A stretch of 64,000 bases of DNA from Candidatus Woykebacteria bacterium. GTDB lineage: Bacteria > Patescibacteriota > Microgenomatia > Woykebacterales > RBG-16-39-9b. The translations under genes were made by a program, and so were the position numbers. Positions 1 through 64,000 of this stretch are shown here, piece by piece. The stretch is from positions 392,547 to 456,546 of the forward strand of contig JBBDPM010000006.1 of the NCBI GenBank assembly GCA_040876345.1, given 5' to 3'. A model generated the notes under the pieces. That model was not told the origin of the DNA. It did no database searches and worked only from the letters and a program-made list of their open reading frames with translations. Every line of letters starts with the position of its first letter. The first letter of the stretch is position 1.

Positions 1-20
1 TAGCTTTTGGTGATTCCATC

Positions 21-1310
21 CTAGCTTGGTAAAAGACTGTTTAAATTATAATTAGTATCGGAAAGTTTCTCTTTACTAGCGGTTATTTTAACACGCTTTT
101 TGATAAGTTCTGACACTGCATTTCGATCTTGGGAGAGATTTATCATGCTTGCACCTACTAAAACTCCTTCCTTGACGTGTAGGCGTCCTAGCTTACCTTC
201 TTGGACGGAACCTCTCTCAATAAGCTCTGTTTTTTCATCTGGAACAGGATCTCCCATAAACGCAAAAGGCACGTCAAATATTGAAATAGTATAGGCCGAG
301 ACTGTAGTGAACTGTTCACGGCTAGTTACTGACGATCCCCAACCGGCTGTCATATTTGGGCCAACAACTTTGCCTTGAGCAGCGGCATTGGACCAATTAC
401 CCATCTGGTGATATTTACCAAAAATAACGTCCTTAAATTCCGCAATGTCCCCAGCTGCCCAAACATCTTGCGTTTCGGTTTCCAAGTACTCGTTTGTAAC
501 AACACCTTTATTAATTTTTAAACCAGAGTCTTTCAAGTGATCCAAGTCCATGTGGATACCGACGCCGACTCCCGCAATTTGGGCTGGAATTTCTTGGGCT
601 TTATCTAGTTTAACCCCGCTCAAAGCTACATCACCAACAAATTCAGTTACTTGGGCTTGCGAGATAATATTGACCCCATTTTTTTCCAATATCTTGCCAA
701 TCAGCTTACCGGAGTTTTCACCAACCACGCTGCTCCAAAAATACGGCTCCCGGATAATGCAGGTGGTTTTTATTCCCGCTTTAATGAAGCTTTGAGAATA
801 CTCAATACCGATGAAGCCCCCACCAATCACTACTCCTTCTTTAGCTTTCCCCATTAAATCTTTAACTTCCTTAACATTCGCTACGGTGCGCAGATAAGTG
901 ACCCCTTTTAAATCCCCTCCGGGAATTGGTAGACGAGTGACCTTGCCACCAGAAGCAATTAGAAGTTTCTTATATTGTAGCTCTTCCCCATTTGACAGGT
1001 ATATATTGTTACTTTGAGTACTAATTTTATCCACTCTTAAACCGGTTAAGAGCTCTATATTTTTCTCTTTGTATTGTTCTGGTTTTCGAAGATAAAGTCT
1101 TTCAAAGGGTATTTGGTCTCGTAAATAATGAGGTAGCATCACTCGGGAGTAAAGTATCTCAGGCTCTTCCATGACAATGACAACTGATCCAGAAGAATCC
1201 TGCATGCGAATGAACTCTGCTGCAGTAGTACCGGCCACTCCTCCGCCAATGATTAGATAGTCCGCTTTGCGTCCTGCGACCACTTCGTGGGCTAAATCCA
1301 CTTGTTTCAT
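21..1310 (-). CDS. FAD-dependent pyridine nucleotide-disulfide oxidoreductase (NADH oxidase / CoA-disulfide reductase-like)
   Basis: N-terminal GGGVAG dinucleotide-binding motif, second Rossmann GGGFIG, 429 aa; family-level call only. Confidence 0.7.
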   Translation of the reverse strand: MKQVDLAHEVVAGRKADYLIIGGGVAGTTAAEFIRMQDSSGSVVIVMEEPEILYSRVMLPHYLRDQIPFERLYLRKPEQYKEKNIELLTGLRVDKISTQSNNIYLSNGEELQYKKLLIASGGKVTRLPIPGGDLKGVTYLRTVANVKEVKDLMGKAKEGVVIGGGFIGIEYSQSFIKAGIKTTCIIREPYFWSSVVGENSGKLIGKILEKNGVNIISQAQVTEFVGDVALSGVKLDKAQEIPAQIAGVGVGIHMDLDHLKDSGLKINKGVVTNEYLETETQDVWAAGDIAEFKDVIFGKYHQMGNWSNAAAQGKVVGPNMTAGWGSSVTSREQFTTVSAYTISIFDVPFAFMGDPVPDEKTELIERGSVQEGKLGRLHVKEGVLVGASMINLSQDRNAVSELIKKRVKITASKEKLSDTNYNLNSLLPS

Positions 1311-1359
1311 ATTTTTGATTATACAACCTTACTACTGTCGTTCTCAGCTTGACTGAGAA

Positions 1360-1701
1360 TCATTTGACTATCTCTTCGTAAAGATCTTCAAAATTTGGGT
1401 TTTCTTTTATTATTATCTCTAACTTCCAATTTCTATTCCAATGCTTAAGTTGTTTTTCTCTCTTAAGAGCATCCTCTATGTGATTGAATATCTCAAAATA
1501 TAAAATCTTGTTCAAACTGTATTTCTTAGTAAAACTTGAAACTATCCCTTTTTTGTGTTCATAAACTCTTTTAACTAAATCATTAGTCACGCCAATATAC
1601 AAGGTAGGGCGTTCGTTGCCAATAATGTAAACAAAATAATTTTTGTCCTTGAGACTCAAACTAACGGGCAAGATTCTCGCTTTCGCGAGAATGACAGACA
1701 A
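1360..1701 (-). CDS. GIY-YIG nuclease domain protein
   Basis: FVYIIGNER..LYIGVTNDLVKRVYEHK matches GIY-YIG catalytic module; 113 aa stand-alone. Confidence 0.75.
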   Translation of the reverse strand: MSVILAKARILPVSLSLKDKNYFVYIIGNERPTLYIGVTNDLVKRVYEHKKGIVSSFTKKYSLNKILYFEIFNHIEDALKREKQLKHWNRNWKLEIIIKENPNFEDLYEEIVK

Positions 1702-1702
1702 C

Positions 1703-2554
1703 TTACTTCATAGCTACGTATTCATAAAAATCCGCTTTTGGATCAAAGCCAGGAATCATGTCGCTATACATACCAAACAACCGAAACCCAGCGTCTCTTA
1801 ACAAGTTCTGCAAATCTCCACGTTTAAACGGGTAAACTTCTAGACTGCCAAGAACCTTATTTTCTTGCTTTGTATCAACGTAAGAAACTACCACTTTGCT
1901 GTCAGTAATTTCGGGCAGGATGCCTATAACCCCACCCTCAGAACTGTAAGTAGTTCTTCCTTTTTCTGCGCTACCCCCAACCCCATTGTAGCGTAGTTTA
2001 AAATTATTAATCGGGTCTTTTATAATATTTTCTCTATCATCTAAAATTGTTTGGTAATTCCGCTCGTCTATGATTAAGACCCCCCCCAAGCGTAAAATCC
2101 TTCTAAATTCAGAAACAGCTTGGAGTTGATTTTCCCTACCAAAGAGTTGGGTCAAGGAGTTACCCATGAGAACTACCGCATCAACAGATTCTGACTCAAA
2201 ACCGCTTAAATCCCGCCAATCGTAGGTAGTAATGTCCAGCTCGACGCTTTCTTTGGCAGCATTTTCCACTGCTTTCCTTCGGAATTCCCCGTCAATTTCG
2301 TTGCTGGTTACATTGAAACCAGCTTGTTTTAAAGATAGCGTATCTAAGCCGATGCCAAGGCCAGCGTCAAACACCTTCTCGGAGCCTTTTTCCTTAAGAA
2401 CACCTACCAAAAAATTTGCCCGATCTTCTTTTCCCTTTGCCCCAACAACCCTTTCCCAATGATCCGCTAGACCTTTATAGGTGTCCCCTTCACTTCTCGG
2501 TGCTTCATTACCTAGTGCTTCTGGTGGAATTTGTGTATCTCCAGGCTCTTGCAT
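1703..2554 (-). CDS. class I SAM-dependent methyltransferase
   Basis: VFDAGLGIGLDT motif I (GxGxG), acidic motif II, 283 aa. Confidence 0.7.
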   Translation of the reverse strand: MQEPGDTQIPPEALGNEAPRSEGDTYKGLADHWERVVGAKGKEDRANFLVGVLKEKGSEKVFDAGLGIGLDTLSLKQAGFNVTSNEIDGEFRRKAVENAAKESVELDITTYDWRDLSGFESESVDAVVLMGNSLTQLFGRENQLQAVSEFRRILRLGGVLIIDERNYQTILDDRENIIKDPINNFKLRYNGVGGSAEKGRTTYSSEGGVIGILPEITDSKVVVSYVDTKQENKVLGSLEVYPFKRGDLQNLLRDAGFRLFGMYSDMIPGFDPKADFYEYVAMK

Positions 2555-2560
2555 AGTAAT

Positions 2561-2776
2561 TTAGGGGAAAACCTGCTCTCCTTTTTCATTTTCAACAATA
2601 ATAGCCAGTACTGGACAAGTTTTGGCAGCTTCAAGGATCTTTTCATCGGAATCACCGTTTTGCTGCTTAACAACTGCCTTAGCCTCGCTATCCAATTCAA
2701 AAGTATTTGGTGCAATGGCAACACAGTCGGCAGTTCCGATACATAACAGTCGATCAACCTTGACCTTCAGCGTCAT
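2561..2776 (-). CDS. small single-cluster ferredoxin
   Basis: 71 aa, DRLLCIGTADC ... CPVLAI pattern; paralog of 12247..12486. Confidence 0.65.
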   Translation of the reverse strand: MTLKVKVDRLLCIGTADCVAIAPNTFELDSEAKAVVKQQNGDSDEKILEAAKTCPVLAIIVENEKGEQVFP

Positions 2777-3146
2777 CTTTAAGAGCCTCCCTAAGAGTGT
2801 CCAAACTCAGAAACGCACATTTTAATCTTGCCGGTGTTGGATTAATACCAATTAATTCAAGTATATCACTCGAGTTTACCTTTTCGACTTCATCGATCGA
2901 CTTTCCAACTACATATTCAGCCAATAGTGATGCGGAAGCCTGCGAAATTGCGCATCCATTACCACTAAACATGGCTTCTTCGATTTTCGATGTTGGATGT
3001 TGTATTTTCAATTGAAGTTTGATCTCGTCTCCACAAAGGGGGTTGACTAACCTCGCTTCAAGATCAGGTCGCTCAATCTCCCCCCGATTTTTTGGGTTTT
3101 TAGCGACTTCTAAAATAGCCTGTCGGTAGAGCTGATCTTCGATCAT
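2754..3146 (-). CDS. sufU: SufU-type Fe-S cluster scaffold (IscU/NifU-like)
   Basis: NPLCGD, GCAIS, RLKCA cysteine ligand motifs; downstream of sufS in suf operon. Confidence 0.8.
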   Translation of the reverse strand: MIEDQLYRQAILEVAKNPKNRGEIERPDLEARLVNPLCGDEIKLQLKIQHPTSKIEEAMFSGNGCAISQASASLLAEYVVGKSIDEVEKVNSSDILELIGINPTPARLKCAFLSLDTLREALKDDAEGQG

Positions 3147-4438
3147 ACCTTAAATATTTTCTTCGCCTTTTCAATCGCAGGCGAGAGCTTATCAATCTCC
3201 TCTTTCGTGTTATAAATATAAAAGCTAACTCTGGCAGCGGCTGGAATTCCAAGTACTTTCATGAGAGGCTGGGCACAATGATGACCGGAACGGACTGCAA
3301 TTCCAACTGAGTCCAAAATTGATGCAAGATCATGCGGGTGAATCGCCACTTCACCTTTGTCGTCAACGATATTAAATGAAATAACCCCAGCTCGTTTTTC
3401 TGTATCAGTTGGACCGTAAACAACAAGGTTCTTAACTTTTTCGAGCGTTTCTAATGCGTAGGCTGTGAGTTCTTTTTCATGATAGCGCACGTTTTTCATT
3501 CCAAGAGACGATAAATAATCCACTGCTGCTCCAAGCCCAACAGCACCGGCAATATCTGGAGTCCCAGCTTCAAATTTCCAAGGAACATAATTCCAGCTTG
3601 ATTTCTCAAGTGTCACTTCCATAATCATTTCTCCACCACTCAAGAACGGCTCCATTTCCTCAAGAAGTTCTTTTTTAGCATAAAGAACCCCAATTCCAGT
3701 TGGTCCAAGCATCTTATGTCCAGTAAAAACGTAGAAGTCTGGATTTATATTTTGAATAGAGACCGGCATATGCGGTACGGACTGTGCGCCATCTATCAGC
3801 ACCTTCGGTGCTGGTGATGAGTTTCTAGTTGAGAGTTCATGGATTTGCCTTATTATTTCTTTGACTGGGTTAACTGTTCCCAACACATTCGACACGTGGG
3901 TCACAGCCACCAATTTTGTCCGTTTGGAAATTTGAGATTTGAAATTTGTAATTTGTAATTGACCGAGTTCGTCTACTGGGATGAACTCTAATTTGGCTCC
4001 AATCTCTTTCGCCAAAATTTGCCACGGGACCAAGTTCGAATGGTGTTCCATCTCTGTCAAAAGTATTTCATCTCCTTTTTTTATATTTTTCCGGCCCCAA
4101 CTGTAGGCAACTAAATTAATCGCCTCGGTAGCGTTGCGGACGAAGACGATTTGGCGAGAGTCCCCAGCGTTTACAAAATTAGCAACCTTTTTTCTTGCTG
4201 ACTCATAAGCCTCTGTTGCTTCTTCAGAAAGTTTGTGAACCCCACGGTGAACATTGGCATTATAATTTTGGTAATAATCGGAAATTACGTCTATTACTTG
4301 ATGCGGTTTTTGGCTTGTAGCAGCGTTGTCAAAATACACCAAAGGCTTGCCGTAAACCTCCCTTTTAAGTATTGGAAAATCCTTGCGTATTTTTTCCACG
4401 TCTAGCGCGGTCTTTTGTTTAGTTAACATCTCTTTCAT
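3143..4438 (-). CDS. sufS: cysteine desulfurase SufS (class V aminotransferase)
   Basis: 431 aa; HKMLGPTGIG PLP-lysine region and RSGHHCAQP active-site Cys loop. Confidence 0.9.
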   Translation of the reverse strand: MKEMLTKQKTALDVEKIRKDFPILKREVYGKPLVYFDNAATSQKPHQVIDVISDYYQNYNANVHRGVHKLSEEATEAYESARKKVANFVNAGDSRQIVFVRNATEAINLVAYSWGRKNIKKGDEILLTEMEHHSNLVPWQILAKEIGAKLEFIPVDELGQLQITNFKSQISKRTKLVAVTHVSNVLGTVNPVKEIIRQIHELSTRNSSPAPKVLIDGAQSVPHMPVSIQNINPDFYVFTGHKMLGPTGIGVLYAKKELLEEMEPFLSGGEMIMEVTLEKSSWNYVPWKFEAGTPDIAGAVGLGAAVDYLSSLGMKNVRYHEKELTAYALETLEKVKNLVVYGPTDTEKRAGVISFNIVDDKGEVAIHPHDLASILDSVGIAVRSGHHCAQPLMKVLGIPAAARVSFYIYNTKEEIDKLSPAIEKAKKIFKV

Positions 4439-4489
4439 GGAGATTGGATTCTAACTCTTTGAGGCTGGAAATACAAGATTGGTCTATCT

Positions 4490-4801
4490 TTAGACCTCAA
4501 TAAGAACTTCGTCTCCTTCAACCTTCACTTTGTAAGTCTTGAGTGGCTCTGCGGCTGGTGGCACAGTATTTTTCCCGGTTTTTATATTGAAATGACTCCC
4601 GTGGCAATTACACTCTACTTCCTGGCCGTCAATTAAATAATCATCCGAGATTATACACTGCTCGTGGGTACAAATATTAGCTGTGGCAAATATATCCTTA
4701 CCTAACCTGTAAAGCGCGATTTCTTCACTGTTGATTTTGACACCTTTTACCTCACCCTCTTTAATACTAGAAAGATTTGCTGCTTTTTGAAATTCGGCCA
4801 T
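4490..4801 (-). CDS. Rieske [2Fe-2S] domain protein
   Basis: CTHEQC ... CNCHGSHF (CxH-x17-CxCH) Rieske boxes; 103 aa. Confidence 0.75.
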   Translation of the reverse strand: MAEFQKAANLSSIKEGEVKGVKINSEEIALYRLGKDIFATANICTHEQCIISDDYLIDGQEVECNCHGSHFNIKTGKNTVPPAAEPLKTYKVKVEGDEVLIEV

Positions 4802-4818
4802 TCCTCCTCCTTATGAAA

Positions 4819-5805
4819 TTATTCTACGTATTTTATACCAATTGCGTAAACCCCACCACGTTTTATTCTCTGATCATAATTAGTAAATGAGTTGATTATT
4901 TTAATCGCCTCCCCAATATCTTTTGCCTTAGGGAAAACATTCACTAAACCCTCAGTCTTGAGTAAATCATCGATGTTACGGTAGTGCTTTATATAACGTA
5001 CTTCTATTTGGGAGCTGTCAATGAAACCAATCTCATCATTTCCGTAACTAAAGTTAATAAGGTCTCCCTCCTTCATGTTTTGGTATTGATGCGAACCGAA
5101 GGGCGCCCGCAGCACGATATTAACCAAACCCGCCTTGAGTAAATTAAAGTTATCGTGATTCGTATTGAGAAGCCACTCTCGTTTACCGTCAATCACCCGG
5201 TAGACATCCCAAACCCAGTGAGAAAATGGTGAAAACTCCACAATTAGTTCCTGGCCTTCTTGAAAGCTGCGGAAGCGGATGTCTGAATAATTGTTCTCAT
5301 CGATTTTAAAGCCTCGAATGCTCCACTCTACCTTGGTCATTTTAGATTCAGTTTTCACTTCAAGTTTTACCAGCCGTCCTTGTACACTAAACACGGGGGA
5401 ACGTCTATCAAGATCAAACTCCCTGTCACCTGTATCTTTATATTTATGTTCAAGAACAACTTTTTCCCAATTCTCTAACTCACGCTGGATTAGCTTCTCT
5501 TTATACCCACCTGTAAGTAAGCTTTCCACCCTGTCTACTGCCGCTATTCTAGCAACCCGTCGCTTATAAGCTACCAATACCCACCAACCTCCAATGATAG
5601 GGGAGGCCAATCCAACTACATAACTGCCAACACTAACCAAAAACTGCGCGCCAAATTCGGGAGAACTTGGCACCTGAAACTGCCCTTCTCGGTAAGCTGA
5701 ATAAAGGGCTGCAACCTGCTCCTTAGAAAAAAGATACAAAATAAAAAAGAAAAGAGAAAAAACTAATAACGGAACGAAAACCTCAACTAATTTTTTAGCT
5801 CGCAT
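4819..5805 (-). CDS. hypothetical membrane protein (2 N-terminal TM helices + ~240-aa domain) embedded in suf operon
   Basis: long ORF, hydrophobic N-terminus, no recognisable motif. Confidence 0.4.
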   Translation of the reverse strand: MRAKKLVEVFVPLLVFSLFFFILYLFSKEQVAALYSAYREGQFQVPSSPEFGAQFLVSVGSYVVGLASPIIGGWWVLVAYKRRVARIAAVDRVESLLTGGYKEKLIQRELENWEKVVLEHKYKDTGDREFDLDRRSPVFSVQGRLVKLEVKTESKMTKVEWSIRGFKIDENNYSDIRFRSFQEGQELIVEFSPFSHWVWDVYRVIDGKREWLLNTNHDNFNLLKAGLVNIVLRAPFGSHQYQNMKEGDLINFSYGNDEIGFIDSSQIEVRYIKHYRNIDDLLKTEGLVNVFPKAKDIGEAIKIINSFTNYDQRIKRGGVYAIGIKYVE

Positions 5806-5808
5806 TAT

Positions 5809-6411
5809 TTAAATATTAAACTCTTTATAAAGAAAATTTTCTAGAGAGGCCTTTTCCCGAGTTGGAAGTTGCTCTAAAATCCCACTAAAGTATCCTTGCA
5901 CTATCAGCTTTTTTGCTTCTCTTTGATCAATTCCTCTACTCATAAGGTAAAACGTCTGTTCTTCGTCGACTGGTCCGACTGTTGAGGCATGACCAGCTTT
6001 TACTTCATTTTCATCTATCTCTAGAGATGGGATTGCTTCGGCTTTGGCGGTGTCTGATAACAATAACGCGTCTTCGCGAAAGAAAGTATTGGTATTTTTT
6101 GCCCCTTTTTTAATGGAGACTAGGCCGTAAAATCCGCCAACTGAGCGGTCTGTCAAAACTGATTTGATCAAAGTGTCACTTGTAGTATCTGGTGCTACAT
6201 GATCTATATCCACGTTTACTTTAACCTCATCTTTATTCGCCAAAAAGAAAGCCCCAATGACCGACAATTTCGCTCCCCGACCGATGAGTTTTGCTTTAAC
6301 GTTGATTTCGACTGGACCAGTTGTCTCCTTAGAGGCTGATCTTGTCGAAGCCCACACCAAAGGCAAAACCTTTTCCTGGTTTTCTTTTAAAGTGAGGTTG
6401 ATCTTTTTCAT
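5809..6411 (-). CDS. sufD: Fe-S cluster assembly protein SufD, short (200 aa, C-terminal-half-like)
   Basis: C-terminal EQTFYLMSRGIDQREAKKLIVQGF signature shared with SufB/SufD; about half normal SufD length. Confidence 0.65.
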   Translation of the reverse strand: MKKINLTLKENQEKVLPLVWASTRSASKETTGPVEINVKAKLIGRGAKLSVIGAFFLANKDEVKVNVDIDHVAPDTTSDTLIKSVLTDRSVGGFYGLVSIKKGAKNTNTFFREDALLLSDTAKAEAIPSLEIDENEVKAGHASTVGPVDEEQTFYLMSRGIDQREAKKLIVQGYFSGILEQLPTREKASLENFLYKEFNI

Positions 6412-6413
6412 AT

Positions 6414-6803
6414 CTACATTGGAATGTCCCTAACCCTAAATTTATGGGAGTCTATAACAACAATTTTCCTAATAAAATCAGAATCTTTGTATTTCTCTAA
6501 AAATTTATCAATTATTTTAAATAAATTTTGGGGAATTTTTCCTTTGTGACGAATAATAATTAAACCGTATTTAGTGGTCCCACTTATGTTCCTTAGCCTA
6601 GTAAACCCAAGATCAAAGGTTAGTATAACTCGTTCAAGTCTATGTGCCTCTTCAGTAATTATGTTATCTGGAGATCTGGATAATCCTAGCTCCTTTACAG
6701 AAACTAAATCTACGTCTTTAGTTCTTAAGTATTCATTAATTAGGTGGGGGACATTTTCATCGGAGATCAGCTTCATGTACCTTCTCTTTATCGATAAACT
6801 CAA
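6414..6803 (-). CDS. DUF5615-like (PIN-like) putative toxin partner of DUF433
   Basis: 129 aa immediately downstream/overlapping DUF433 gene; the usual DUF433-DUF5615 pair arrangement. Confidence 0.5.
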   Translation of the reverse strand: MSLSIKRRYMKLISDENVPHLINEYLRTKDVDLVSVKELGLSRSPDNIITEEAHRLERVILTFDLGFTRLRNISGTTKYGLIIIRHKGKIPQNLFKIIDKFLEKYKDSDFIRKIVVIDSHKFRVRDIPM

Positions 6804-7041
6804 TATACTCGTGCTCTAAAGCTTTTGCGCTGTAGCGAAGGCAAGCATTAATATCCTTTTCTGTCAAATTGGGGTAATAATCTCGAAGGATTTCCTCGGT
6901 AGTAACACCAGTAGCAAGCAGGTCAATAATCATGTAAACAGGTATTCTGGTGCCAGCAATTACCGGTTTACCTACCATTATTTCATGATTAACAATTATT
7001 TTACCAATATCTTTTGGATCACGGTTTTTCATAGCAGCCAA
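6757..7041 (-). CDS. DUF433 domain protein (putative antitoxin-like)
   Basis: MVGKPVIAGTRIPVYMIIDLL core is the DUF433 signature; 94 aa. Confidence 0.7.
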   Translation of the reverse strand: MAAMKNRDPKDIGKIIVNHEIMVGKPVIAGTRIPVYMIIDLLATGVTTEEILRDYYPNLTEKDINACLRYSAKALEHEYIEFIDKEKVHEADLR

Positions 7042-7622
7042 ATTTTAACACAGGCATCTCATCAATTCAATTGGAGTGGGTAAGTCAAAAAAAGAATAGC
7101 GCCGGGGTTGATCTCTGGAAACCCGCGCCCCGAAAGCCGCCACTTGCGACACCGATAGAACGCTAAAGCGTTCTGCAACCACTTTGTGGGCTAAGGACTC
7201 GAACCTACTATTCAGCTCTCCTCTATCTAGCCCAACGGTCCTCTATCTCCAAGTAGTTTTTGGTCTGCTCCTTTCTAGGTGGCCTAAGCTTCGTGTAGGA
7301 AAACCATAGAGAAAAGGTCGGTCCGTGCACCCAGCAGAGGGGCTTGAAAAATGTACCATTTACCAAACCCCTCTTGGCAAGGCGCCCCATACCATTTCCT
7401 TCGACGTAGACGAGCTGATCCTCACGCCACCGAAACTGGCCAAGAAAATTCCTCAAAGCGTCGGGCATGGTAGTTTCCCTCCTTACTTCTACCATCTAAG
7501 GCATCAATACGTTATTGGAACCGAGGTACTAACAGAAAAAACGGGGATAATCAATAGTATAAGTTTATTAACCTACAGAGCCGATCATTTCCAATTGTAT
7601 CAGGCTAGTTCAAGTATAAAAA

Positions 7623-7847
7623 CTATTTTATTTTCATAAATTCTTCTACTGAAAGCCCGGTTTGGTTGATAATTGATCTCAAAGTACCAGTTTTTACATC
7701 CTTTGCGTGATATGGCACCGGGATGCGACTCTTACTACTCGGATTTAGCATTATATAATGGCTCCCAGAAATGTGATCAACAATATAGCCAATTTTCTTA
7801 AGTTTTGATATAACTTCCCGGGGTTTGAGAGGAGAGAGTTTTGCCAT
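7623..7847 (-). CDS. hicA: HicA family mRNA interferase toxin
   Basis: 74 aa, PLKPREVISKLKKIGY..HISGSH pattern typical of HicA/YcfA; overlaps hicB by 1 nt. Confidence 0.75.
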   Translation of the reverse strand: MAKLSPLKPREVISKLKKIGYIVDHISGSHYIMLNPSSKSRIPVPYHAKDVKTGTLRSIINQTGLSVEEFMKIK

Positions 7848-8071
7848 CAGACGGAGACGGAAACCTTTTCAATTTCACCAGTCTCCTGAGGAACAGCTTC
7901 ACCGTGTTTCTTTAAAGAAGCAATATAACCTTCAATAGCATCTTTAATCATTTGCAAGGCTTCTTCTTTTGTGCCACCTTGAGTGGTACATCCTGGCAGC
8001 GCTGGTGCGGAAACAACATAGCCACCTTCTTCGGCCTTTTGCAGATAAACCGTATAGTTGAGAACTTTCAT
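7847..8071 (-). CDS. hicB: HicB family antitoxin (UPF0150)
   Basis: 74 aa, YTVYLQKAEEGGYVVSAPALPGCTTQGGTKEEAL typical HicB N-domain. Confidence 0.7.
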   Translation of the reverse strand: MKVLNYTVYLQKAEEGGYVVSAPALPGCTTQGGTKEEALQMIKDAIEGYIASLKKHGEAVPQETGEIEKVSVSV

Positions 8072-8262
8072 AAAAGCAATTATAGCACTTCTATTAAAGC
8101 TTGTCCTGAGCGAAGTCGAAGGAAAAAGTGCGCGGGCTGGACGGTTTAAGAAGGTTTGATCTGCATTTTACGTGCGCTGGGTTTAGTTCGAGGAAGTATT
8201 CGAGGGTGAGTTCTTTGACAATAGGTTCGGTCCCACTTCGCCAAGGCTACGAGGGATTTCGC

Positions 8263-9672
8263 CTATCCAACCGCTCCTACCATTTCTAGTTGAATTAATC
8301 TGTTTAGTTCGAGCGCATACTCTAAAGGTAGTTCCCGTACGATAGGCTCAATAAATCCATTGACAATCATGGAAGTGGCGTCGTTTTCGGAAAGACCACG
8401 AGACATTAAATAGAACAACTGATCTTCCCCAATTTTGGAAACAGAGGCTTCATGACCAACTTGCACATTTTCTTCATCTATTTGCATCGTTGGGTAAGTA
8501 TCGGATCTGGATTTATTGTCGAGGATCAAGGCGTCACAACGCACGTTAGATTTGGCACCCTTGGCGCCTTTTATCACTTTGAGCAACCCGCGGTAAGAAG
8601 AGCGGCCGCCGTCTTTCGAGATTGATTTAGAAATTATCTGAGACGAGGTGTAAGGCGCCAGATGAAAGGCCTTTCCACCTACATCCTGATGCTGGCCGGC
8701 TCCAGCAAAGGCGATGGAGAGTATCTCACCCCTGGCTCCCCTACCTTTCAAATAAACAGATGGGTATTTCATACTTATTTGCGATCCAAGATTGCCATCA
8801 ATCCACTCCATGGTAGCATCTTCTTCCACCATTGCCCGCTTTGTTACGAGATTGTAAACATTTTTACTCCAATTCTGAATTGTGGTGTAGCGACAGCGGG
8901 CCCCTTTTTTGACAAAAATTTCAACAACTGCAGCGTGCAGCGAATCAGTAGTGTAAATCGGCGCGGTACAGCCTTCGACGTAATGGACTTGGGCTCCTTC
9001 GTCAACGATAATTAGTGTCCGCTCAAACTGCCCCATTTGGGCCGCGTTTATGCGGAAGTAGGCTTGGAGGGGAACATCGACTTTGACGCCAGGTGGTACG
9101 TAAATGAAGGATCCACCAGACCACACAGCGCTATTTAGCGCGGCCAGTTTATTATCGGCCGGCGGAATCGCCCGGGCAAAATATTCTTTGAAATACTCTG
9201 GGTATTTTTTCAGAGCCGTATCGGTATCTAAAAAAATTACCCCTTTTTTCTCAAGATCGGCTCGTAAAGAATGGTAGATCACTTCACTGTCATACTGGGC
9301 CCCAACTCCACCAAGGTAGTTTTTTTCAGCCTCCGGAATACCGATTGCATCATATGTTTCGCGGATCTCGACAGGTAAATCTTCCCAACTTTTGCTCTGC
9401 TTTTCTGTCGGCTTTAGATAGTAATAAATCTCATCATAATTAATTCTCGAAAGATCGGCCCCCCATTTAGGCTGCTTTTTGGACTTGAAAATCTCATAGG
9501 CTCTGAGCCGAAACTCCCGCATCCAATCAGGCTCTTCTTTTTGATAAGAAATTTCTCCAACGATAGATTCGTCAAGACCTTTGCGGGTCTTAAAAACATA
9601 CTTTTCCGGCTTCGAGAACCCGTACTTCTCTCGATAGCCTTCGTTAACCTCAATTGTCGCTGTTTTTGACAT
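8263..9672 (-). CDS. sufB: Fe-S cluster assembly protein SufB
   Basis: 469 aa, full-length similarity pattern to SufB incl. C-terminal [11 protein letters not shown]. Confidence 0.9.
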
Positions 9673-9681
9673 AATTAATTC

Positions 9682-10440
9682 TTATAGTTCGTAGGAACGC
9701 AGGGCGCGAAGCGATCTATTCTCAATTCTAGCGTAGCCTTTATCTTCAATCTCTTCGGCCAATTTATGATCTCCGCTTTTCACCACCTTACCATCTACCA
9801 AAATGTGCACAAAATCAGGCTGAATATATTTCAAAATTCTTTGGTAATGAGTGATCAGTAAAATTCCAATTTTTGGCCCCGAGGTCTTTTTTATTCCTTG
9901 AGCAACCAGTTTAAGTGCGTCAACGTCGAGTCCAGAGTCCGTCTCGTCAAGCACAGCATATCTAGGCTCCAAAACGGATAGCTGAAGCACTTCCATTTTC
10001 TTTTTCTCGCCTCCGGAAAAGCCGTCATTAATTCCCCGAGAAGCAAAAGATTCGTCAATCTTGAGCTCGCTCATTTTACCTTTCAAGCTTTTTATATATT
10101 CGGCGGTATTAACGTTGCCCTTTAGATTTTTCAGGGAAGTTCGCAAAAGATTGGCTGCTGATACACCGGGAACGGCCACTGGGTATTGCATGGCGAGAAA
10201 CAAACCGGCCTTCGCTCTTTTGTCTGGAGTGAGGCTGGTTATATCTTTCCCATCGAGTTTAATGGATCCCGCTGTAATTTGGTAACGTGGGTGACCCATA
10301 AGAGCAAGCGATAGAGAACTTTTACCCGAGCCATTGGGACCCATAAGAGCGTGAATTTCCCCAGGCTTAATTTTCAAAGAAACACCTTTGAGAATTTTTT
10401 TACGGTCTGTAGAAACATGAAGGTTTTTAATCTCTAACAT
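9682..10440 (-). CDS. sufC: Fe-S cluster assembly ATPase SufC
   Basis: GPNGSGKSSL Walker A, ABC signature, 252 aa, heads suf operon. Confidence 0.9.
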   Translation of the reverse strand: MLEIKNLHVSTDRKKILKGVSLKIKPGEIHALMGPNGSGKSSLSLALMGHPRYQITAGSIKLDGKDITSLTPDKRAKAGLFLAMQYPVAVPGVSAANLLRTSLKNLKGNVNTAEYIKSLKGKMSELKIDESFASRGINDGFSGGEKKKMEVLQLSVLEPRYAVLDETDSGLDVDALKLVAQGIKKTSGPKIGILLITHYQRILKYIQPDFVHILVDGKVVKSGDHKLAEEIEDKGYARIENRSLRALRSYEL

Positions 10441-10556
10441 TTGGGCCCAAGTTTAGCACATGATTATGGAAGAATCTAGATGAGTAGCGAAATAAGTGTG
10501 GCGGAGAGACAGCTCGAAAGAGATGTCCCTCCACAGATGGTTGTTGTAAGTGTTGG

Positions 10557-11273
10557 TCAGATGATCCCGCGCTGCCACCCCAAAACCGCCGAATGGACTC
10601 GGTTCTTCGCACCTAACTTCCGGTTTATCACCCTAAAGTGTGTTCGAACCGTGTGTTCGGAGATGCATAATGTATCAGCGATCATTCTGTTGGTCTTGCC
10701 TTCTCTCAGTTGTTGAAGTACCTCGATCTCACGAGGCGTCAACTCCTCTTCAACACCGCCGGCGCCGTTGCTGGCAGACTCTAGCGCGAGACGAACGGCA
10801 AGAGGTTTGGACAATACTGTCCTACCTGCCAATGCATCACTGAATGCGGCGATGAAACCCTGAGTATCGAATGACTCATCGATCACTCCAGCAACACCCG
10901 CTTGAAGCGCTTTGCGTGCCATGGAATCTTCCACGGACGTGATCGGGAGGTAGAGTAGTTTCGCCTCAGGATAGAACCCCTGAAGTTCATCGACTCTACC
11001 TTGAACGTCATTCCCCTTAACTGAGAAGAGAACAAGGTCGAACTTATACCTCTTCTCCTTTTCAGGAAGTGATTCCAGGCGCACCTCGATCGATTGCTTC
11101 TGCGATATGATGAGAGCCACGATTGCCTCTTCCAGGAGCTCGCTTCCCAACGATACTAGCATTCGGACTGTCATTCTTCGAACCTCCTTGTTCCTCTGAA
11201 CACTGAATCGGCTTCCGTCGATCTTCCTTGACCTTAAGCTTACAACCAGGCTGGATACTAATATTAAATTCAC
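10557..11273 (-). CDS. LuxR/FixJ-family transcriptional regulator (C-terminal HTH; N-terminal receiver-like domain)
   Basis: LTPREIEVLQQLREGKTNRMIADTLCISEHTVRTHFRVINRKLG = LuxR HTH; GC-rich; real start may be the internal Met near 11174. Confidence 0.7.
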   Translation of the reverse strand: MNLILVSSLVVSLRSRKIDGSRFSVQRNKEVRRMTVRMLVSLGSELLEEAIVALIISQKQSIEVRLESLPEKEKRYKFDLVLFSVKGNDVQGRVDELQGFYPEAKLLYLPITSVEDSMARKALQAGVAGVIDESFDTQGFIAAFSDALAGRTVLSKPLAVRLALESASNGAGGVEEELTPREIEVLQQLREGKTNRMIADTLCISEHTVRTHFRVINRKLGAKNRVHSAVLGWQRGII

Positions 11274-11382
11274 AAATTGTCAACAAAATCTAAGAAAATT
11301 ATGATGGGTAGGAAAATAGTTTAGTGCGGGCGGAGGCTGAATGAGCAAGCTCACTAGCCTCTCCCCCGCACACTGTCGCGCC

Positions 11383-12045
11383 TCAGATGGCAGGCGGTCG
11401 GCAGAGGGGCGGGATCTCGAAGCCCTTATCGATCCGGTCCACGATTGTGTACGTGACCGTGAATTCCGAGAGTTCTCCGTACCCGATCATCCCCACGCCA
11501 TTGAACGTCCCAGCTGCCGATGCGAAAGCAAGGTGCTTACGCATCAAGTTATGGTAGCCGAAGTCGCCGTCTTCGTAGCAGTCCTTCGTGTCGAAAGCGA
11601 CTGGGTTGCCATCGGCCGTTAGCTCGACCCTGAGGTCGTAGCTGAAGTTGCCGACATAGACAGCGTCCTGGCCTCGCGGCAGGTACACCTCGGCTGTCAC
11701 CAACGAGCTGAGGTTGTATGTCGCCAACCCAGCTCCTGCCTTCACGTCCACGAAGGCGTAGCCAGTGGTGTACCAGAAGTCACGGCACCGCCAGAACTTG
11801 CACCGGTACGTCCGGGTTTCCACCTTCACGTTCGGGTAGAACTCGCCGGTGTCCGGGTCTTGGTACGACGGTTCGTAGACGCTCACGTTCACGTCTGTGT
11901 GAAAGTTGCGCCCGTGGTCGATGGTCATAGCCGCAAACACGGAGGACCCTTCGACCGTCTCCTGCGTGACGTTGGCCGACACGAGAGTCGGAACCAGCGC
12001 CAGCAGAGCTACCATGGCGATCACGATTCCTAGTAACCGTTTCAC
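11383..12045 (-). CDS. secreted hypothetical protein (signal peptide)
   Basis: N-terminal MKRLLGIVIAMVALLALVPTLVSA signal; GC-rich (~60%) coding-like composition. Confidence 0.5.
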   Translation of the reverse strand: MKRLLGIVIAMVALLALVPTLVSANVTQETVEGSSVFAAMTIDHGRNFHTDVNVSVYEPSYQDPDTGEFYPNVKVETRTYRCKFWRCRDFWYTTGYAFVDVKAGAGLATYNLSSLVTAEVYLPRGQDAVYVGNFSYDLRVELTADGNPVAFDTKDCYEDGDFGYHNLMRKHLAFASAAGTFNGVGMIGYGELSEFTVTYTIVDRIDKGFEIPPLCRPPAI

Positions 12046-12246
12046 TATGCACCTCCAATGTGCTTTTCCGCTAAACGTTTGTTAGCGCGAATTAGCTATA
12101 AATATAGCATATAATAGCCTAAAAGTCAACACTATAAGACGTTATGTATCTTCAAACCTTCCGCAGCAGCTCGGTTTTCAGGTACTATCACGTCTTGCGT
12201 TAGCCATCTTAATGGCTAACTAAGATCTTTAATTTGTAATTTTTAT

Positions 12247-12486
12247 TTAGGGGTAGATTTGTTTACCTTCTTTATCTTCAAGGAAAATGGCTAGTACGGG
12301 GCAGCTGCGGGCGGCGGCTATTATATCTGCACCCGAATCTTTACCTTTAAACCCAGGCTTTCCTTCGACAAGCTCAGGACTCCGTATCACTGCTTTCAAC
12401 TCATCATCAAGATCAAAAGTGTCTGGTGCGAGCACCACACAAGTTCCCGCCCCGATACATAAATCTCTGTCAATACGTATTTTCAT
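12247..12486 (-). CDS. small single-cluster ferredoxin
   Basis: 79 aa, DRDLCIGAGTC ... CPVLAI; paralog of 2561..2776; downstream of ispH. Confidence 0.65.
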   Translation of the reverse strand: MKIRIDRDLCIGAGTCVVLAPDTFDLDDELKAVIRSPELVEGKPGFKGKDSGADIIAAARSCPVLAIFLEDKEGKQIYP

Positions 12487-13430
12487 ATACTAATTCTACC
12501 CCTCACCTCTGCGGGTAATGGAAAATACACATTTTCCTCAACTGCTTCTACTTCTTGTATCTTCTCAACTCCAAGTTTCTTAAAATAACTAATCGCTTCA
12601 TCTATTAGATATTCTGGGACTGAGGCGCCAGAAGTTAGACCAACCACTTTTGCGCCCTCTAACCACTTATCGTTTATATAAGTAACATCATCAATAAGGT
12701 AAGCACGGGAACCGTAAGATTCTGCTACCTCCCGAAGCCTATTAGAATTTGAAGAGGTTTCTGAGCCAATTACCAAGACAAGTTCTGCTTTTTTAGCCAA
12801 CAGCTTCACCGCTGCTTGTCTATTTTCGGTTGCGTAACAGATGTCTTTTGATGGAGGAAATAAAGCCCGAGGAAATTTCTTTCTTAAAATATCAATAATT
12901 TCACTAGTATCGTCCAAGGATAACGTAGTCTGGGTTAGGATAGCAATTTCGTCCCTTTTTACATCAATTTTTTCTGCATCAATTTTATTATCAACTAAAT
13001 AATACTCTCCATTAACGCCTCTTACCTCTCCCTCGACCCCGATAGGTTCTAGATGCCCCCGATGCCCTACTTGAATAATCGTGTAACCTTTTTGGGCATA
13101 AGTTTTAGCTTCAACATGCACCTTAGTAACTAATGGGCAAACTGCATCTATCAACTTTAAATTTCTATTTTTTGCTTCTTCGTATTGGTGAGGCGGGGAT
13201 CCATGAGCACTAAAAACAACAACAGAATTCTTCGGTATTTCTTTAACTTCTTCTACGAATATTGCGCCTTTTCTCTCAAGATCTTTTACAACATTAACGT
13301 TGTGAACAATAGCATGCTTAACATAAACTGGGGGGCTATAAATTTCCAGTACCTTTTCTACCGCCTCAACAGCCCGGGCCACTCCCGCACAATAGCCGCG
13401 TGGTTTAGCAAGGATGAGAGTATTAACCAT
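12483..13430 (-). CDS. ispH: 4-hydroxy-3-methylbut-2-enyl diphosphate reductase IspH (LytB)
   Basis: 315 aa; RGYCAGVARAV N-terminus, conserved Cys (C13, C98 region, C196 region) and HG..P.. motifs. Confidence 0.9.
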   Translation of the reverse strand: MVNTLILAKPRGYCAGVARAVEAVEKVLEIYSPPVYVKHAIVHNVNVVKDLERKGAIFVEEVKEIPKNSVVVFSAHGSPPHQYEEAKNRNLKLIDAVCPLVTKVHVEAKTYAQKGYTIIQVGHRGHLEPIGVEGEVRGVNGEYYLVDNKIDAEKIDVKRDEIAILTQTTLSLDDTSEIIDILRKKFPRALFPPSKDICYATENRQAAVKLLAKKAELVLVIGSETSSNSNRLREVAESYGSRAYLIDDVTYINDKWLEGAKVVGLTSGASVPEYLIDEAISYFKKLGVEKIQEVEAVEENVYFPLPAEVRGRISI

Positions 13431-13492
13431 AAATTAGTACTAATAAGTTACTATTAATTCTACGCGTCAGGTTACAATCTATTTCAAGATCC

Positions 13493-14392
13493 CTATGAGC
13501 TTAATCTTTTTCCAATAATATTCTGATAACAATTTTTAACCTTGTGTTTTACCTCCGAATAATTATATACCACATAGTAGGCTGCCAGCGCGTAAACTAT
13601 TCCCCCAATCACGTCGATAACATAATGTTCCCCAAGATACACAATCGAAAACCACACTAATATCGGGTACGGCAGAAAAAACCAGAAAAGTTTTTTGGAA
13701 TAAGCTCTCAAAGCAAGCAGAGCAAGTAGTGGGTAGGCTGAGTGAAGTGAGGGCATGGCGGCTACTGGGTTGGGATTTAAGCGTGAATAATAATACGATA
13801 GGTTCCAAGTCCAGCCTAGATGATCTACTGCCAAATTAGTTATTTTTGTCACGTGGATTAAGCCTTCATTGGCTGCGTACCAAGGAGGGGCGGCCGGGAA
13901 AAACAAAAAGGTAATAAATCCTGAAAAGGACAGCACGATAAGCGCAATTATATAGCGATAATAATGTGATTTATCTCGGAGCCACAAAAAGAAAGCAACC
14001 CCCAAAGGCAGTGGAAAATGTAGAAAGTACACAATCATGGCCCCAATATCCACAAAACCAATCTGCCCGCTCGTGTAAAAAAGGCTCTGAAGAACCTCGG
14101 TTGGAATGTGACCAGCAAACAAAAACTTCTCTGCATCCACCAAAAGCTTTACGTGAGGCGCAAAGAAGTTATCCGCAAAACCACGCAGCATTTCATAGGC
14201 TAAAACTAAAGCAAAAAACGGTGTCCAATCCTTTAGAAAAGTGATCCCACGCCCAGCAATCACTGCCCCAAAAAGTAGAAAGATAAACAAACGGTCCGGA
14301 GTGATGGAAATGTTACGAGCGATCATCAAAATAACGACAGTTGCAAGATAAGCAATCAAAAGAGCCGTAATTACATTTTGTCTTTTTGTCAT
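13493..14392 (-). CDS. PAP2-superfamily integral membrane protein
   Basis: multi-TM; PSLHSAYP (PSGH-like) and GEHYVIDVIGG (SRx5Hx3D-like) phosphatase motifs. Confidence 0.6.
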   Translation of the reverse strand: MTKRQNVITALLIAYLATVVILMIARNISITPDRLFIFLLFGAVIAGRGITFLKDWTPFFALVLAYEMLRGFADNFFAPHVKLLVDAEKFLFAGHIPTEVLQSLFYTSGQIGFVDIGAMIVYFLHFPLPLGVAFFLWLRDKSHYYRYIIALIVLSFSGFITFLFFPAAPPWYAANEGLIHVTKITNLAVDHLGWTWNLSYYYSRLNPNPVAAMPSLHSAYPLLALLALRAYSKKLFWFFLPYPILVWFSIVYLGEHYVIDVIGGIVYALAAYYVVYNYSEVKHKVKNCYQNIIGKRLSS

Positions 14393-14467
14393 GATTAATA
14401 TATCTTACCTTTTAAGAACTAGATACACCAATTTGCTTATACGAAGCTCATATTTTACACTATAGTT

Positions 14468-15424
14468 ATGCAAGATGTTCCCGAAGATCCAGGAAGCCTG
14501 GGAATTCCCCCTGAGGAAATGATGACGGAAAGGGGAAAGGAAGAAATAGGCGAAAAATTCAAAGCCCAATTACCTAAATTTAAAGAGCGCCGTTATAATC
14601 TCGATTGGGATCTATTTAAATCGGAGACATACAAGGAAGTTGACCTTGACGAAAAGCGTCTTTTTGTCAACTATCGTCATGATACACCGCATTCAACGAG
14701 TTACGAACGAATTTATTTCGCTTATGATTTCCAGGCAGATTCATTCGAGCCCACTTCTGAAGCAGATGTCGCTATGGGTGGTGTACGTTTTTATAAAGCC
14801 AGGCGAATTGCCGGCCAATATTCAAGAGAACATGAGAGCCTTTATGTAGACCATTCTGATTCTGATTATTCTATTGTGGATCCCAACACTACTGTTCCTC
14901 ACATCCTTTATGAGCTAAATATTTTTTCTGGGGAAAAGAGGAGGGATGCGCTCGGTGAAGATAACACAAATCAGGAAACTGAGCCAGAATTATCTAATAG
15001 TACTTATATTTGTCCGATGTACGATAATAACGAGCTGACTGGTATAGACTTTAAGGGTCCATTAACTGAGATGGGTGGCCGTTCTAGACCAAATTTCGAA
15101 ACGACTCAAGAAATTGAGGGATTAGCTCAAAGAGCATCTGTAAAGGAAGGAGTCGAGTTTAAAGACCACAAAGGTCAAATTTGGGCTCGCGTATCTTATA
15201 ATTCGACTGACCGAAACTTTGAATTTGAATTTCGTGACTCGCAACAACAGCCGGCATATTTGATACATGTTCCACGACGTATTGGCGCTAAATTTGTATC
15301 CGATGAGACAAGGGCGAAAGTTTTACTTGACCATCCTGAACTACCACCAGAAGTGGATGAGTATTGGAAAAGAGCGGATTTTAGCGCTTTACTCGGAATC
15401 AAGATCGAACCGGTTGTCGGTTAA
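14468..15424 (+). CDS. hypothetical acidic cytoplasmic protein (orphan)
   Basis: 318-aa ORF, no signal peptide, no recognisable motif. Confidence 0.4.
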   Translation: MQDVPEDPGSLGIPPEEMMTERGKEEIGEKFKAQLPKFKERRYNLDWDLFKSETYKEVDLDEKRLFVNYRHDTPHSTSYERIYFAYDFQADSFEPTSEADVAMGGVRFYKARRIAGQYSREHESLYVDHSDSDYSIVDPNTTVPHILYELNIFSGEKRRDALGEDNTNQETEPELSNSTYICPMYDNNELTGIDFKGPLTEMGGRSRPNFETTQEIEGLAQRASVKEGVEFKDHKGQIWARVSYNSTDRNFEFEFRDSQQQPAYLIHVPRRIGAKFVSDETRAKVLLDHPELPPEVDEYWKRADFSALLGIKIEPVVG

Positions 15425-16282
15425 CTACCAAACCCCATATTTTTGCAGAAACTTTTCGAGAATTAGACCAGAATCTTTCATCTTTTTGGCATTTCCGACT
15501 CCGATATAACGAAAATGCCAAGGTTCGTAGGTATAACCAGTAATATTTTCATAGCCGGCTGGGTATGAGAGAACGAACCCGTATTTATAGGCGTTTTGGG
15601 CAAGCCATTTCCCTTCAGCAGTGTTACCGTACGCAGCCATCAATTTGTAATTAACCGAGGATGAAGTTATGTCGAGTGCCGTCCCAAGTTGATGTTGAGA
15701 AAATCCGGGCCGAGCACTAAACCTATCAGCCTCGGCTACTCCCACCTGAGAAACCCAGTAATTATAGGTAGTGACTTGAGTTTGATAGGATCGATAGGCT
15801 GAATTAACCATGTAGTCATACCCTTTTTTATTTCCGTCTTTAATCATTTTTAGTAATGCATCTGCTGCTTCTTTCCGAAGCTGCATCCCCGGGTATCCAA
15901 GCTTAATACTATTATCTAAAACCACAAGACCGACTGGTACATAGGTTGAAGGCAAACGGATAGTTTTGTTTATTAAAACCAAAAGATTATCACCCTTATT
16001 TGTAGTTTTAATCGCAGGCTTTGGTGGTGTATAAACAGATTGACCGGCTACTGATACTTTTTCTTTTAGGACAAGGGGTTTTGAGGCCTTTGTTTCTTTT
16101 GGCGGGCTTGAGTCTTCCGCTGTCAACACACTAGAATCGACTGGCAAATCCTGGCTTGCTAAAACAACACTTTGCTCAATCTTTGGATCAGGTGGTGCTA
16201 AATAGTAAAGATTAACAAAGGCGAAAATGGCCCCGATAGCAACAAAAAGGAAAAGCGAGAAAAGAGCAAGTTTAAGCTTCAT
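15425..16282 (-). CDS. VanY-like D-Ala-D-Ala carboxypeptidase (peptidase M15B)
   Basis: N-terminal TM anchor; SAYRSYQTQ, SQHQLGTALDI and EPWHFRY zinc-site motifs. Confidence 0.75.
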   Translation of the reverse strand: MKLKLALFSLFLFVAIGAIFAFVNLYYLAPPDPKIEQSVVLASQDLPVDSSVLTAEDSSPPKETKASKPLVLKEKVSVAGQSVYTPPKPAIKTTNKGDNLLVLINKTIRLPSTYVPVGLVVLDNSIKLGYPGMQLRKEAADALLKMIKDGNKKGYDYMVNSAYRSYQTQVTTYNYWVSQVGVAEADRFSARPGFSQHQLGTALDITSSSVNYKLMAAYGNTAEGKWLAQNAYKYGFVLSYPAGYENITGYTYEPWHFRYIGVGNAKKMKDSGLILEKFLQKYGVW

Positions 16283-16283
16283 G

Positions 16284-17645
16284 TTAAAATTCAGCTGCAG
16301 CAGACCCTACTCCTTCAGACCAAGTAGGGTAGGCAAATATAGCTTTTCCAATTGTGCTGATAGGAACTTTCCCAGCCATAGCGACAACAATCTGGTGGAT
16401 TAACTCGCCAGCCTGAGGACCAACAATGAAGGATCCGAGAACCTGGCCGGTTTCATCGTCCAGGATTTTTACAAAACCGTCATATTCTGCCTGAGTAGTC
16501 GCCTTGCCAAGATTTTTAAATTCAAAAATATTTTTGGTGTATTTAACTCCCTCTTCTTTTAGCTTTTCTTCCGTCTTGCCTACCCCGGCAATCTCTGGGT
16601 CGGAAAAGGCTACCCAAGGCACAACGCGATAGTCGGTTTTGACAGGTTCTTTATCTGTCAAGGCGTTGTAGGCTGCGTGAATCGCCTGATAGGTGGCCAT
16701 GTGGGTAAACTGCATAATTCCGGTGATGTCGCCGGCTGCGTAAATATTCTCAACTTTAGTCTTAAGATATTCGTCCACCACAATTCCTTTTTTGGTAGTT
16801 TCCACTCCAGTTACTTCGATATTTAGCCCGTCAAAATCTGGCCTTCGCCCAGTTGCCATAAGCACTTCTTCGGCTTCAAACATCTGCGTCTGCCCACCAC
16901 CAATATCAACTGTCGCCCTTTTCAAAGCGCCATTTTTCTCAAATTTCAACACTTTTGAATTCAAGTGAATTTTTATTCCTTGTCTTTTTAACACTTCGGC
17001 TAAAGCATTGGCAGCTTCAGCGTCCGATGCTGGAATTATGTGAGGGGCGGCCTCAAAAATAGTGACGTCCACTCCAAAACGGGAGAAAATCTCGGAAAAT
17101 TCTATTCCGACTGCTCCGGCACCAACAATTAATACAGATTTCGGCAAGGCCTTGAGGTCGACTGCTTCATTTGAGGTAATGAACCCAACTTGATCCAAAC
17201 CTTCGATTGGGAAAACAGCTGGCTGTGAACCTCCAGTAATGATAATTTTTCTGGCTTTGATAATTTCTTCGCCCACCTTTACTTCAGTGGGAGACTGGAA
17301 ACTTGCTTGTCCCCAGTAAAGATCTACCCCCTGAGATTTTAAGGACTCTTCAGATTCATGACTTACTCGCTCGGCCACCACTTTGTCTTTCCACTCCTGC
17401 ACCTTTGCCCAATCGAAACGGACATTGTCGGCAAATAAACCGTATTTTTCGGCTTGTTTAAATTCAGAAAAAAGATCGGCGGAATGGAGTAGTGCTTTTG
17501 TAGGAATACAAGCCCGGTTTGGACAGTCGCCCCCAAGCTTCCATTTTTCGGCAATTGCGGTTTTAGCACCCATACCGGAAGCCTGACCAGCAGCCACCAT
17601 CCCCGCACTCCCGGCACCAATTACAAAAGCGTCATATTCTTTCAT
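16284..17645 (-). CDS. class I pyridine nucleotide-disulfide oxidoreductase (dihydrolipoyl dehydrogenase/mercuric reductase family)
   Basis: GAGSAG FAD motif, redox-active GGDCPNRACIPTK disulfide, 453 aa. Confidence 0.8.
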   Translation of the reverse strand: MKEYDAFVIGAGSAGMVAAGQASGMGAKTAIAEKWKLGGDCPNRACIPTKALLHSADLFSEFKQAEKYGLFADNVRFDWAKVQEWKDKVVAERVSHESEESLKSQGVDLYWGQASFQSPTEVKVGEEIIKARKIIITGGSQPAVFPIEGLDQVGFITSNEAVDLKALPKSVLIVGAGAVGIEFSEIFSRFGVDVTIFEAAPHIIPASDAEAANALAEVLKRQGIKIHLNSKVLKFEKNGALKRATVDIGGGQTQMFEAEEVLMATGRRPDFDGLNIEVTGVETTKKGIVVDEYLKTKVENIYAAGDITGIMQFTHMATYQAIHAAYNALTDKEPVKTDYRVVPWVAFSDPEIAGVGKTEEKLKEEGVKYTKNIFEFKNLGKATTQAEYDGFVKILDDETGQVLGSFIVGPQAGELIHQIVVAMAGKVPISTIGKAIFAYPTWSEGVGSAAAEF

Positions 17646-17685
17646 CTTATTTTAAGAATAAAGGAACCACTATGGTCTTTCAAGG

Positions 17686-17723
17686 GTTAAAAATGGAAGA
17701 GGCCTCGATGGCTTCGAGGTCTC
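17686..17723 (-). terminator. Rho-independent terminator after the Zn-ribbon/sigma-r4 gene
   Basis: 10-bp stem GAGGCCUCGA/UCGAGGUCUC (one G-U) with UGGC loop, followed on minus strand by TTCCATTTTT. Confidence 0.6.
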
Positions 17724-17744
17724 TTGGTTTGATGATCTACCTTC

Positions 17745-18179
17745 CTATTCTTTTGGAATTGGATGGTAGCCGAGCAGGACTTTGGCAATAACAGGATGGC
17801 GCAGGTCCCTCAGCCCGAAACTTCGGTACTGATGGATTGTAGCCCTGGTAACCTTTACTTCTTCCGCCACCTGCTTATCAATTCTACTACCACCGTTATC
17901 GAGGCCGTAGAGCCGGATGAGTACCTGCTGTGTCTTTGGAGTAAGGCGAGACAAAGCCCACCTTACGGCGTCGGCGTTCGGTAGCTTTCGATACTCCCCA
18001 CTGAAGATGTCATTCATGAACGGCCCGAAATCGGCATCATCTGCCACTCTCAACCGCTTTTTGGGCCAGTTCCTGTACGAACGAGGCTTGAGCACTCGGG
18101 CGCAGTTCATGCAGAACTTCCCCGACTTCGGTGTTTCCTCCTTACACCGACGACACTTGGTCATCTCAAGTTCCATTTG
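17745..18179 (-). CDS. zinc-ribbon + sigma-70 region-4-like HTH small protein
   Basis: CRRC...CMNC ribbon then LTPKTQQVLIRLYGL...VAEEVKVTRATIHQYRSFGLRDLR (sigma r4 pattern); GC-rich cassette with own terminator; start taken at MELEMT. Confidence 0.5.
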   Translation of the reverse strand, partial: QMELEMTKCRRCKEETPKSGKFCMNCARVLKPRSYRNWPKKRLRVADDADFGPFMNDIFSGEYRKLPNADAVRWALSRLTPKTQQVLIRLYGLDNGGSRIDKQVAEEVKVTRATIHQYRSFGLRDLRHPVIAKVLLGYHPIPKE

Positions 18180-18264
18180 ATCTATCCTCCTGCAACTAGT
18201 GAATGGGCTGCGTCTCCCGGATTTTGGGCCTGACCATAGCACAACTGGATCTAAATATCAACTC

Positions 18265-20277
18265 CTATAGGTTGTCCAGAAATTTTTTGACAACGAGAAA
18301 CCCTAAGGTTAAAAACGTGATTGCTGAAACTAGATAAAGAAAATTTAACCAAACCGGTTTTTTGAACTCCAAATCCACTTCTCCCTTTGCAAAAACTAGC
18401 ATTAGATTTGGGGCGGCGCGGTAAATTTGAACGTTTTGACCATCCTTAGTGGCAGACCACCAGGGAAAGTAGGAAACCTTTACTAGGACTGGTTGGGGAG
18501 CCTCTGAGGCTATATTTATCTTCATCTTAGTCCAGTCCCTGTTGTGCTCAACAATTCCAACCTGCGTCTTTAGATCAAACTTATTTGTATCTAAATTATC
18601 AATATCTGTGCCCGGCTCTGATTTAAACGGAAGTGTAGACCATTCCCCCTCTTGGTCCCACCACTCTTCTACTTTTTTGTCAAAATCTCTACCTGCCGGT
18701 ATTGGGGCGAGGTCGACTACTTCGGCTAATACTCCTTCGCCAACCGTTTCTGTATTATAAATCTTTGACCTGTCCCCAACTTGCCAACTGCCAACTATTT
18801 CTCCTTTTTCCTCGCCCAAATTTAATACATATTTAATTCCAAATAAATCCACCGCTTTTTTTACATTTTTTTCAGAGATAAATTTTGTTTCAATATATTT
18901 TCCCTCCCCTTCTGGGTAAGCCTCAGGGCGAAGTGAGCGGATCAAACTTCCTAAATATGGGCCATTTGGCGTGGCGTCTGTGAAAAGTCCATAAGCCCAT
19001 GGGTTATTTTCTGGATTCTGCATCGCTAGCTTCGTCTGGGCTGTATAGATAAGTGGTTCACTCTCAGTTCTTCGAGATGATTCGATAAACCTACCATCTA
19101 ATTTTGTGTCCTCGACTGTAAACTTCGACCCAGTTACAACTGGACTTCGGAAGATTAGGTAAGCTAGCAGAACTAAAAATAAACCCAAGCTTCCAAACCT
19201 AAATAATCTGGTGCTTCTTAATAAACCAAAATCCGACATCAAAGATCCTAACCCCAAAATCAAGGCGAGATAGGCATAAGGCTGGAATCGGTAAAAGTGC
19301 AGTGAATAAAGGGTGTCGGAGACTGGTGTTCGAATGTTATTCGTGATCAACCAACTATCAAGCGCAGCGACTAATGTGATGACCACTGCAAAAGTTGAAA
19401 GTGCGCCGGCTTCAGTCAATCGACTCCTCAAACTATAGAAAAGGAGGCCCGCTGCAACTGCAGCCAAAACAATATTCAATGTGAAATAAGAAGGAACGTG
19501 GGCGGAAACTGAGGTAAAAGAAAAATTTGCCCAAAAAGGAACCCAGAAAAAAGCGGTGATTGCCGATGCCAAGGTCAGCAACCAAATAAACGGGATAACT
19601 TTAAGTTCTCCGCGGCGCCAAAGGAAAAAAGCGTAGATAAATAAGTAAATCTCCGCCGAAGCCACGGCAACGATGTGCGTCAAAATCAGGGATGCGTGGA
19701 CGAGCGCCAAAAGTAAGATTTTTCCCTGCTTAAGGTCTCTATGAAGCAATCCGATAAAAATAAAAAGTAAAACTGTTGAAACAAAATTTGGAATAAGCCC
19801 TATCTGAAACAAACCCCGGAATCCAATCCCGAGAAAATTTGGTAAGACTGCCAAAAAAATCATAATTAATAAGGTAGTCGGGATGTGATATTTAGTATCG
19901 GGGATAGTATTTTTGGCCACAAAATAGGCAGCAAACGGAAGTGATAGAATTACCAGTGAAATAATTATTTTAATTGAGGTTTCGATATCTGCTAAAAATG
20001 ACAATGTGGCAGCTACCCAATGGAATAAAGGAGGATAGAAAATACCTTGCGGAAAACCTGCGAGGAAGAAGGGATTCCAACCCATGAAGCTCGGCCAGAG
20101 ATAGTTTTTTATGTACCAAACAAGACTTACGTGACCAGGAGCGTCATAAATTTCCAGGCTATTATTTTCCCAAAAAGATACCACCAGCAAACCCAAAAAC
20201 ACGAGTGATAAACCAACCAATATTCTTTGTTCTTTAAAGTAATTTATTGTATTTTGGACTATATTATTACCTATCAT
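18265..20277 (-). CDS. large polytopic membrane protein (GT-C-like glycosyltransferase candidate)
   Basis: 670 aa, >10 predicted TM helices then ~280-aa soluble C-terminal domain; next to femAB. Confidence 0.45.
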   Translation of the reverse strand: MIGNNIVQNTINYFKEQRILVGLSLVFLGLLVVSFWENNSLEIYDAPGHVSLVWYIKNYLWPSFMGWNPFFLAGFPQGIFYPPLFHWVAATLSFLADIETSIKIIISLVILSLPFAAYFVAKNTIPDTKYHIPTTLLIMIFLAVLPNFLGIGFRGLFQIGLIPNFVSTVLLFIFIGLLHRDLKQGKILLLALVHASLILTHIVAVASAEIYLFIYAFFLWRRGELKVIPFIWLLTLASAITAFFWVPFWANFSFTSVSAHVPSYFTLNIVLAAVAAGLLFYSLRSRLTEAGALSTFAVVITLVAALDSWLITNNIRTPVSDTLYSLHFYRFQPYAYLALILGLGSLMSDFGLLRSTRLFRFGSLGLFLVLLAYLIFRSPVVTGSKFTVEDTKLDGRFIESSRRTESEPLIYTAQTKLAMQNPENNPWAYGLFTDATPNGPYLGSLIRSLRPEAYPEGEGKYIETKFISEKNVKKAVDLFGIKYVLNLGEEKGEIVGSWQVGDRSKIYNTETVGEGVLAEVVDLAPIPAGRDFDKKVEEWWDQEGEWSTLPFKSEPGTDIDNLDTNKFDLKTQVGIVEHNRDWTKMKINIASEAPQPVLVKVSYFPWWSATKDGQNVQIYRAAPNLMLVFAKGEVDLEFKKPVWLNFLYLVSAITFLTLGFLVVKKFLDNL

Positions 20278-21302
20278 GATAATCTCAGTATTTTCCTAAC
20301 AGGCTTTCGAATATTCTCAATAAATTTCGCAAATAAATACTTATTTGAGGTTGGAAGATCAAAAACTGGGCTGTAACAAATTCTTTCCCCACCAAAACTC
20401 ATTTTGAATGAAGTGACTCCGGACCAAGGGTGATTTTCACCTGCGTTTTCTGGAGCAACTCCCCAAAAGTCGAAATATTTAAAGCCTCTTTTTTTACCTT
20501 CCAACATGACTTTCCAAACTAAAAGGTAGGGTGCACGTAATTTAGGCTGAGTCCTTGATGAAGCCGCGTGCAAATAAGTAGCGGTATCGCCATAAAACAC
20601 TACCAAAGCTGCAGCCAGAGGTTGTCCATTGTATTCGGCCACCAAAACCTTCATAATCCCCTTCTCGCTTAGAATTTCGTATTGTTTTCTGTAATATCCA
20701 GGTTTAATATCAACTGTAAATTGGTGGCGAGATGCTGTTTCTTTTAAGAGTTTTTCGAAAATACCTATGTCTTCTGAATTTCCAATCCTTACCTTTACCC
20801 CTTTCCTTTCCACCATTCCCACGTTATAGCGAGTAGAATCGCTCATTGCGGAAAGTAACTCTTCTTCACTTTTGGAAAGATTCATTATGCTTGTGCACTC
20901 TGGCTGAGTAAAGAATCGGCTTTGCCTAAATCCCCCTCTTTCAAGAATCTCCGCTTCCGACCCCCCAATAACCCGCGGCTCAAGTCTGACAAAATCTAGA
21001 TTATCTTCTTTCGCAATCTTGGCTAACTTGTTGAGAAGAGGCTCAACTTTTTGCTTTTCCCAATCCTTAATTAGCGGTCCCCAAGGAACATAAAGAAATG
21101 AGGCAAATTTAGCTTTAACCTTCTGAGCGGAGACTACGCCGACTAGTTTTTCTGAATCAAAAACCCCGAATCGATACACTTTGTTTTCAATTTGTTTTTG
21201 AAACTGGCCCCAAGCGAAACTTTGTAAAAAAGGGGTGTGCGGAAAATCTCCGAGAAAATATTCTAAGTCTTCTTTATCTATTTCTTTGCAGGATAAGCTC
21301 AT
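20274..21302 (-). CDS. FemAB-family peptidoglycan interpeptide-bridge aminoacyltransferase
   Basis: 342 aa; FLQSFAWGQF and ATYLHAASS motifs typical of FemX/FemAB. Confidence 0.75.
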   Translation of the reverse strand: MSLSCKEIDKEDLEYFLGDFPHTPFLQSFAWGQFQKQIENKVYRFGVFDSEKLVGVVSAQKVKAKFASFLYVPWGPLIKDWEKQKVEPLLNKLAKIAKEDNLDFVRLEPRVIGGSEAEILERGGFRQSRFFTQPECTSIMNLSKSEEELLSAMSDSTRYNVGMVERKGVKVRIGNSEDIGIFEKLLKETASRHQFTVDIKPGYYRKQYEILSEKGIMKVLVAEYNGQPLAAALVVFYGDTATYLHAASSRTQPKLRAPYLLVWKVMLEGKKRGFKYFDFWGVAPENAGENHPWSGVTSFKMSFGGERICYSPVFDLPTSNKYLFAKFIENIRKPVRKILRLS

Positions 21303-21429
21303 TGACTCGTTCTAAATTAACCTAAGTACTGCCAAAAATCAACTTAAGATTATTAATTAGTTGCAATTTAATTGATTGTTGTGGTAAATTACGCCTACTA
21401 AAATCAAGTGTAGCTGTCCCGGAAGGTCT

Positions 21430-22101
21430 TTGGCAATGAATAAACTTGCCTCCATCTTTAATAGATATGGGGCCCTTTTGAAGGCTAAGAAAGGGAGGAT
21501 ACTTTTCGGCGTTGACGACCCACCCACAAAAATATACCTGGTAAAAGAAGGTGCTATAAAGATCTACCGCTACACTGAAGACGGCAAAGAAGTCATGCTC
21601 CACATCCACGGTCAAGGAGAGCTAATTACCATCAGTCCCCTATTTAAAGACATGGACCACGTAGTTTACGCCGAAAGTTTAATCGACACCGACCTTCTTT
21701 GGATTCCTATCTCCCAATTCAAGGAACTTATCAAGGAAGATGCTGCTACTCTTCTTGAAATCGGTCGATCCTTATCTGACAACTGGGACGAGGTGGAGGA
21801 AAGAATAGAGGCTTTTGTCACTCACGATTCTCTTGGTCGGCTGGCGTACATCATCTCCCAGCTTGCTAAAAAACATGGCACGAAAAAATCAAGTAAAACT
21901 ACGATTCCCTTTCCCCTAACTCATCAAGAGCTAGCCAATCTTACCGGGATGTTTCGCGAAACTATTAGTATTTCAATTCAAGAATTAAAAAAGGCCGGGA
22001 TTATCTCTATCGAGAAACATTATATTTTGGTGGAGGACTCAGAAAGACTCGAAGAATGTGCAAGAAGCGGAAAACAGGCTATGCCCAAAAAAACCCCGTG
22101 A
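21430..22101 (+). CDS. Crp/Fnr-family transcriptional regulator
   Basis: cNMP-binding beta-roll N-domain, C-terminal HTH RETISISIQELKKAGII. Confidence 0.8.
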   Translation: MAMNKLASIFNRYGALLKAKKGRILFGVDDPPTKIYLVKEGAIKIYRYTEDGKEVMLHIHGQGELITISPLFKDMDHVVYAESLIDTDLLWIPISQFKELIKEDAATLLEIGRSLSDNWDEVEERIEAFVTHDSLGRLAYIISQLAKKHGTKKSSKTTIPFPLTHQELANLTGMFRETISISIQELKKAGIISIEKHYILVEDSERLEECARSGKQAMPKKTP

Positions 22102-22635
22102 CACTTTTGTTACAAATGTAATCCAAATTACAATTCCTTAGTAATTCAAATCACTAATTTATAGTAAGGGCCCTTACGGATAACTGCTCTCTCACCGCTT
22201 AATATAGATCTTGATGGTTCTCCAACCCCTAGGGGGGTTGGAGGTAGGTAGAAGAGGATTAGTGAGTCGCTTCGGCGGGAGTGGGATCACGAGCTACCAA
22301 GGGCCCGAACAAGAGCAGCACACTCAGAGAGAGCCCAAAGGATCACAGCCGTGGAGGTGACAAGCCAACACACTCCGTCAGAGACACACTATATCCTCTT
22401 CAACTAGAGAGAACGATCAATCGGGGAAGGAGACCCAACGCATGTCGTATACACATGCGATCGAGGCTGGACCTTGCAAATTCGCCTCGAAATAAGCGGT
22501 CGTACCATACTAGGAACTCGCGCACAACACAATGCGCTAGGCCCATGGATGGAACGACCGCTTCCGCGTTTAAAGGTGCTCACCCTTGTGATAAAGTAAT
22601 GCTAGAGTGAAAAAAAATTCTTCCTTATTTTAATC

Positions 22636-23796
22636 TTGGTGGTGATTGCCTTAGGAGCTGTCTTCCTTTGGTTCAAAGTCGGGAAAGGTTTAGTTCCTGC
22701 ATTTTTCCCACCGAAGGAAAACACTGCCGAACAGCTGGAAAAAGCCGTAGTAAAACAGTCTTCTGGGCAGAAGGTCGATTTCCCCCTAAAAATAGATGGC
22801 AGCTTTGAAATCCGCTTGTTTGCTAAGGATTTAACAGCTGGTGCCAGAGTCCTTGCTTTTGATAAAAACCAAAATCTTTTAGTAAGCTTGCCTGACGGTG
22901 GTAAGGTTATCGCCCTACCAGACAGCAATAGGGACGGCAAAGCCGACAAACAAATCACCATACTGCAGAATTTAAATAGACCCCACGGCCTTGCTTTTTA
23001 TGAAGGATTCCTCTACGTTGCGCAGGAGAATGAAGTCGTCCAGTATAAATATGATCCCGACCAAATTTCAGCTTCAGATCCTAAAAAGATACTAGATTTA
23101 CCCTCCGGTGGTGGGCACTCTTCCAGAACAATAAAGTTTGGTCCTGACGGAAAGCTCTACATAACCGCTGGCTCTTCCTGCAACATCTGTGAAGAAAAAG
23201 ATAACCGCCGCGCTGCGATGATGAGAGCCGATCCTGATGGATCAAACTTCGAAATATTTGCAAAAGGCCTGCGAAACACAGTCTTCTTCACATTTGATGA
23301 GTCTGGCCAAATCTGGGGAAACGATATGGGCAGAGATCTTCTTGGTGATCAATTACCACCAGATGAGCTAAATATAATTCAAAAGGGTGGTGACTATGGC
23401 TGGCCCTATTGCAACGGCAAAAGCGTAGTTGACCCGTTTGGCAAGTCAGAGGAACGTTGCAAAAGTACCATTTCACCCCACTGGAACTACCACGCCCACA
23501 TTGCTCCTTTGGGCATTACTTTTATCAACTCTGGCCAATTCCCAGATGAATGGCAAGGAGACCTTTTAGCCTCCTTTCATGGTTCTTGGAACAGCTCAGT
23601 TCCAGTTGGTTATAAAATAGTTCTTCTTGAGGTTGAAGATGGAAAAGTTGTTGCTGAAAGGGATTTTGTAACTGGATTTATTACCGGCTCGGTTGCAGCT
23701 GGAAGGCCGGTCGACCTTATATTTGGTAGCGGCGGTTCACTTTTTATTTCGGACGATAAATCAAACGCAGTCTATATCCTTCGCAAAAAATCCTAG
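22636..23796 (+). CDS. PQQ-dependent soluble sugar (glucose/sorbosone) dehydrogenase, beta-propeller
   Basis: N-terminal TM/signal, KGGDYGWPYCNGK hallmark motif, 386 aa. Confidence 0.8.
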   Translation: MVVIALGAVFLWFKVGKGLVPAFFPPKENTAEQLEKAVVKQSSGQKVDFPLKIDGSFEIRLFAKDLTAGARVLAFDKNQNLLVSLPDGGKVIALPDSNRDGKADKQITILQNLNRPHGLAFYEGFLYVAQENEVVQYKYDPDQISASDPKKILDLPSGGGHSSRTIKFGPDGKLYITAGSSCNICEEKDNRRAAMMRADPDGSNFEIFAKGLRNTVFFTFDESGQIWGNDMGRDLLGDQLPPDELNIIQKGGDYGWPYCNGKSVVDPFGKSEERCKSTISPHWNYHAHIAPLGITFINSGQFPDEWQGDLLASFHGSWNSSVPVGYKIVLLEVEDGKVVAERDFVTGFITGSVAAGRPVDLIFGSGGSLFISDDKSNAVYILRKKS

Positions 23797-23855
23797 AATA
23801 CACCACTTTGGTAGCTTGACACTTTTTTACCTCAAACTTAAACTAAAGTTAGGCT

Positions 23856-25808
23856 GTGCAATCCCTGCCAAAGGCGTACCACTTTGTATTGTCAATATTT
23901 CTGCGGGAAATTCCCCACGTTGTTGGGTTTTCCGCCGTTTGTGTGATTTTTCTTTCATCTCTTATCTTTCTTGCCCTACCCGCCAAAGCTTCGCTAACCT
24001 CAGAACAAGTTGAACAAAAATTAAATGAACCAATTTATTTAAACTTTAAGTTCCCAATTAAAAGAGCCTCGGTAAAAGTAGAAGTTTTTCCACCAGTAGA
24101 ATTTGATCATTCCTGGTCTGGGCTTCTAGTCAACCAGAATCTTATTATTAAACCAAAAAACCTACTTCAACCGAACCAAACTTATCAAGTGGTAGTGAAG
24201 GATTCAAAAAACCCAATTGGACTCTCGGCAAAATCTTCTTCATTTTCTTTTAAAACCGAGTCTCTACCCAAAATTGTTGGCTCTTACCCGAAACCAGATG
24301 AAGGGCGTATTAAATCCAATCCAATCTTTTCTTTTACCCTGGATAAAAAAGTAGATTACGGGGACTTTGAACTCATATCCAATCCTCCCATTGAAGTTGA
24401 GCAAAAAAGGCTCGGCGAGAAGGTGGAATTTATTCCAAAGGCAAATCTTTTCCAAGGCAAGAAGTATTTTATTGCTCTCTCTTTCAAAGCGGCCGGTATA
24501 GATGTTACTAATCTTTTTGCCGGTGAATATCTAGTTGTTGAACCTTTGAAGATAGTTAAAACTTCCCCAAAACAAAAAGTAACTAACGCCAGCAAAAAAA
24601 GTGTTGTCTCCATAAAATTTAACAAGGAAGTGAAAACCGTCTTTTTGGGCTCGTTTATAAAACTAAATCCGTCTCAAGAAGGGAGTCTTGAATTTGTTAA
24701 TAAAAAGGAAGTGAAGTTCACCCCAAATCCTCAATTCTTGACTGATACTGAGTACAAGATCACTGTTGATAAAAATCTTGAGGCGGAAGATGGTGGTATG
24801 TTGGAAGAAGACTTCGTCCTTAAGTTCGAAATCGCTGGTCCTGTACAAGTAGTCGGGGCCACTCCCCAAGGTTGGGGAATACCTTTAATTTCGCCAGTCT
24901 CAGTTACATTTGATCAGGTAGTCGATAAAAAATCTGCCCAAGCAAAGTTCTCTGTTCAACCAAAAGTTGCCGGCACTTTTAGTTGGTCGGGCAATACGAT
25001 GACATTCGTACCGAAAAGGGTTCTAAATCTCTTTAAAAATTATGGCTTTAGCTTAAGTATTGGTGTGAAAGGAAACGGAGGGGAACCAAGCAATAAAGTC
25101 TTCAACTTCAATTTTAGAACCACCCTAGAGCGCTCCAGAACTATTGGCTACTCTATTCAAGGTCGGCCGATAAAAGCTTACTATTTTGGTGTTGGTTCCA
25201 AGAAAATCCTTTTAGTTGGGGCAATGCATGGAAGTGAGGCCAATTCTGGCAATCTACTCACTAGCTGGGTAGCGTACCTAAGAGCCAACCAAAACTCAAT
25301 AGCAGAGGGCCGCACCTTTATAGTTGTGCCTCTTGCAAACCCGGACGGTGTCGCCAAAGAAAACCGCTTTAACGCTCGTGGTGTCGATCTAAATAGAAAC
25401 TGGAATACTCCAACCTGGCAAAAAACTACCTACTGGAACGGTGGTCCAGTTACGAATGGGGGCGGGGCAAAACCATTTTCTGAACCAGAGACAAAAGCTC
25501 TAAGAGACTTAATAAACACCGAGAATCCAAAAATTACTCTCTCTTACCACTCTGCCGCTGGGGTAGTAATCAGCGATGGCGTGTCAAACAGCTTAAGAGA
25601 TTGGTATTCGTCCAAAACAGGCTACACCGCTCTTTTAGGGGCTGCCCAATACGATGAGGTCTTCTCTTACGATGTTACTGGATCACTTGAAGAGTGGCTT
25701 GGCGAGAAAAACAAAATCGTGGTCGTGGTTGAACTGGCCTCCCCTTACTCATCAGAATATCTAAGAAACCTCCCCGCCCTAAAAGGGTTGCTAAATTACC
25801 CTTTATAA
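23856..25808 (+). CDS. secreted M14 zinc carboxypeptidase with N-terminal Ig-like domains
   Basis: signal peptide; GAMHGSEANSG (HxxE), PLANPDGVAKENRFNARGVDLNRNW M14 motifs in C-terminal domain. Confidence 0.75.
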   Translation: MQSLPKAYHFVLSIFLREIPHVVGFSAVCVIFLSSLIFLALPAKASLTSEQVEQKLNEPIYLNFKFPIKRASVKVEVFPPVEFDHSWSGLLVNQNLIIKPKNLLQPNQTYQVVVKDSKNPIGLSAKSSSFSFKTESLPKIVGSYPKPDEGRIKSNPIFSFTLDKKVDYGDFELISNPPIEVEQKRLGEKVEFIPKANLFQGKKYFIALSFKAAGIDVTNLFAGEYLVVEPLKIVKTSPKQKVTNASKKSVVSIKFNKEVKTVFLGSFIKLNPSQEGSLEFVNKKEVKFTPNPQFLTDTEYKITVDKNLEAEDGGMLEEDFVLKFEIAGPVQVVGATPQGWGIPLISPVSVTFDQVVDKKSAQAKFSVQPKVAGTFSWSGNTMTFVPKRVLNLFKNYGFSLSIGVKGNGGEPSNKVFNFNFRTTLERSRTIGYSIQGRPIKAYYFGVGSKKILLVGAMHGSEANSGNLLTSWVAYLRANQNSIAEGRTFIVVPLANPDGVAKENRFNARGVDLNRNWNTPTWQKTTYWNGGPVTNGGGAKPFSEPETKALRDLINTENPKITLSYHSAAGVVISDGVSNSLRDWYSSKTGYTALLGAAQYDEVFSYDVTGSLEEWLGEKNKIVVVVELASPYSSEYLRNLPALKGLLNYPL

Positions 25809-25880
25809 AGCTCGTAACAAAGTTCGCTACTAGTCGGTACTAAAACTCAGTTCTTTTAATTTAAAAGAATAAAAACTACA

Positions 25881-27866
25881 ATGAACTCAATGTATAAGAA
25901 AATTTCGGACTATGGTGTGATCGGTAATTGCCGCACGGCAGCTCTAGTTGCAAGCGACGGCTCAATTGATTGGGCCGCTCTTCCCAATTTTGACTCGCCA
26001 GCCTATTTTTGCTCTATTTTAGACTCTAAAAAAGGCGGTTTTTTCAAAATAGCACCAGAAGGGTTTTATAAATCGGACCAAAGCTATATTTACCACACCA
26101 ACATATTGGAGACTTTATTCTTTAATCAGGAAGGAAGCGTTCTCCTTTCTGATTTCATGCCTCTTTCTAGAGACGAGGAGGAGACAAATAGTATACCCGA
26201 GTTTGGTACCAAATTTGTCCGCCGATTGAAGGCTCTCAAGGGCAGTCATAGAATAAACTTAACTTTAAAAATCACTCCTGACTTTGCGAAAGAAAAGGTT
26301 GAAGTGTTTTTTCAAGAAGGTTTAGGGCTCATCGCCGACAATCGAGAAAATACCCTAGTGCTCTGGACCGAGAGAAAACCCAAAATCGAAGATAGGGTTG
26401 TTTACTTAGATTTTGATTTAAAGGAAGGCGAGACGGCTCTTTTTGCCCTTGGTTTTTTTAGAAAGGGTGGTACAATTCCTGCTTTTGGAGAAAGTGAGTT
26501 CCGAAGTCTTTTTAATAAAACAGCCCGCTTTTGGCGCTGGTGGGCCGGAATCTGTCAATACAAGGGGATGTTTTATGAAGAGGTCATTCGTAGCGCCCTT
26601 GTATTAAAGCTTCTAACTTATAATCCCACCGGTGCGGTTGTGGCTTCCCCGACAACTTCGCTGCCAGAAAAGATTGGTGGATTCCTGAACTGGGACTACC
26701 GTTACACATGGCTTAGAGACGCTTCTCTTATAATGTACTCCCTACTAGCCTTGGGGTATCTGAAAGAGGCGAGTGAATTTATGCGCTGGCTTGAAAACGT
26801 GGCGGTAAAAGAGGAGGAGGGTATAAGGATAATGTACGGCATTAATGGCGAAAGGGAGTTAAAGGAAACAGATCTTGATCACCTAGAAGGCTACCTGGGA
26901 TCAAAACCGGTCCGGATTGGCAACGCTGCCTCAAACCAAAAGCAGTTTGATGTTTTTGGAGAGGCTCTTGCGACCATCAATTTATATGTTCAGTGTGGTG
27001 GCAGTCTTTCTCCAAAAATGAAGAGTTTTGTGAAACGGCTGGTAGAGTATTGCGCTCTCCACTGGAAAGAGGCAGATGCTGGAATTTGGGAAGGCAGAGG
27101 CGATTACAAACATCATACTTATTCTAAATTAATGGCTTGGGTAGGCATGGATCGGGGAATAAGAATTGCTAAAAAGCTTGGAATTGATGCCGATTTTGAT
27201 TATTGGCAGGCTGTACGAGACGAGATAAAAGTTGATCTTCTTGAAAATGGTTTTAATAAAAAGCTAGGCGCTTTTGTTGAAAGTTACGGATCGGATATTA
27301 TCGATGCCAGTAATTTAAACATATCATTGGTTGGGTTTCTGGCACCAGATGATCCAACAATGCTTTCAACTCTAGAAAAAACGATGTCTACTCTTACAAA
27401 AGATTGGTTTGTTTTGCGCACCTCAAATGAAAAAGACGAACTTAAAAATGGGGAGGGTGCTTTTTTCCTCACTACTTTTTGGCTAATTGATAACTTGTCT
27501 CTGCTTGGTAGAGTCAAAGAGGCTAAAATTTGGTTGGAAAAGGTACTCCACTTTGCCACTCCTCTTGGTCTCTACGCTGAGGAGTTTGACCCTTACACCA
27601 AAGAACACCTGGGTAACTTCCCCATGGGGTTCACTCATCTTGGTTTAATCAATTCAGTTTTAACACTAGATCAGGTAGCTAATTACGGTCAGCGAACCAA
27701 GGAAACAATACCAGCCGAGAGGTTAGTAAACACTATTGGTCAAGTTCTTCTAACCGGAGGCAAAAGAACTAGAAAAACAGTTGAAGACGTTCTTGAAATA
27801 GTCTTACCTGGACCAATCAAAGGGACACTCCTGAAGGACTCTCGCCGCAAGACAAAAAACAACTAA
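25881..27866 (+). CDS. glycoside hydrolase family 15 (glucoamylase/trehalase-like)
   Basis: YGVIGNCRTAALV..GSIDW N-domain and WDYRYTWLRDAS catalytic-domain signature; 661 aa. Confidence 0.8.
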   Translation: MNSMYKKISDYGVIGNCRTAALVASDGSIDWAALPNFDSPAYFCSILDSKKGGFFKIAPEGFYKSDQSYIYHTNILETLFFNQEGSVLLSDFMPLSRDEEETNSIPEFGTKFVRRLKALKGSHRINLTLKITPDFAKEKVEVFFQEGLGLIADNRENTLVLWTERKPKIEDRVVYLDFDLKEGETALFALGFFRKGGTIPAFGESEFRSLFNKTARFWRWWAGICQYKGMFYEEVIRSALVLKLLTYNPTGAVVASPTTSLPEKIGGFLNWDYRYTWLRDASLIMYSLLALGYLKEASEFMRWLENVAVKEEEGIRIMYGINGERELKETDLDHLEGYLGSKPVRIGNAASNQKQFDVFGEALATINLYVQCGGSLSPKMKSFVKRLVEYCALHWKEADAGIWEGRGDYKHHTYSKLMAWVGMDRGIRIAKKLGIDADFDYWQAVRDEIKVDLLENGFNKKLGAFVESYGSDIIDASNLNISLVGFLAPDDPTMLSTLEKTMSTLTKDWFVLRTSNEKDELKNGEGAFFLTTFWLIDNLSLLGRVKEAKIWLEKVLHFATPLGLYAEEFDPYTKEHLGNFPMGFTHLGLINSVLTLDQVANYGQRTKETIPAERLVNTIGQVLLTGGKRTRKTVEDVLEIVLPGPIKGTLLKDSRRKTKNN

Positions 27867-27898
27867 ATTCCTGGTCAACTCTAAGAAACTGGGGTGTT

Positions 27899-28168
27899 TT
27901 AGGAAACGTCTAGGTGGGTCTTGTACATGAATGAAGCGTCCCCATTGTACTTCGACAGCGATTTCGTCACTTGTTCAAAAATCTCTCTATAGTCAACTTC
28001 ACTTTTATCCTTAAGCCACTGATTAATGTCTTTAGAGACTTTATCAGCGATGCCCTCGGCCTCTTGATCTTTCATGTGAACATTTAGACACGCCGCGTAG
28101 ACACTAGCGTAGACTTTTCGATCGTCATATTCCTGTTTGTGACCTTTGCGTTTAACTATATGAGCCAT
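27899..28168 (-). CDS. ATP-cone domain protein
   Basis: 89 aa; HIVKRKGHKQEYDDRKVYASVYAAC fits ATP-cone (VIKRdG..E.Fd..KI) pattern. Confidence 0.5.
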   Translation of the reverse strand: MAHIVKRKGHKQEYDDRKVYASVYAACLNVHMKDQEAEGIADKVSKDINQWLKDKSEVDYREIFEQVTKSLSKYNGDASFMYKTHLDVS

Positions 28169-28215
28169 AATTGTTAACCAAAATTACTGGGCCAGCGTTC
28201 TTGCAAACTCTGGCA

Positions 28216-28926
28216 TTAGCCAAAGTTTATAGTCCCGTTAGCAATCAGAATCAAGAGCCAACCAAGCGCGATTAGGAGTAGTCCAATAAATAGTCTCATG
28301 TAACCGCGAGACTCTTGCTTCCATTTCTTTAATGCTTGAAGTTTCACTCCACTTGCTACCAAAACAAGGATGAAAAGAAGTGGCGCTACAAAAATTATAT
28401 TGTAAAGAACTAGCATTAAGAAAGCTGCAAAATTAAAGTTAAGTGAAAGTATTGTAATGATTGCAAGATAAGGTGCGCCCGTACAAGGAAGCTCTACTCC
28501 AGCAACAAAGGCGCCCAGTAGAAGAACCCCCGGGATAGTAGTGTTACGGGCAAACCGATTGATTTTATCAACAAAAGCTAACGGTATGTGAAGCGATAAG
28601 CCCTGGCCGTACCAAAAAAAGTCTTTCACTTCTATAAGACCGGCAACGATGATGAAGGAGCCAACTATTATGGATAAATATTCGGTGACAAAAAGTGGAA
28701 CTGAAGCAAGAAAGTAAATAAGTCCAAGTCCGGCGGTAAGATAAGTGACAAATACTGCAAATACGTATAAGCTTCCAAGGAAAAGCATGCGGCGAACAGT
28801 ACCTCCCCCGGATAGAACCACTGAAACCATTAAAATCAGCACCCCGATAGCGCAGGGATTAATACTATCTATTGCCGCGCTTCCAACGACCACTCCTAAG
28901 GTGGGTAAATGTGCCTCAATTCCCAT
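28216..28926 (-). CDS. ccdA: CcdA/DsbD-family thiol-disulfide transmembrane electron transporter
   Basis: multi-TM; SINPCAIGVL and ELPCTGAPY paired-Cys motifs. Confidence 0.8.
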   Translation of the reverse strand: MGIEAHLPTLGVVVGSAAIDSINPCAIGVLILMVSVVLSGGGTVRRMLFLGSLYVFAVFVTYLTAGLGLIYFLASVPLFVTEYLSIIVGSFIIVAGLIEVKDFFWYGQGLSLHIPLAFVDKINRFARNTTIPGVLLLGAFVAGVELPCTGAPYLAIITILSLNFNFAAFLMLVLYNIIFVAPLLFILVLVASGVKLQALKKWKQESRGYMRLFIGLLLIALGWLLILIANGTINFG

Positions 28927-29737
28927 ATAAATTCCCTTTCAAGACTTGGAGCTTGTATTGCTCACAGAGCTTTTCAGTTTTTTCTTTATCTTCTGAGCCA
29001 AATTCGACAATTATACAATCTCCTGGTGGAATTCTTCCGTGAGGAGAGAGAACGTATGAGCCTGGATCGTCAAGTTTTTTCTGAGTAAATATTTTGCCTT
29101 CTGTCTGATCCACAAATACTTGCAAACTTCCGGGGATGCCATCTGGACAAAGATCTCCATTTTGCCGCGATACAACGCCAGAGTTGGTGGGGACTTCAAG
29201 ACTCGTACTTGTTAATTGACCGCCGACAACCTGGAAAAACTTACCCAGACTGGCATCTTTCTGGTCTATAATAACTCCTTCCAGATGAATCCAACCATCA
29301 TTATGTTCGTGCAGGGCAGCTGTTCCGACTTTATTCGAAAAGCCCTTGGGGTCAATAATATCTAATTTTTTACCACAATCCCAAATCTCAAATTGAGCGT
29401 GCCAATGCACTGGTCCACCACTACTGCTTGCTAAGTTTAAACGCACCGTAGAGCCAGCTAAAAATACTGAGGCTAAAAGGGTTGGCACTACAATTCCTAC
29501 AAAAAGAATTTTTTTGAGGAGGCCGCTGGCATTTTTAAACAAAAAAGTCAGAACAACAAAAATAGTTATTAGTGCCGAGGCTACCAATACAACTTTTATT
29601 GAATTTGCCCGAGTTGCATCTTCCAGAGTTGAGGAGGCATCAGCTGAAGTTAAACCATAGGCAGCGGAGACTTTCGTAGGGAGGAAAAAAAATAGGCTAA
29701 GTAATACGGTTATTAATCTAGGCAGTTTTCTTAACAC
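28916..29737 (-). CDS. membrane-anchored periplasmic hypothetical protein with His motifs (HWHAQFEIWDCG, LHEHNDGWIH)
   Basis: 273 aa; N-terminal TM segments, several Cys/His clusters; adjacent to ccdA. Confidence 0.4.
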   Translation of the reverse strand: MLRKLPRLITVLLSLFFFLPTKVSAAYGLTSADASSTLEDATRANSIKVVLVASALITIFVVLTFLFKNASGLLKKILFVGIVVPTLLASVFLAGSTVRLNLASSSGGPVHWHAQFEIWDCGKKLDIIDPKGFSNKVGTAALHEHNDGWIHLEGVIIDQKDASLGKFFQVVGGQLTSTSLEVPTNSGVVSRQNGDLCPDGIPGSLQVFVDQTEGKIFTQKKLDDPGSYVLSPHGRIPPGDCIIVEFGSEDKEKTEKLCEQYKLQVLKGNLYGN

Positions 29738-29771
29738 CTTATTAAATTTATACCATAAAATATTTTATTAA

Positions 29772-29804
29772 GGTAGACCCCAAGCTTAAAGCTTGGGGTC
29801 TACC
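29772..29804. terminator. bidirectional Rho-independent terminator (perfect 15-bp palindrome)
   Basis: GGTAGACCCCAAGCTT-AA-AGCTTGGGGTCTACC flanked by A/T runs on both strands, between 28916..29737 and 29832..30473. Confidence 0.7.
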
Positions 29805-29831
29805 ATTTTAGCACTGATTAGTCTTAGGTTC

Positions 29832-30473
29832 TTATATTGATGTCTTGTTCTTTCTTAAACTTAAGACCAAGGCAGCTACTGCGACCACCAAAGCTGCGTA
29901 TGCAGACCAGGTGGTGAGCCGATCAGTACCGGGATTCTCGGTTTTGCTCTCCTGACCAGAAAGATCATCGACAACTTTAGTTGTCGAGTACGGCCCTAAA
30001 CCCTTCTTTTCCATTTCTTCTTGCTCTTCTTCACTCAAGTTTTCTTTGGGCTCCTGATCCCAAGACACCACCGTGCCGTCGGAATAAGTTTGGTAGGCTT
30101 TCCAGAGTAAATTGGCTTTTTCACCGGGAGCTTGGGCGCTGAAGAGAAACTCATCCCTTTGCCCCTCTGGTATTAACCCGCCTGTCCAATTTATCTCGAC
30201 CTCTTTAGCTTCTTCCCCCTTACCCTCTTTTTTTATCGCTATCTTCCATCCAGGCTTTACATTAGGAATCACGCTATCAAGACCCTCTGGTATAACAAGC
30301 CTCAGGGCTACAGTTGGTATTTCCATTTCATTGGGAACGCTAACCGTAAATACTTGACGAGCGGCGAGGCCAACCTCATCCGGTTTTACAACTACATGAG
30401 CGAACACACTTGTTGCGGCTAATCCAAGCATTATCGGTAAGAGAGCTAAACTAATGAATAACTTATTTCTCAT
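29832..30473 (-). CDS. YcnI-like (DUF1775) secreted copper-binding-type protein, C-terminal TM anchor
   Basis: signal peptide ending VFA then mature N-terminus HVVVKP (His1), acidic linker, C-terminal hydrophobic anchor; family call moderate. Confidence 0.5.
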   Translation of the reverse strand: MRNKLFISLALLPIMLGLAATSVFAHVVVKPDEVGLAARQVFTVSVPNEMEIPTVALRLVIPEGLDSVIPNVKPGWKIAIKKEGKGEEAKEVEINWTGGLIPEGQRDEFLFSAQAPGEKANLLWKAYQTYSDGTVVSWDQEPKENLSEEEQEEMEKKGLGPYSTTKVVDDLSGQESKTENPGTDRLTTWSAYAALVVAVAALVLSLRKNKTSI

Positions 30474-30523
30474 AAGAAAACTCCTTTCAATAAGAAATAC
30501 GCTTAAATAATAAAGACTGATGA

Positions 30524-31357
30524 TTAAGCCGCGTCGGGAGGGGATTTATTGTCGATTGATCTAAATTTTGATAGTGAAGGACTCTCATGTTCAATTTCTA
30601 ACAACAGCCCAGCCACATCGACAAAAGACTCCACACCAAGGGGCGTTATCGGTACAATCGGTTGCGCCATACAGCAGGGATGTTCTGACGAGTGTGATTG
30701 CTGGGTATCATGATTTTCATGATGACGGAACAATAAGAAACCTGATGGTAAAGCCTGATGTAGAACGAATGTGGCTATGATAATTAACAACCAAAATTTT
30801 GGGTTAGTTGATTTTTCACTTACTGACTCCTTAGATTTCCTCTTCAATCTAAAAATGAAAGAGAAGGTAGCTACGGCAGCTATAATTAACCCAATTGTCA
30901 TATAAAGTCCGCTAGAGTCTCCCTTAGAATCTGATGAATTTCCCAAACGCTCTCTAGATACCCTTAGATCGTAAGTGATATTAAAAGGCTGAAAAGCGTC
31001 TGGCTCCTTAGGAGTTCCTTTTAGGACTAGTGTGTAGACCGCTTTTTCTCGAAAGGTAAAGGAAAAACTTTCTGAGGTAAGACCAGTTTCTTGAATAAGC
31101 GGGGCGGAAAATATTTCTTTTCTGCTTCGTAAAATACTTACAGCACAACTGCAGTTTGAGGAATTGAATTTTCCGCTTTTATCTTTTATTTCAAAATAAA
31201 AGTCAGCCACTTCCCCCACATAGGGATCATCATCCGGATTTATATGAATAACCGCCCCGATTGAACCATCTGTTTTTAAGATGTGAGCCTCAACTGGGGA
31301 GGCCCCTAAGCTTAGTATCGATATGACCAGCAACGGGATAAGAAGAAGCTTTCTCAT
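30524..31357 (-). CDS. secreted membrane-anchored protein with mature N-terminal His, CxC and C-terminal His-rich (HHENHDTQQSHSSEHPCC) tail
   Basis: start taken at MRKLLLIPLLV; signal peptide ...PVEA then HILK; TM then His/Cys-rich tail. Confidence 0.4.
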   Translation of the reverse strand: MRKLLLIPLLVISILSLGASPVEAHILKTDGSIGAVIHINPDDDPYVGEVADFYFEIKDKSGKFNSSNCSCAVSILRSRKEIFSAPLIQETGLTSESFSFTFREKAVYTLVLKGTPKEPDAFQPFNITYDLRVSRERLGNSSDSKGDSSGLYMTIGLIIAAVATFSFIFRLKRKSKESVSEKSTNPKFWLLIIIATFVLHQALPSGFLLFRHHENHDTQQSHSSEHPCCMAQPIVPITPLGVESFVDVAGLLLEIEHESPSLSKFRSIDNKSPPDAA

Positions 31358-31364
31358 AGATAAT

Positions 31365-32921
31365 CTATTCAACTTTGACGGTAAAATAGGCAACAAATAG
31401 TTTGCCATTGTGATTAAACTGGGCAAACGCTCTGTAGACTCCAGCCTTAAAAGGCCCATAAATACCAATCGGTAAAAATTCGACAGTTGGTCCACCAGAG
31501 GCGTCCTTTACCGGCGGCGTCAAATTGTAAGGGTGGACGTGTAAATAATCGTAATTATCCTGTTTTATCATTACGAGATGCCCAAAGGCGTTTAAGTAGG
31601 GCTTTAAGTTGGTTACTGGCTCTTTGGTATTAGCATCTTTAATAGTAAAGCTGATTTTTTGTTTTCCCAAAGACATATCCGCTGCTTTTAACGGGGCGCC
31701 CGTAGATAACTCTACTTCATAATCACCAAAAATCTTAACTGGGTGGTGGTCGACAGGCTGGCTAGCTTTTACCTCTTTCTTTTCGCCAACTTGTAAGCTG
31801 AAAGCGATCTGCTGCTCAATTCCTCCGAAAGGCTGAAAGTTAGCGTAAAGACGGTAGGTTGAATCGTGGGGGAAGGAAGTAGTGATTACAAATTCGGCTC
31901 CTTTCTGCACTGGATGAATATGATCAAAGTAAGCTAACTCTCCATCCACAATAATTAAATGGAAAGTTTTTTCCCAGGGAGCTTTGAAAAGCGACACGGG
32001 AGAACCGCTGCTAGCATCAAAAACTTTAAACCTTAGGGTAGTTTTTTGTTTTGGTAAAATGCCCTCTTGATGATCAAAATTTACAGTATAACGCTTTGTT
32101 TTGTCTCCATCTAAACCTGGTGAATTGTTTGTGGTGGTGGAAGGGGCGGTTCCCTTTTGAGCCTCTTCGGCAAGCTTAATGTGTTGGGAGTGAATACCTA
32201 TCGACGTTGTGCCTTCATGTGGTGGCTTAAGATAAAAGCTTGCGTAAGTTATTAAACCTACTACCAACGCTAAGCTTAAACCTACTTTGGGCAGCCAAAG
32301 AAACTTCTCGGCTAAAAACCGGTCAAATCTTATTGCCTCCAAAATTAAAAGGACCGAAAGGGCCACGAAAAATATCTTTGGGATAGATGCCGACAAATCA
32401 ATAAAGTGGGTGCCAAGCATTAAGGCGTGAATTCCAATTAAGGTCGCCGCAATATATACCAATCGATGCAGCATCTTCCAACGTCTTCCAAGTTTCTGAA
32501 CCGCCCAATTAAATGAAGTAGCGGCCATAGAAGACAAGATCAGTAAAGCGATGAAACTGAGGCTGATTGCTTTTAAATAAGCGTTGCTAAGAAACCCAAG
32601 CCCTGAAAAGCCACCTAAAAGCCACCAAAAAGCTATTTGAGAGTGGAGCAGAGCAAAAAAGAAAGCCGAAACACCAATCCCCCTTCTGGCCACTAAATGA
32701 AGGGATTTAGTGGGTAGTCTGGGAAAAAGCTTGTATAAAGGGCTGGCTATTAGCGCCAAGTACAAATAAGTTACCGCTGTCAGAGCGTATATTTGGGCCA
32801 GTCTAATTTTTTGAAGATCGGCAGATTCTATATTCGTTTTTACGAATAAATAGATCAAGAGGGCTACCGCTGCACTAGTTATTAAAATTATTTTTCTTAT
32901 GTTCTTAATTAAAAAAATCAT
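31365..32921 (-). CDS. MsrQ/YedZ-like ferric-reductase-type heme b membrane domain fused to periplasmic His-motif domain
   Basis: N-domain LHLVARRGIGVSAFFFALLHS and LGRRWKMLHRLVYIAATLIGIH (MsrQ His pairs); C-domain with FDHIHPV and YLHVHPYN motifs; 518 aa. Confidence 0.55.
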   Translation of the reverse strand: MIFLIKNIRKIILITSAAVALLIYLFVKTNIESADLQKIRLAQIYALTAVTYLYLALIASPLYKLFPRLPTKSLHLVARRGIGVSAFFFALLHSQIAFWWLLGGFSGLGFLSNAYLKAISLSFIALLILSSMAATSFNWAVQKLGRRWKMLHRLVYIAATLIGIHALMLGTHFIDLSASIPKIFFVALSVLLILEAIRFDRFLAEKFLWLPKVGLSLALVVGLITYASFYLKPPHEGTTSIGIHSQHIKLAEEAQKGTAPSTTTNNSPGLDGDKTKRYTVNFDHQEGILPKQKTTLRFKVFDASSGSPVSLFKAPWEKTFHLIIVDGELAYFDHIHPVQKGAEFVITTSFPHDSTYRLYANFQPFGGIEQQIAFSLQVGEKKEVKASQPVDHHPVKIFGDYEVELSTGAPLKAADMSLGKQKISFTIKDANTKEPVTNLKPYLNAFGHLVMIKQDNYDYLHVHPYNLTPPVKDASGGPTVEFLPIGIYGPFKAGVYRAFAQFNHNGKLFVAYFTVKVE

Positions 32922-33802
32922 CTCTTTACCCGGCTTAAATAAATACTCAAACCAACAGAGCCCAGAACGAAGACTACTATTATATATAGTAAAGGTGACT
33001 TAGTTACATCTTTAGAACCAGCTGATTCTGTAACAACTGGAACTTTACCACCCACCGTACTAATATCAACAAATTTTAACGTTTCTCCTTCTCTGTCTAC
33101 CCTTACTCCAGTATGATCAATCAGTCCATTCTTATCCTTAACTTGAAGAAGAATAAAGCTTGTTGAAAACTCATCCGCGGTAAAGGAGCGCTGGGCGATT
33201 CTACCTTTTACATACTTATTCTCCCCCAAAAACCACTCCTCAGAATCTAGAGATGTGGAAGAATCGCTCCTAGACTGGCTCACAAATTTAATCTGCTTTC
33301 CCACCTTAAATTCTCCCTGCAGCAAGGCTATTTTTGCCTCCGGCATCTTATATTCTCTTGAGGCAACTACATCTATCTGCACACTATCCAAAAGGGTAAA
33401 CTCCGGAGAATCTGGAGATTTAGCCTCGATTGTGGTTAGGTAAGACCCAATTTTTTCATAAAGATGACTTTGATCAATACCATAGGAAAAGTCTTTTGTG
33501 TCGTCCCCCCACTTCCAGCGAAAGGTTGAGTTTTCGATTATCTCCTTAGGGGCCGAGAATTGTTTTGTGTCGATTAGAAACTGGATTGTCTCGTTAACTA
33601 AATACTTATCCGCTGCGTTGTCCCAGGAAATACCAGGTTTAAAAATAGAGTCCCCTAGATAATAAAGGTTAGTCTGGGCATACTTACCGTTTATTAAAAG
33701 GAAGGGTGGACCAGCGCCATGGGCCGACACAGGAACGGGTAAAAACATTGTCGTGATAATAGCTAATAAAATCAGAGAAACCAAAAAGCTCTTAAACATC
33801 AC
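32918..33802 (-). CDS. secreted hypothetical protein, mature N-terminal His, C-terminal TM anchor
   Basis: signal peptide ...PVSA then HGAGPP; C-terminal LLYIIVVFVLGSVGLSIYL anchor. Confidence 0.4.
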   Translation of the reverse strand: MMFKSFLVSLILLAIITTMFLPVPVSAHGAGPPFLLINGKYAQTNLYYLGDSIFKPGISWDNAADKYLVNETIQFLIDTKQFSAPKEIIENSTFRWKWGDDTKDFSYGIDQSHLYEKIGSYLTTIEAKSPDSPEFTLLDSVQIDVVASREYKMPEAKIALLQGEFKVGKQIKFVSQSRSDSSTSLDSEEWFLGENKYVKGRIAQRSFTADEFSTSFILLQVKDKNGLIDHTGVRVDREGETLKFVDISTVGGKVPVVTESAGSKDVTKSPLLYIIVVFVLGSVGLSIYLSRVKR

Positions 33803-33875
33803 AACCTATATTTTTACCACAAAAAGAACTTTTTCGCTAAGGGGTTTATATCGCTTCTTTGAGGATCAATATCTC

Positions 33876-36602
33876 CTAAGTTTTTGGTGCTGGAACACTG
33901 TTAGTAGCCTTGTCTAGGAAGCCGTCGAAAAATCTAAACACAACGTAGAGCGCAAGACCCACGACGACGATGTATCCCCAGTCGAACATGTCTATCGGGG
34001 AGAGTTCGAACCAGTTTGCAAAGAGGGGTACATAAACTATCAGTAGTTGGAGCAAAACAGCGGCCGCTATAGATATTGGTAGGAGCAGATTTGCTGTCCA
34101 AGGAATATTATAGTCGCTGCGAATGTTTACAAGTCTTATCAGTTCAAAAATAACTATTGAGATAAAAGCCACCGCCCGCGCCTCGCCAAGGCTTTCGGAA
34201 AGATTTATGTAAAAACCTAGTAAGACGGCTCCCGCCAGAATGAATCCAAAAAAAACAATCTCAAACCAAACTCTTTTGTTCATTATCTGTTCTTGGTATT
34301 TCCTTGGGGAATAGCGAAATATCCCTTTTTCAGCAGGATCAAGTCCTAGGGCTACTGCCGGAATACCATCGGTAACAATGTTTATCCACAAAAGCATCAC
34401 GGCTGTCAATATTACGTCTTGGAATAAAATTAGAGCCAGGAAGACCACGATAACTTCACCGACATTACAGGAAAGCAGGTAGTCTACAAATTTACGGATA
34501 TTGTCGAATATGCCTCTGCCTTCTTCAATGGCCGAAATTATCGTTCCGAATTTATCATCCAGAAGGACCATGTCAGAAGCTTCCTTAGCTACATCAGTAC
34601 CCGTGATACCCATCGCGATACCAATGTCAGCTTTCTTCAGAGCTGGAGCATCGTTTACACCGTCTCCAGTCATAGCTACAAGGTGCCCGTGCTTCTTCAA
34701 CCCTTCCACAATTTTGTATTTATGTTCCGGGTTTACCCTGGCGTAGATGTTTATCTTCTCGACTTTACTGCTAAACTCCTCATCGGAGAGCTTTTCAAGA
34801 TCAGCCCCAGAAATTGCCTCGCCTTTTATGCCAATCTCGGCAGCAACTGCTTTGGCGGTGTCCAGATGATCTCCAGTGATCATTACCACACTAATTCCGC
34901 TTTCGGTTGCTTGCTCTATCAATCCTCTAATATCTTCTCTTGGTGGATCCATCATTGCCTGCATTCCAACGAAGACTAGATCCTCCTCGACTTTTTCAGG
35001 ATCAGCCTTAGCTATCTTTTTGTAAGCAAATCCCAGCACCCTTAGAGCCTTGGCCGCCATTTTCCCGTTTTCCTGCAGAAACTTCTTTTTAGACTCCTCG
35101 GTCAAATCCGCTTCAGACCCATCTTTAATGAACTTTGAGCATTTGGAAAGTACGATTTCCGGAGCCCCTTTTGTGTAAACGAAAAGATCGCCATTTTCTT
35201 TTGAAACTACGCTCATCATCTTTCTCTCTGAGCTGAAAGGGACTTCGTTGACCCTCTCCCCAACTGATTTAAGACCGGCCTTGGAGGCCGAAACAATCAA
35301 AGCTGCCTCGGTTGGATCTCCTAGCACTTTCCCATCTTGCAGATGGGCATTGTTACAGGAAAGCCCACATTTGAGAATCATCTCAATTTCCTTAGGATTC
35401 GCTGGCGCACCGCCCTTTTCAAATTTACCTTCTATATCATAGCCTCGGCCGCTAACGCTGTAGCTCGCCCCGTCAAAATATATCTCTCTCACGGTCATCT
35501 CACCCTTGGTTAGAGTTCCGGTCTTATCTGCACAAATCACGTCCACGCTTCCGAGAGTCTCCACGCTGGTCAGTTTTCTCACCAAAGCATTTTTCTTCAA
35601 CATTCTCTGCGTGCCAAAGGCCAAGGATATGGTAACTACCGCTGGCAACCCTTCCGGAATTGCGGCTACTGCCAGAGCAACCGCGGCAATAAATGAATGG
35701 AGGACTCTCTGAAGCAGGCTAAGATGGGCAAAGTCTTTGGCAAAAAAGACAATAAATACAAAAACTACGGTGCTAACCGCTAGAGTCCCATACCCCAAAA
35801 TCTTCCCCAGTTTATCAAGCCTTTTTTGAATCGGAGTCTCTTCGTCTTCAGTTTCGGCAACTGAAGTGGCAATCTTACCAATCTCAGTCGAGTCTCCAGT
35901 AGCTACCACAATTCCTCTGCCCCGACCGCTGGTTATAGAAGTGCCCGAGAAAACCATATTTTTTTGATCGGCGATTTGTAAATCGCCTTCGAGGCTGTCG
36001 GCGATTTTATTAACGGGTGTGGACTCCCCAGTTAGAGAAGCTTCGTTTGTTTGAAGACTAGCTAACTCAATTATCCTTATATCGGCGGGAACTTTTTCAC
36101 CCTCTTCTAAAACAACCAAGTCTCCCGGAACAAGCTCGCTGGTGTCTATTTCCTTGGTTACCCCTTCCCTTATCACCTTTGCCTTAAAGGCTAATAGCTT
36201 TTTCAAAGCTTCAATCGCTTTTTCCGCTCTGTATTCTTGAAAAAAGCCTAAAACGGCTATCATAATAACGATGGCGAGAATTAGCCCCGCCTCAATTAAA
36301 TCCGATTGATCCCTACCGCCGAAAAAATAAACAAGTAGCGTCATAGCTGCGGAAGCCAGTAAGATAATCGTTAGAAGGTTTTTAAACTGGTCGACTAGAA
36401 TAACCAGCGGGGAGATTCTTTTCGCCTCAGTTAGTTTGTTGGGGCCGTATTTTTCAAGACGAGCTTTTACTTCTGCTAAGCTTAAACCCTTTTCACTCGA
36501 ATCCAGATTTTTTAATACTTCTTCTTTTGAAAGTAAATAGACGTGCTTTTCGGAGGTTTGCGACATTAATTTAAGCATAATCAAATTAATTTCACTATGC
36601 AA
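33876..36602 (-). CDS. P2-type cation-transporting ATPase (Ca2+/Mn2+ pump family)
   Basis: TGES, CADKTGTLT phosphorylation site, AIPEGLPAV TM4 motif, TGDHLDTA, GDGVNDAPALKKADIGIAMG; ~908 aa. Confidence 0.9.
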   Translation of the reverse strand: MHSEINLIMLKLMSQTSEKHVYLLSKEEVLKNLDSSEKGLSLAEVKARLEKYGPNKLTEAKRISPLVILVDQFKNLLTIILLASAAMTLLVYFFGGRDQSDLIEAGLILAIVIMIAVLGFFQEYRAEKAIEALKKLLAFKAKVIREGVTKEIDTSELVPGDLVVLEEGEKVPADIRIIELASLQTNEASLTGESTPVNKIADSLEGDLQIADQKNMVFSGTSITSGRGRGIVVATGDSTEIGKIATSVAETEDEETPIQKRLDKLGKILGYGTLAVSTVVFVFIVFFAKDFAHLSLLQRVLHSFIAAVALAVAAIPEGLPAVVTISLAFGTQRMLKKNALVRKLTSVETLGSVDVICADKTGTLTKGEMTVREIYFDGASYSVSGRGYDIEGKFEKGGAPANPKEIEMILKCGLSCNNAHLQDGKVLGDPTEAALIVSASKAGLKSVGERVNEVPFSSERKMMSVVSKENGDLFVYTKGAPEIVLSKCSKFIKDGSEADLTEESKKKFLQENGKMAAKALRVLGFAYKKIAKADPEKVEEDLVFVGMQAMMDPPREDIRGLIEQATESGISVVMITGDHLDTAKAVAAEIGIKGEAISGADLEKLSDEEFSSKVEKINIYARVNPEHKYKIVEGLKKHGHLVAMTGDGVNDAPALKKADIGIAMGITGTDVAKEASDMVLLDDKFGTIISAIEEGRGIFDNIRKFVDYLLSCNVGEVIVVFLALILFQDVILTAVMLLWINIVTDGIPAVALGLDPAEKGIFRYSPRKYQEQIMNKRVWFEIVFFGFILAGAVLLGFYINLSESLGEARAVAFISIVIFELIRLVNIRSDYNIPWTANLLLPISIAAAVLLQLLIVYVPLFANWFELSPIDMFDWGYIVVVGLALYVVFRFFDGFLDKATNSVPAPKT

Positions 36603-36646
36603 TAAGAATTGACAACAACTCTCCTTCCAGGTAAAATTAATTTGTT

Positions 36647-36838
36647 ATGGGGCTTTTTGGCGGTGATGACAAAAAGGAAGAAGTAAAAACTTGTCCCAAC
36701 TGTGGTAAGGAATTAAAACCTGGTGAGGGTATCCGAAAAGAAAACGGCCATTTTTGTTGTGACAAATGCTGCGAGGTGGGACCAAGGATTGAGGAAAAGA
36801 AGAAACAAGGTAAACCTCTTACTTGCGAGTTTTGCTAA
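36647..36838 (+). CDS. TRASH/YHS-like Cys-rich metal-binding mini-protein
   Basis: 63 aa, CPNCGKELKPGEGIRKENGHFCCDKCCE fits C..CG...nG..FCs..C pattern; divergent from P-type ATPase. Confidence 0.45.
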   Translation: MGLFGGDDKKEEVKTCPNCGKELKPGEGIRKENGHFCCDKCCEVGPRIEEKKKQGKPLTCEFC

Positions 36839-37134
36839 TACCTCGTAAAAAACTTCCCGATAATTTCCTTGCTTGAAATGTATCCAAAGCTACGGCTGTC
36901 TTGACTGTCCTCTTGATTAAGACCAACTACGTAGTAGCTTTTATCTAAGATTTTTTTCACTTTTTTGAGGGCTATCTTTCCCTTATCGTGGCGGTCGCGA
37001 AAAGCAATAATATCGCCTATCGTAGGATCGGAAAAAATGTACGCCCAACGATTTATTATAATGCGCTGGCCAGAATAAAAATCTGGCTCCATACTGTGGC
37101 CGACTATTTTGAAGCGCTCTAAGGGAAACCGCAT
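36835..37134 (-). CDS. sodX: SodX-like S26 (signal-peptidase-I-type) maturation protease for Ni-SOD
   Basis: GHSMEP catalytic Ser box and VVGLNQEDSQDSRSFGYI box E; immediately downstream of sodN with 1-nt overlap. Confidence 0.65.
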   Translation of the reverse strand: MRFPLERFKIVGHSMEPDFYSGQRIIINRWAYIFSDPTIGDIIAFRDRHDKGKIALKKVKKILDKSYYVVGLNQEDSQDSRSFGYISSKEIIGKFFTRY

Positions 37135-37628
37135 TACCCTTTTGTGGGAAGAACTATCTCACCACCTGATGGATAGTTAGAAGGGGCTTTAGTAGGTTTA
37201 ACTCCCTTAGTCTCCCAGAAAATTTCGGTAAAGTCTTGCACTTTAGCTAATAATTGCTCCGAGGCTTCTGGGTTAATTTCTTGGCGAACCTTTGAAGAGA
37301 GTTTCATTATTTCGAAAACCAGAGAGTGTAATTTAGGATATCTCTCAAGGTGTTCTGGCTTGAAATAGTCGCCCCAAATAACCCTAACTTCTTTCTTTAC
37401 TAGTTCAGCGTGTTCTTCTTTGACAAGTGTGTAGCGAGCAAGTTTGTGCTCTCTATCTTTACTATCTTCATCTGGCAACTCGTTGATAAGAGCAGTCATT
37501 CGAATAACGGTGTGGGCGGCTACTTGAGCTAAGTGTGGGTCATAAATTCCACAAGGAATATCGCAATGGGCATAAATAGTTTTTGGTGTGGAAATCTTAT
37601 CGATCGCTCTTAGCAAAACCTTAATCAT
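37134..37628 (-). CDS. sodN: nickel superoxide dismutase precursor (Ni-SOD)
   Basis: 20-aa leader then HCDIPCGIYDP Ni-hook (His-Cys-x-x-Pro-Cys-Gly-x-Tyr); 164 aa. Confidence 0.85.
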   Translation of the reverse strand: MIKVLLRAIDKISTPKTIYAHCDIPCGIYDPHLAQVAAHTVIRMTALINELPDEDSKDREHKLARYTLVKEEHAELVKKEVRVIWGDYFKPEHLERYPKLHSLVFEIMKLSSKVRQEINPEASEQLLAKVQDFTEIFWETKGVKPTKAPSNYPSGGEIVLPTKG

Positions 37629-37734
37629 AAATTCCTCCCTACGGGAAATAATTTAGCAGACAAATAAGGTAAAGTAAACAACCAACTAGAGGTTGAACCT
37701 ACTTGAACTTAATGGTAAAATTGCAATCTGTTAT

Positions 37735-37809
37735 TCCCCGGTAGCTCAATGGTAGAGCGCGCGACTGTTAATCGCTAGGTTGTAGGTTCGAGTCCTACCC
37801 GGGGAGCCA
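37735..37809 (+). tRNA. tRNA-Asn (anticodon GTT)
   Basis: 7-bp acceptor TCCCCGG/CCGGGGA, D and T arms (GTAGG-TTCGAGT-CCTAC), anticodon loop cTGTTaa, 3' CCA encoded. Confidence 0.85.
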
Positions 37810-38187
37810 ATTTTGAGTTTTTGCGTGTGAGAGGATTACATCAAAGGGCTTTTGGAGTGTTATATCAAGACTTTTTCCGTTCCAATTAGAGTTCTGAAAT
37901 AGGTATTTTAGCAATTCTCTCTTTTCTTCCAAATCCGCTTTTTCGAATAGCTCGTAAGCTCGACTTGCCAGTTCTAACACTTTTGTAGCTTCAATGTAGT
38001 AGGTCTCGTCAGCCTTGCTGTGTCGTTCGCTTTGAGTAAGTATATCGTTCTGCTTATTCTTGTATTCTTTGAATTTCTTGTCATAGAAATCTTGAGTAAT
38101 CCACCGCACAACGTAGAGGCGGGTTAAATTTTTTCTTGGTTTTGGAATCGAATCCCTGTGAGAGCCCATTAGTCGCAAAGCGATCAT
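37795..38187 (-). CDS. hypothetical protein abutting tRNA-Asn 3' end (possible remnant of integrated element)
   Basis: 130-aa ORF whose last codons are read from the tRNA 3' end; no recognisable motif. Confidence 0.3.
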   Translation of the reverse strand: MIALRLMGSHRDSIPKPRKNLTRLYVVRWITQDFYDKKFKEYKNKQNDILTQSERHSKADETYYIEATKVLELASRAYELFEKADLEEKRELLKYLFQNSNWNGKSLDITLQKPFDVILSHAKTQNWLPG

Positions 38188-38213
38188 TAGAAGCGAAGCG
38201 ACGCGTAAATCTC

Positions 38214-38272
38214 TAGCTTTCTACCGGGAGAGCCAATCATTTTTAGCCTCAATTTCAATGTCAAAAATGCCT
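38214..38272 (+). repeat. cassette-boundary repeat element copy A (tRNA-Asn 3'-end-like CTACCGGGAGAGCCAAT + TTTTAGCCTCA module)
   Basis: 14/17 identity to tRNA-Asn 3' end CTACCCGGGGAGCCAAT; shares TTTTAGCCTCAA with copies B,C. Confidence 0.6.
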
Positions 38273-38304
38273 ACTATTATTTTTGAAGTTTTCCTATAAA
38301 ATCT

Positions 38305-38613
38305 TTGTTAAGTAAAAAATTTGTAGAGGAGGTGATTTTCTTGCCAATAGGCACATTTCTAGATTCTTTTCCAACAATGCTATTTGTCAGTGTTCACATA
38401 GCACTTCTTTTGGTAGGGGTGTGGGCAGTTAAAAAAGCTATGGATATGAAGCTACCGTTTGCTCAAGCTTTCTGGCTGTATCCGTTAGTGCACGTTGGAT
38501 TCCTTTCCTACTTTGGAGGAATTTTCACGTTTAAAATGGCAGTTTTTTTGGAGCAAGTCCTTGTGGTTATTATGGTAGTTTGGATTGTAACAAAAGCTCA
38601 AAAAGCTGGCTAG
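38305..38613 (+). CDS. small membrane protein (3 TM)
   Basis: 102 aa hydrophobic ORF followed by terminator. Confidence 0.45.
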   Translation: MLSKKFVEEVIFLPIGTFLDSFPTMLFVSVHIALLLVGVWAVKKAMDMKLPFAQAFWLYPLVHVGFLSYFGGIFTFKMAVFLEQVLVVIMVVWIVTKAQKAG

Positions 38614-38627
38614 CTTTGGTGGCTAGA

Positions 38628-38659
38628 AAAACGACTCAGAAATGGGTCGTTTTTCTTTG
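38628..38659 (+). terminator. Rho-independent terminator
   Basis: AAAACGAC-loop-GTCGTTTTTCTTTGG; same GGGTCGTTTTTCTTTGG tail as terminator at 49148..49186. Confidence 0.6.
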
Positions 38660-38676
38660 GTCAAAAAACCTTGGTA

Positions 38677-38772
38677 GTAAGTTCCAACATAGTTTACTAG
38701 TCCGAGCCAATAGTACAAACCCCAATAACTAACAATTTACATTGTCATCACAATACTTTTTAAGTTCCAACG
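38677..38772 (+). repeat. degenerate repeat element copy (GAGCCAATAG...CCCCAATAAC core flanked by direct TAAGTTCCAAC repeats)
   Basis: TAAGTTCCAAC at 38677 and 38760 flank GTCCGAGCCAATAGTACAAACCCCAATAACTAACAA. Confidence 0.45.
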
Positions 38773-38811
38773 ATCTTTTTATTACCCACACTTTTTGTTA
38801 GAATAGTTTCT

Positions 38812-39192
38812 ATGTCAGCCTTTGAAGCTTGGGAAGACCCGCAAACAAAAACAAAATTCTATTTCAGTCATTCAGACAAGAATTTTACAACTGGTGTGAT
38901 GGTTCTACCGCCACACTCCGAGTTACCAAAACACAACAGACCTTTAGCCTATGAAAATCTAGTACAAGTTTCTGGAAAATGTGTGATGAAAGTCTTTGAT
39001 AAGAATGGCCAAATGAACGAACACACTCTAGAAGTAAGTAGTTCTTTAAGTATGGATAAAGGTCAATTTCATATCCACGCTAATCCTTTTGAGGAAATTT
39101 CCTACACTCTTTTCAAAGCAGAGGGGGATATCACCTCTATAGTTGAAACAATACGCAATTCCTTTAAGAAGATTGAACTAACTGAAAGCTAA
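38812..39192 (+). CDS. cupin-like hypothetical protein
   Basis: 126 aa; PPHSELPKH...E and GQFHIHANPFEE resemble the two cupin metal motifs. Confidence 0.4.
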   Translation: MSAFEAWEDPQTKTKFYFSHSDKNFTTGVMVLPPHSELPKHNRPLAYENLVQVSGKCVMKVFDKNGQMNEHTLEVSSSLSMDKGQFHIHANPFEEISYTLFKAEGDITSIVETIRNSFKKIELTES

Positions 39193-39259
39193 TATTCTCT
39201 TGGCAAAAAGTTCTAACCGCACCTATAAACTGGTGTCAAATTAGCTAGATGAGAAAAAT

Positions 39260-39523
39260 ATGAAGAAATACACCTTTGAATTTGTCAGTTACTCAAAACC
39301 CAAAAATAATGATAAAGATTTTGATACATACGAAAGTGTTGTAAACTCGGAGTTTAAAAATCTAAATGTCGTAGTATTTCAAGAGAACTATTCTTCTGCT
39401 GAGGATAAAGCAAAAAACCAGGTAGGCGAAGTGATAGACAAAATATACAAGAAGTATAGGGTTCAGGGAGACTATATCCATTTAAAGTTAAAACTAATAG
39501 AAGAGTTACAAAATGATTCTTGA
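39260..39523 (+). CDS. hypothetical small protein
   Basis: 87-aa ORF in cassette-like array, no motif. Confidence 0.35.
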   Translation: MKKYTFEFVSYSKPKNNDKDFDTYESVVNSEFKNLNVVVFQENYSSAEDKAKNQVGEVIDKIYKKYRVQGDYIHLKLKLIEELQNDS

Positions 39524-39566
39524 GCTGCGGTAGTAGTTCCCAACATAATCGACCAGAGCGAGACAC

Positions 39567-39628
39567 GATTTTTAGCCTCAAAATACCCTATCAAAATGCA
39601 TCAGCCCCAACAGGATTCGAACTTCTGA
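39567..39628 (+). repeat. repeat element copy B (module 2: TTTTAGCCTCAAAATACCCTATCAAAATGCATCAGCCCCAACAGGATTCGAACTT)
   Basis: ~80% identity to copy C module 2. Confidence 0.65.
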
Positions 39629-39642
39629 TATAATTAATTTGC

Positions 39643-40137
39643 ATGAAAGTTAAAATATTTGTAACGGGTGGGACATTTGATAAAGAGTACAACGATAAGG
39701 ATGGACAACTCTTCTTTAAATATACCCATCTTCCCGAAATACTTGAGCTGGGACGTTCACGTGTCGTTGTTGATGTAGAAACCTTGATGATGATTGACAG
39801 TCTGGAAATGACAGACGAAGGTAGAGAAAAAATCGCCAAAAATTGCCTTGATATAAATGAAAACAAGATTATCCTTACTCACGGGACTGATACTATGGTA
39901 GAAACTGCCAAAGTGCTTGCTAAAAGAATAAAAAATAAGACTATTGTCCTTACAGGTGCTATGGTTCCTTTTGTATTTAGAAGTTCTGATGGATTATTTA
40001 ATTTAGGAGCAGCCTTGGCTTTTGTCCAAGCTCTTCCTACAGGTGTTTACATTGCTATGAATGGGAGATATTTTAATTGGGACAATGCTAGGAAGAATAA
40101 GGAGACGGGAGAGTTTGAACCAGTACCACAGGACTAG
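39643..40137 (+). CDS. L-asparaginase/glutaminase family protein, short (N-domain only)
   Basis: IFVTGGTFD and ILTHGTDTM asparaginase active-site motifs; 164 aa; 3' end of ORF contains a repeat-module copy (CAGGACTAGAACTCTAGCTTCAA). Confidence 0.65.
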   Translation: MKVKIFVTGGTFDKEYNDKDGQLFFKYTHLPEILELGRSRVVVDVETLMMIDSLEMTDEGREKIAKNCLDINENKIILTHGTDTMVETAKVLAKRIKNKTIVLTGAMVPFVFRSSDGLFNLGAALAFVQALPTGVYIAMNGRYFNWDNARKNKETGEFEPVPQD

Positions 40138-40237
40138 AACTCTAGCTTCAACTTTTTTGCAAGTTAATTTCTCGTACTGTTTTGTTGTAACAACTCAACT
40201 AAATTTAAAGTATTTGTGAATAACGATCCCAATTATA

Positions 40238-40345
40238 AGTTCTAAGTGCGTCGAGTAGCGGGAGCCAGATATTTTAGCCTCAGAGTACTCCTATCAAACT
40301 AGTTCAACCCCAACAGGACTAGAACTTTTAGCTTCAAAGAGCCTT
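40238..40345 (+). repeat. repeat element copy C (most complete: modules 1+2 with 8-nt terminal inverted repeat AAGTTCTA...TAGAACTT)
   Basis: AAGTTCTAAGTGCGTCGAGTAGCGGGAGCCAGATATTTTAGCCTCAGAGTACTCCTATCAAACTAGTTCAACCCCAACAGGACTAGAACTT. Confidence 0.7.
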
Positions 40346-40384
40346 TCTTTATGAGATAATGATTAGCGTGAAGGAATACCAAAG

Positions 40385-41194
40385 ATGGATATTTTTACGG
40401 CTCAGCTTATAACGGCATTTTTAATTGGAGGAGTACTTGTCTCTTCACTTTCACTATTAGCAGAAAAAGCTCCTTCTAAAACTGCAGGGTTAATATTATC
40501 ACTACCATCAACTTCAGTAGTCAGTTTTTTCTTTATAGGATTAGTTACTTCAAAGGGCCAGATTTATGAGGCTGCGTTGGGGGCATTTCCAGCATTGGGA
40601 GCGTCTCTAATTTTTGCAGTTGTGTACATTTATGTTGCAAATTTATTCAAACAGAAAAACCTGAGTCTTACTGTAAGCCTTATTGGCGGTTTTGTAGTTT
40701 GGTTTTTTCTAGCAATTCTGATTGTTTCATTTGAACCTTTAAATTTACCTTATTCTTTAGGAATATATACCTTCCTTGCCGTAGTTTCCCACTATTTCTT
40801 ATTTATCAGAACTAAGGATAAAACAGACGGATTAGTTGCCAATGTACCACTTGACGCTAATTCACTCATCGTTCGTTCGGCCTTTGCAGGAGCAGTTGTA
40901 GCTACAGTGGTCCTGATGTCAAAGGTAGCTGGCCCTTTTTGGGGTGGTGTTTTTAGTGTTTTCCCTGCGGCTTATGCTTCTAACCTGATCGCCTTTCATA
41001 ACAAGCTTGGTGCGGATTCGCTGTTCCGCTTTTCAAAAGTACTTCCGATAGGTTCGCCCTCCTTTGTTTTGTATGCTTCTGCAGCCGCTTTTACCTTCCC
41101 GTTAATTGGGCTCATTTGGGGGACAATTGTTTCTTATATTGTGTCCGCTATGTTCGTTTATATAGTTTGGAAAATAAGTTTTCAAAATCGCTAG
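40385..41194 (+). CDS. polytopic membrane protein (~8 TM)
   Basis: 269-aa hydrophobic ORF. Confidence 0.5.
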   Translation: MDIFTAQLITAFLIGGVLVSSLSLLAEKAPSKTAGLILSLPSTSVVSFFFIGLVTSKGQIYEAALGAFPALGASLIFAVVYIYVANLFKQKNLSLTVSLIGGFVVWFFLAILIVSFEPLNLPYSLGIYTFLAVVSHYFLFIRTKDKTDGLVANVPLDANSLIVRSAFAGAVVATVVLMSKVAGPFWGGVFSVFPAAYASNLIAFHNKLGADSLFRFSKVLPIGSPSFVLYASAAAFTFPLIGLIWGTIVSYIVSAMFVYIVWKISFQNR

Positions 41195-41246
41195 GCAGTA
41201 TTGTTAGTGGTGAACACAGATGAGAGTTGATAATTACTCCAATCAA

Positions 41247-41310
41247 AAATTCTAAGTACGTGGCGTAGTGGGAGCCAATATTCAAAGATAAAACCCCTAC
41301 TTCAGTTTTT
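41247..41310 (+). repeat. repeat element copy D (module 1: TTCTAAGTACGTGGCGTAGTGGGAGCCAATATT)
   Basis: close match to module 1 of copy C. Confidence 0.6.
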
Positions 41311-41316
41311 AGTTTA

Positions 41317-41640
41317 TTGGAGATACAATTATCTTGTATGGCTGGAAATAACAATTACTGGGCTTACTGGGATTTTGCATTTCCTATTAGATTAGGAAAT
41401 AAAAATATGTTGTCTAAAAGAATCGTAGTATTTTTGCTTTTACAGTACTCAACTGTTTTTTTATACTTGATAATACTTTTTAGTTTTTTTGAGAGTAATA
41501 TTAATACCACAGGTGGTCGTGGATTATTTGCTCCAGGAAAAGCTCCGGCTACTACAGGTGATTTTCTAGCTTTTGCTGGTTATTTAACTATAGCCTGGGT
41601 TTTTTGGTATATTTACGACAAAAAATATCAGCGTCAATAA
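41317..41640 (+). CDS. small membrane protein
   Basis: 107 aa, two hydrophobic helices. Confidence 0.35.
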   Translation: MEIQLSCMAGNNNYWAYWDFAFPIRLGNKNMLSKRIVVFLLLQYSTVFLYLIILFSFFESNINTTGGRGLFAPGKAPATTGDFLAFAGYLTIAWVFWYIYDKKYQRQ

Positions 41641-41647
41641 CAAGTCT

Positions 41648-41726
41648 AAAAAGTTCCCACATACTACACCAAAGCGGGCCAGCTACTACTTAATGCAAAT
41701 TTTCCCCAACCTGCACCGAATCTTCC
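41648..41726 (+). repeat. repeat element copy E (AAGTTCCCACATACTACACCAAAGCGGGCCAGC ... CCCCAACCTGCACCGAATCTTCC)
   Basis: degenerate modules 1 and 2 upstream of brnT. Confidence 0.5.
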
Positions 41727-41766
41727 ATTGACAATACCAACTTAATTGTATATTATTGTCATATAC

Positions 41767-42075
41767 ATGGGGCTTGACGATATAGGTGGTTTTGATTGGG
41801 ATGAGGGAAACATTTTAAAGAACTGGGAGAAACACAAGGTAAAGCATACAGAAGCGGAAGAAGTTTTTGAAAACAAACCAAGGTTTGTTTTTCCAGACAC
41901 TCAACATTCTAAGGTAGAGTTAAGATACGGTATATTAGGAGTAACCAACGAGAAAAGATTACTTTCAGTTACCTTTATGTTGAGAAGCAATCGGACAAGA
42001 GTGGTAAGTGCTCGGGATATGAGCAAAAGAGAAAGGAAATTTTATGAAAAAATTAAAGCAGCTACCAAAATTTAA
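41767..42075 (+). CDS. brnT: BrnT-family ribonuclease toxin (DUF497)
   Basis: FDWDEGNILKNWEKHKVKHTEAEEVF matches BrnT signature; start taken at MGLDD. Confidence 0.75.
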   Translation: MGLDDIGGFDWDEGNILKNWEKHKVKHTEAEEVFENKPRFVFPDTQHSKVELRYGILGVTNEKRLLSVTFMLRSNRTRVVSARDMSKRERKFYEKIKAATKI

Positions 42076-42325
42076 AAACGAAGATGGGGAGCGTGATTTT
42101 TGGGCAAAGCACGATTTTATTGATTACTTCGATGTCGACAAGGTGATCGTTAATCCTTCCTTCCCAAATTTAAAGCCTTCAACTCAAACCATCTCAATCC
42201 GTCTAACTCAGTCGTTACTAAATGCCCTTAAAGAGCTCGCAAACAAAAAAGATGTTCCCTATCAATCCCTAATGAAGATGTATTTGTCGGAAAAGGTTGA
42301 GGAGGAGTTGCAATCTGTAAAGTAA
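42044..42325 (+). CDS. brnA: BrnA-type antitoxin
   Basis: overlaps brnT 3' end; ISIRLTQSLLNALKELANKKDVPYQSLMKMYL resembles BrnA/DUF4415 C-domain. Confidence 0.65.
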   Translation: MKKLKQLPKFKNEDGERDFWAKHDFIDYFDVDKVIVNPSFPNLKPSTQTISIRLTQSLLNALKELANKKDVPYQSLMKMYLSEKVEEELQSVK

Positions 42326-42383
42326 GTTTCAACTCTTGAAGCTACCCGAAAAGCTAGTTTTTTGTTTTGCTATAATCAATGGC

Positions 42384-43115
42384 ATGAAAGTGGCCATAAT
42401 AACTGGTGCTAGTAGTGGCATCGGCAAGGTAGCTGCAGAGCGGCTCTTGAAAAATGGCTGGAGAATATACGGCTTATCACGCACTGAACCGAACATTAAA
42501 AATGGTAACTTTGTGTGGCTCGCCTGTGACCTAGCAAAGCCTGATACCATCGCAAAAACATTAGAGAAGATCGCTGAGCCCAGAGTCGACTTACTCGTCA
42601 GTAATGCTGGCGTAGCCTTTGAACAGCCACCGACGGGAGCCACACAAGAATCCTATGAAAAGATGTTTTCTGTTAATGTTTTAGCCCCGATGCTGCTAAC
42701 TGCTATGTTGAAAGATAAGATCGCCCACTCTACTATCATTAGTATTTCATCAGTTTCCGACCGTCTTATTGAGAAAGATTACGCACTTTATTGTAGTTCC
42801 AAGGCCGCGAATACTCGTTTTTTTGAAGCTCTAGCAGATAATTTAGTGGGCGCTAAAGTCTACACTTTGCTACCTGATTACGTTGATACCCCAATGTTAA
42901 GAGAACTTGAGGAAGGCCGTAACTTCAATTGGTCGCAAGCATTGAGTGTAGAAGATCTTGTAAAGTTAGTGGTTGATCTCGCATTAGGGAAATTTGATTT
43001 GGCGTCAGGTTCAAATATAATTGTCGTGAATAACGCACTCAAAGAGGATCTTGCAAGTCGAGAAAAACTCTATGGTTTTAATACTGATACAGGCGAATTA
43101 GTTAAGTTGCAATGA
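42384..43115 (+). CDS. short-chain dehydrogenase/reductase (SDR)
   Basis: TGASSGIG cofactor motif, YCSSKAA (YxxxK) catalytic motif. Confidence 0.8.
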   Translation: MKVAIITGASSGIGKVAAERLLKNGWRIYGLSRTEPNIKNGNFVWLACDLAKPDTIAKTLEKIAEPRVDLLVSNAGVAFEQPPTGATQESYEKMFSVNVLAPMLLTAMLKDKIAHSTIISISSVSDRLIEKDYALYCSSKAANTRFFEALADNLVGAKVYTLLPDYVDTPMLRELEEGRNFNWSQALSVEDLVKLVVDLALGKFDLASGSNIIVVNNALKEDLASREKLYGFNTDTGELVKLQ

Positions 43116-43166
43116 AGTTCTAATTTCAGTCACTAGTAGGATCCATTGAATTTAGCCTCGTTTTTT
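43114..43166 (+). repeat. repeat element copy F (GAAGTTCTAATTTCAG ... TTTAGCCTCG)
   Basis: shares AAGTTCTAA start and TTTAGCCTC module. Confidence 0.45.
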
Positions 43167-43376
43167 CATATCCCCAGGTAGGACGTTCGAGACTTTATTT
43201 GCATTCAATTTGGCCACGAGTTCTTCTACAATCTTTGCAGAAATAATGTTTTCATTCTTTTCAAAATCCAAGGTTTGTTTTGAGTAGCGACTTTCCGCTC
43301 TTGGTGTTAAATTAACTGCTGTCTCAGAGGTAAATACGTACGGGTAGGCGCTTTTATTGCCACTGCTCCAGAGCAT
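43152..43376 (-). pseudogene. DinJ/RelB-like antitoxin fragment (C-terminal half only)
   Basis: RYSKQTLDFEKNENIISAKIVEELVAKLNANK aligns with C-terminus of intact DinJ-like gene at 49436..49726; N-terminal RHH part missing, no toxin partner. Confidence 0.5.
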
Positions 43377-43418
43377 GTGGAGCGGGTGTTAGAAGGGCTT
43401 TGATTGAATACACAAGTG

Positions 43419-43830
43419 ATAATATAAGTTATTTTATCGATAAAATCTCCCTATTTCACCTTGTTTTTGAAACCATTCATCCGTTCAATGATGGGAACGG
43501 TAGAATCGGCCGAATATTAATTATCAATTATACAAATTAGGATTTCCGGGAATAATTATTCGTGATAAAGAGAAGCAAGTCTACTAACGTTCTTTCAAAG
43601 AATATCGTGATGATAGAAACACTAAAACAATTGAAAGAATAATATTGCTGGCAATAATGGAAAGCTTGCATAAAAGGACCGCGTATCTTAAAGGAATAAA
43701 AATTATTAGGGCTTCTGAGTTTGCAATACAGAAAAACAAGCCCCTTCCGGTAATTCTTAATGCAGCAAGGCGCCAAACAATCCCCGCTTTCAGAGAAAAA
43801 GGTGTGTGGAAAATTGGAATAGATGCGTAA
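43419..43830 (+). pseudogene. Fic/Doc-family protein pseudogene (N-truncated, frameshifted)
   Basis: [23 protein letters not shown] (Fic motif HPFxDGNGR) then stop; downstream [16 protein letters not shown] continues in another frame. Confidence 0.6.
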
Positions 43831-43924
43831 TTTACATTTTTCGCCGATCTATCAATATTTCCAGCTTAATCTATAACACTAGCCCAATGATTTTTTTTAC
43901 TCCTTAACTTATTTTCCTAACCTT

Positions 43925-44806
43925 TTAACTTTTCAATTCACGAAGATTGATTGGTGTCCAAATCTCACCAAATATCCCACTGGCTAGCAGCTGATCAAGA
44001 GTTGTAAGAGCAAAAGTAAAATGAGTCTTAAAAAAAGTCTTTTCTAGAGCCTTTTTAATAAACTTTGTTAGGAAGAGCCGAGTTTGATCATTGGCGCAGA
44101 TAAATAGCGCCACCGGATTAGTTCCCGGTTGCTGGTCTGTATCTGAGTCTGAGTACTTAAGGTACTGTCGGACTCTATAGCGAAGATAGTACCTGGGGAC
44201 TCCTTGCTCCATTAGTTCAAGGAAGTAGCGCCGCTCTTTCCTAGATTTGAAACGGCTTCTTTGCCCTTCCTCAAAAGTCTCTCCAAGGCTCTCTTGCGTC
44301 TTTTCTTTTTTGATTATCTCTGAAGGCGCTCGGTTGAGAGAAAAGAGAGCATCGGGATAGGGTTCAATCATGTCCTCAACCTCAGAGAGGTCTACCTTGG
44401 TGTGGAAATAGTTAAGGGCATTTAGGTCCTTTGTCCTTTGCAAAAGCTCAATGTATAGATTAGCAAGAGATAAACAATGATTTCTAAATTTATCTGATCG
44501 ATACTTTTCTCGGTACAGTTTGTGGACGATATCAGAATTCCCTTTTCTTTTTAAGAGCCGGACTCCAGTGGGGGCAGCAAAATAGACTGCCGGTTGAATG
44601 TTTAAAGGTATCTTCCTCTCGTAAATCCTCACCAGATAACCCTTACTAACCAAGTCTCTTAACCAAGCATTGATTCTTTTGTAATCTTTGTGCTCCAGGA
44701 GTGTTTGAACCTGAATTCTATCTAGAAATCTAAACTTATAAATAAACATCATGACTTCTTGTTGTTTGCTAGTTATGTAGGGAAGATCCGCAGACCAGTT
44801 TTTCAT
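43925..44806 (-). CDS. replication-relaxation family protein (plasmid/ICE-type wHTH)
   Basis: ITSKQQEVMMFIYKFRFLDRIQVQTLL...INAWLRDLVSKGYLVRI matches Replic_Relax N-terminal wHTH pattern. Confidence 0.55.
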   Translation of the reverse strand: MKNWSADLPYITSKQQEVMMFIYKFRFLDRIQVQTLLEHKDYKRINAWLRDLVSKGYLVRIYERKIPLNIQPAVYFAAPTGVRLLKRKGNSDIVHKLYREKYRSDKFRNHCLSLANLYIELLQRTKDLNALNYFHTKVDLSEVEDMIEPYPDALFSLNRAPSEIIKKEKTQESLGETFEEGQRSRFKSRKERRYFLELMEQGVPRYYLRYRVRQYLKYSDSDTDQQPGTNPVALFICANDQTRLFLTKFIKKALEKTFFKTHFTFALTTLDQLLASGIFGEIWTPINLRELKS

Positions 44807-44946
44807 AGGTAAGGGCAGGTAATTTGGCAGAAGATTCCTTGAGTAGTGGGTAGAATAAAGAAATATTATTTTACTCCCTTTAGTATACTAAAGGAAAGAG
44901 GGAACAACCCCTATAAAATTCGACGCGTATAGTAGGCGCAGAAATT

Positions 44947-44978
44947 GTGGCCACTACTGCCCTAGATGGTGGCCACTA
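44947..44978 (+). promoter_or_regulatory. direct repeat GTGGCCACTA x2 (22-nt spacing) upstream of replication-relaxation gene
   Basis: GTGGCCACTActgccctagatgGTGGCCACTA; each contains TGGCCA palindrome. Confidence 0.4.
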
Positions 44979-45132
44979 AATGTGATTCTAATAAAACGCT
45001 AATTTTTTTCATTTTTAGAACCAACCCAAATTTAATCTGGTTTTATATTAATCAAGCGTTCCCAACTTCACTCGCCCATATTTAAATTTGAGTTGAAATT
45101 GAAGCTATAGGTACTATATAATCCGCTTTGTT

Positions 45133-46395
45133 ATGAACACGCTTCTTCGTTGGCCGTTTCCGGCAATTTTCTTTATACTAGCCCTGATAGTTGTTTTTTG
45201 GCTTAACAAGACGCCGCCATCTGTGTCGGTGCAAAGTGGGCCGAGCCAAAAAATGACCGAGGAGCAGGCTGAAACTTTTGTCGAAAATGAAATGCTAAAA
45301 TGCTCAAAGCAGTTTAACCCTGCTGGCTGCACCGAGCAAGCTTCAAAACTTTTTTTGTCCCAAATGAGCTATGACCAATTATTAAAGGCTCTTAAAACTG
45401 CGACAAAAACCCCTTCCGTTTATGAAATTTGTCACCCACTAGTCCATTTTATCGGTCGGTCTAGCTACACATTAGAACATGACATGGATAAACTTTTCGC
45501 TGCTGACAGATCAGTTTGTGATTCTGGCTTTTACCACGGGGTAATTGAGCAAAACCTAGAAGAGAAGGGCACTATTGTTTTCCAAGACAACCAGGTGAAA
45601 TCTTTTGAGGGCGTTAAGGATTTATGCGGGAAAATAGAAGACTACTCTATTCCACTTCGATACAGTAGTTGTGTTCATGGCCTTGGCCATGGTTTGATGT
45701 ACGTGACCGATAATGACCTGATGATTTCTCTGAAAGGTTGCGACACAACACCTGGTCCTGGTACTTGTTATGGCGGGGTGTTTATGGAAAACGGTGGCTC
45801 GGCTACAAACCCCTATCACTATTCAAAGTATCTTCGAGCTGACGACCTACTTTATCCATGTAATAGCCTCGAAGAAAAATATCTAGTCGCCTGTTATCGA
45901 TACCAAAGCCTTTATTATGCCCGGCTTACCAGTCGAGATTGGCCAAAAACCCTAGATTTGTGCTTAAAAGTGCCCAAGGAATATCAAGGAACCTGTATTC
46001 AGTTTGTAGGTAGTAACCTGATTAATTATTCTGAAGATATAAATCTGATGAAAAGTGTCTATGCAAAAGTTCCCGAGGCTTACCAAGGGTATTTTATAAC
46101 CGGCCTTGTCTCTGGTCTAGGAGAGGATAATGTGGGGGTGCCTAGCAAAATGAAAGCAGTTTGTGATTTTGTTAGTGGTTCGAGCTTAGAGACCAGTTGT
46201 TATAAAGACATAGGAGTTGCCATAAGAAGGTGGTCGTTTGACCTGCAAGAGAGGCAACACTTTTGTGAAGAAGCTCTTGCAAGATCTGCCTTTGAAAACT
46301 GTGCTTATGCTAGCATACCCAACTTTGATCCCTTCTTTTATCGAGTATTCTCGGGGATAAAAGAGCTAACAAACTTCAGATTAGATTATTACTAG
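45133..46395 (+). CDS. Cys-rich secreted/membrane-anchored hypothetical protein
   Basis: 420 aa, N-terminal TM anchor, ~24 Cys. Confidence 0.45.
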   Translation: MNTLLRWPFPAIFFILALIVVFWLNKTPPSVSVQSGPSQKMTEEQAETFVENEMLKCSKQFNPAGCTEQASKLFLSQMSYDQLLKALKTATKTPSVYEICHPLVHFIGRSSYTLEHDMDKLFAADRSVCDSGFYHGVIEQNLEEKGTIVFQDNQVKSFEGVKDLCGKIEDYSIPLRYSSCVHGLGHGLMYVTDNDLMISLKGCDTTPGPGTCYGGVFMENGGSATNPYHYSKYLRADDLLYPCNSLEEKYLVACYRYQSLYYARLTSRDWPKTLDLCLKVPKEYQGTCIQFVGSNLINYSEDINLMKSVYAKVPEAYQGYFITGLVSGLGEDNVGVPSKMKAVCDFVSGSSLETSCYKDIGVAIRRWSFDLQERQHFCEEALARSAFENCAYASIPNFDPFFYRVFSGIKELTNFRLDYY

Positions 46396-46445
46396 TGAGA
46401 CCTTTTGAGGCTCTTTTTCTTTTAAATGTGTAGTATACTTACTTC

Positions 46446-47480
46446 TTGATGAAAGTATCAGCTGCTCCAATTTTGGTAAAACCCAAGTTCTCTCATTCTG
46501 AAGGCTCAAAGATTTACTCAGGTCTGAGAGAAAAAGTGACTGCGGCTGGGATACTGGGCCGATCCTACTATTATTATTTATTTTCGACTCTTGTAACCAT
46601 TTTGGGGACAGCCGTCTCAGTTCATGGGGCTCTTGTTTCCTCGTCCATTTTAGAAGTCGCTCTTTGGTCAATAGCTTTTGTGTTTTTTTCAATACAGCTA
46701 GCTGGTTTTTTCCATGATGCAGGTCACCGGGCAGTATTTAAGAGCACCTTTTTTAATGACTTGTTCGGCGGTTTTATTGCCGCTCTTGCCAACATCTCCT
46801 ACTCTTACTGGAAGTTTAAACATAATAAGCATCACGCTAGTCCCAATGAAGTCGATGAAGACCCGGACATCGAAATCCCCTTTATCTCTTTTACCCACCG
46901 GAAAAAGATGGCTAACCCCCTGGAAGAAAGGCTTAAACCCTACCAAGCTTACTTATACTTTCCGCTGGGAGTTTTTGCCCTAGTGTATTTTAAGTTTCGA
47001 AGCCTTGTGTTCTTTAAAGGAAATCGAGGAACCTATCTTCTTTTGGAAATCCCAATTTACCTAATTGGAGGTGTCATTTGGTACATTGTTCCTTTCTTTC
47101 TCGTTCCCCTCCCCCACGCTTTGGTATTCTTGGCCTTATCAAACTTGGGTGTTGGTTTCTATCTGATGAATATTTTTGCTCCAAATCATAAAGGGATGCC
47201 TCAGATAGAAAAAGGCGCTGAATTTTCCTTCTTGGAGCAGCAAATAATAACCGCCCGAAACGTCAAGAGTAATCCCCTTTTGGATATTCTATACATCGGT
47301 TTAAATTACCAAATTGAACATCATCTTTTCCCTAATTGTCCTCGTAACAAACTAAAATTAATCACTCCTTACGTTTTGGAAATTTGTAAAAAATACAATT
47401 TGGAATACAGCGAGGTAAGTTTGGTTGAAACTAACTTGATTATTCTAGGTGAACTAAACGAGGTAGCCAGCAGTTCTTAA
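46446..47480 (+). CDS. membrane fatty-acid desaturase
   Basis: three His boxes HDAGH, HNKHH, QIEHH; multi-TM. Confidence 0.8.
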   Translation: MMKVSAAPILVKPKFSHSEGSKIYSGLREKVTAAGILGRSYYYYLFSTLVTILGTAVSVHGALVSSSILEVALWSIAFVFFSIQLAGFFHDAGHRAVFKSTFFNDLFGGFIAALANISYSYWKFKHNKHHASPNEVDEDPDIEIPFISFTHRKKMANPLEERLKPYQAYLYFPLGVFALVYFKFRSLVFFKGNRGTYLLLEIPIYLIGGVIWYIVPFFLVPLPHALVFLALSNLGVGFYLMNIFAPNHKGMPQIEKGAEFSFLEQQIITARNVKSNPLLDILYIGLNYQIEHHLFPNCPRNKLKLITPYVLEICKKYNLEYSEVSLVETNLIILGELNEVASSS

Positions 47481-47484
47481 GGCA

Positions 47485-48210
47485 TTGATAACTGCGCCAA
47501 AAAATGCTCTACTTTTAATAAGTATGGATCAACTAGCACCAAAATCCAAAACTTTTCAAGATTCTTTGTATGAAAAGGCGGCTCGCAACCAGAGCCTGGT
47601 TAAAGCCTTGTTTGACATTTCCTACTCAATACTAATTTCCATTGTGGTTTTAACTACAATCTCAGCCTTCAGAGACCAAGAAGTATTTAATTACTTTCTG
47701 GTAAAAAGAGCTATTTTTGGCAGACTTGCTCTGGTAGTTTTACTTATCACTCTGACACCAGGAATACTGGGAAGATTTAACATCCAGATAAAGGCTATAA
47801 GAATAATTACCCTTTTTCGAAGGCGCCTCGGAATTTTGGTTTTCTTGCTAGCCTTTACTCATGCAAGTTTAATGTTCCTTCCGAAAATCGTCAAAATTGA
47901 ACCGTTCCTAATCCCCCCACCCACCTTTCAGATTTTTGGAATCCTGGCCTTAACCATACTTTCTTTCATGTTCCTCACTTCAAACAATTTTAGTGTGCGA
48001 AGGCTTGGACCTTGGTGGAAAAGGCTGCACCGTCTTGTCTACGTTGCGCTCTTATTTATCTTGCTACACACCGCTTTACAAAGAACTAGTATTTGGAGCA
48101 TATCGGCCGGGGTATTTTTCGCTCTGGAGATTTCTTCATTAATATACGCTTACTTAAAGGGTGGTTCATTCAACAATCCCACTCTAAAACAAACCCCAAA
48201 AACCCCGTGA
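47485..48210 (+). CDS. MsrQ/YedZ-like ferric-reductase-type heme b membrane protein
   Basis: LAFTHASLMF and LGPWWKRLHRLVYVALLFILLH motifs; 6 TM; directly downstream of desaturase. Confidence 0.55.
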   Translation: MITAPKNALLLISMDQLAPKSKTFQDSLYEKAARNQSLVKALFDISYSILISIVVLTTISAFRDQEVFNYFLVKRAIFGRLALVVLLITLTPGILGRFNIQIKAIRIITLFRRRLGILVFLLAFTHASLMFLPKIVKIEPFLIPPPTFQIFGILALTILSFMFLTSNNFSVRRLGPWWKRLHRLVYVALLFILLHTALQRTSIWSISAGVFFALEISSLIYAYLKGGSFNNPTLKQTPKTP

Positions 48211-48255
48211 AATTTGCCAACTAGCAGATTTTTATTGCTAAAAATTAGTCTATGA

Positions 48256-48519
48256 TTAAATACCCCGGTAGATATCCTTTCTGTGGCGGAAGCGGTGGAG
48301 AGTAAAGGAAGTTTCAGTAAAAGAGTAGGTGAGTCGGTATTGTCCAATGCGAACTCGGTAAACCTTATCTTTTATTCCAGTGCTTTTGCGAATATTAAGT
48401 TTAGGATCAAGCGGATTTTCCAGGAGAATAGAGGTTAGATGATTAGATTTTTGACGAATTTCGGTAGATATTTTGGCCAAATCTTTCCTGAATTGAGGGG
48501 TCACAAGTAGGGATCGCAT
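48256..48519 (-). CDS. RelE/ParE-family toxin
   Basis: KDKVYRVRIGQYRLTYSF...FTLHRFRHRKDIYRG C-terminal RelE signature. Confidence 0.7.
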   Translation of the reverse strand: MRSLLVTPQFRKDLAKISTEIRQKSNHLTSILLENPLDPKLNIRKSTGIKDKVYRVRIGQYRLTYSFTETSFTLHRFRHRKDIYRGI

Positions 48520-48530
48520 TTAATGCCTGG

Positions 48531-48755
48531 TTAGTACAGGTCTGCTAAGGATTTGATTTTTTTCACTTTGCCGACTCGTTCTTCCTCAATTGATTTTTTT
48601 AGACCATTGAGAAACTCTTCGCGGTAAGCACCTTGCGATTCAAGTATATTTTCAGTGAGATCGGAGAGCTCAGAGCTTAATTTGTGGATTTTTTTAATTT
48701 CTTTGGTAGAAACAGTTGTGGATGCTTTTTCCATATCAAAGCCATTATAGCTCAA
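48531..48755 (-). CDS. putative antitoxin partner of RelE
   Basis: 74-aa ORF immediately upstream of toxin in same strand; no clear motif. Confidence 0.4.
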   Translation of the reverse strand: MSYNGFDMEKASTTVSTKEIKKIHKLSSELSDLTENILESQGAYREEFLNGLKKSIEEERVGKVKKIKSLADLY

Positions 48756-49147
48756 AGGAGGGATTCATATCGTCCGATAGTCAGGAGGGCATACAGCACT
48801 TGTCCACCTCGATTGTCGAGATACCGGCACACGAAAAACCGTTGTTACAGAACTGGCCCCTTCAGCGCCGGATTATCGTGGCGGAGCTCTCAAATATGTT
48901 TGGCGAGATTGCCAAGCACGCTCACGAGGAAATGGTCTTGCTGCAGAACAGCTAGATCTCACCCGTGAGCTAGTAGGACGACAACGTCGACAGAAACTTC
49001 CACGGGGAATGGCAGACACTTTCGTGTCCGCCCTCTTCCCCTCAATGGCTGCATCCGCCAACTGGCGGAGATCTACCTCTACGTGGTGCAGCTAGATACG
49101 TTCGACAGTCTCAGTACTGTGGAACTAACTAAAGATCAAAAAGAATG

Positions 49148-49186
49148 ACGACCCGTTCGACTACGCTCAGGGTCGTTTTTCTTTGG
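49148..49186. terminator. Rho-independent terminator
   Basis: ACGACCC-loop-GGGTCGTTTTTCTTTGG; T-rich on both sides. Confidence 0.6.
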
Positions 49187-49191
49187 GTTAC

Positions 49192-49455
49192 TTAATAAAC
49201 TTGATTGTGGGTGCCGATGTCGTACAGCCAAAGCTCGTTACCAACTACTTTGTAAACCACTCTTACATCTCCCGAAATTGAAAAGGCTCGGTAGCTGCTT
49301 AGCTTTCCAATAAGTTTGTGATCTTTTAAAGTAGGTTGGTCTGGATCGTCGACGAACTGTTTTAACCGGGTTTGAAATTTAGAAACAAGCTTGGGGTTGT
49401 GGATTATTCGTTTCTGGTAATTCTTAACAAAAGTTTTATGAACCTTTATTTGCAT
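49192..49455 (-). CDS. YafQ/RelE-family toxin
   Basis: LKDHKLIGKLSSYRAFSISGDVRVVYKVVGNELWLYDIGTHNQVY typical YafQ C-terminus. Confidence 0.75.
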   Translation of the reverse strand: MQIKVHKTFVKNYQKRIIHNPKLVSKFQTRLKQFVDDPDQPTLKDHKLIGKLSSYRAFSISGDVRVVYKVVGNELWLYDIGTHNQVY

Positions 49456-49726
49456 CCAATTTGGCTATCAAGTCTGACACATTTTTCGCAGAAACGATAT
49501 TTTTATTCTTTTCAAAATCAGCAGTTTGCTTTAAATAGCGGCGCTCCGAATTGCCTGACAGTTTAACAGTTTCCTGTATCATAATCTCAAGTTTATCAGC
49601 AGCCAGTTTTGTCAAGAAAATTCTTATAGATTCCTGCAGGGAAGAAAATCCCTGACGAGTAGCGGCTTTCTCGGCCCTTTCTTTTAAATCTTTCGAGACT
49701 GGAACTTGCAAGATCGACTTAGTCAT
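49436..49726 (-). CDS. DinJ/RelB-family antitoxin
   Basis: overlaps toxin start; N-terminal RHH-like SILQVPVSKDLKERAEKAATRQGFS; homolog of fragment at 43152..43376. Confidence 0.7.
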   Translation of the reverse strand: MTKSILQVPVSKDLKERAEKAATRQGFSSLQESIRIFLTKLAADKLEIMIQETVKLSGNSERRYLKQTADFEKNKNIVSAKNVSDLIAKLDANKGS

Positions 49727-49760
49727 AATATAATTATATAGTTTTGGTAATAGTTGTCAA

Positions 49761-50300
49761 CTACTTTTTATACTCTTCTTTTACATCTTCTCCAAACTCT
49801 TTGTAGAGTTTTGTTATCTTAGGATCGATGACAACAGTGCAGTAGCCGGCGGTTCGATTTTTTTCGTAGTATTCTTGGTGATAGCCTTCGGCCGGGAAGA
49901 AATTTTTAAATGGGGCTATTTCCGTAACAATCTTGCCTTGATAAGCTTTACTGTTAAGATCTTCCTTCACTTTTTCGGCAACCTTTCTCTGCCCTTCATC
50001 GTGATAAAAGACCATCGATCGATACTGAGTACCAATATCAGCCCCTTGTTGGTTTTTACTAGTCGGGTCATGAAGTTTGAAGAAAACTTCGAGGAGTTTT
50101 TCGTACGAGATAATTTTTGGGTCAAACTTTATTTGGATTGCTTCAGCGTGCCCAGTAGTACCTTCGGACACTCTGTGATAGGAAGGGTTTTCCATATCGC
50201 CTCCGGAATAGCCGGAAACGACAGACTCTACTCCTTTCAATCTTTTAAAAATCGCCTCGGTACACCAAAAACAGCCCGCAGCTAGAGTTGTAGTTTCCAT
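49761..50300 (-). CDS. msrA: peptide methionine sulfoxide reductase MsrA
   Basis: GCFWCTEAIF active-site motif; start taken at METTTLAAGCFWC (the longer ORF N-extension is probably not translated). Confidence 0.85.
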   Translation of the reverse strand: METTTLAAGCFWCTEAIFKRLKGVESVVSGYSGGDMENPSYHRVSEGTTGHAEAIQIKFDPKIISYEKLLEVFFKLHDPTSKNQQGADIGTQYRSMVFYHDEGQRKVAEKVKEDLNSKAYQGKIVTEIAPFKNFFPAEGYHQEYYEKNRTAGYCTVVIDPKITKLYKEFGEDVKEEYKK

Positions 50301-50360
50301 CGCTTTTGAATTATCTAATATCAAGCCGTATATTTCAATTATTTGTGGTATTATTGGTCT

Positions 50361-52235
50361 ATGCCGGCAAGTACTGATATAAAAAGGTTGAGGGAACTGG
50401 CAAAACTTGTCCGCTACTACATAATTAGGGGAACTACTAAAGCTGGCTCTGGCCACCCAACCTCGTCTTTATCAGCCACCGATCTAATGACCGCTCTCTT
50501 CTTTCACACACTTCGGTTTGATTTGAAAAACCCCTCTCACCCAAACAACGACCGCGTTATTTTTTCCAAAGGCCACGCTTCCCCATTACTCTACGCTCTC
50601 TATGCTGCGGCTGGCTCAATTAGTGAAAAAGAGATAGATAGTCTGCGCAAGTTTGGCAGCCCTTTGGAAGGCCACCCAACACCAAATTTTAAATATGTTG
50701 AAGTGTCTAGCGGATCATTAGGGCAGGGATTATCGGTCGGTTTTGGCATGGCCCTAAACGCTAAATATTTGGATAAACTCCCTTATAAAACTTATGTACT
50801 TCTGGGGGATTCAGAAATGGCCGAGGGTAGTGTTTGGGAAGCAATCGAACTTTCATCTTACTACAGGCTCGATAATTTAATCGGGATTATAGACGTTAAC
50901 AGGCTGGGACAGTCTCAAGAAACAATGCTCGGTCATCATGTTGAAGAATACCGAAAAAGGGTTGAGTCCTTTGGCTGGAGTGTAAAAGTGGTCGACGGCC
51001 ATAAACTAGAGCAAATTGTTTCAGCTTATGATACTGTCAACTCGACCAATGGCAAACCCACTATGATAGTGGCCAAGACAATCAAAGGCAAGGGTGTTTC
51101 ATTCTTAGAAGACAAGGGGGGCTGGCACGGAAAGGCGTTATCTGCTGAGGATTATGAGAAGGCTATAAAAGAATTAGGCGAGATCGATATGGGCGTCAAA
51201 ATGTCGATCAAAAAGCCTAGTGATCTTAAAGCTAAAAAAGTTATAGCAGCAAAGAAAATCGAACCAGTCAACTACAAAAAGGGTGAGAAAGTGGCTACAA
51301 GAAAGGCATATGGAAACGCGCTAAAAAGGCTCGGTGGTTACTACACAAACGTAGTTAGTTTGGACGGTGAAACTAAAAATTCAACCTTCGCTGAAATTTT
51401 CAAAGAGGTCTATCCAGAAAGATTTTTTGAAATGTTTATTGCTGAACAAAACATGGTTGGGGCGGCCTTGGGTTTATCAAAACGGGGTAAAATCCCCTTC
51501 GTCTCCACTTTTGCTGCTTTTTTGACAAGAGCTTACGATCAAATTCGGATGGCCAGTTATTCCAAACCAAATATAAAATTCATCGGTTCCCACGCTGGAG
51601 TTTCTATCGGTGAGGACGGGCCAAGTCAAATGGCCCTTGAAGACCTTGCGATGTTCCGGGCAATCGCCGAAAGTATAGTTCTTTACCCCTCTGATGCAGT
51701 CTCCACCGAAAAAATGGTCGAGGAGGCGATAAAAAATACTGGGCTTTTTTACATTCGGGCGAGTAGGCCGGCAACAGAGGTAATTTACGCAAACTCGGAA
51801 AGATTTCCAGTGGGTGGAAGTAAAGTGGTATTAAAAAGCAAAAACGACTCTATCACAGTGGTAGCTTGCGGAGTAACTCTATTCGAAGCGCTGAAAGCGG
51901 CGGATATTCTTTCGAAGAAGAGTGTAAATATCCGCGTGATTGATGCCTACTCAATTAAGCCAATTGATAAAAAGAGCTTAAAAAAAGCAGCTGCTGAGAC
52001 TAACAATTTACTCATTACCGTAGAGGATCACCGAATCGAAGGTGGGCTTGGCGACTCTGTGCTTGAGGCACTGTCAGATACTCCCAACAAAGTGTATAAA
52101 TTAGCGGTCACAAAAATCCCAACTTCAGGAAAACCGGAAGAACTTTTAGATCTTGAAGGGATTTCGGCAAAAGCACTTGCTCAAAAAGTTCTCGCGGTGC
52201 TAAAGTCAAAAGGCAATGAAAAAAGGCGACCTTAA
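50361..52235 (+). CDS. tkt: transketolase
   Basis: SGHPTSSLSATDL TPP-binding N-domain, GDSEMAEG, pyrimidine and C-terminal domains; ~625 aa. Confidence 0.85.
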   Translation: MPASTDIKRLRELAKLVRYYIIRGTTKAGSGHPTSSLSATDLMTALFFHTLRFDLKNPSHPNNDRVIFSKGHASPLLYALYAAAGSISEKEIDSLRKFGSPLEGHPTPNFKYVEVSSGSLGQGLSVGFGMALNAKYLDKLPYKTYVLLGDSEMAEGSVWEAIELSSYYRLDNLIGIIDVNRLGQSQETMLGHHVEEYRKRVESFGWSVKVVDGHKLEQIVSAYDTVNSTNGKPTMIVAKTIKGKGVSFLEDKGGWHGKALSAEDYEKAIKELGEIDMGVKMSIKKPSDLKAKKVIAAKKIEPVNYKKGEKVATRKAYGNALKRLGGYYTNVVSLDGETKNSTFAEIFKEVYPERFFEMFIAEQNMVGAALGLSKRGKIPFVSTFAAFLTRAYDQIRMASYSKPNIKFIGSHAGVSIGEDGPSQMALEDLAMFRAIAESIVLYPSDAVSTEKMVEEAIKNTGLFYIRASRPATEVIYANSERFPVGGSKVVLKSKNDSITVVACGVTLFEALKAADILSKKSVNIRVIDAYSIKPIDKKSLKKAAAETNNLLITVEDHRIEGGLGDSVLEALSDTPNKVYKLAVTKIPTSGKPEELLDLEGISAKALAQKVLAVLKSKGNEKRRP

Positions 52236-53076
52236 ATCCAAAATTTTCGTCGATGGTGGGGATCCGGATGAGACAAGAGAAGCCAAAAAGCTACTTGGTT
52301 TTGTTGACGGCCAAACTACAAATCCAACCTTAATCTCAAAGAATCCCGATGTTCAAAAAAGGCTTGATAGCGGCAAAAAATTTACTGAGAAAGAAGCCTA
52401 CAAATTTTATAGGGAAGTTGTGGAAGAACTTGCAAAAATTACTGAGGGGCCCATATCAATAGAGGTCTACGCCGACCATAGTACACCTTACGAAAAAATG
52501 CTCGCTCAAGGCCGAGAGATGTTTACCTGGATACCAAATGCTTACGTAAAATTCCCAACAACAAAAGAGGGGTTAAAAGCCGCGTCAACTGTGGTGAAAG
52601 AAGGGCTTAGGGTAAACATGACCCTTTGCTTTTCCCAAGAACAAGCGGCTGCCGTTTACGCCGCCACCCTTGGTACAAAAGAACCAGCGTTTGTTTCCCC
52701 TTTCGTCGGTAGATTTGATGACAGAGGAGAAAACGGTATGGGCCTAATTGAAAATATCTTGAAAATGTACGAAAAAGGTGATGGTCACGTTCTTGCATTG
52801 ACTGCATCCGTCCGCAACGTCGCTCACCTTCTCTACGCGATAAAGCTTGGCTCCCCACTAATCACAGCTCCATTCAAAGTTATCAAGGACTGGTCCGAAA
52901 AAGGACTTACGTTGCCTGATGAGAATTTTGGTTACAATCCAAAGGGCTTAAAACCGATTCCATACAAAGAAATTCCCCTGGACAAAACCTGGACCGAATA
53001 CAACATCCAACATGATCTAACAGACACTGGAATCAAAAGATTTTCAGAAGATTGGAACCAACTAGTCCAAAATTAG
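52216..53076 (+). CDS. tal: transaldolase
   Basis: IFVDGGDPDE...GQTTNPTL N-terminal transaldolase/FSA signature; overlaps tkt stop. Confidence 0.8.
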   Translation: MKKGDLKSKIFVDGGDPDETREAKKLLGFVDGQTTNPTLISKNPDVQKRLDSGKKFTEKEAYKFYREVVEELAKITEGPISIEVYADHSTPYEKMLAQGREMFTWIPNAYVKFPTTKEGLKAASTVVKEGLRVNMTLCFSQEQAAAVYAATLGTKEPAFVSPFVGRFDDRGENGMGLIENILKMYEKGDGHVLALTASVRNVAHLLYAIKLGSPLITAPFKVIKDWSEKGLTLPDENFGYNPKGLKPIPYKEIPLDKTWTEYNIQHDLTDTGIKRFSEDWNQLVQN

Positions 53077-53138
53077 TATCAGCTAAAGAAAAACCACCCT
53101 TTCGGATCGCTCCTCCTAACAGGATCTCAAATGCTAAA

Positions 53139-53231
53139 AGGCACCTGATAACTGGTTCTAATATGTAGATACTTCAGGGCATTTCTGCAATGACAGTTAC
53201 AAATACAATTATCACCAGTTATAAGATGCCT
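53139..53231. other. long imperfect inverted repeat (18-nt arms, ~57-nt spacer) in 250-nt intergenic region
   Basis: AGGCACCTGATAACTGGT ... ACCAGTTATAAGATGCCT (15/19 complementarity). Confidence 0.4.
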
Positions 53232-53323
53232 TTAAAGAACAGGTTAATTGTATCATATTTTTACCCTATAGTCAAGTTTGGTGAGAAGTAGACGTGGTGT
53301 CCGCATCAAACGCGACTGATATG

Positions 53324-53797
53324 TTAAACGTGTCTGTCGGCTACTTTAGTAGCACCGAAGGACTCTGGCTTTATTTTATATTCAAATCCGCTTCCTAGCA
53401 CCATCCCAGTCACCCAACGAATCATATCGCGGGTTACGCCATCCTCCCCGACATCCAGGTGAACTTCTGGCTCATACCCGGAAAGGCCGTTGTGCTGGAA
53501 GGTATCCCGTATTTTCCAGGCAAGTTCAATCGAAAATTGAGTTTCTTTTGCTATTCTCTCTGGCAAAGAAAATACTTTCTGGATATTGTTTTTTTGCCAA
53601 AAATATACCCCACCCTTACCGATTCGGTGAGCAATAATAGCTGTGGCAAACTCCACGTGTGAATTACGGGCTTCAGAATCCGTCCCGACAATTACTTTGT
53701 ATTTGAAACTCGAATCCTTTTTTATATACTCGGCTACTTTTTCGATGACTTCTTCGTAGTCCAAAGGTCCGAATGTTGGCGAGGTAAACTTATCCAT
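53324..53797 (-). CDS. YkuK-family RNase H-like protein (DUF458)
   Basis: FTSPTFGPLDYEEV...KVIVGTDSEARNSHVEFATAIIAHRIGKGG parallels B. subtilis YkuK (FHSPTFG...IGTDSQ) by recall. Confidence 0.6.
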   Translation of the reverse strand: MDKFTSPTFGPLDYEEVIEKVAEYIKKDSSFKYKVIVGTDSEARNSHVEFATAIIAHRIGKGGVYFWQKNNIQKVFSLPERIAKETQFSIELAWKIRDTFQHNGLSGYEPEVHLDVGEDGVTRDMIRWVTGMVLGSGFEYKIKPESFGATKVADRHV

Positions 53798-53819
53798 AAC
53801 GCAACATTGTACTATTTTT

Positions 53820-54362
53820 TCAAAAAATTTCCAAGTTTAAGAAGCTTTCTACTAAAGCTATTCCACCACCCCAAAAGACTCCTGTCCAAAAAAATGAGTT
53901 TGCGAAGCAGCTAGCCACAAGAAGTAGTTTTACTTTTGCGCCTTTAAAATTTAGTAACCTAAAGGCAAGTGCTACCGGAAATGGCCCGACTGTAAAAACT
54001 AGCGGGATAAAGGCTGATATTGTCCCAATTTTCAAAGCTTTTTGATAATGGGCTGGTAGTCTCCGACTCCACTTATTAATTTTATCTAAAGATTCCTCCT
54101 TTGTAATTTCGTCGAAGAAGTAAATTACGAGAATCGAGGCTAGTGACGCCATTATCAATGTGGCGGGTATTACCCCAAAAAGTAAAATAAAAGCCGGTGT
54201 GAGAAACTTAAACAGCGTAATTGGGAGAGGCCCGTTTATAGGCCCTGGCCAAATTATTGCGGCGATAGCTAGATGGGGATGCTTGAACACTTTACTCCAG
54301 GTAATCTTTGAGTTTCTTTGAACGTGTTGGATGGCGGAGCTTCCGAAGGGCTTTGGCCTCAA
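53820..54362 (-). CDS. hypothetical membrane protein
   Basis: 180-aa hydrophobic ORF; overlaps rpoD 3' end so true start probably internal. Confidence 0.35.
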
Positions 54363-55356
54363 TTTGCCGGATTCTTTCGCGCGTTACTCCAAATTCTCTA
54401 CCGACTTCTTCAAGAGTTCTTTGCCGGCCATCTTCCAAGCCAAAACGAAGCTTCAAGACTTTCTTTTCTCGGTCGTTAAGAGTGTCAAGCACCTCAGAAA
54501 GATGCGATTTCAAAAGTTCGACGCTAGCTTGATCCTCAGGACGGATTTCCTCATCGGGAATAAAATCTCCCAAGGTTGAGTCTTTCTCTTCACCGACTGG
54601 TGCTTCTAAGCTTGTTGGTTGCTGGGATACTTTAATAATTTCGCGAACTTTTTCCGGCTCAATACCCATCTCGGCCGCTATCTCCTCAGGCCTTGCTTCT
54701 CTACCAAGCTCCTGCATTAACATACGGCTAACTCTAATAAATCGGTTGATAGTTTCAACCATGTGGACTGGTATTCTGATTGTCCGGGCTTGATCGGCAA
54801 TTGCCCGGGTAATAGCCTGACGAATCCACCAAGTAGCGTAAGTTGAAAACTTGAAGCCCTTCCGATAATCGAATTTCTCGACTGCCCGCATCAAGCCGAT
54901 ATTGCCCTCTTCAATTAGATCAAGTAGAGATAGACCTCTGCCCACATATTTTTTAGCGATGGAGACAACCAACCTCAAGTTGGAATTAATTAGTCTTTCC
55001 TTAGCTTTTGGATCTCCCCTCTCCACTCTTTTCGCAAGTTCGGTCTCATCGGCAGCAGAAAGTAGCGACACTCTTCCAATTTCCTTCAAATACATACGAA
55101 CAGGGTCTGTGATGGAAACTTTTTCCAAAGTTTCAAGAACATCCAACTCTTTTTCCATATCGGCTCCCTTCTTTTCCTCACCTATCTCAAAGACATCGAC
55201 CCCTTCTTCGGCAAGTTTAGTGTAAAGCTCATCCAGCGCTTGAATATCAGCTTCGGCTTCCGGAAAAACCTCGAGAATATCATCTTGGGTTAGAAACCCT
55301 TGATTTTTACCTTTTTTTAGAAGATCTTGAATCGGTGTGGTGGTTGATTTTGCCAT
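54292..55356 (-). CDS. rpoD: RNA polymerase primary sigma factor (sigma-70, short form)
   Basis: region 2 [37 protein letters not shown], region 3 and 4 HTH; 354 aa. Confidence 0.9.
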
Positions 55357-55358
55357 CT

Positions 55359-57146
55359 CTATTTACTAGATTTATACTGCGAGAGTTGTAGGGAAAGATC
55401 TCGGAACTCCTCTGTTAGGGCCCGTATCTTTTGAGATTCCGAAATAGCCTCGGCCTGTTTAATTTCTAATCCTAGCCTACGAAGCTTTGATCGTAAGTTT
55501 AACTCTTTAATGCGAGCGACGCAAGAGGAAATCTCACTTTGGGAAAGCTCGTGTTGATCTAAAATCTTTTCGTCAATTTCATATAAAATTACCTCATCGT
55601 ATGTAGGGGATAGCTCTTCTGGAATTTGTACCGAGAGTTTCTTTAATCTTATCGCTCCTTCTCTTTTATAATGCTCTTTGATGAGGGTGAAAAGTTTCGC
55701 GATATTTGGATCATTTAATTCTTCACTACTCATATCCGGAAGAATCCCCGTCTGTAATATTAGAGCAAGTAGATACTTTTCTAAAACACCTAATTTATCT
55801 TCGGCTTCGATTCTATCATTGGCGAAATCGCCCCTTGCCTCAACTGTATCCTCCCTTCCTGAATATTTTTTTAGATCAAGTCTCAGAGCCTCTTCGCTAA
55901 CTTTTAAACTCGCTGAAATCTTGCGGACATAATACTCCTTAGTAACCGCGTCTTGTATCGAGACTATAAAGGGTACAACTTCCTTTAATATTTGCTTTTT
56001 GCCTTCCACCTCATCTGGACTCCATTTTCGCAAAGCGCTAATAATAACAAAATCATAGACAGGTACTGCCTCCTTTATTTTTTTCTTCCATAAAGTCGGG
56101 TCTTTCTTAATAATTTCGTCCGGATCTTTCTCCGTTCCCAAATCGATAACTTTTACGGAAAGTCCTTTGCTTTCGGCAATTTCAATTCCTCTTTTGGCAG
56201 CTGCAACACCGGCAATATCAGTGTCAAACCCAATTAAAACACTCTCGGAAAACCTCGCCAGAATATCTACTTGCCGTTCGGTAAGAGCTGTTCCCAAAGG
56301 GGCGACCACATTGGTAACGCCAACTTGATGAGACGATAATACATCAAGGTTTCCCTCCACTAAAATTGCGGTTTTTTGTTTTCTAATTTCCTCTTTGGCC
56401 AAATCTATACCGTAAAGAGAGTTGCTCTTATTAAAGACTGGTGTGTCTGGTGAATTTAAATACTTTGGCTCTCTTGAACCAAGGGCTCTGGCCGAAAATC
56501 CCAACACTCGCCCTTGAATATCCTTAATGGGGAAGGTTATTCTGCCTCTGAATCTATCAGTTAACCTACCATTTTTTGGCAACACTAGACCAGCCAAAGT
56601 TAAATCTGCTCCAACAAAACCTTTCTTCAACAAAAAATTGGTGACTACTTCTCTTTCCGGCGCAAATCCAAGTTGAAATTTTTTTATTATGGCGTCGTTT
56701 ATTTTTCTTGCGTACAAATAATCTAGAGCTATCTTGCCAGCTTTGTGTTTCATCAACAGATAGTGAAACAGCTCCGAGGCTACCCGATTAGCCGAAAAGA
56801 TTTTCTCTTTTTTCTTATCTGGCTCTCCCAAATTAAATTTCTTAAGAGTTATGCCTGCCCTAGCAGCTAACTTTTTAAGTGCGTCAGCAAATTCGACCCC
56901 GTCTATTTTTTTCACGAAGGCAAAAACATCACCGCCTTCATTGCAACCAAAGCATTTGAAAATTTGTCTGTCTGGGCTAACCACAAAAGAAGGGGTTTTT
57001 TCCGAGTGAAATGGGCACAAACCCTTATAGTTTCTGCCGGTCTTTTTCAAAGGGACATATCCACTAATCAACGAAACTATATCAGATCTTTGTTTAATTT
57101 CTTCAATCTCGTTTTCCATCACAGGCATTATATGCCACGCATACAA
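55359..57146 (-). CDS. dnaG: DNA primase DnaG
   Basis: CHC2 zinc finger [15 protein letters not shown], Toprim domain; 595 aa; upstream of rpoD as in dnaG-rpoD operon. Confidence 0.9.
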
Positions 57147-57216
57147 GGCGTGTCATGTAATGACCAGCATTATACTACTTATTAATTAACCATAAGGAGA
57201 TATCGACGAGGCAGAA

Positions 57217-59400
57217 TTAGATCACTAAGTTCTGTAGTAGAGCTCTCGCGTCCCTAACTGACTTTAAATTGAATCTGGCCTTTGAACTCCCTAAGCCGAC
57301 TTTAATTGAATAAGCACCGCCCGGAAGCTGGCCAAAAATATCCTCGTCAGTTACATCATCTCCTAAAGCCAGTACAAAATCCCACTTTTTACTACCTAAA
57401 AACCCTATCGTAGCTCTCCCCTTATTTATTTGGTCGCTTTTGATTTCGACCACTTTGCTCCCTTCCAAATATTGAAGGTTAAAATTAGGAGTAAGACCAT
57501 TTAAGGTTGCGGAAAGTTCCCGGCATCTTATCATTCCAAGACCAGGATCTACCTTTCGGTAATGCCAAGCAAGAGAAAAATCTTTCTCTTCTATGAATGA
57601 TCCTGGGGTTCGGTCAACATACCTTACCAAGATTGGGTAAATTTCTTTCTTCCAATCAGAAGAGATATTATCTACAAGGTCCCATTCTTTGTTTTTTTCT
57701 TTTATCCAGGCTCCGTGCTCCGCTACTAAGTTGAGGGGTAAATCACCAAACCATTCATCCAATGTTTCCTTATTTCTACCGCTTATAATAACTAGCTCGT
57801 TCTTCGTATCTTTAGACATAATACTCAACAAATTTAAAAGATCTTTATCTGGCTTCGCTTGCTCAGGCGTTGCCGCAAAAGTCACTAAAGTCCCGTCATA
57901 ATCTAGCAAAAGGAGTCTCTTTTTTGCTTTTGCATAATTTTGCGCCAAGTTGTCTCTTGAATCTTTATTTAAGATCTTTTTCTTGAGATTATCCTGAATA
58001 CACCTAATCTCTTCTAATCTTTCCAGAAAACTTTTAACCCACCATTTTTCAGTGTAGTGAGCTAATTCTTTTTGCATAAGCCTCACCCTAGATATCTTCT
58101 CTTCATCACTCATCGCAATACCTTTCTTCAAAGCTTCGACAATCTCATCCTTATTGTTAGGGTTTATTACTAATGCTTCTCCAAGTTCTTCGGCGGCACC
58201 GGCCATCTCACTTAAAATCAAAACTCCCCGGCCATCTCGCTTAGTAGCCACAAACTCCTTGGCAATTAGATTCATCCCATCCCTTATTGGGGTAACTAAG
58301 GCAACGTCCGCCACGCTGTAAAGAGCCGCAAGTTCCGTGAAGTCAAAAGTACGATACAGATACCAGATAGGGGTCCAGCCAACGTTTCCATATTTACCAT
58401 TAATTCTTCCAGTGAGCTCATCAACTTGTTTTTTTATAACTTGATACTCTTCAACCTTAGTGCGGGTCGGAGCAGCCAATAAAATAAAAACCACCTTATC
58501 GTGGGTGAGAGGATTTCTTTCCAAAAAATCACTATACGCCTCAAGCCTTTGGGGAATACCCTTTGTATAATCAAGCCTATCAACAGACAAAATCACTTTA
58601 CGATTTCCAATCTTTCTTTTTAATTTTGTAATTTCTGTCTGCACCTTGATATCTTTGTGAGCATTATTGAACTTTTCGTAATCAACACCCAAAGGGAAAG
58701 CATCTGCTTTTACAATGCGCTCTCCGGTGTTAATTTGGCCAAGAGAATGATCCAGTCCTAAAAGACGGTGAACACTGTTTAAAAAGTGACGCGCGTATTC
58801 ATAGGTATGAAATCCAATAACGTCTGCTCCAAGAAGTCCTTTTAAAATTTCTACCCGTTGGGGAAGAAGGCGAAAAAGTTCAAACGACGGAAAAGGTATA
58901 TGAAGAAAAAACCCAATTTTTGCATTTGGTAGTTTTTCTCGGAGAAGTGCGGGAAGAAGCATTAAGTGGTAATCATGAACCCAAATGGTATCTTTAGCTT
59001 CGGCATTTTCCAGTACCGCGTCCCGAAAGGATTCGTTAACCTTTTTGTAAGACTGCCAAAAACTCTTATTATAGGTGGCTGTTTTACTAAAATAGTGAAA
59101 AAGTGGCCAAATAGTACTATTGCAAAATCCGCCGTAATAATTCTCAATTTCTTTCTGGGATTGAAAAACAGGATAATAGTTGAAATTTGAAATTAGCTTT
59201 TTCTTTAATTCTCTCGCTTTTTTTTCCAGACTACTAATTATATAGGCTCCTGGCCAACCAACCCAAAGGTAGTTACCAGATTTCTGAAATGAATCCAAAC
59301 CTGAAGACAAACCACCAGCCGCGTGCGCAAATTTAAAACCTTCTTTTGTATTTTTAACTCTTATTGGTAGTCTATTTGAGACTAAAATTATTTTTGACAC
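57217..59400 (-). CDS. bifunctional trehalose-6-phosphate synthase / trehalose-phosphatase (OtsA-OtsB fusion)
   Basis: N-terminal SKIILVSNRLP (GT20) and C-terminal LLLDYDGTLV HAD motif; start set at GTG (59400) because the longer ORF N-terminus is read through tRNA-Ser. Confidence 0.8.
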   Translation of the reverse strand: MSKIILVSNRLPIRVKNTKEGFKFAHAAGGLSSGLDSFQKSGNYLWVGWPGAYIISSLEKKARELKKKLISNFNYYPVFQSQKEIENYYGGFCNSTIWPLFHYFSKTATYNKSFWQSYKKVNESFRDAVLENAEAKDTIWVHDYHLMLLPALLREKLPNAKIGFFLHIPFPSFELFRLLPQRVEILKGLLGADVIGFHTYEYARHFLNSVHRLLGLDHSLGQINTGERIVKADAFPLGVDYEKFNNAHKDIKVQTEITKLKRKIGNRKVILSVDRLDYTKGIPQRLEAYSDFLERNPLTHDKVVFILLAAPTRTKVEEYQVIKKQVDELTGRINGKYGNVGWTPIWYLYRTFDFTELAALYSVADVALVTPIRDGMNLIAKEFVATKRDGRGVLILSEMAGAAEELGEALVINPNNKDEIVEALKKGIAMSDEEKISRVRLMQKELAHYTEKWWVKSFLERLEEIRCIQDNLKKKILNKDSRDNLAQNYAKAKKRLLLLDYDGTLVTFAATPEQAKPDKDLLNLLSIMSKDTKNELVIISGRNKETLDEWFGDLPLNLVAEHGAWIKEKNKEWDLVDNISSDWKKEIYPILVRYVDRTPGSFIEEKDFSLAWHYRKVDPGLGMIRCRELSATLNGLTPNFNLQYLEGSKVVEIKSDQINKGRATIGFLGSKKWDFVLALGDDVTDEDIFGQLPGGAYSIKVGLGSSKARFNLKSVRDARALLQNLVI

Positions 59401-59462
59401 TAGAATTTGTTTAAGCAGGCTTAACTTATGGCTTTGACCACCTGAACCCAAGGGGGCGAAGG

Positions 59463-59552
59463 TGGCGGAGGGGGTGGGATTCGAACCCACGGTACCCTCG
59501 CGGGCACGCACGCTTTCCAAGCGTGTGCACTAGGCCACTATGCGACCCCTCC
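59463..59552 (-). tRNA. tRNA-Ser (anticodon GGA), long variable arm
   Basis: acceptor GGAGGGG/CCCCTCC, anticodon loop ttGGAaa, long variable arm, GTGGG-TTCGAAT-CCCAC T-arm, CCA encoded. Confidence 0.8.
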
Positions 59553-60318
59553 ACAAAGCGCGTCATATTATACCAGAAAGCGGAATAACTTGACTAAGCA
59601 AGCTAGCGGTGGTATAAGAATCCATGGGAGAAGGATGATCGACCGGACCGGAAGTTCCACTAGGAGGTTTACCATGACCCAGTATGACCAGCGCGGCAGC
59701 CCTGTCGGCCACCACGCTGCGGCGCAGACGGCGACAACGGCCCCCACAGCGGGCACAACGACGCCGACTATGCCGAAGACCACCCGTCGCCCCGGCCGGA
59801 GGTAGCTCGCAGTCCCGCCCGCGCGAAGGTAGAAGACACCAGCACTTCGAACTGCGTGACCATACCGTCACCAGCAGGTGAGGTCGGATACGCACCGTAC
59901 TGGCCTTAGGCACTAGAACGTGCGCTTCTTGCCTGCGTTTTACGAGCCCGTGGCCTAAGTCGACGAACCTATCACCTAGAACCAGGCCCGCCCGACGCAC
60001 AACTGTGCTGACGGCCCATATCCCCACACAAGGAAACTGCCGCACAAAGGCAAGGACCACGTGGGATCGTATGGTTAGCAAGTACTCAAGGATGGGCATA
60101 CGAATCCGGTCGACACTGACTCCCAAGGACCCACCAGGTGTACCTATCACAGGAGCACTCGGTGGGTCCTCTCTCATTTATTTGAACTTCACAAGACAAA
60201 AACCAATTAAAACTTTCTCAAAACCTCTCTTAGCAAGTAGCTTTTCTAATGGTAAGATAATTTTGATGGCGGAGTGAAACCATAACGTTAAGGAAGAGAT
60301 CAACGGAGGGAAGGATCC

Positions 60319-61020
60319 ATGAACCGTTACATCATAATGGTCGCCTTGTCCATTGCATTTTTCTTGGCGGTTACGAGGCCGAACAGTGGAGTTCCGCCGG
60401 CAATTCAGCCAACCACCCAGACGGTGCCTATCACACCAAATTCCGTGGTAATCACCAAATACATCGAGGTACCAGCTCCAACCCAGGCTCAGCCAAGTCC
60501 GACAGCGAGAGCGGAGCAATCAACGGCAACTTCAGTGCAAACCGTACCTAGGGCGGAGGCCGCGATTAGCCGAATCCGTATACCGGAGTACGAGGTGGAC
60601 GCACCGGTAATAACCATGGGGATAGACGATAACGGCGTGATGGAGGCTCCCGAGAAACCAACAGATGTGGCGTGGTACGATTTCACCAACAATCCAAGCT
60701 CTGGAAGGCAGTGCTGCAACGCTGTTTTCGCGGGACACGTGGACAGCAGCTACTCAGGGGATCCTGGACCAGCGGTCTTCTGGCCTCTGAAATACCTCGT
60801 TCGCGGCGATGTGGTTGAGGTGGAGATGGAAGACGGAACAGTTTACCACTACCAAGTGGTATCAAACGAGCTGGTGGATGCAGCCACTGCCGATGTCGGC
60901 GAGATCATCGGTCCAACCCAAAAAGAGACTGTCACCCTCATAACTTGTGGCGGACACTTTAACCAAGTGACTCACCACCACGAAGGGCGGGTGATCGTGA
61001 AAGCAGAAAAGGTTCCCTGA
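60319..61020 (+). CDS. sortase (transpeptidase), membrane-anchored
   Basis: N-terminal TM; catalytic TLITC Cys motif and upstream FAGHVD His; GC-rich. Confidence 0.75.
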   Translation: MNRYIIMVALSIAFFLAVTRPNSGVPPAIQPTTQTVPITPNSVVITKYIEVPAPTQAQPSPTARAEQSTATSVQTVPRAEAAISRIRIPEYEVDAPVITMGIDDNGVMEAPEKPTDVAWYDFTNNPSSGRQCCNAVFAGHVDSSYSGDPGPAVFWPLKYLVRGDVVEVEMEDGTVYHYQVVSNELVDAATADVGEIIGPTQKETVTLITCGGHFNQVTHHHEGRVIVKAEKVP

Positions 61021-61133
61021 GGTTGCACCAACCAAGCGACTCATGATATCTTCTCCTTGGATAATGGCCACTAAAGCCAGTTTGGCAAGGAAGGGAGGGA
61101 CAAACACACGGCCATTCCAATTCATCGGTAAGT

Positions 61134-61676
61134 TTGGAGACTGAGAGGTGCGAGATGCCTAAAAGGCACAAGCTCCTGGGGTTGGCTCTCTCCTATGCGT
61201 TCCCGCAGAGAGCTAGCTGGCCTCGGCATCTAACAGTCGTTGCAACGCTTGGGGTGGGGGCTTTTCTGTTCATCAGCCTCGGAATACCCCCAGCGACTGG
61301 GCCCCCGGCCCACGCAGCGACAACCAACAGTCTGGCTAGCCATGAGACGCCAGACCACGCCATAAGTAGCGCTGTCGGCAGGGAAGACAGGGTAGACCTA
61401 ACGGTCACCACCGCTCCAATAGTGCAGGGGGGTTGGGACGCCGCACCAGTAGAGTCCCTACCAGAAGCTACACACGAGGCTTCCGGGACCGGAACGCTGG
61501 TGATCATTAGCGCAGTTGCAGCCACCTTCGGCACCATTTTCGTCACTAGCTGCGTAGTCAGAGCAGTTCGAAACCGGGAGAGGCTTACTCCCTCCATGCT
61601 CCGCGCAGAACTAAGTCAACTGGTGGCGAAGCTGCGACAAGCGCTGGGAACAGGAAGAGTGACCCAAGACCGCTAG
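61134..61676 (+). CDS. putative sortase substrate surface protein (LPEAT sorting-signal-like C-terminus)
   Basis: signal-peptide-like N-terminus; C-terminal LPEAT + hydrophobic segment GTLVIISAVAATFGTIFV + basic tail RAVRNRER. Confidence 0.5.
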   Translation: METERCEMPKRHKLLGLALSYAFPQRASWPRHLTVVATLGVGAFLFISLGIPPATGPPAHAATTNSLASHETPDHAISSAVGREDRVDLTVTTAPIVQGGWDAAPVESLPEATHEASGTGTLVIISAVAATFGTIFVTSCVVRAVRNRERLTPSMLRAELSQLVAKLRQALGTGRVTQDR

Positions 61677-61789
61677 TAACCTTGGGCGGCTACAAACAGG
61701 CTTTATAAAAAGCCTGGTTCTTCGGAACAATATCGTTGGAGTCAAACTCCTGCTGGGGGTTGTACGCTTGCGTATTGCCCCCAGCGAAC

Positions 61790-62203
61790 TCACAACAAGT
61801 TTTTTGCTTCCTGGAAAACTTTTTTATCCGTTTTGAACGATAGTCTCTCTTCAACCTTACCAACTGGTAACCACTCTGCATTTTCCATTTCCCAATCGTG
61901 ATATTCAATATTTCCCGACACGTATGCCATTAAAAAATAAGTTACTTTCTTTTTAATTTTGTCTCCCTTGAGTTGATAAAAATATTCTGTGGGTGAGAGT
62001 TCTTTAATTATTTTGGCTTCCACCCCGCCTTCTTCTTTTACTTCGCGAAGGGCGGTAGCTTCTTTTGTCTCACCCGGGTCAATCAATCCTTTGGGGAAAA
62101 CCCAACCGTGATGTTGGGAATGTTGAACAACCAAAATATAAATTTGATCGTTTTCTCGTCTAACTACGATGCCGCCAGCAGATTCTTCAAATTTAAATGT
62201 CAT
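61790..62203 (-). CDS. NUDIX hydrolase
   Basis: Nudix box GETKEATALREVKEEGGVEA (Gx5Ex7REUxEExGU). Confidence 0.8.
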   Translation of the reverse strand: MTFKFEESAGGIVVRRENDQIYILVVQHSQHHGWVFPKGLIDPGETKEATALREVKEEGGVEAKIIKELSPTEYFYQLKGDKIKKKVTYFLMAYVSGNIEYHDWEMENAEWLPVGKVEERLSFKTDKKVFQEAKNLL

Positions 62204-62289
62204 AGTTTTGAATTTGAGCTCAAACTCTGTTAAAATATTTAATCACTTAGATGCAAGACAGTTATAACTGAATTATATCATTCCAACTT

Positions 62290-62365
62290 GCCCCCGTAGC
62301 TCAGTGGATAGAGCGCAACGTTGCGGACGTTGAGGTCGGAGGTTCGAATCCTCTCGGGGGCGCCA
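62290..62365 (+). tRNA. tRNA-Arg (anticodon GCG as read; unusual, verify)
   Basis: acceptor GCCCCCG/CGGGGGC, anticodon stem CAACG/CGTTG, loop ttGCGga, T54-T55-C56, CCA encoded. Confidence 0.7.
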
Positions 62366-62366
62366 C

Positions 62367-62458
62367 GGAGGGATGGCAGAGCCCGGTTTAATGCGCCGCT
62401 CTCGAAAAGCGGTTGGGTCGCAAGATCCTCGGAGGTTCGAATCCTCCTCCCTCCGCCA
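62367..62458 (+). tRNA. tRNA-Ser (anticodon CGA), long variable arm
   Basis: acceptor GGAGGGA/TCCCTCC, anticodon loop ctCGAaa, long variable arm, CCA encoded. Confidence 0.8.
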
Positions 62459-62486
62459 TGGTTCGACTACGCTCGCTATTCAAACT

Positions 62487-62562
62487 GCGCCTGTAGCTCA
62501 GTGGATAGAGCACAAGCCTCCGGAGCTTGAGGTCGAGAGTTCGAATCTCTCTAGGCGCGCCA
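62487..62562 (+). tRNA. tRNA-Arg (anticodon CCG)
   Basis: acceptor GCGCCTG/TAGGCGC (one G-U), anticodon loop ctCCGga, CCA encoded. Confidence 0.8.
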
Positions 62563-62567
62563 GGAAT

Positions 62568-63257
62568 TTAACTAGCGATTTTGTGGAAAATATTAGAAAG
62601 GGAGTCTCCAAAACTATCTATCCAAGTGGTTTTTGGCACTTCTCTAAATGGCAGGTGACGCAAAAGAATATTTTTTATCTTTTCTTTATCTTCTTTGTCG
62701 ACAATAATAATCAATCTACCCGGAAACCCAACCAGTATGTCCATATTTAACAGCGTGTGGCCGTGTTTTTCGGAAAACCAAAAATCGTAGATTTCCTCCC
62801 ACAAAAAATCTCTTTTGCCAGAAATTACCCCTTCAGTCGTAATCCTGTGCTCAATCTCATTAGCCGGCGCCGAGGATAAAATAAAAGCGAGGAAGGAGAC
62901 GGCAACCACTGGGGCAATTATGAAATACTCACCCACCAAAAGTAATACTAAAATAATTAGAATGGCTACCAAAACAATATAGGTTATCCATTTTTTACCC
63001 CTGGGTATAAAGACGTGTGAGGGGGAGGACCACTCCTGTAAAGTCGTTACTTCCATCTGTCTGTTTCCGTCTTGAGAATCTTCAAGATTTGAAATTTTTG
63101 ATTGTAGGCCTCTCAGCTGTTCCTTTAAATCTGCGACTGATTCTTTGCTAGCTGCGTCTTTCTCTTCAATCAGAGAGCTACTCGGAGATTTTTTCTCTAC
63201 TTGAGAAGCCGGCGTAGTGTTTTTTCTTACGAAAAATTTTTTTTGCGGGGCAGCCAT
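62568..63257 (-). CDS. hypothetical membrane protein (2 TM) with low-complexity N-terminus
   Basis: 229-aa ORF, central hydrophobic pair. Confidence 0.4.
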   Translation of the reverse strand: MAAPQKKFFVRKNTTPASQVEKKSPSSSLIEEKDAASKESVADLKEQLRGLQSKISNLEDSQDGNRQMEVTTLQEWSSPSHVFIPRGKKWITYIVLVAILIILVLLLVGEYFIIAPVVAVSFLAFILSSAPANEIEHRITTEGVISGKRDFLWEEIYDFWFSEKHGHTLLNMDILVGFPGRLIIIVDKEDKEKIKNILLRHLPFREVPKTTWIDSFGDSLSNIFHKIAS

Positions 63258-63436
63258 ACTTTTATATTACTACGATTCAAGAGGGTTTTCTACATAGAGG
63301 AGCTGTGTTGTTGAATCACAATTAGTATGGTACTTTTAATTAGTTCAGGAAGCTTTCACGAACAGAGGATGGAGATCATCAACAAGCACCTTAAAATCGG
63401 CCCATTTCCAGAAACGTAGTCAAGGAGGTAACCCCC

Positions 63437-64000
63437 ATGGTGTCAAGAACAATGGACCAAATAACCGCTAGCCGCGTACTACGCAATCCTGAACCTGCAG
63501 CGTCCTTACCACCCAACCTAAAAAGCGACTACGATGATCTGAAGGGACTAGTCGAGAGGGCGGGGCTGCTCGACAAGCAGCTTTCGTACTACATCGGCAA
63601 CATCACCATCAGGCTCGCTTTGCTCACCGGGAGCGTGGCGTTTCTCCTCTTCTTCGACAACTTCTGGCTCCAGCTTCTGAACGCTGCCTTCCTCGCTTTC
63701 GCGTTCGCCCAGATCGGCTTTCTCGGCCACGATGCCGGACACAAGCAGATCTTTGCGGGCAGTTCCTGGAACTACCTGTTCGGCCTGTTGCCGAACTTGT
63801 TGCTCGGCCTCAGCCGGGGTTGGTGGGTCGATACTCACAACGAGCATCACAGTAATCCAAACGACCTTGCCCGCGATCCGCACACCAGGCTGCCGATCTT
63901 CGCGTTCTCCGAGGATCAGGCGCTCAGCAAGCAAGGGCTACCGCGGCTCCTAATTCGCTACCAGGCACTCTACTTCTTCCCGATCCTGCTCCTTGAAGGG
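63437..64000 (+). CDS. fatty-acid desaturase, GC-rich paralog of 46446..47480 (3' partial, runs off window)
   Basis: open frame from ATG 63437 to window end; His boxes HDAGH and HNEHH; not in ORF track because no stop is reached. Confidence 0.7.
   Translation, partial: MVSRTMDQITASRVLRNPEPAASLPPNLKSDYDDLKGLVERAGLLDKQLSYYIGNITIRLALLTGSVAFLLFFDNFWLQLLNAAFLAFAFAQIGFLGHDAGHKQIFAGSSWNYLFGLLPNLLLGLSRGWWVDTHNEHHSNPNDLARDPHTRLPIFAFSEDQALSKQGLPRLLIRYQALYFFPILLLEG

Follow-up and report, generated by a model that had tools for sequence, protein, structure and literature searches.

A conserved half-size SufD and a variable sufB-sufD junction carrying two toxin-antitoxin-like modules in a Woykebacteria SUF cluster

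The conserved or essential residues of Escherichia coli SufD are P347, H360, Y374, R378, G379, A385, and F393 (PMC6006206). His360 is essential and is the proposed cluster ligand, Pro347 is located at the dimer interface, and the C-terminal helical domain, with Tyr374, Arg378, Gly379, Ala385, and Phe393, binds SufC (PMC6006206). Among toxin-antitoxin (TA) systems relevant to this locus, the PIN-COG2442 pair VapBC10 of Synechocystis has been tested experimentally and is only distantly related to the pair described below (PMC3834315), while DUF433-PIN_10/COG4634 pairs are regarded as toxin-antitoxin systems by family-level prediction (PMC5499597).

The SUF cluster analyzed here belongs to a MAG of Woykebacteria (CPR/Patescibacteria) and is contained in a 64,000-nucleotide stretch of DNA, referred to as the window. 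All features described are on the minus strand. The cluster begins with sufC (positions 9682 to 10440; an ABC ATPase of 252 aa, Pfam ABC_tran E = 9.3e-21) and a full-length sufB (8263 to 9672; 469 aa, with SufBD_N and SUFBD_core domains and 733 bits to TIGR01980 versus a cutoff of 346), followed by hicB-hicA, about 580 nt of gene-poor DNA, a DUF433-DUF5615 pair, and a 200-aa sufD (5809 to 6411). It continues past sufD, giving the overall order sufC-sufB ... sufD-Rieske-sufS-sufU. The grouping sufC-sufB ... sufD ... sufS-sufU, cysteine desulfurase included, was found in the window and in all relatives, and sufC heads the cluster in all relatives compared. Between sufD and the Rieske gene lies a gene of 328 aa (4819 to 5805) that had no Pfam or NCBIfam match, and its slot is filled by different genes in relatives.

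The original prediction described a SUF operon interrupted by a toxin-antitoxin island, and ORFs together with Pfam and NCBIfam matches bore out all of its genes and their shared orientation. It placed sufD one codon after the DUF5615 stop; the exact distance is 2 nt (TAG-AT-ATG). Its estimate of about 770 nt of ORF-free sequence was accurate in size, corresponding to gene-poor stretches at 8262 to 8072 (191 nt) and 7622 to 7042 (581 nt), but not in emptiness, as these contain an 81-aa ORF and remnants of both the 3' end of sufB and the region upstream of sufD.

Such an arrangement could in principle be a chimera of metagenome assembly, given that the source is a MAG and that spacer composition is uneven, with GC ranging from 0.31 to 0.51. 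However, the same gene order was present in contigs of one NCBI assembly and one Logan assembly (contigs of 45 to 586 kb, identical order), making misassembly unlikely, and homologous junction features were recovered from independent samples (loci L003, L007, and L033). We consider a chimera hardly credible.

The explanation we favor, with a probability of roughly 80%, is that SufD is natively half size, that the sufB-sufD junction is variable and has received repeated insertions, and that in the window it holds two selfish TA modules plus decayed DNA, leaving sufB and sufD intact, with expression of sufD then likely driven from a TA module. The ancestral arrangement would have been sufB immediately before, or overlapping, a short sufD. 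In the Woykebacteria lineage, this junction would have become a variable spot where unrelated DNA was repeatedly inserted and rearranged, the window cargo being a selfish type II hicBA and a DUF433/PIN-like pair. The decayed material consists of a sufB 3' tail in a displaced copy, duplicated segments from upstream of sufD, and an orphan ORF. The half-size SufD lacks the N-terminal helical domain and about four beta-helix turns; what it retains corresponds to the portion of E. coli SufD that makes the interface with SufB, contains the essential His, and binds SufC.

Homologs of the 200-aa SufD numbered 343 at E <= 1e-5, and the best 120 of these were all 174 to 206 aa long, with query coverage of 90 to 100%. 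The window protein is complete and aligned end to end with homologs of this length, including a conserved N terminus (MKNIxLxLKENQEKxLPLVW); 22 of the homologs aligned from Met1. In Levybacteria and in part of the Woykebacteria, short sufD adjoins or overlaps sufB, examples being L008 (4 nt apart), L014 (1-nt overlap), L020, a closed Levybacteria chromosome in which the overlap is ATGA, and about ten further Levybacteria loci where the two genes abut. Because a 200-residue SufD is normal and conserved in this group, the locus is largely ordinary.

These data refute the original proposal that an insertion removed the 5' half of sufD. A TA island inserted into a full-length sufD, deleting its 5' half and leaving a crippled or neofunctionalized fragment, would be consistent with a SUFBD_core match (E = 1.2e-46) that covers only profile positions 95 to 231 of 232, with alignment to residues 257 to 401 only of E. 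coli SufD, and with a sufD that begins 2 nt beyond a toxin stop. Yet the same length and N terminus recur in hundreds of homologs, some of them abutting sufB without any insertion. When a profile made from 70 full-length SufD/SufB proteins was run against window positions 5700 to 8300, it matched the short sufD only, all other segments in six frames scoring <=0.8 bits (E > 1). The lowest E in a tblastn search with the N-terminal halves of 70 SufD proteins was 0.023, which is not significant for 70 queries, and an N-terminal relic in the spacer was rejected on both searches. The 328-aa downstream protein was also rejected as the missing half, having no SUFBD signal and a position that varies between relatives. 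Deletion by the island is thus extremely improbable. Alignment to full-length SufD did show the expected absence of the N-terminal part, in that the N-terminal helical domain and the full nine-turn helix of the architecture of about 350 to 450 aa are missing; this absence is common to the whole short-SufD clade and not a loss through insertion.

The short protein scored 168.3 bits against TIGR01981, under the cutoff of 222. Its AF2 model (pLDDT 80) consists of a 10-strand beta-helix of about 5 turns plus three C-terminal helices (residues 150 to 197), and superimposes on E. coli SufD with a TM-score of 0.83 to 0.84 over about 195 residues. By alignment, the counterparts of P347, H360, Y374, R378, G379, A385, and F393 are P128, H141, Y155, R159, G160, A166, and Y174. 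P128 and H141 are invariant in the family alignment; among 22 relatives, the same holds for Y155 and G160 and very nearly for A166, and R159 and Y174 show conservative variation. From this conservation and from synteny, we infer that the short SufD probably works with SufB and SufC. No account of a short SufD from Patescibacteria/CPR was found in the literature searched, and a conserved half-size SufD in CPR, automatically annotated as "SufD family," appears to be undescribed.

Across about 25 loci, the interval from the sufB stop to the sufD start varied from an overlap to 3437 nt. Junction cargo in relatives included QueF, an acyltransferase, Ham1, Cys-rich orphans, and small membrane proteins, and one relative lineage (L033/L034) has hicBA at the same junction. 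DUF433-DUF5615 was absent from the sufB-sufD junctions of all relatives examined, and relatives with sufB and short sufD directly adjacent support the view that the TA genes entered the SUF cluster by insertion in this particular lineage. Sequence comparison indicates that the TA modules are mobile, with hicBA at the same junction in L033/L034 and in another context in L035/L036.

The gene-poor DNA is a mosaic. Immediately after the sufB stop is a 32-nt spacer, GCGAAATCCCTCGTAGCCTTGGCGAAGTGGGA (8231 to 8262), which L003/L032, L007, and L033 retain in the same position and which is missing from L005, L008, L009, and others. It is followed by the left part of a second, displaced sufB 3' tail (8181 to 8230, reading ..EPIVKELTLEYFLELN), whose translation aligned to the sufB C terminus and to the intact second copies of L003 and L007. 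The right part of this tail (7568 to 7614, ..LEL.LIQLEMIGSVG then stop) has 82 to 85% nucleotide identity to the sufB 3' ends of L005, L008, L009, and L025. The second copy is split by hicBA, which is bracketed by an overlap of about 9 to 12 nt, CTYGAACTA, between the two parts. The two tail copies of L007 show 25 differences over 89 nt and only 3 over 29 aa, meaning that each evolved under coding constraint and in a separate allele. A GC3 comparison to tell the resident tail copy from the imported one was too noisy at 30 codons.

Other pieces resemble DNA native to the region upstream of sufD. A partial copy at 8150 to 8179, CAGCGCACGTAAAATGCAGATCAAACCTTC, matches L033 upstream of hicB at 24 of 30 positions and aligns with L007 upstream of sufD. 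A longer homolog of the noncoding sufD upstream region, at 7103 to 7210, is collinear with L033 positions 5449 to 5530, matches L007 about 110 to 140 nt upstream of sufD (88% over 34 nt), and includes a 24-mer resembling a tRNA T-arm, TAGTAGGTTCGAGTCCTTAGCCCA. Overlapping it at 7084 to 7131 is a terminator-like hairpin followed by a T-run, UAUUCUUUUUUU, which formed a stem-loop in both MFE and centroid folds and was not flagged by a strict terminator scan. Between this longer homolog and the right sufB tail lies orf81 (7223 to 7468), which encodes 81 aa and has the ribosome-binding site AAGGAGG; GC here is 0.50, compared with about 0.41 nearby. It matched itself alone among 5.8 billion proteins and had no Pfam, NCBIfam, or PADLOC match; orf81 was rejected as a real conserved gene and is an orphan or possibly spurious.

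A structured RNA or tRNA in the GC-rich segment at 7042 to 7622 was also rejected. Rfam at E <= 1 gave 0 matches in the gene-poor stretch of the window and 0 in four relatives, ARAGORN predicted no tRNA in the gene-poor stretch, and folding was no better than that of shuffled sequences (z-scores of +0.19, for the sufD-upstream homolog region, and -0.54).

The tail duplications raise the possibility that site-specific integrative elements, one or several, which target the sufB 3' end and supply a replacement tail, left the spacer behind as a decayed footprint, the TA genes being surviving addiction cargo. Duplication of the last ~30 sufB codons after the stop in the window, L003, L007, and L033 is in keeping with this scenario, as are the allelic divergence of the L007 tails under coding constraint, the short CTYGAACTA repeat around hicBA, and retention of the T-arm-like 24-mer in both the window and L033. 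What argues against it is the lack of any integrase, excisionase, or transposase in about 12 spacers examined, and the geometry in L003 and L007, where tail copies are only 32 nt apart and the cargo is beyond the second copy, outside the tail pair. Spacer ORFs had no integrase or transposase domains, and an internal-repeat search for repeats flanking the whole island returned only short repeats at chance level. The T-arm-like 24-mer is single copy in the window and, among 34 loci, is present elsewhere only in L033; the degenerate 19-mer core of the motif had no exact match in viral contigs, and a role as a tRNA-derived attachment site was given low weight. An origin from integrative elements is unlikely.

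Of the two modules, hicBA is the one with a relative at the same junction. The hicB antitoxin gene (7847 to 8071; short form, 74 aa, HicB_lk_antitox E = 1.9e-11, 44.6 bits versus a cutoff of 27) and the intact hicA toxin gene (7623 to 7847; 74 aa, HicA_toxin E = 5.3e-18, 65.3 bits versus a cutoff of 27) are adjacent and co-oriented, with a 1-nt overlap, and HicA is predicted to act as a toxin. HicB matches only the N-terminal profile positions 1 to 64 of 123 and therefore has no recognizable DNA-binding domain. Amino acid identity of the pair to the L033/L034 copy is 82 to 86% (82% for hicB to L033). The next closest pair, in L035/L036 (78 to 81%; 78% for hicB), has no suf neighbors, and DNA similarity to it ends at the hicBA coding region. 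A promoter-like site ahead of hicB (8079 to 8107, AGGACA-17-TATAAT with TG) scored 10/12 in a consensus scan, and its -10 element and spacing to the ATG are common to the hicBA relatives in L033, L035, and L036. In L033, hicA is frameshifted and its stop overlaps the sufD ATG.

The second module has a promoter-like site ahead of it at 7042 to 7070 (TTGAAT-17-TAAAAT with TG; consensus scan 9/12) and comprises a DUF433 (COG2442) antitoxin-like gene (6757 to 7032; 91 aa, Pfam E = 2.7e-22, 78.8 bits versus a cutoff of 23.6) and a DUF5615 PIN-like toxin-like gene of the Mut7-C group (6414 to 6776; 120 aa, Pfam E = 3.8e-18, 65.8 bits versus a cutoff of 23.8), the two overlapping by 20 nt. The DUF433 protein weakly matches PDB 2GA1, a DUF433 protein. 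The DUF5615 protein matched no solved structure by sequence, had a subthreshold PIN_10 match (19.3 bits versus a cutoff of 26.2), and yielded only one other relative, at 55% identity. Its designation as a toxin would follow from family-level prediction (PMC5499597) and a distant tested pair (PMC3834315). In the literature searched, no paper named DUF5615 together with DUF433, and no tested member of this exact pairing was found. PADLOC gave no anti-phage defense match among the island proteins, and a defense annotation was rejected.

The position of the second module bears on how sufD may be expressed. In relatives, a -10 box, TGATACAAT, is usually located about 12 nt ahead of the sufD ATG; the window has none. 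Absence of this native element, together with the hairpin before the DUF433 promoter-like site, would leave sufD and later genes transcribed from the DUF433-DUF5615 promoter, and translation of sufD may be coupled to the toxin gene. The promoters, terminator, and coupling are all putative, being inferred from consensus-level features.

It is decidedly unlikely that the TA modules have been co-opted, with TA autoregulation or toxin activation tuning expression of sufD and downstream suf genes, and thereby Fe-S assembly, under stress. A toxin gene ends at the sufD start in two lineages (DUF5615 here and hicA in L033), and the absent -10 element and the upstream hairpin would fit such control. 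However, the hicA frameshift in L033 suggests decay rather than selection, most relatives carry unrelated cargo at this place and lack TA genes, and insertion at the edge of an essential gene would by itself be expected to give tight spacing. Quite unlikely as well is a reading in which the half-size SufD is the standard partner of full-length SufB and SufC in Woykebacteria and Levybacteria, defining the least of SufD that scaffold function requires, and in at least two lineages selfish TA operons have landed precisely in the gap separating the promoter region of sufD from its start codon. If true, a TA promoter would drive SufD synthesis, with coupling to toxin translation; the TA module would be hard to lose, and SufD dosage would be tied to TA regulation.

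A TA island that decapitated an essential Fe-S gene would have been striking; that is not what happened, and three more modest points remain, namely a half-size SufD, a variable junction, and toxin genes at the sufD start. The half-size SufD may represent a natural experiment suggesting that SufD can do without its N-terminal half, and would be useful for dissecting the SufBC2D mechanism. In the streamlined genomes of CPR, the sufB-sufD junction is a variable spot of small size and clear boundaries, and its duplicated sufB tails from different alleles could help the study of DNA acquisition in CPR. Finally, in two cases the end of a toxin gene meets the start codon of an essential gene, a simple model for the possible entrenchment of selfish modules.

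Compared with described systems, the hicBA module resembles type II HicAB systems in its typical small size, its adjacent genes overlapping by 1 nt, and Pfam matches above cutoff for both families, and differs in the order hicB then hicA and in the short 74-aa form of HicB. The second module resembles PIN-COG2442 VapBC-like modules in having a DUF433 gene upstream of, and overlapping, a small PIN-like gene. VapC10 has a canonical PIN domain, whereas the toxin-like protein of the window is a DUF5615 member of a reduced, Mut7-C-like PIN group. Integration of e14 and phage 21 at E. coli icd supplies a replacement 3' tail, and horizontal-transfer hot spots are flanked by conserved core genes. The junction is similar to both in its variable cargo between conserved genes and in duplication of the 3' end of the upstream gene, but has no recombinase, and its duplicated tails are 32 nt apart with the cargo beyond the second copy.

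As a scaffold, the short SufD invites comparison with the SmsCB or minimal SUF system (SufB*-SufC) of archaea and anaerobes (PDB 9H78; NF052511), likewise a reduced SUF-type scaffold of the SufBD superfamily. The short SufD itself matched the SmsB model weakly (56 bits) and MJ0034 over residues 113 to 175 only. Identity as an SMS system was rejected because the window, unlike SmsCB, encodes a separate full-length SufB, which falls under the SmsB cutoff (290 bits versus 650), and a distinct SufD-like partner. The E. coli SufD of SufBC2D (PDB 5AWF, 2ZU0, and 1VH4) is 423 aa long, compared with 200 aa in the window, where about four of nine turns are missing. The two proteins share a fold over the last five beta-helix turns and the helical domain at the C terminus. 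P347 and H360, the interface and ligand residues, have aligned counterparts in the window protein, as do the conserved C-terminal residues, and the window sufD is likewise encoded with sufC, sufB, sufS, and sufU.

All genes of the SUF region in the window lie on the minus strand, with sufC (10440..9682) followed by a full-length sufB (9672..8263; TIGR01980, 733 bits). Downstream come hicB (8071..7847; HicB_lk_antitox, E = 1.9e-11) and hicA (7847..7623; HicA_toxin, E = 5.3e-18), a gene-poor stretch (7622..7042), a DUF433 gene (7032..6757; E = 2.7e-22), and a DUF5615 gene (6776..6414; E = 3.8e-18). Only 2 nt separate the DUF5615 stop from the ATG of a 200-aa sufD (6411..5809), which matches SUFBD_core (E = 1.2e-46) over profile positions 95 to 231 of 232 only. 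The remaining genes encode, in order, a 328-aa protein, a Rieske protein, SufS, SufU, and a ferredoxin. Family assignments of the toxin-antitoxin (TA) genes and sufD are strong, contigs from NCBI and Logan assemblies repeat this gene order, and an identical SufD protein is annotated in the Candidatus Woykebacteria metagenome-assembled genome (MAG) GCA_040903525.1, bearing out the original prediction of two TA pairs between sufB and a half-length sufD. Just upstream of sufC, positions 10500 to 12100 have a GC content of 0.52 to 0.61, versus ~0.42 elsewhere, and look like foreign DNA; a GerE/LuxR-type regulator (10557..11273, minus) and a 220-aa protein without a family match, whose N terminus has a hydrophobic, signal peptide-like segment (11383..12045, minus), are encoded here.

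This short SufD is a complete, native protein. Among 5.8 billion proteins searched, 343 were homologs (E ≤ 1e-5), and the best 120 of these were all 174 to 206 aa, with 90 to 100% query coverage. In an alignment of 22 short homologs, the proteins aligned from Met1 to the end, sharing a conserved N terminus (MKNIxLxLKENQEKxLPLVW) and 67 invariant columns. Distances from the sufB stop to the sufD start were surveyed by tblastn with the window SufB and SufD as queries, in 26 loci from a scan of one genome per species, and in 13 loci the two genes overlapped or were no more than 61 nt apart. These included two Woykebacteria-like loci, one with a 4-nt gap (L008) and one with a TAATG overlap (L014), as well as a closed Levybacteria chromosome (L020) with a compact overlapping operon of sufC, sufB, sufD (189 aa), sufS, and sufU. 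When a profile built from 70 full-length SufD/SufB proteins (380 to 480 aa) was compared with all six-frame segments of window positions 5700 to 9700, the only matches were sufB, at 379 bits, and the short sufD, at 226 bits over profile positions 254 to 405 of 421; all other segments scored 0.8 bits or less. The proposal that an insertion removed the 5′ half of sufD is therefore ruled out by the homolog lengths, the shared N terminus, the relatives lacking an insertion, and the absence of any other SufD/SufB segment in these positions. End-to-end alignment with a short clade and a short sufD beside an uninterrupted sufB are also the two findings that the original prediction had named as refuting it.

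By sequence alignment, the short SufD corresponds to residues 257 to 401 of the 423-residue Escherichia coli SufD. AlphaFold2 modeling from the family alignment (pLDDT 80, pTM 0.77) gave ten strands, or about five turns of the helix, with three helices after them. Superposition of this model on E. coli SufD from the crystal structures of SufBC2D and SufC2D2 yielded TM-scores of 0.83 to 0.84 over ~195 residues. E. coli SufD has Pro347 and His360, the latter essential, at its dimer interface and is conserved at Tyr374, Arg378, Gly379, Ala385, and Phe393 (PMC6006206). The aligned counterparts are P128, H141, Y155, R159, G160, A166, and Y174, most of them invariant or nearly so in the family, with conservative variation at R159 and Y174. 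Direct comparison also places a Glu (FREDAL) where the window SufB has the SufB-specific Cys (VRCDAL), which fits SufD and not SufB. Together, the alignment, model, and family conservation indicate that the interface, His ligand, and SufC-binding domain are kept; what the protein lacks is the N-terminal domain along with about four turns of the helix. Among the top 150 matches in a 50%-identity representative library, short proteins (~166 to 250 aa) were mixed with full-length ones (340 to 470 aa), in which the matching part was the last 150 residues.

The distance between sufB and sufD is highly variable among Woykebacteria-like genomes, ranging from 183 nt (L011), 421 nt (L016), 484 nt (L012), 538 nt (L010), 627 nt (L033), and 926 nt (L005) to 1,093 nt (L007), about 1,300 nt (L003/L032), 1,370 nt (L009), 1,851 nt in the window, and 3,437 nt (L013). 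The cargo differs between genomes and is unrelated: a Ham1 dITPase in L010, QueF with an acyltransferase and Cys-rich orphan paralogs in L013, a Cys-rich orphan in L003, and small membrane proteins in L005 and L007. The Cys-rich (CxxC ... CxxC) orphans, found in these two relatives' spacers, form a family of 143 to 170 aa with sub-threshold Pfam matches only (L003:4902-5369; L013:1524-2036 and 2888-3319). A second junction that varies is the one separating sufD from the Rieske gene, which holds a 74-aa protein in L003, a 546-aa FAD oxidase in L005, a 182-aa protein in L033, and in the window the 328-aa membrane protein (4819-5805, minus), which had no match in Pfam, NCBIfam, or PADLOC. Two extra small genes between sufC and sufB in L033 (2712-3914), one with a weak match to 23S_rRNA_IVP (four-helix bundle), show that this junction too can take insertions, and the SUF cluster tolerates insertions at several junctions. 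Separately, sufB of a Levybacteria-like MAG (CAZIZQ010000017; L022:3379-4482) carries an in-frame insertion of 368 codons at residue 297, which encodes an intein containing a LAGLIDADG homing endonuclease (Intein_splicing, 90.6 bits; LAGLIDADG_3, 34.3 bits). Elsewhere in the window, a small GIY-YIG nuclease-domain gene (1360-1701, minus; 113 aa, E = 3.4e-14) between methyltransferase and pyridine nucleotide-disulfide oxidoreductase genes was not at the corresponding position in L003.

At this variable junction the TA genes are additions specific to the lineage, as the insertion proposal had held, and both flanking genes, sufB and sufD, are intact. At the same junction, L033/L034 carry a homologous hicB (82% aa identity) and a frameshifted hicA (85 to 87% aa identity over two frameshifted segments) whose stop overlaps the sufD ATG. 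Suf genes flanked 0 of 80 further hicBA loci in a metagenome scan; the closest of these, L035 and L036 (78 to 81% aa), lie in another context beside small TA-like pairs, and their DNA similarity to the window spans only hicB start to hicA stop, so that hicBA behaves as a mobile module. These two loci are flanked by ~25-nt direct repeats (L036:3443-3470 and 3980-4010; L035:~895-925) reading AAATTTGCTTTCTGAGGCAGGAAGA / AAAATTGCTTTCCAAGCCAGAAAAAAG, which may be cassette boundaries. DUF433-DUF5615 was found at no relative's sufB-sufD junction and had one detectable relative, at 55% identity. DUF433 is COG2442, the antitoxin partner of PIN toxins, with experimental validation for one COG2442-PIN pair, Synechocystis VapBC10 (PMC3834315). 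A TA system of DUF433 with reduced Mut7-C-like PIN proteins (PIN_10, COG4634) has been predicted (PMC5499597). The pairing of DUF433 with DUF5615 is a putative TA pair. PADLOC returned no defense-system match for any island protein.

The spacer between sufB and sufD has a composite anatomy. Directly past the sufB stop lie 32 nt (8262..8231) and then the final ~30 codons of sufB a second time, an arrangement also present in L003/L032, L007, and L033. The 32-nt segment (8231-8262 in the window) contains, judged by eye only, a short stem of lineage-specific sequence (CCTTC/GAAGG in L003, CCCCT/AGGGG in L033, CCC/GGG in the window) that may form a conserved hairpin. L007 has an intact second tail, and comparison with the first tail shows 25 differences in 89 nt but only 3 in 29 residues, so both copies evolved as coding sequence and two different sufB alleles were joined, as opposed to an in-place duplication followed by decay. 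The second tail of the window is broken into a left part (8230..8181), reading EPIVKELTLEYFLELN, and a right part (7614..7568), reading LEL.LIQLEMIGSVG-stop, with hicBA and its upstream DNA between the two parts, bracketed by a ~9- to 12-nt overlap (CTYGAACTA).

Beyond the right part, a stretch of ~50% GC holds an 81-aa open reading frame with a good ribosome-binding site and no homolog anywhere in the protein search. Positions 7210..7103 are collinear both with L033 sequence upstream of hicB and with L007 sequence 110 to 140 nt upstream of sufD, regions that align as homologous to each other over ~60 nt, indicating that this part of the window is a copy of the native region upstream of sufD; a second, partial copy lies ahead of hicB (8179..8150). 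Relatives that have a spacer share a conserved TTTCTGATACAAT at the end of the native region, which resembles an extended −10 box and sits ~12 nt ahead of the sufD ATG. The box is absent ahead of sufD in the window, replaced by a terminator-like hairpin with a T-run (7131..7084) and then a promoter-like site (7070..7042) preceding DUF433, DUF5615, and sufD. Structured RNA was ruled out for the gene-poor DNA (no Rfam matches, no tRNA call, folding z-scores near zero).

This layout suggests a model in which sufCB, perhaps with hicBA, would form one transcription unit ending at the hairpin near 7100, with transcription restarting at the DUF433 promoter-like site and sufD translation coupled to the toxin gene. 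The modules may persist as selfish addiction elements, since their place beside essential genes would make deletions removing them risky. The simplest account of their arrival would be recombination in which imported DNA was anchored by the conserved flanks, sufB and sufD. An integrative element that carried a replacement tail and has since decayed is a weaker explanation, given that there is no recombinase and that the two tail copies lie just 32 nt from each other.

The half-size SufD clade, for which a literature search found no paper describing a short SufD in CPR bacteria, is the most interesting by-product, alongside two cases in which a toxin gene ends at the sufD start codon. The TA modules themselves are ordinary members of known families, and the junction they occupy is an ordinary kind of variable spot.

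Follow-up and report, generated by a model that had tools for sequence, protein, structure and literature searches.

Gene content of the locus

The window (the whole stretch of DNA analysed, 64,000 nucleotides) carries six minus-strand ORFs, g1 to g6, between positions 28216 and 33802, with -11 to 94 nt between neighbours. An ORF check agrees with the original prediction on both the six consecutive genes and their coordinates. The start of g4 was set at 31357 (MRKLLL), although the longest ORF extends to 31495, because this start yields a signal peptide and no overlap with g5. The features of the locus are as follows.

27899..28168, minus: stand-alone ATP-cone protein (Pfam ATP-cone, 5e-9)
28216-28926, minus: g1, CcdA-like six-TM protein (Pfam SfLAP/GAP, PF11139, 39.7 bits, cut-off 35)
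28916-29737, minus: g2, signal peptide, two-TM hairpin and 165-aa extracytoplasmic beta domain
29832-30473, minus: g3, YcnI/DUF1775 protein, Cu(II)-binding by homology, with C-terminal TM anchor (Pfam DUF1775, 2.6e-22)
30524-31357, minus: g4, in two parts
30803..31357, minus: g4 core, residues 1-185, with signal peptide, Ig-like domain from His25 and TM anchor
30527..30802, minus: g4 tail, residues 186-277, with second TM helix and extracytoplasmic His-rich HPCC...NKSPP segment
31365-32921, minus: g5, in three parts
32304..32921, minus: g5 residues 1-206, six-TM MsrQ/STEAP-type ferric reductase domain (FRD)
32229..32285, minus: g5 residues 213-231, extra seventh TM helix, cytoplasm to outside (AF2 helix 215-231)
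31368..32120, minus: g5 residues 268-518, two tandem YtkA/CopC-like beta-sandwich domains
32918-33802, minus: g6, exported, C-terminally TM-anchored, two PKD-like repeats (weak Pfam PKD_4)
33876..36602, minus: P-type IIA (Ca2+/PMR1-SERCA-like) ATPase (NCBIfam PMR1-type 1e-210 and SERCA-type 4e-200, both scores just under their cut-offs)
36835-37134, minus: SodX-type S26 maturation peptidase (Pfam Peptidase_S26, 1e-18)
37134-37628, minus: nickel superoxide dismutase, Ni-hook HCDIPCGIYDP (Pfam Sod_Ni, 6e-46)

Two conserved modules

Judged by conservation of gene order, the g1–g6 region is composed of two separate conserved modules, B (g6-g5-g4-g3) and A (g2-g1). The g2 to g1 order is kept in 54 of 54 metagenome loci; the P-type IIA ATPase adjoins g2 in 27 of 38, usually upstream of the pair, and the ATP-cone gene, the third conserved gene of module A, lies downstream of g1 in 22 of 30. 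In the window, module B separates the ATPase from g2-g1. The single co-conserved system first proposed does not withstand this comparison: both modules occur together in only one of the 18 module-A loci that reach at least 12 kb, and among 32 module-B loci g2 and g1 are found only in L007 (L007/L109, where one contig has both modules within 10 kb). By this distribution, module A (P-type IIA ATPase, g2, g1 and ATP-cone protein) appears as a unit separate from module B, with a link here that is positional only.

Within module A, g2 matched no Pfam family and its whole model gave no PDB fold match. Its invariant residues are H111, H113, C121, H143, E144, H145, D147, H151, E153, C197, C241 and C258, so that the HWH and HEH clusters picked out originally (H111, H113, H143, E144, H145) do fall on invariant columns in its homologues. 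Homologues of g1 (mean identity 82%) share the invariant motifs DSINPC in TM1 and ELPC in TM4, with both Cys invariant, and are labelled "cytochrome c biogenesis protein CcdA" by JGI versus "GAP family" by NCBI. The identification of g1 as CcdA holds in architecture, namely six TM helices (3+3) with an invariant Pro-Cys motif in TM1 and TM4 as in CcdA/DsbD, but not as membership of the DsbD family, SfLAP/GAP being its sole Pfam match. It differs further in that its invariant partner is g2 (five His, four Cys) in place of a thioredoxin-fold protein, and in the tight linkage of the pair to the genes of an ATP-cone protein and a P-ATPase of Ca type. Probably g1 is a thiol-disulfide transporter that keeps the cysteines of the novel His/Cys-rich g2 reduced.

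In module B, the FRD gene is followed immediately by g4 in all 32 related CPR loci; YcnI (DUF1775) is present in 24 and a g6-type PKD protein in about 11. Among FRD loci at a greater distance, 44 in all (L043-L086) and for the most part outside the CPR, none carries g3 or g4, and roughly six of the close CPR FRDs have neither gene beside them. In Saccharibacteria and Parcubacteria the FRD is short, lacking the C-terminal module, and is still accompanied by g4 and YcnI; this trio is therefore the core. Cu-type P1B ATPases lie about 5 kb or less from module B in L008 and L021. Genes for other metals also occur nearby: ZIP, Fur and NiSOD (four of 32 loci each), Nramp, and HupE/UreJ, which sits inside the module in L001; sodN-sodX adjoins DUF1775 in L002/L003. 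The oxidative-stress genes NiSOD and MsrA recur close to module B.

Proteins of module B

The N-terminal domain of g5 shares 33% identity with MsrQ, and none of the MsrQ cofactor residues is missing from it: it has equivalents of the heme ligands H91/H164 and of the FMN-pocket residues R77, R78, S135, W147 and H151. It scores below the NCBIfam MsrQ equivalog cut-off, and the top structural matches of g5 are the metalloreductases STEAP4 and STEAP1. MsrQ-type FRDs are of the single heme b plus flavin (FMN) type (PMC12525009). By homology, the g5 FRD is thus predicted to carry one heme b and FMN instead of two hemes; the fusion of an MsrQ-type domain to a periplasmic domain stands as originally described, but its di-heme character falls. 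A K/R-rich loop (195-212) precedes the AF2 helix 215-231, the seventh TM helix, whose orientation is fixed by homology to MsrQ.

Each of the two beta-sandwich domains beyond this helix contains an invariant H-x12-H-x-H (H321/H334/H336 and H448/H461/H463). The FDHIHPV and YLHVHPYN motifs singled out at first sight are accordingly real features, with H334, H336, H461 and H463 all invariant columns. The YtkA match is weak in the window's own sequence (Pfam, E 0.07). Elsewhere the same double domain occurs in fusions: an extra TM helix connects it to a CopA-type ATPase that has a CPC motif and HMA, and other fusions join it to cupredoxin domains and HMBD domains; all six His are invariant across these fusions, and every fusion partner found elsewhere is copper-related.

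Three further proteins of the module are exported with a predicted N-terminal histidine. The predicted junctions VFA/HVVVKP, VEA/HILKTD and VSA/HGAGPP are all present in the translated ORFs, and the Ala-His junction is kept in 24 of 24 aligned homologues of g4, 25 of 25 of g3 and 10 of 11 of g6; it is therefore no chance feature of one genome. The alignment of g3 to Bacillus subtilis YcnI (7ME6; 9.5e-17) begins exactly at His26, and E49 and W138 match Glu50 and Trp137. The Cu(II) ligands of YcnI are a His/Glu/Trp triad (PMC8424229), kept in at least 85% of 25 CPR g3 homologues; g3, taken originally to be YcnI/DUF1775-like, is a genuine YcnI with the complete triad. In g6 the predicted mature N-terminus is His28 (VSA/HGAGPPF), the N and C halves are related to each other (hhalign 92%), and the TM anchor spans 271-289. 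In P0478 and P0500 a g6 homologue forms the N-terminal part of a single protein with a g5 homologue and still has its His1.

The g4 core has the invariant residues H25, H38, P41, D43, P45, D59 and Y108, giving an invariant His1/His14 in mature numbering. It belongs to no Pfam family and has weak Ig-like matches only, and it is distantly related to domain 1 of g5 (hhalign 57%, E 1e-4). Pfam does not place g4 in the CopC family. The topology of the tail was read from a loop with seven K/R at 170-189. The tail was thought to end the protein in the His/Cys stretch HHENHDTQQSHSSEHPCC, but 47 residues come after it. The tail is fused to the core only in the window and L021; its counterpart is a separate small ORF in L001 and L026, as it probably is in L017. 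HHENHDTQQSHSSEHPCC is part of this small TM protein, joined to g4 by a lineage-specific fusion.

A proposed copper relay

These data support, at the level of sequence, an FRD tied both physically and by synteny to extracytoplasmic His-rich proteins that include a true YcnI. From this linkage and the copper-related fusion partners, a cupric reductase or copper relay is therefore the best available reading of module B, as had been suggested for the six genes together, to which it does not extend. The best reading of module B is a ycn-like copper relay with an FRD reductase in place of CopCD. For the locus as a whole, we see about an even chance that two modules are juxtaposed, B being a surface copper relay with its own transmembrane reductase and A a separate unit. 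The analysis itself shows which domains are present, that their cofactor and ligand residues are conserved, and the topology, gene order and fusions of genes and domains. That the metal is copper, which way the electrons and the copper move, what donates the electrons and what becomes of the Cu(I) are parts that we infer.

The MsrQ-type flavocytochrome domain of g5 would accept electrons from the cytoplasm, where the donor, if MsrQ is a guide, would be an NAD(P)H:flavin reductase working via the bound FMN; quinones are, to our knowledge, generally absent from CPR bacteria. Electrons would cross through the single outer heme b to the outside. There Cu(II) would be held by the membrane-tethered YcnI (mono-His brace), g4 (His1/His14/Asp) and g6 (His1), and also by the two 3-His YtkA-like domains of g5, which the extra TM helix would set directly above the heme domain. 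Reduction of Cu(II) to Cu(I) would free the metal or pass it on, either to be taken up or to be loaded into extracytoplasmic cuproproteins. Against copper, 3-His sites and an N-terminal His can accommodate Ni, Zn or Fe as well, the genes beside module B in some loci hint at other metals, and we know of few cuproenzymes in CPR bacteria that would call for a dedicated system. No copper-responsive regulator or operator was found for module B, and the operon has neither CopD nor any other recognised copper importer.

The system is distinct from MsrPQ and YcnJ, as originally predicted, with MsrP and CopD absent and the FRD fused to a metal-binding module. Like YcnKJI of B. subtilis (YcnI plus YcnJ, a CopC-CopD-YtkA protein), module B is organised as an operon and has a TM-anchored YcnI with a His/Glu/Trp Cu(II) site, extracytoplasmic YtkA-type domains on a polytopic membrane protein, and an additional Ig-like Cu(II)-type domain with N-terminal His (CopC in YcnJ, g4 here). 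It differs in lacking a CopC family member, the CopD channel and the YcnK regulator, in having an MsrQ-type FRD flavocytochrome as membrane partner and two YtkA-like domains with H-x12-HxH sites, and in its extra PKD protein with His1. YcnJ has "no known reductases" associated with it (PMC13344008).

Since g5 keeps the heme ligands and FMN-pocket residues of MsrQ, it probably shares the same electron path from cytoplasm to outside; unlike E. coli MsrPQ, it has no MsrP (molybdoenzyme) partner, adds TM7 and a fused extracytoplasmic metal-binding module, and would have protein-bound copper as acceptor instead of a molybdoenzyme. Reduction of both cupric and ferric ions is established for the FRD relatives yeast Fre1/Fre7 and the STEAPs (PMC3591440). 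Unlike these eukaryotic proteins, g5 carries no NAD(P)H dehydrogenase domain fused on its cytoplasmic side, and module B, which is bacterial and CPR-specific, fuses or tethers substrate-presenting domains and partners on the outside. CcoG of Rhodobacter capsulatus is the sole established dedicated bacterial cupric reductase cited (PMC13344008). Membrane-bound reduction of Cu(II) to Cu(I) in a copper-trafficking pathway would be common to both, but CcoG, a 4Fe-4S protein, works from the cytoplasmic side in cbb3 oxidase assembly, and g5 is unrelated to it in sequence, cofactors and topology.

Alternative explanations

Reductive iron acquisition, in which the FRD turns extracellular Fe(III) into Fe(II) for entry through unlinked ZIP, Nramp or Feo transporters and the Ig-like His-rich proteins act as P19/FtrA-like, copper-assisted or direct iron handlers, is unlikely. 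The FRD/STEAP family consists mainly of ferric reductases (PMC3591440), and ZIP, Nramp and Fur genes do recur beside module B, yet ZIP and Fur do so in only the few loci counted above; Ftr1/EfeU permease is absent, similarity to P19 is at the generic Ig-fold level and below that to CrdA, and both YcnI, a Cu(II) protein with its ligand triad fully kept, and the CopA/HMA, cupredoxin and HMBD fusions of the double domain speak for copper.

Somewhat more doubtful is a single six-gene system, with g1 and g2 cooperating with the FRD module, for example by using thiols to maintain copper ligands or Cu(I) acceptors in the reduced state. DsbD/CcdA-type proteins are tied to copper systems elsewhere (ycnL beside ycnKJI in B. 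subtilis; Scs systems), and both the tight same-strand arrangement in the window and the shared contig of L007/L109 fit this idea. It is opposed by the constant pairing of g2 with g1, in company with the ATPase and ATP-cone genes, by the rarity of joint loci from either side, and by the appearance of module B as an insertion between the ATPase and g2.

Surface redox catalysis is improbable. Here the FRD would supply electrons to copper sites of g4, g6 or the 3-His domains that work as enzymes, for instance by attacking envelope polymers of the host or of the cell itself through LPMO-like oxidation, or by clearing superoxide or peroxide at the cell surface. In favour are the attachment of CPR bacteria to host cells, the N-terminal His of three tethered proteins, kept over large distances, and the recurrence of NiSOD and MsrA nearby; some His-brace proteins are oxygenases that depend on electrons from an outside donor (PMC10952591). 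However, no LPMO-family homology was detected, the YcnI and YtkA/CtaK proteins of B. subtilis are chaperone-type and non-catalytic, the second His of g4 lies just 13 residues past His1, unlike known braces, and generic PKD repeats aside there is no evident substrate-binding domain.

Nickel supply, with the His1 proteins taking up Ni(II) for import and maturation of the adjacent NiSOD, is very improbable: an N-terminal amine plus His can bind Ni(II), sodN-sodX lies directly upstream in the window and adjoins DUF1775 in L002/L003, and L001 has HupE/UreJ within the module, but uptake of Ni(II) requires no redox step, yet the module's invariant core is the FRD; only four of 32 loci have NiSOD close to module B, and the double-domain fusions have copper-type partners.

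For the copper relay that we prefer, the linkage of an FRD to YcnI-type and His1 surface proteins points to a copper-reducing step not previously identified in bacterial copper uptake.

Two conserved modules in one gene run

The six minus-strand genes under study (g1 to g6) belong to a run in which neighbouring genes, from a P-type ATPase gene to an ATP-cone gene, are spaced by -11 to 94 nt (gaps or overlaps). All six ORFs, and every motif quoted for them in the original prediction, are found in the window. Proteins identical to those encoded here are on record from a Candidatus Woykebacteria MAG, which places the source among the CPR/Patescibacteria, in the Microgenomates group.

Genes of the region in minus-strand order
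37134-37628, minus strand, sodN
36835-37134, minus strand, sodX
33876-36602, minus strand, P-type IIA ATPase
32918-33802, minus strand, g6, exported protein with PKD-like repeats
31365-32921, minus strand, g5, ferric-reductase domain (FRD) with probable YtkA-like domains
30524-31357, minus strand, g4, exported Ig-like protein
29832-30473, minus strand, g3, YcnI
28916-29737, minus strand, g2, membrane hairpin with beta domain
28216-28926, minus strand, g1, six-helix membrane protein
27899-28168, minus strand, stand-alone ATP-cone gene, 89 aa

The six genes had been read as a single unit, which should then be conserved together. They are not: module B (g6-g5-g4-g3) occurs in only 1 of the 18 loci of at least 12 kb that carry module A (the ATPase, g2, g1 and the ATP-cone gene). 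Neighbourhood conservation does hold within each module taken singly. The gene for g4 lies immediately downstream of the FRD gene in all 32 of 32 non-redundant loci with an FRD of the type found in the Candidate Phyla Radiation (CPR), and g2 is followed by g1 in 54/54 loci with enough sequence (module A was sampled in 80 metagenome loci). In the window, then, module B separates the ATPase from g2 in a module A that is otherwise contiguous. A single integrated six-gene system has some support and is rated lower than the copper relay proposed below for module B. A promoter and terminator scan of the window leaves the transcription units unseparated, and the regions upstream of module B in 31 loci show no enrichment of a cop-box, a Fur-box, a CsoR-box or any shared 8-mer.

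Several other features of the region were recorded. Directly upstream of the ATPase, 36835-37628 (minus strand) encodes a nickel superoxide dismutase (NiSOD) with the Ni-hook HCDIPCGIYDP and a SodX-type S26 maturation peptidase; such a pair adjoins DUF1775 in two homologous loci (L002/L003). The best promoter-like site of the region (36609-36637, 11/12 matches) precedes a 63-aa Cys-rich ORF at 36647-36838 (plus strand), CPNCG-x17-HFCCDKCC...CEFC, with TRASH-like Cys spacing and zf-FCS as its sole, weak Pfam match (E 4.5); the small product may bind metal or act as a regulator. An M14 carboxypeptidase with Big domains and a GH15/GDE_C-like glycoside hydrolase (23856-27866, plus strand) flank the cluster, and since the same genes flank module B in L002/L003 (L002 4968-6917 and 11428-12480), synteny reaches past module B. 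The window holds five tRNA genes (62290-62559, plus strand; 59466-59552, minus strand; 37735-37806, plus strand), three of them tightly clustered at 62.3-62.6 kb, and no other Rfam family.

An MsrQ-type membrane domain in g5

The N-terminal part of g5 matches PF01794 (Ferric_reduct) at 32.9 bits (cut-off 28) and E. coli MsrQ by BLASTP with 33% identity across 123 residues (E 7e-10), and the AlphaFold2 model of the protein has a mean pLDDT of 86.6. A PDB sequence search with g5 gave no useful match. Residues R79-R80, H93, S136, W148, H152 and H165 align to MsrQ R77-R78, H91, S135, W147, H151 and H164, and these cofactor-site positions are invariant or nearly so in 62 homologues. In the MsrQ/STEAP signature a conserved Arg replaces the first canonical heme His, leaving three His, and the result is a single outer heme b (H91/H164) with a cytoplasm-side flavin pocket (R77, R78, H151) (PMC3591440, PMC12525009). 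By residue alignment, then, the g5 N-terminus is a member of the MsrQ/YedZ-STEAP subgroup of the FRD superfamily, predicted to hold one outer heme b and a flavin pocket. The original call of an MsrQ/YedZ-type di-heme b domain thus stands as to type and falls as to the second heme. Nor is g5 MsrQ proper: it scores 54.7 bits against an NCBIfam MsrQ equivalog cut-off of 130 and has no MsrP partner, and no MsrP-type molybdoenzyme or molybdopterin oxidoreductase is listed in the annotated neighbourhoods. CPR bacteria are generally without quinones.

The window encodes a second, stand-alone MsrQ-type FRD (47485-48210, plus strand; Ferric_reduct match 3.8e-11), which begins 4 nt after a membrane fatty-acid desaturase gene (46446-47480, plus strand) and has a homologue in L009 (16944-17645). 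The desaturase-FRD pair suggests that FRD proteins are general electron-supply modules in this organism.

A tandem YtkA-like module at the C-terminus of g5

After the sixth TM helix g5 continues with a K/R-rich loop (195-212), a seventh TM helix (213-231), a disordered linker and two beta-sandwich domains (278-378 and 395-517), which would lie outside the cell in the MsrQ orientation. The two are duplicates of one another (hhalign 97%), and both carry an invariant H-x12-H-x-H (H321/H334/H336 and H448/H461/H463). The window protein itself is under the Pfam cut-off for YtkA (PF13115, E 0.07). A search of 1.84 billion representative proteins finds the double domain in 2719 clusters, and among 56 distant members the Pfam families are YtkA in 14 (E<=1e-3, best 9.3e-9), Ferric_reduct in 11, HMBD in 10, Cupredoxin_1 in 3 and PKD in 2. 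One of the 56 (P0470) is an HMA-bearing P1B ATPase whose HMA domain contains CxxC and which shows the Cu(I)-pump motif CPC; its double domain comes after an additional TM helix and therefore sits where exported Cu(I) emerges. The six His are invariant in all these fusions. B. subtilis YcnJ has a YtkA domain as its extracytoplasmic domain, and so does CtaK, a chaperone of CuA assembly (PMC13344008, PMC9145763). The g5 C-terminus classes with the YtkA-like/CopC-like E-set domains, as an extracytoplasmic Ig-like beta-sandwich of copper-chaperone type, and we read it as a tandem YtkA-like domain that most probably binds copper. In a PDB search the double-domain profile matched polyubiquitin alone, and these matches are spurious, as they sum weak repeats with a per-stretch E of about 70.

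YcnI and the N-terminal histidine proteins

The original prediction singled out three exported proteins with a histidine as predicted mature N-terminus (His1), one of them YcnI/DUF1775-like, and both points are borne out. In g3, g4 and g6 the junction V-x-A|H comes after an n-region and an h-region of typical form; it fits the -3/-1 rule of signal peptidase I, and all three proteins lack a lipobox. The Ala-His junction is retained in 25/25, 24/24 and 10/11 homologues respectively, from very different CPR lineages. The predicted cleavage before His1 is based on this rule and this conservation and, for g3, additionally on where its alignment to PDB entry 7ME6 starts.

The YcnI-like protein is g3. 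It matches PF07987 (DUF1775) at 80.2 bits (cut-off 25, E 2.6e-22) and 7ME6, the crystallised mature B. subtilis YcnI, at 9.5e-17, with the alignment starting exactly at H26. The BsYcnI mono-histidine-brace Cu(II) site uses His27 and Glu50 as ligands and Trp137 as a cap (PMC8424229); H26, E49 and W138 of g3 align with these, and each is kept in at least 85% of 25 CPR homologues. Its topology (signal peptide 5-23, TM helix 186-204, then RKNK) places the domain outside, and the C-terminal TM anchor is shared with BsYcnI. We conclude that g3 is a genuine YcnI with a predicted Cu(II) site.

In g4 a signal peptide leads into an Ig-like domain, which a TM anchor tethers. H25 (its His1), H38, P41, D43, P45, D59 and Y108 are invariant, so that g4 has a second invariant His in addition to the one at AxA|H. 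Comparison by hhalign shows a distant relationship of g4 to g5 domain 1 (57%, E 1e-4). None of 24 family members belongs to a Pfam family, weak generic Ig-like matches apart, and CopC (PF04234) is unmatched at E<=1 in all 24. The PKD-type protein g6 combines two PKD-like repeats with a TM anchor and would begin, once processed, with H-G-x-G-P-P-F; its second His (H113) is kept in 60-85% of homologues. PDB sequence searches returned no relative or useful match for g4 or g6.

The His/Cys-rich tail of g4 had been taken as part of the protein. It lies in an added segment comprising a TM helix and then HPCC...NKSPP, with the HPCC part outside the cell by topology. Some Microgenomates encode this small TM protein, with its His-rich segment, HPCC and C-terminal NKSPP, between g4 and g3. 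Fusion to g4 is confined to the window (30527-30802, minus strand) and L021 (about 12215-12406); in L026 (12171-12536) and L001 (11112-11477), probably also in L017, the protein has an ORF of its own. The tail is accordingly a lineage-specific fusion and not an integral part of g4.

The core and the surroundings of module B

DUF1775 follows in 24 of the 32 CPR-type FRD loci, several of the remaining contigs ending early, and a g6-type PKD protein occurs in about 11. Saccharibacteria, Parcubacteria and relatives have a short FRD of 200-260 aa that lacks the YtkA module, yet g4 and YcnI come after it here too, and FRD, g4 and YcnI are therefore the core. Southlakia epibionticum and Nanosynbacter lyticus are two Saccharibacteria with this trio. 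In P0478 and P0500 (L024), g6 and g5 are joined in one polypeptide that retains the signal-peptide|His junction. The 44 FRD loci L043-L086, which are more distant and mostly from outside CPR, have neither g3 nor g4, and about six closely related CPR FRDs occur singly, with no g4/g3 partners. In L025, an ORF that looks CsoR/RcnR-like by eye (12004-12309) is found at a distance of 1.4 kb from a short, stand-alone CPR FRD without g4/YcnI.

Other neighbours of module B vary: ABC exporters (9 loci), ZIP (4 loci), Fur (4 loci), NiSOD (4/32 loci), MsrA (4 loci) and DsbA/DsbB (3-4 loci), with Nramp, HupE/UreJ, cupredoxins and, in L008 and L021, Cu-type P1B ATPases as further cases. A protein of about 106 aa that starts M.CYNCGC..PDD adjoins module B in three loci: L021 (13138-13458) and, ahead of the FRD gene, L008 and L010. 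It has no Pfam or NCBIfam family and may be a cytoplasmic metal-binding protein.

Module A

The ATPase, g2, g1 and ATP-cone genes are a second, strictly conserved CPR module. Across loci L104-L166, which the conserved-partner observation covers, a P-IIA (Ca/PMR1-type) ATPase is adjacent in 27/38 loci and an ATP-cone gene follows g1 in 22/30.

On record g1 is named 'GAP family' (NCBI) or 'CcdA' (JGI). Its six TM helices in a 3+3 layout, with redox Cys in TM1 and TM4 each after a Pro, are the CcdA hallmark, and DSINPC25 (TM1) and ELPC148 (TM4) are invariant in 25 sequences (mean identity 82%). Its Pfam match, however, is SfLAP (PF11139) only; DsbD (PF02683) is precomputed for just 2/120 homologues, and the partner g2 has no Trx match in Pfam. 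The original naming as CcdA thus agrees with architecture and motifs and not with the Pfam family.

The model of g2 (pLDDT 91.4) combines a cleavable signal peptide and a hairpin of two TM helices with a domain on the outside that is mainly beta in predicted secondary structure; five His and four Cys of this domain are invariant, as are Glu/Asp residues. Against Pfam its members give no family (TM noise or generic Ig matches, no Trx match), and a whole-model PDB fold search gave no match and nothing informative on the beta domain. PDB sequence searches with g1 and g2 were likewise of no use.

In 5/30 loci these genes are followed by one for a class-I flavoprotein disulfide reductase, to which no specificity can be assigned, as it falls below every NCBIfam cut-off (LipDH, MerA, RclA-like). 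In the window, 11 kb away, a reductase of this class (16284-17645, minus strand) passes the NCBIfam dihydrolipoyl dehydrogenase cut-off (430 vs 408.8 bits) and is 38% identical to the g1-adjacent reductase of other genomes.

A proposed copper relay

Module B best fits a ycn-like copper relay with an FRD reductase in place of CopC-CopD. The tethered N-terminal-His proteins (YcnI, g4, g6) would capture Cu(II), which electrons passing through the FMN and heme b of g5 would reduce; in Microgenomates the 3-His YtkA-like domains above the heme probably aid this step, and the Cu(I) would then be handed on. Unlike ycnKJI-type operons, module B has no adjacent CopC-CopD importer gene: CopC and CopD Pfam families (as in a YcnJ-like importer) are absent from the window genes and the annotated neighbourhoods. 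We infer copper as the metal, and likewise the electron donor and the outcome (uptake, cuproprotein loading or detoxification).

Three rival readings, namely iron uptake by reduction, redox catalysis at the surface and nickel supply for NiSOD, each have some support, and each is rated below the copper relay. A further reading, which we consider a long shot, makes the FRD a membrane power supply for surface copper enzymes of episymbiotic cells: cytoplasmic electrons would drive His-brace/3-His centres on g4, g6 and the YtkA-like domains for O2-/H2O2-dependent chemistry (LPMO-like attack on host envelope polymers or extracellular ROS detoxification). If true, it would be a bacterial, membrane-built counterpart of the fungal CDH-LPMO pairing. 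LPMO Pfam families are unmatched by g4 or g6.

Significance

Database entries for the proteins already exist, under the names 'ferric reductase-like transmembrane domain-containing protein', 'GAP family protein' or 'hypothetical protein', and the single domains are known as well. In the open-access literature we found no paper linking an FRD to YcnI or on copper handling in CPR bacteria, and no description of the FRD-YtkA fusion, of the double 3-His domain as a family, or of the g4 or g2 families. The double YtkA-like 3-His domain defined by the analysis is widespread, with about 2700 representative clusters, and has copper proteins as its sole fusion partners. Two protein families missing from Pfam, g4 and g2, are identified as well.

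On the Cu(II) reduction step in bacterial copper acquisition, a 2026 B. subtilis study states that no reductase is known for YcnJ/YcnI and that it is not known whether an enzyme catalyses the reduction (PMC13344008). Hundreds of CPR genomes, those of the genetically tractable Saccharibacteria among them, tie a YcnI system firmly to a transmembrane flavocytochrome. Such strict conservation in minimal genomes implies physiological importance. This pairing offers a specific candidate, open to test, for a cupric reductase that works outside the cytoplasm and is dedicated to the task.

Follow-up and report, generated by a model that had tools for sequence, protein, structure and literature searches.

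Organisation of the locus

The locus lies in a 64-kb window (the whole stretch of DNA that was analysed) and starts with a tRNA-Asn(GTT) gene on the plus strand (37735–37809), called by both ARAGORN and Rfam. Directly 3' of this gene, between 38.2 and 43.2 kb, nine co-oriented genes are separated by eight same-strand copies of a degenerate element. The preliminary description of this DNA had reported such a repeat between ten small plus-strand ORFs from 38305 to 43115, anchored at tRNA-Asn: the repeat family is real, the anchor was confirmed and every credible gene of the interval lies on the plus strand in both the ORF list and the gene calls of the source contig, while the number of called genes is nine (102, 126, 87, 164, 269, 100, 102, 93 and 243 aa). 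The contig of a sister MAG, otherwise identical, stops 3 nt past the CCA of the tRNA.

The genes fall into short units, all on the plus strand. Unit 1 (38305–38613) encodes a small membrane protein with no Pfam match, homologues of which form the first gene after tRNA-Asn in another locus (L007), where they are present twice; unit 2 (38812–39192) encodes a cupin-like protein with a weak Pfam match and unit 3 (39260–39523) an 87-aa protein of unknown function. Unit 4 (39643–40137) is a truncated asparaginase comprising the N-terminal domain only (Pfam match to positions 1–162 of 193), whose stop codon falls within a solo copy of the right end of the element (40112–40145). Unit 5 (40385–41194) encodes a DUF3147 membrane protein identified by Pfam, with closest homologues that are at most 40% identical and in some cases found in archaeal contexts, and unit 6 (41338–41640) a 100-aa membrane protein present in the ORF list and the source gene calls. 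Unit 7 (41767–43115) combines a BrnT toxin, a CopG/BrnA antitoxin and an SDR, all with Pfam support, without an internal junction; a terminator-like motif lies in a gap of this unit (42326–42383). A Fic fragment and an antitoxin remnant are also present in the window.

Junction elements between the units

The left module of the element (31 nt, AAGTTCYAA..N..GGGAGCCA) starts at 38679, 39208, 39534, 40237, 41247, 41651 and 43115, and a displaced tRNA 3' end is found at 38205–38235; the earlier list of module copies had identified the family and lacked three members. TTTAGCCTCA occurs exactly at 38242, 39571 and 40273 and as a variant at 43151; allowing up to one mismatch, it has 17 matches in the window against 6.7 expected. 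CCCCAACAGGAYTMGAACTT is present at 39605 and 40308, its sole other match in the window (3 mismatches) being the reverse complement of the 3' end of a real tRNA-Arg. The 8-nt inverted repeat said to bound the best copy was found at 40237/40320; the partial copy in the asparaginase 3' end lies at 40128–40141, with direct repeats ACAGGACTAGAACT at 40128 and 40313. A profile built from the window copies revealed no extra copy in the remaining 58 kb of the window, so that within it the element is confined to this locus; the same profile does match other genomes, and the family is therefore not a chance pattern.

Nearest to the tRNA, an attR-like stretch at 38205–38255 (plus strand, as are all junctions) combines a left module that has been shortened, CTACCGGGAGAGCCA as the displaced 3' end of the tRNA, and ATCATTTTTAGCCTCA as the flank: it resembles left modules that adjoin recombinase genes in loci L146 and L145, and the same flank directly follows the intact tRNA-Asn in L007, with the same first gene next. 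Junction 1 (38679–38709) is a left module of subfamily c (..GTTCCAACATA..CCGAGCCA), and junction 2 (39208–39238) a decayed left module with core GTGTCA and no recognisable right arm. Junction 3 (39534–39624) is a full element, in which a left module c with core GAGACA is followed by TTTAGCCTCA at 39571–39580, an inverted T-arm-like end CCCCAACAGGATTCGAACTT and then TGATATAAT. Best preserved among the full elements is junction 4 (40237–40327), where a left module b (..GTTCTAAGTGCGTCGAGTAGCGGGAGCCA) leads into TTTAGCCTCA and then the right end. Left modules of subfamily b are likewise present in L007, L093, L113, L140 and L141, and one forms junction 5 (41247–41277). Junction 6 (41651–41681) has a left module c with core GGGCCA, behind which come a 'CTACTACTTAAT'-type right arm and, at 41728–41756, a promoter-like site; right arms of this type are also seen behind the true tRNA-Asn in L004 and behind left modules in L120 and L140. 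In the last recognisable element, junction 7 (43115–43198), the left module has the core GATCCA and is followed by TTTAGCCTCG and, as right end, by CCCCAGGTAGGACGTTCGAGAC.

Folding of the element did not reveal an attC-like hairpin: 14/14 single-stranded folds from the window (z from -0.45 to +2.0) were no better than shuffles, and of four further full elements one, in both its strands, beat them. The element cores are not RYYYAAC/GTTRRRY, in agreement with the initial remark that the repeats do not fit canonical attC R''/R' boxes.

A serine recombinase remnant at the tRNA and its relatives

A minus-strand ORF at 37795–38187 overlaps the 3' end of the tRNA gene with its stop and final WLPG codons: TGG CTC CCC GGG TAG is the reverse complement of the tRNA end CTACCCGGGGAGCCA. 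This ORF shows a weak match to the phrog_95 integrase, a large serine recombinase (LSR) profile matches 37798–38220 with E=3.5e-38, and the ORF aligns to the C-terminus of proteins of ~500 aa with Resolvase, Recombinase and Zn_ribbon_recom domains; its homologues end in WLPG adjoining tRNA-Asn or tRNA-Gln. Judged by these matches, the ORF is the last 130 codons of an LSR gene, and the statement that no integrase is present has to be corrected. Recombinase remnant and tRNA together form an attL-like junction.

Intact members of this LSR family adjoin the 3' end of tRNA-Asn in loci L018, L088/L089 and L132, and 5'-truncated remnants are common. In L132, a 7.9-kb element with an intact LSR is bounded by tRNA-Asn and by a left module c plus TTGATTTTAGCCTCA, and left modules directly adjoin LSR 3' ends in L116 (E=2.8e-6), L145, L146 and L084. 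No intact LSR was found within the 64-kb window, and for most arrays in other loci none was found on the same contig. A tyrosine recombinase was detected in none of 20 window ORFs and none recurred among 144 array ORFs; IntI was not found.

Recurrence in other genomes

With the profile from the window copies alone, same-strand series of copies were detected in L005 and L007 and a single copy in L058. A metagenome scan with GGAGCCANNNTTTTTAGCCTCA yielded 55 loci, many with arrays (L141, for example, has 7 copies); this bait contained the core and the TTTAGCCTCA flank and hence biases right-arm statistics. All copies lie on one strand in 17/17 loci with at least two copies, the median spacing between copies is 910 nt, and in loci with tRNA-Asn the copies are 3' of the tRNA and on its strand. 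Many further CPR genomes and metagenome contigs have such arrays, which are headed by tRNA-Asn in L007, L093, L110, L127 and others. The arrays contain conserved terminator motifs and diverse accessory genes (HAD, NUDIX, GNAT, EamA, toxin-antitoxin), few of which are common to more than one locus: gene content is highly variable and turns over between genomes.

Exchange point and half-site spacing

Left and right parts of the junctions swap exactly at the core GGAGCCA. One right part, 100% identical over 50 nt, follows the true tRNA-Asn in L128 and, in L092, L101/L109 and L104, three unrelated left arms, and many left modules at least 85% identical to each other precede unrelated right parts. 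A unit common to L099 and L121 is 95.8% identical over 683 nt, with homology beginning exactly at GAGCCA; the right boundary of this unit is not at a GGAGCCA core. In 47/49 array copies, 29 nt separate the start of the motif [G/A/T]TTCnnA from the CCA end, compared to 24 nt in tRNA-Asn genes. In LSR sites, the motif of the zinc-ribbon domain occupies positions 16–24 in attP and 11–19 in attB, a 5-bp shift (PMC3783163); when we set the crossover at the GA of GGAGCCA and counted along our sequences, the tRNA motif fell at 11–19 and the cassette motif at 16–24. By this count, the spacing of the left arm matches the published rule for attP versus attB half-sites of LSRs. The right half-site is poorly defined, because right arms are heterogeneous, sorting into no fewer than four families (those with TTTAGCCTCA, with CTACTACTTAATATAAC or with a promoter-like ATAGTATTGACTT, besides the 3' end of the LSR), and TAG stands at the expected offset in only 19/32 non-bait copies; for a P'-versus-B' shift on this side, motif similarity is weak. 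The units bear their own promoter-like sequences.

Interpretation and alternative explanations

We consider it rather probable that an LSR built this locus at the tRNA-Asn 3' end, as a tandem array of very small integrative units that has since decayed. In this genome the array has probably lost its activity, given a recombinase cut to 130 codons, mutations in several cores and the truncation of several genes. Each junction consists of a left module of ~31–48 nt resembling the 3' part of tRNA-Asn, the core GGAGCCA, which corresponds to the acceptor end plus CCA and is the place of strand exchange, and the start of the next unit. The left modules would act as P-type half-sites, their T-loop-like GTTCnAAC being separated from the core by 5 bp more than the T-loop of the tRNA itself, and the 3' half of the tRNA as the B-type half-site, the fixed left partner of the recombination site. 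The tRNA would be attB-like with the TTTAGCCTC flank and attL with the recombinase 3' end; a left module would be attR-like with the TTTAGCCTC flank, the form of every inter-unit junction with that flank, and attP-like with the recombinase 3' end. The stretch at 38205–38255 is probably the right end of a deleted recombinase element. The sequences themselves show how the junctions are built, where their parts are joined, the spacing rule, the recurrence across genomes and the physical link to LSR genes; we infer that the LSR is the acting enzyme and that units are shuttled by it: an LSR-bearing element would integrate at the tRNA (attP x attB), excision may pair attL with any downstream attR, recombinase-less neighbours could thereby be carried off or left in a new host, and attB would be restored with one unit added beside the tRNA (accretion and cis-mobilisation). 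Several points count against this reading: canonical LSRs recombine attP with attB only, or attL with attR when a directionality factor is present (PMC3783163), and a factor of this kind was not identified here; the model assigns no function to the inverted T-arm-like right end seen in full elements; an intact LSR is lacking from the window and from most array contigs; and the poorly defined right half-site, the weak motif similarity behind a P'-versus-B' shift, the right boundary of the L099/L121 unit away from a GGAGCCA core and the bias of the bait weigh against it as well.

As an alternative, full-size LSR elements could have integrated serially at tRNA-Asn and each decayed to one or two genes, the small units never having been mobile. 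The LSR remnant, truncated asparaginase, antitoxin remnant and Fic fragment of the window, the mutated cores and the frequency of 5'-truncated LSR remnants would all suit such a history. However, after integration the element's own arm would sit at the tRNA, and random deletions would neither restore a TTTAGCCTC-type flank beside it nor give such junctions their uniform form of left module plus flank; left-module subfamilies are kept across genomes with a fixed 29-nt spacing, and small units that are identical or 96% identical stand in differing surroundings, their similarity breaking off sharply at the core. We thus regard this explanation as unlikely, albeit deserving some weight. The 3' ends of tRNA genes are well-known targets of tyrosine integrases, and a further, yet unseen recombinase of this kind or of Xer type could have built the array with LSR elements merely sharing the hot spot, in keeping with most arrays having no LSR on the contig and with unit right arms unlike LSR 3' ends. 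This appears distinctly improbable given that no tyrosine recombinase was found in the ORFs surveyed, that in L132 the LSR-bounded element and the small units share the same terminal left module, that left modules adjoin LSR genes at the same core and that the +5-bp offset agrees with the LSR site rule.

Promoter-like motifs in right arms and conserved terminator motifs in the arrays might instead point to an intergenic repeat of regulatory or REP-like nature that duplication and homologous recombination have spread, site-specific recombination playing no part: we judge this very improbable, with copies limited to one locus of the window and one strand, tied to tRNA-Asn and sharing a sharp core break point with LSR elements. 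Least credible, and already largely refuted, is the integron/CALIN reading raised in the preliminary description, which would require unusual attC sites recombined as folded single strands by an IntI-type tyrosine recombinase: it would account for a co-oriented array of short units with variable accessory content and for imperfect terminal inverted repeats in some copies, but there is no conserved hairpin and no R''/R' box, IntI was not found, the universal part is a non-palindromic left module, units carry promoter-like sequences and the anchor is a tRNA gene. The serial tRNA-targeted integration scar offered beside it came closer, the candidate enzyme being an LSR with its remnant beside the tRNA. 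Also supported are a cassette-like array anchored at tRNA-Asn and the view that its repeats form a recombination-site family of their own, with kinship to the 3' end of the tRNA.

Comparison with known systems

Integrons and CALINs share with the tRNA-Asn array a single anchored site, one orientation, diverse accessory genes in short units and junction sites that consist largely of the upstream unit's 3' end; in contrast, the tRNA-Asn array has no IntI, folded attC or R''/R' boxes, promoter-like sequences accompany its units and its candidate enzyme belongs to the serine, not the tyrosine, recombinases. As in the att model of the A118/LI integrase (PMC3783163), the outer motif of the left arm is 5 bp nearer the crossover in the host site, although phage-type LSR systems have one attP and one attB whereas the array has many tandem attR-like junctions with heterogeneous right arms.

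In staphylococcal SCC/SCCmec, Ccr large serine recombinases act on tandem cassettes split by att sites at the 3' end of rlmH, and recombinase-less ACME, COMER and defence cassettes are moved by a neighbour's recombinase, singly or jointly (PMC11470126). An LSR and tandem att-separated cassettes at the 3' end of a conserved gene are thus common to both, while SCC units are tens of kb long, their target is protein-coding and their mobility is experimentally demonstrated, that of the tRNA-Asn array being inferred. The Dehalococcoides ssrA islands are likewise tandem islands downstream of a tRNA-like gene (tmRNA), bounded by direct repeats of its 3' end. They have a CcrB-like serine recombinase gene on the reverse strand beside attL, as here, and a conserved motif upstream of each repeat that cannot be aligned with the gene itself; 15 islands without an integration module were proposed to be cis-mobilizable by accretion (McMurdie et al. 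2011, PMC3146451). Such a motif and recombinase-less units are both features of the tRNA-Asn array, which differs in its target, in exchange apparently at the acceptor/CCA end rather than the T-loop, in units of 0.3–1.7 kb with 1–3 genes instead of multi-kb islands, in a site that itself encodes the last codons of the recombinase, and in its CPR hosts. The array is best read as LSR-built tandem recombinase-less mini-cassettes, akin to SCC and the Dehalococcoides ssrA islands, and in this genome it is probably a fossil.

Genes and repeat copies of the array

The window, whose sequence is identical to part of contig JBBEDR010000006.1 from a Candidatus Woykebacteria MAG, carries tRNA-Asn(GTT) at 37735-37809 (+), with a Ni-superoxide dismutase gene upstream of it on the opposite strand. 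All credible genes between 38305 and 43115 lie on the + strand, as the preliminary description had it; they number nine rather than ten, and encode two small membrane proteins, a protein that weakly matches cupins, an uncharacterised 87-aa protein, an asparaginase with the N-terminal domain only, a DUF3147 protein, BrnT, BrnA and an SDR. The repeat that separates them has a 31-nt left module, AAGTTCYAA-N-GGGAGCCA, with copies starting at 38679, 39208, 39534, 40237, 41247, 41651 and 43115 (junctions 1-7), whilst a displaced copy of the tRNA 3' end (CTACCGGGAGAGCCA) is found at 38205-38235. After the left module several copies run on into TTTAGCCTCA and then, ~25 nt later, into CCCCAACAGGAYTMGAACTT, which elsewhere in the window is approximated only by a real tRNA-Arg 3' end in reverse complement. 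Since a profile built from the window copies found no further copy in the window outside 38.2-43.2 kb, the observation of a same-strand, repeat-separated array holds, with more copies than had been listed at first. Rfam models matched the real tRNA only, even in permissive mode, so that the copies do not qualify as pseudo-tRNAs by these models. Further along the window (59463-62562) a cluster of tRNA-Ser, tRNA-Arg, tRNA-Ser and tRNA-Arg genes lies within a stretch of raised G+C content (~0.50-0.52 vs ~0.41 elsewhere). Comparison locus L004 has this cluster too, close to tRNA-Asn and to the gene for superoxide dismutase and with another relative orientation.

A large serine recombinase remnant beside tRNA-Asn

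The ORF at 37795-38187 (-) has the C-terminus ...HAKTQNWLPG*, and its last codons (TGG CTC CCC GGG TAG) match the tRNA end CTACCCGGGGAGCCA in reverse complement. The homologues of this ORF are likewise short, have the same ending and adjoin tRNA-Asn or tRNA-Gln; in L085 the homologous reading frame is longer on its upstream side, where it takes in a zinc-ribbon motif. Among 1.8 billion representatives a profile search returned 4503 relatives; in those of ~500 aa the matching stretch lies at the C-terminus, and the domains present are Resolvase, Recombinase and Zn_ribbon_recom. Intact genes of the family end on the tRNA-Asn 3' end in L088/L089, L018 and L132, with that of L018 located beside the same superoxide dismutase gene as in the window. 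These ~500-aa relatives with the domains of a large serine recombinase (LSR), together with the intact genes at tRNA-Asn, identify the window ORF by sequence as the last 130 codons of an LSR gene, flanked by the tRNA as putative attL and by the tRNA end at 38205-38235 as putative attR; the initial statement that no integrase is present had overlooked this remnant. An LSR gene thus lies at the attL end, as in known LSR islands, both in the window (as a remnant) and in L018, L088 and L132 (intact). In the window (37795-37809) as in L018, L088 and L132, it is the tRNA acceptor end with its CCA, read in antisense, that encodes the conserved C-terminal residues WLPG, so that part of the enzyme gene is its own attachment site and is constrained by the tRNA.

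The idea that module 2 (TTTAGCCTCA...) represents decayed last codons of the recombinase was abandoned: tblastn matches were at noise level only, and the intact tRNA-Asn of L007 and of others has TTTAGCCTCA without a recombinase. A weak positional similarity between module 2 and the recombinase 3' end remains. In L088 (2462-2680) a complete tRNA-Asn stands beside the intact recombinase and is followed ~70 nt on by another tRNA-Asn copy, which breaks off in the T-loop. A tRNA-Asn of its own and a crossover within the T-loop are possible for this element, which would make it a different variant.

Arrays in other genomes

The window-copy profile revealed same-strand series of copies in L005 and L007 and one copy in L058, a Woykebacteria genome. 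Together with L018, these loci had been fetched as superoxide dismutase neighbourhoods and not for arrays; as a guide to orthologous loci the Ni-superoxide dismutase failed, because its gene is scattered over bacteria and archaea and few of the loci are orthologous, and it was by luck that L005, L007, L018 and L058 had arrays or LSRs. In L007, tRNA-Asn is followed directly by AACTTTTTAGCCTCA, then by a homologue of the first gene of the window array and then by further junctions and different genes. Metagenomes were scanned with GGAGCCANNNTTTTTAGCCTCA as bait, which prescribes the core together with a single type of right arm and so biases right-arm statistics; of the 55 loci obtained, many contain arrays by profile (including L093, L102, L110, L121, L127 and L141, the last with seven copies). 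Every copy lies on one strand in all 17 loci with at least two copies, the median copy spacing in multi-copy loci is 910 nt, and the ORFs inside arrays are mostly co-oriented (35 vs 13). On contigs with tRNA-Asn the copies are found 3' of it and on its strand. As in LSR islands, units of one orientation stand in tandem between repeats of the target gene's 3' end. The gene content is diverse and rarely common to loci (HAD, NUDIX, GNAT, EamA, peptidase S51, toxin-antitoxin and others). Viral contigs gave no match to the junction pattern.

For the DUF3147 unit there is no evidence of turnover, because its homologues are at most 40% identical and the only context with DNA available is archaeal and without an array: in L147 and L148, DUF3147 homologues (32% identity) adjoin the archaeal ribosomal protein genes L24e and S28e. 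This hints at cross-domain sharing of the DUF3147 accessory gene. Within the L110 array, three gene families (177 aa, encoded on the opposite strand, then 91 aa and 84 aa) form a block that is present in two copies, at 5029-7273 and 10803-12014, with one copy directly after tRNA-Asn and the other deeper, behind a left module.

Several loci link these small units to LSR elements. In L132, tRNA-Asn bounds one side of an intact 7.9-kb LSR element, and a left module followed by TTGATTTTAGCCTCA bounds the other; this module belongs to subfamily c, as do those of window junctions 1, 3 and 6. In L116, inside an array, a left module (E=2.8e-6) gives way at the core to the C-terminal remnant of an LSR, and in L145 and L146 differing upstream genes precede a left module and then an LSR 3' end; the L146 module is similar to the shortened left arm found at 38205 in the window. 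Recombinase-less units therefore share their att sites with recombinase-bearing ones (L132, L116, L145, L146), again as in LSR islands. L084 (540-660) contains a 105-nt gene-less insert between tRNA-Asn and an LSR remnant, which ends in its own left module and core and may be the smallest possible 'unit'.

Junction anatomy and probable exchange at the core

Common to all copies is a left module that ends in the core GGAGCCA, whilst the right parts fall into families: CGATTTTTAGCCTCAAATTT..., often closing with an inverted T-arm-like GTTCGAACC plus a TGnTATAAT motif; ..CCYATAGTATTGACTT-N17-TATAAT, with the layout of a sigma-70 promoter; ..CTACTACTTAATATAAC; and the antisense 3' end of the LSR gene. 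One right part is 100% identical over 50 nt behind a true tRNA-Asn (L128) and behind three unrelated left arms (L092, L101/L109 and L104), with the contexts in L092, L101 and L128 coming from one metagenome. Conversely, many left modules that are at least 85% identical stand before unrelated right parts. L099 and L121 have a 683-nt unit in common (95.8% identity), in which homology starts exactly at GAGCCA and ends after a degenerate module and terminator, not at a core. Left and right parts thus assort independently, and this is the mark of a site-specific exchange at the core that was followed by decay. In the window, the gap between the BrnA and SDR genes (42326-42383) holds a terminator-like GCTA..N..AGCTAGTTTTTTGTT that also follows units of L099 and L121 in near-verbatim form; units seem to take conserved terminator modules along with them. 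The L003 contig from the sister MAG GCA_040903525.1 (positions 1-20) is 100% identical to the window and ends 3 nt past the tRNA-Asn CCA, exactly at the inferred exchange point; this fits with junction heterogeneity and proves nothing.

Half-site geometry

The left-module subfamilies are conserved across genomes, and the sequence between their motifs differs by subfamily at constant length. The last 17 nt of left modules are colinear with the tRNA, and in 47 of the 49 array copies a [G/A/T]TTCnnA motif begins 29 nt ahead of the CCA end, compared to 24 nt for the T-loop of tRNA-Asn genes. For LSRs, Rutherford et al. placed the motif of the zinc-ribbon domain at positions 16-24 in attP and 11-19 in attB half-sites, a 5-bp shift (PMC3783163). 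With the crossover set at the GA of GGAGCCA and positions counted by us on the copy and tRNA sequences, the tRNA ATTCGAACC falls at 11-19 and the GTTCGAACC of the units at 16-24. On the other side of the crossover the TTTAGCCTC of the common right arm lies at 11-19; promoter-type right arms have TAG at the same offset, present in 19 of the 32 non-bait copies, and a T-run/GC motif in LSR 3' ends lies ~5 nt further out than TTTAGCCTC, with weak similarity. The left arms, as candidate half-sites, conform to the 5-bp attP/attB rule, and the heterogeneous right arms are suggestive of it. By this geometry, tRNA with a TTTAGCCTC flank would be attB-like, tRNA with the LSR would be attL, a junction with a TTTAGCCTC-type right arm would be attR-like and a left module with the LSR would be attP-like.

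Integron-like and dispersed-repeat alternatives

In the preliminary description the locus had been likened to an integron cassette array or CALIN, and it does share with these short cassettes of the same orientation and variable content. The defining features are absent, and we reject this reading. Folding of the copies for an attC-like bulged hairpin gave no conserved structure: 14 window folds (7 copies, both strands, as single-stranded DNA) had z scores of -0.45 to +2.03 vs shuffles, and of four further full elements from other loci only one, which carries a perfect 14-nt terminal inverted repeat, beat its shuffles (both strands, z about -4). A stem between left GTTCGAAC and right GTTCGAAC was discarded as a requirement, given that in copies such as those of L134, L096 and L116 the right end persists and has no left counterpart. 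The R''/R' boxes RYYYAAC / GTTRRRY are absent, the ends being GTTCYAA (5' side) and TMGAAC (3' side), and the part conserved in every copy is the left module ending in GGAGCCA. As for a tyrosine recombinase, there was no Phage_integrase match in the locus ORFs or in 20 window ORFs (213-595 aa) and no recurrent one in 144 array ORFs (among the 25 most frequent of 117 families), IntI itself not being required for the CALIN class. A dispersed repeat of MITE or REP type, raised earlier as a genome-wide motif, was rejected because the window copies are confined to one locus (no copy in the window outside 38.2-43.2 kb) and copies keep to one strand in 17/17 multi-copy loci.

State of the window array

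The window array looks old, and its sequence suggests a fossil in this genome: cores are mutated (GAGACA, GGGCCA, GATCCA, GTGTCA), junction 2 has no right arm and just a stump remains of the LSR. A direct repeat of 24 nt, ACAGGACTAGAACT(C/T)T(T)AGCTTCAA, is present within 40112-40145 and 40309-40338 (repeats at 40128 and 40313); the stop codon of the asparaginase, which retains its N-terminal domain only, lies inside the first repeat copy, a solo right-end copy, and a recombination or insertion event at the right end of the element seems to have truncated the gene. Remains of other mobile DNA follow beyond the last junction (43152-43540, 43925-44806), namely an antitoxin remnant, a Fic-domain fragment and a Replic_Relax gene. 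The ORF at 43152-43376 (-) had been considered as a second recombinase remnant; the LSR profile gave no match to it, and its homologue in L140 is antitoxin-like and sits in an antisense toxin-antitoxin pair inside an array. As a fossil, the window array therefore has its direct value as a marker of the system.

Proposed mechanism and significance

The best explanation for these findings is a tandem array of mini-cassettes that was built by an LSR, is anchored at tRNA-Asn and is widespread in genomes of the Candidate Phyla Radiation (CPR). In such a shuttle, an LSR element would integrate at attB; excision pairing attL with a more distal attR would then generate a circle carrying the intervening units; and in a new genome, excision via the proximal attR would leave these units behind, beside a regenerated attB. 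These three steps would need canonical reactions only, and they would explain the attR-like form of TTTAGCCTC-type junctions, the tRNA again being followed by a B'-type flank and the units needing no recombinase. Accretion and cis-mobilisation, as proposed for the ssrA islands of Dehalococcoides (PMC3146451), is the idea applied here, and the Ccr-driven mobilisation of tandem recombinase-less SCC-like cassettes (PMC11470126) parallels the proposed shuttle. Excision and circularisation of units by the recombinase are hinted at only indirectly, by identical units in differing contexts and by the L003 contig break at the core. No directionality factor was identified for the LSR model, and the inverted T-arm-like end of full elements is not accounted for by it.

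A bolder version, which taken as a whole we hold to be possible and rather unlikely, is an integron-like gene-capture platform of CPR bacteria that would use a serine and not a tyrosine recombinase, with the tRNA-Asn 3' end as fixed acceptor site. Each unit of this platform would consist of a single gene with its own promoter and a site that combines a P-type left arm with a B-type right arm, and would insert, excise and reshuffle individually via attR-like x attB-like exchange. Every such exchange would regenerate the same two site types and hence have no built-in direction, and the recombinase would come in trans from a transient element, whose own C-terminal codons would be one component of the site.

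The ways in which small CPR genomes acquire and exchange accessory genes are poorly understood, and in the open-access literature we found no description of integron-like platforms, tRNA-targeted serine-recombinase elements or such arrays in CPR bacteria. If our reading is true, the arrays would represent a natural set of dozens of related half-sites that obey the 5-bp attP/attB rule, which could aid att-site prediction and the design of serine integrases for genome engineering. CPR bacteria would then keep a compact, recurrent hot spot in which a serine recombinase stacks and exchanges one-gene units. This would be a counterpart in miniature to SCC and to the ssrA islands of Dehalococcoides, and its outcome would be integron-like.
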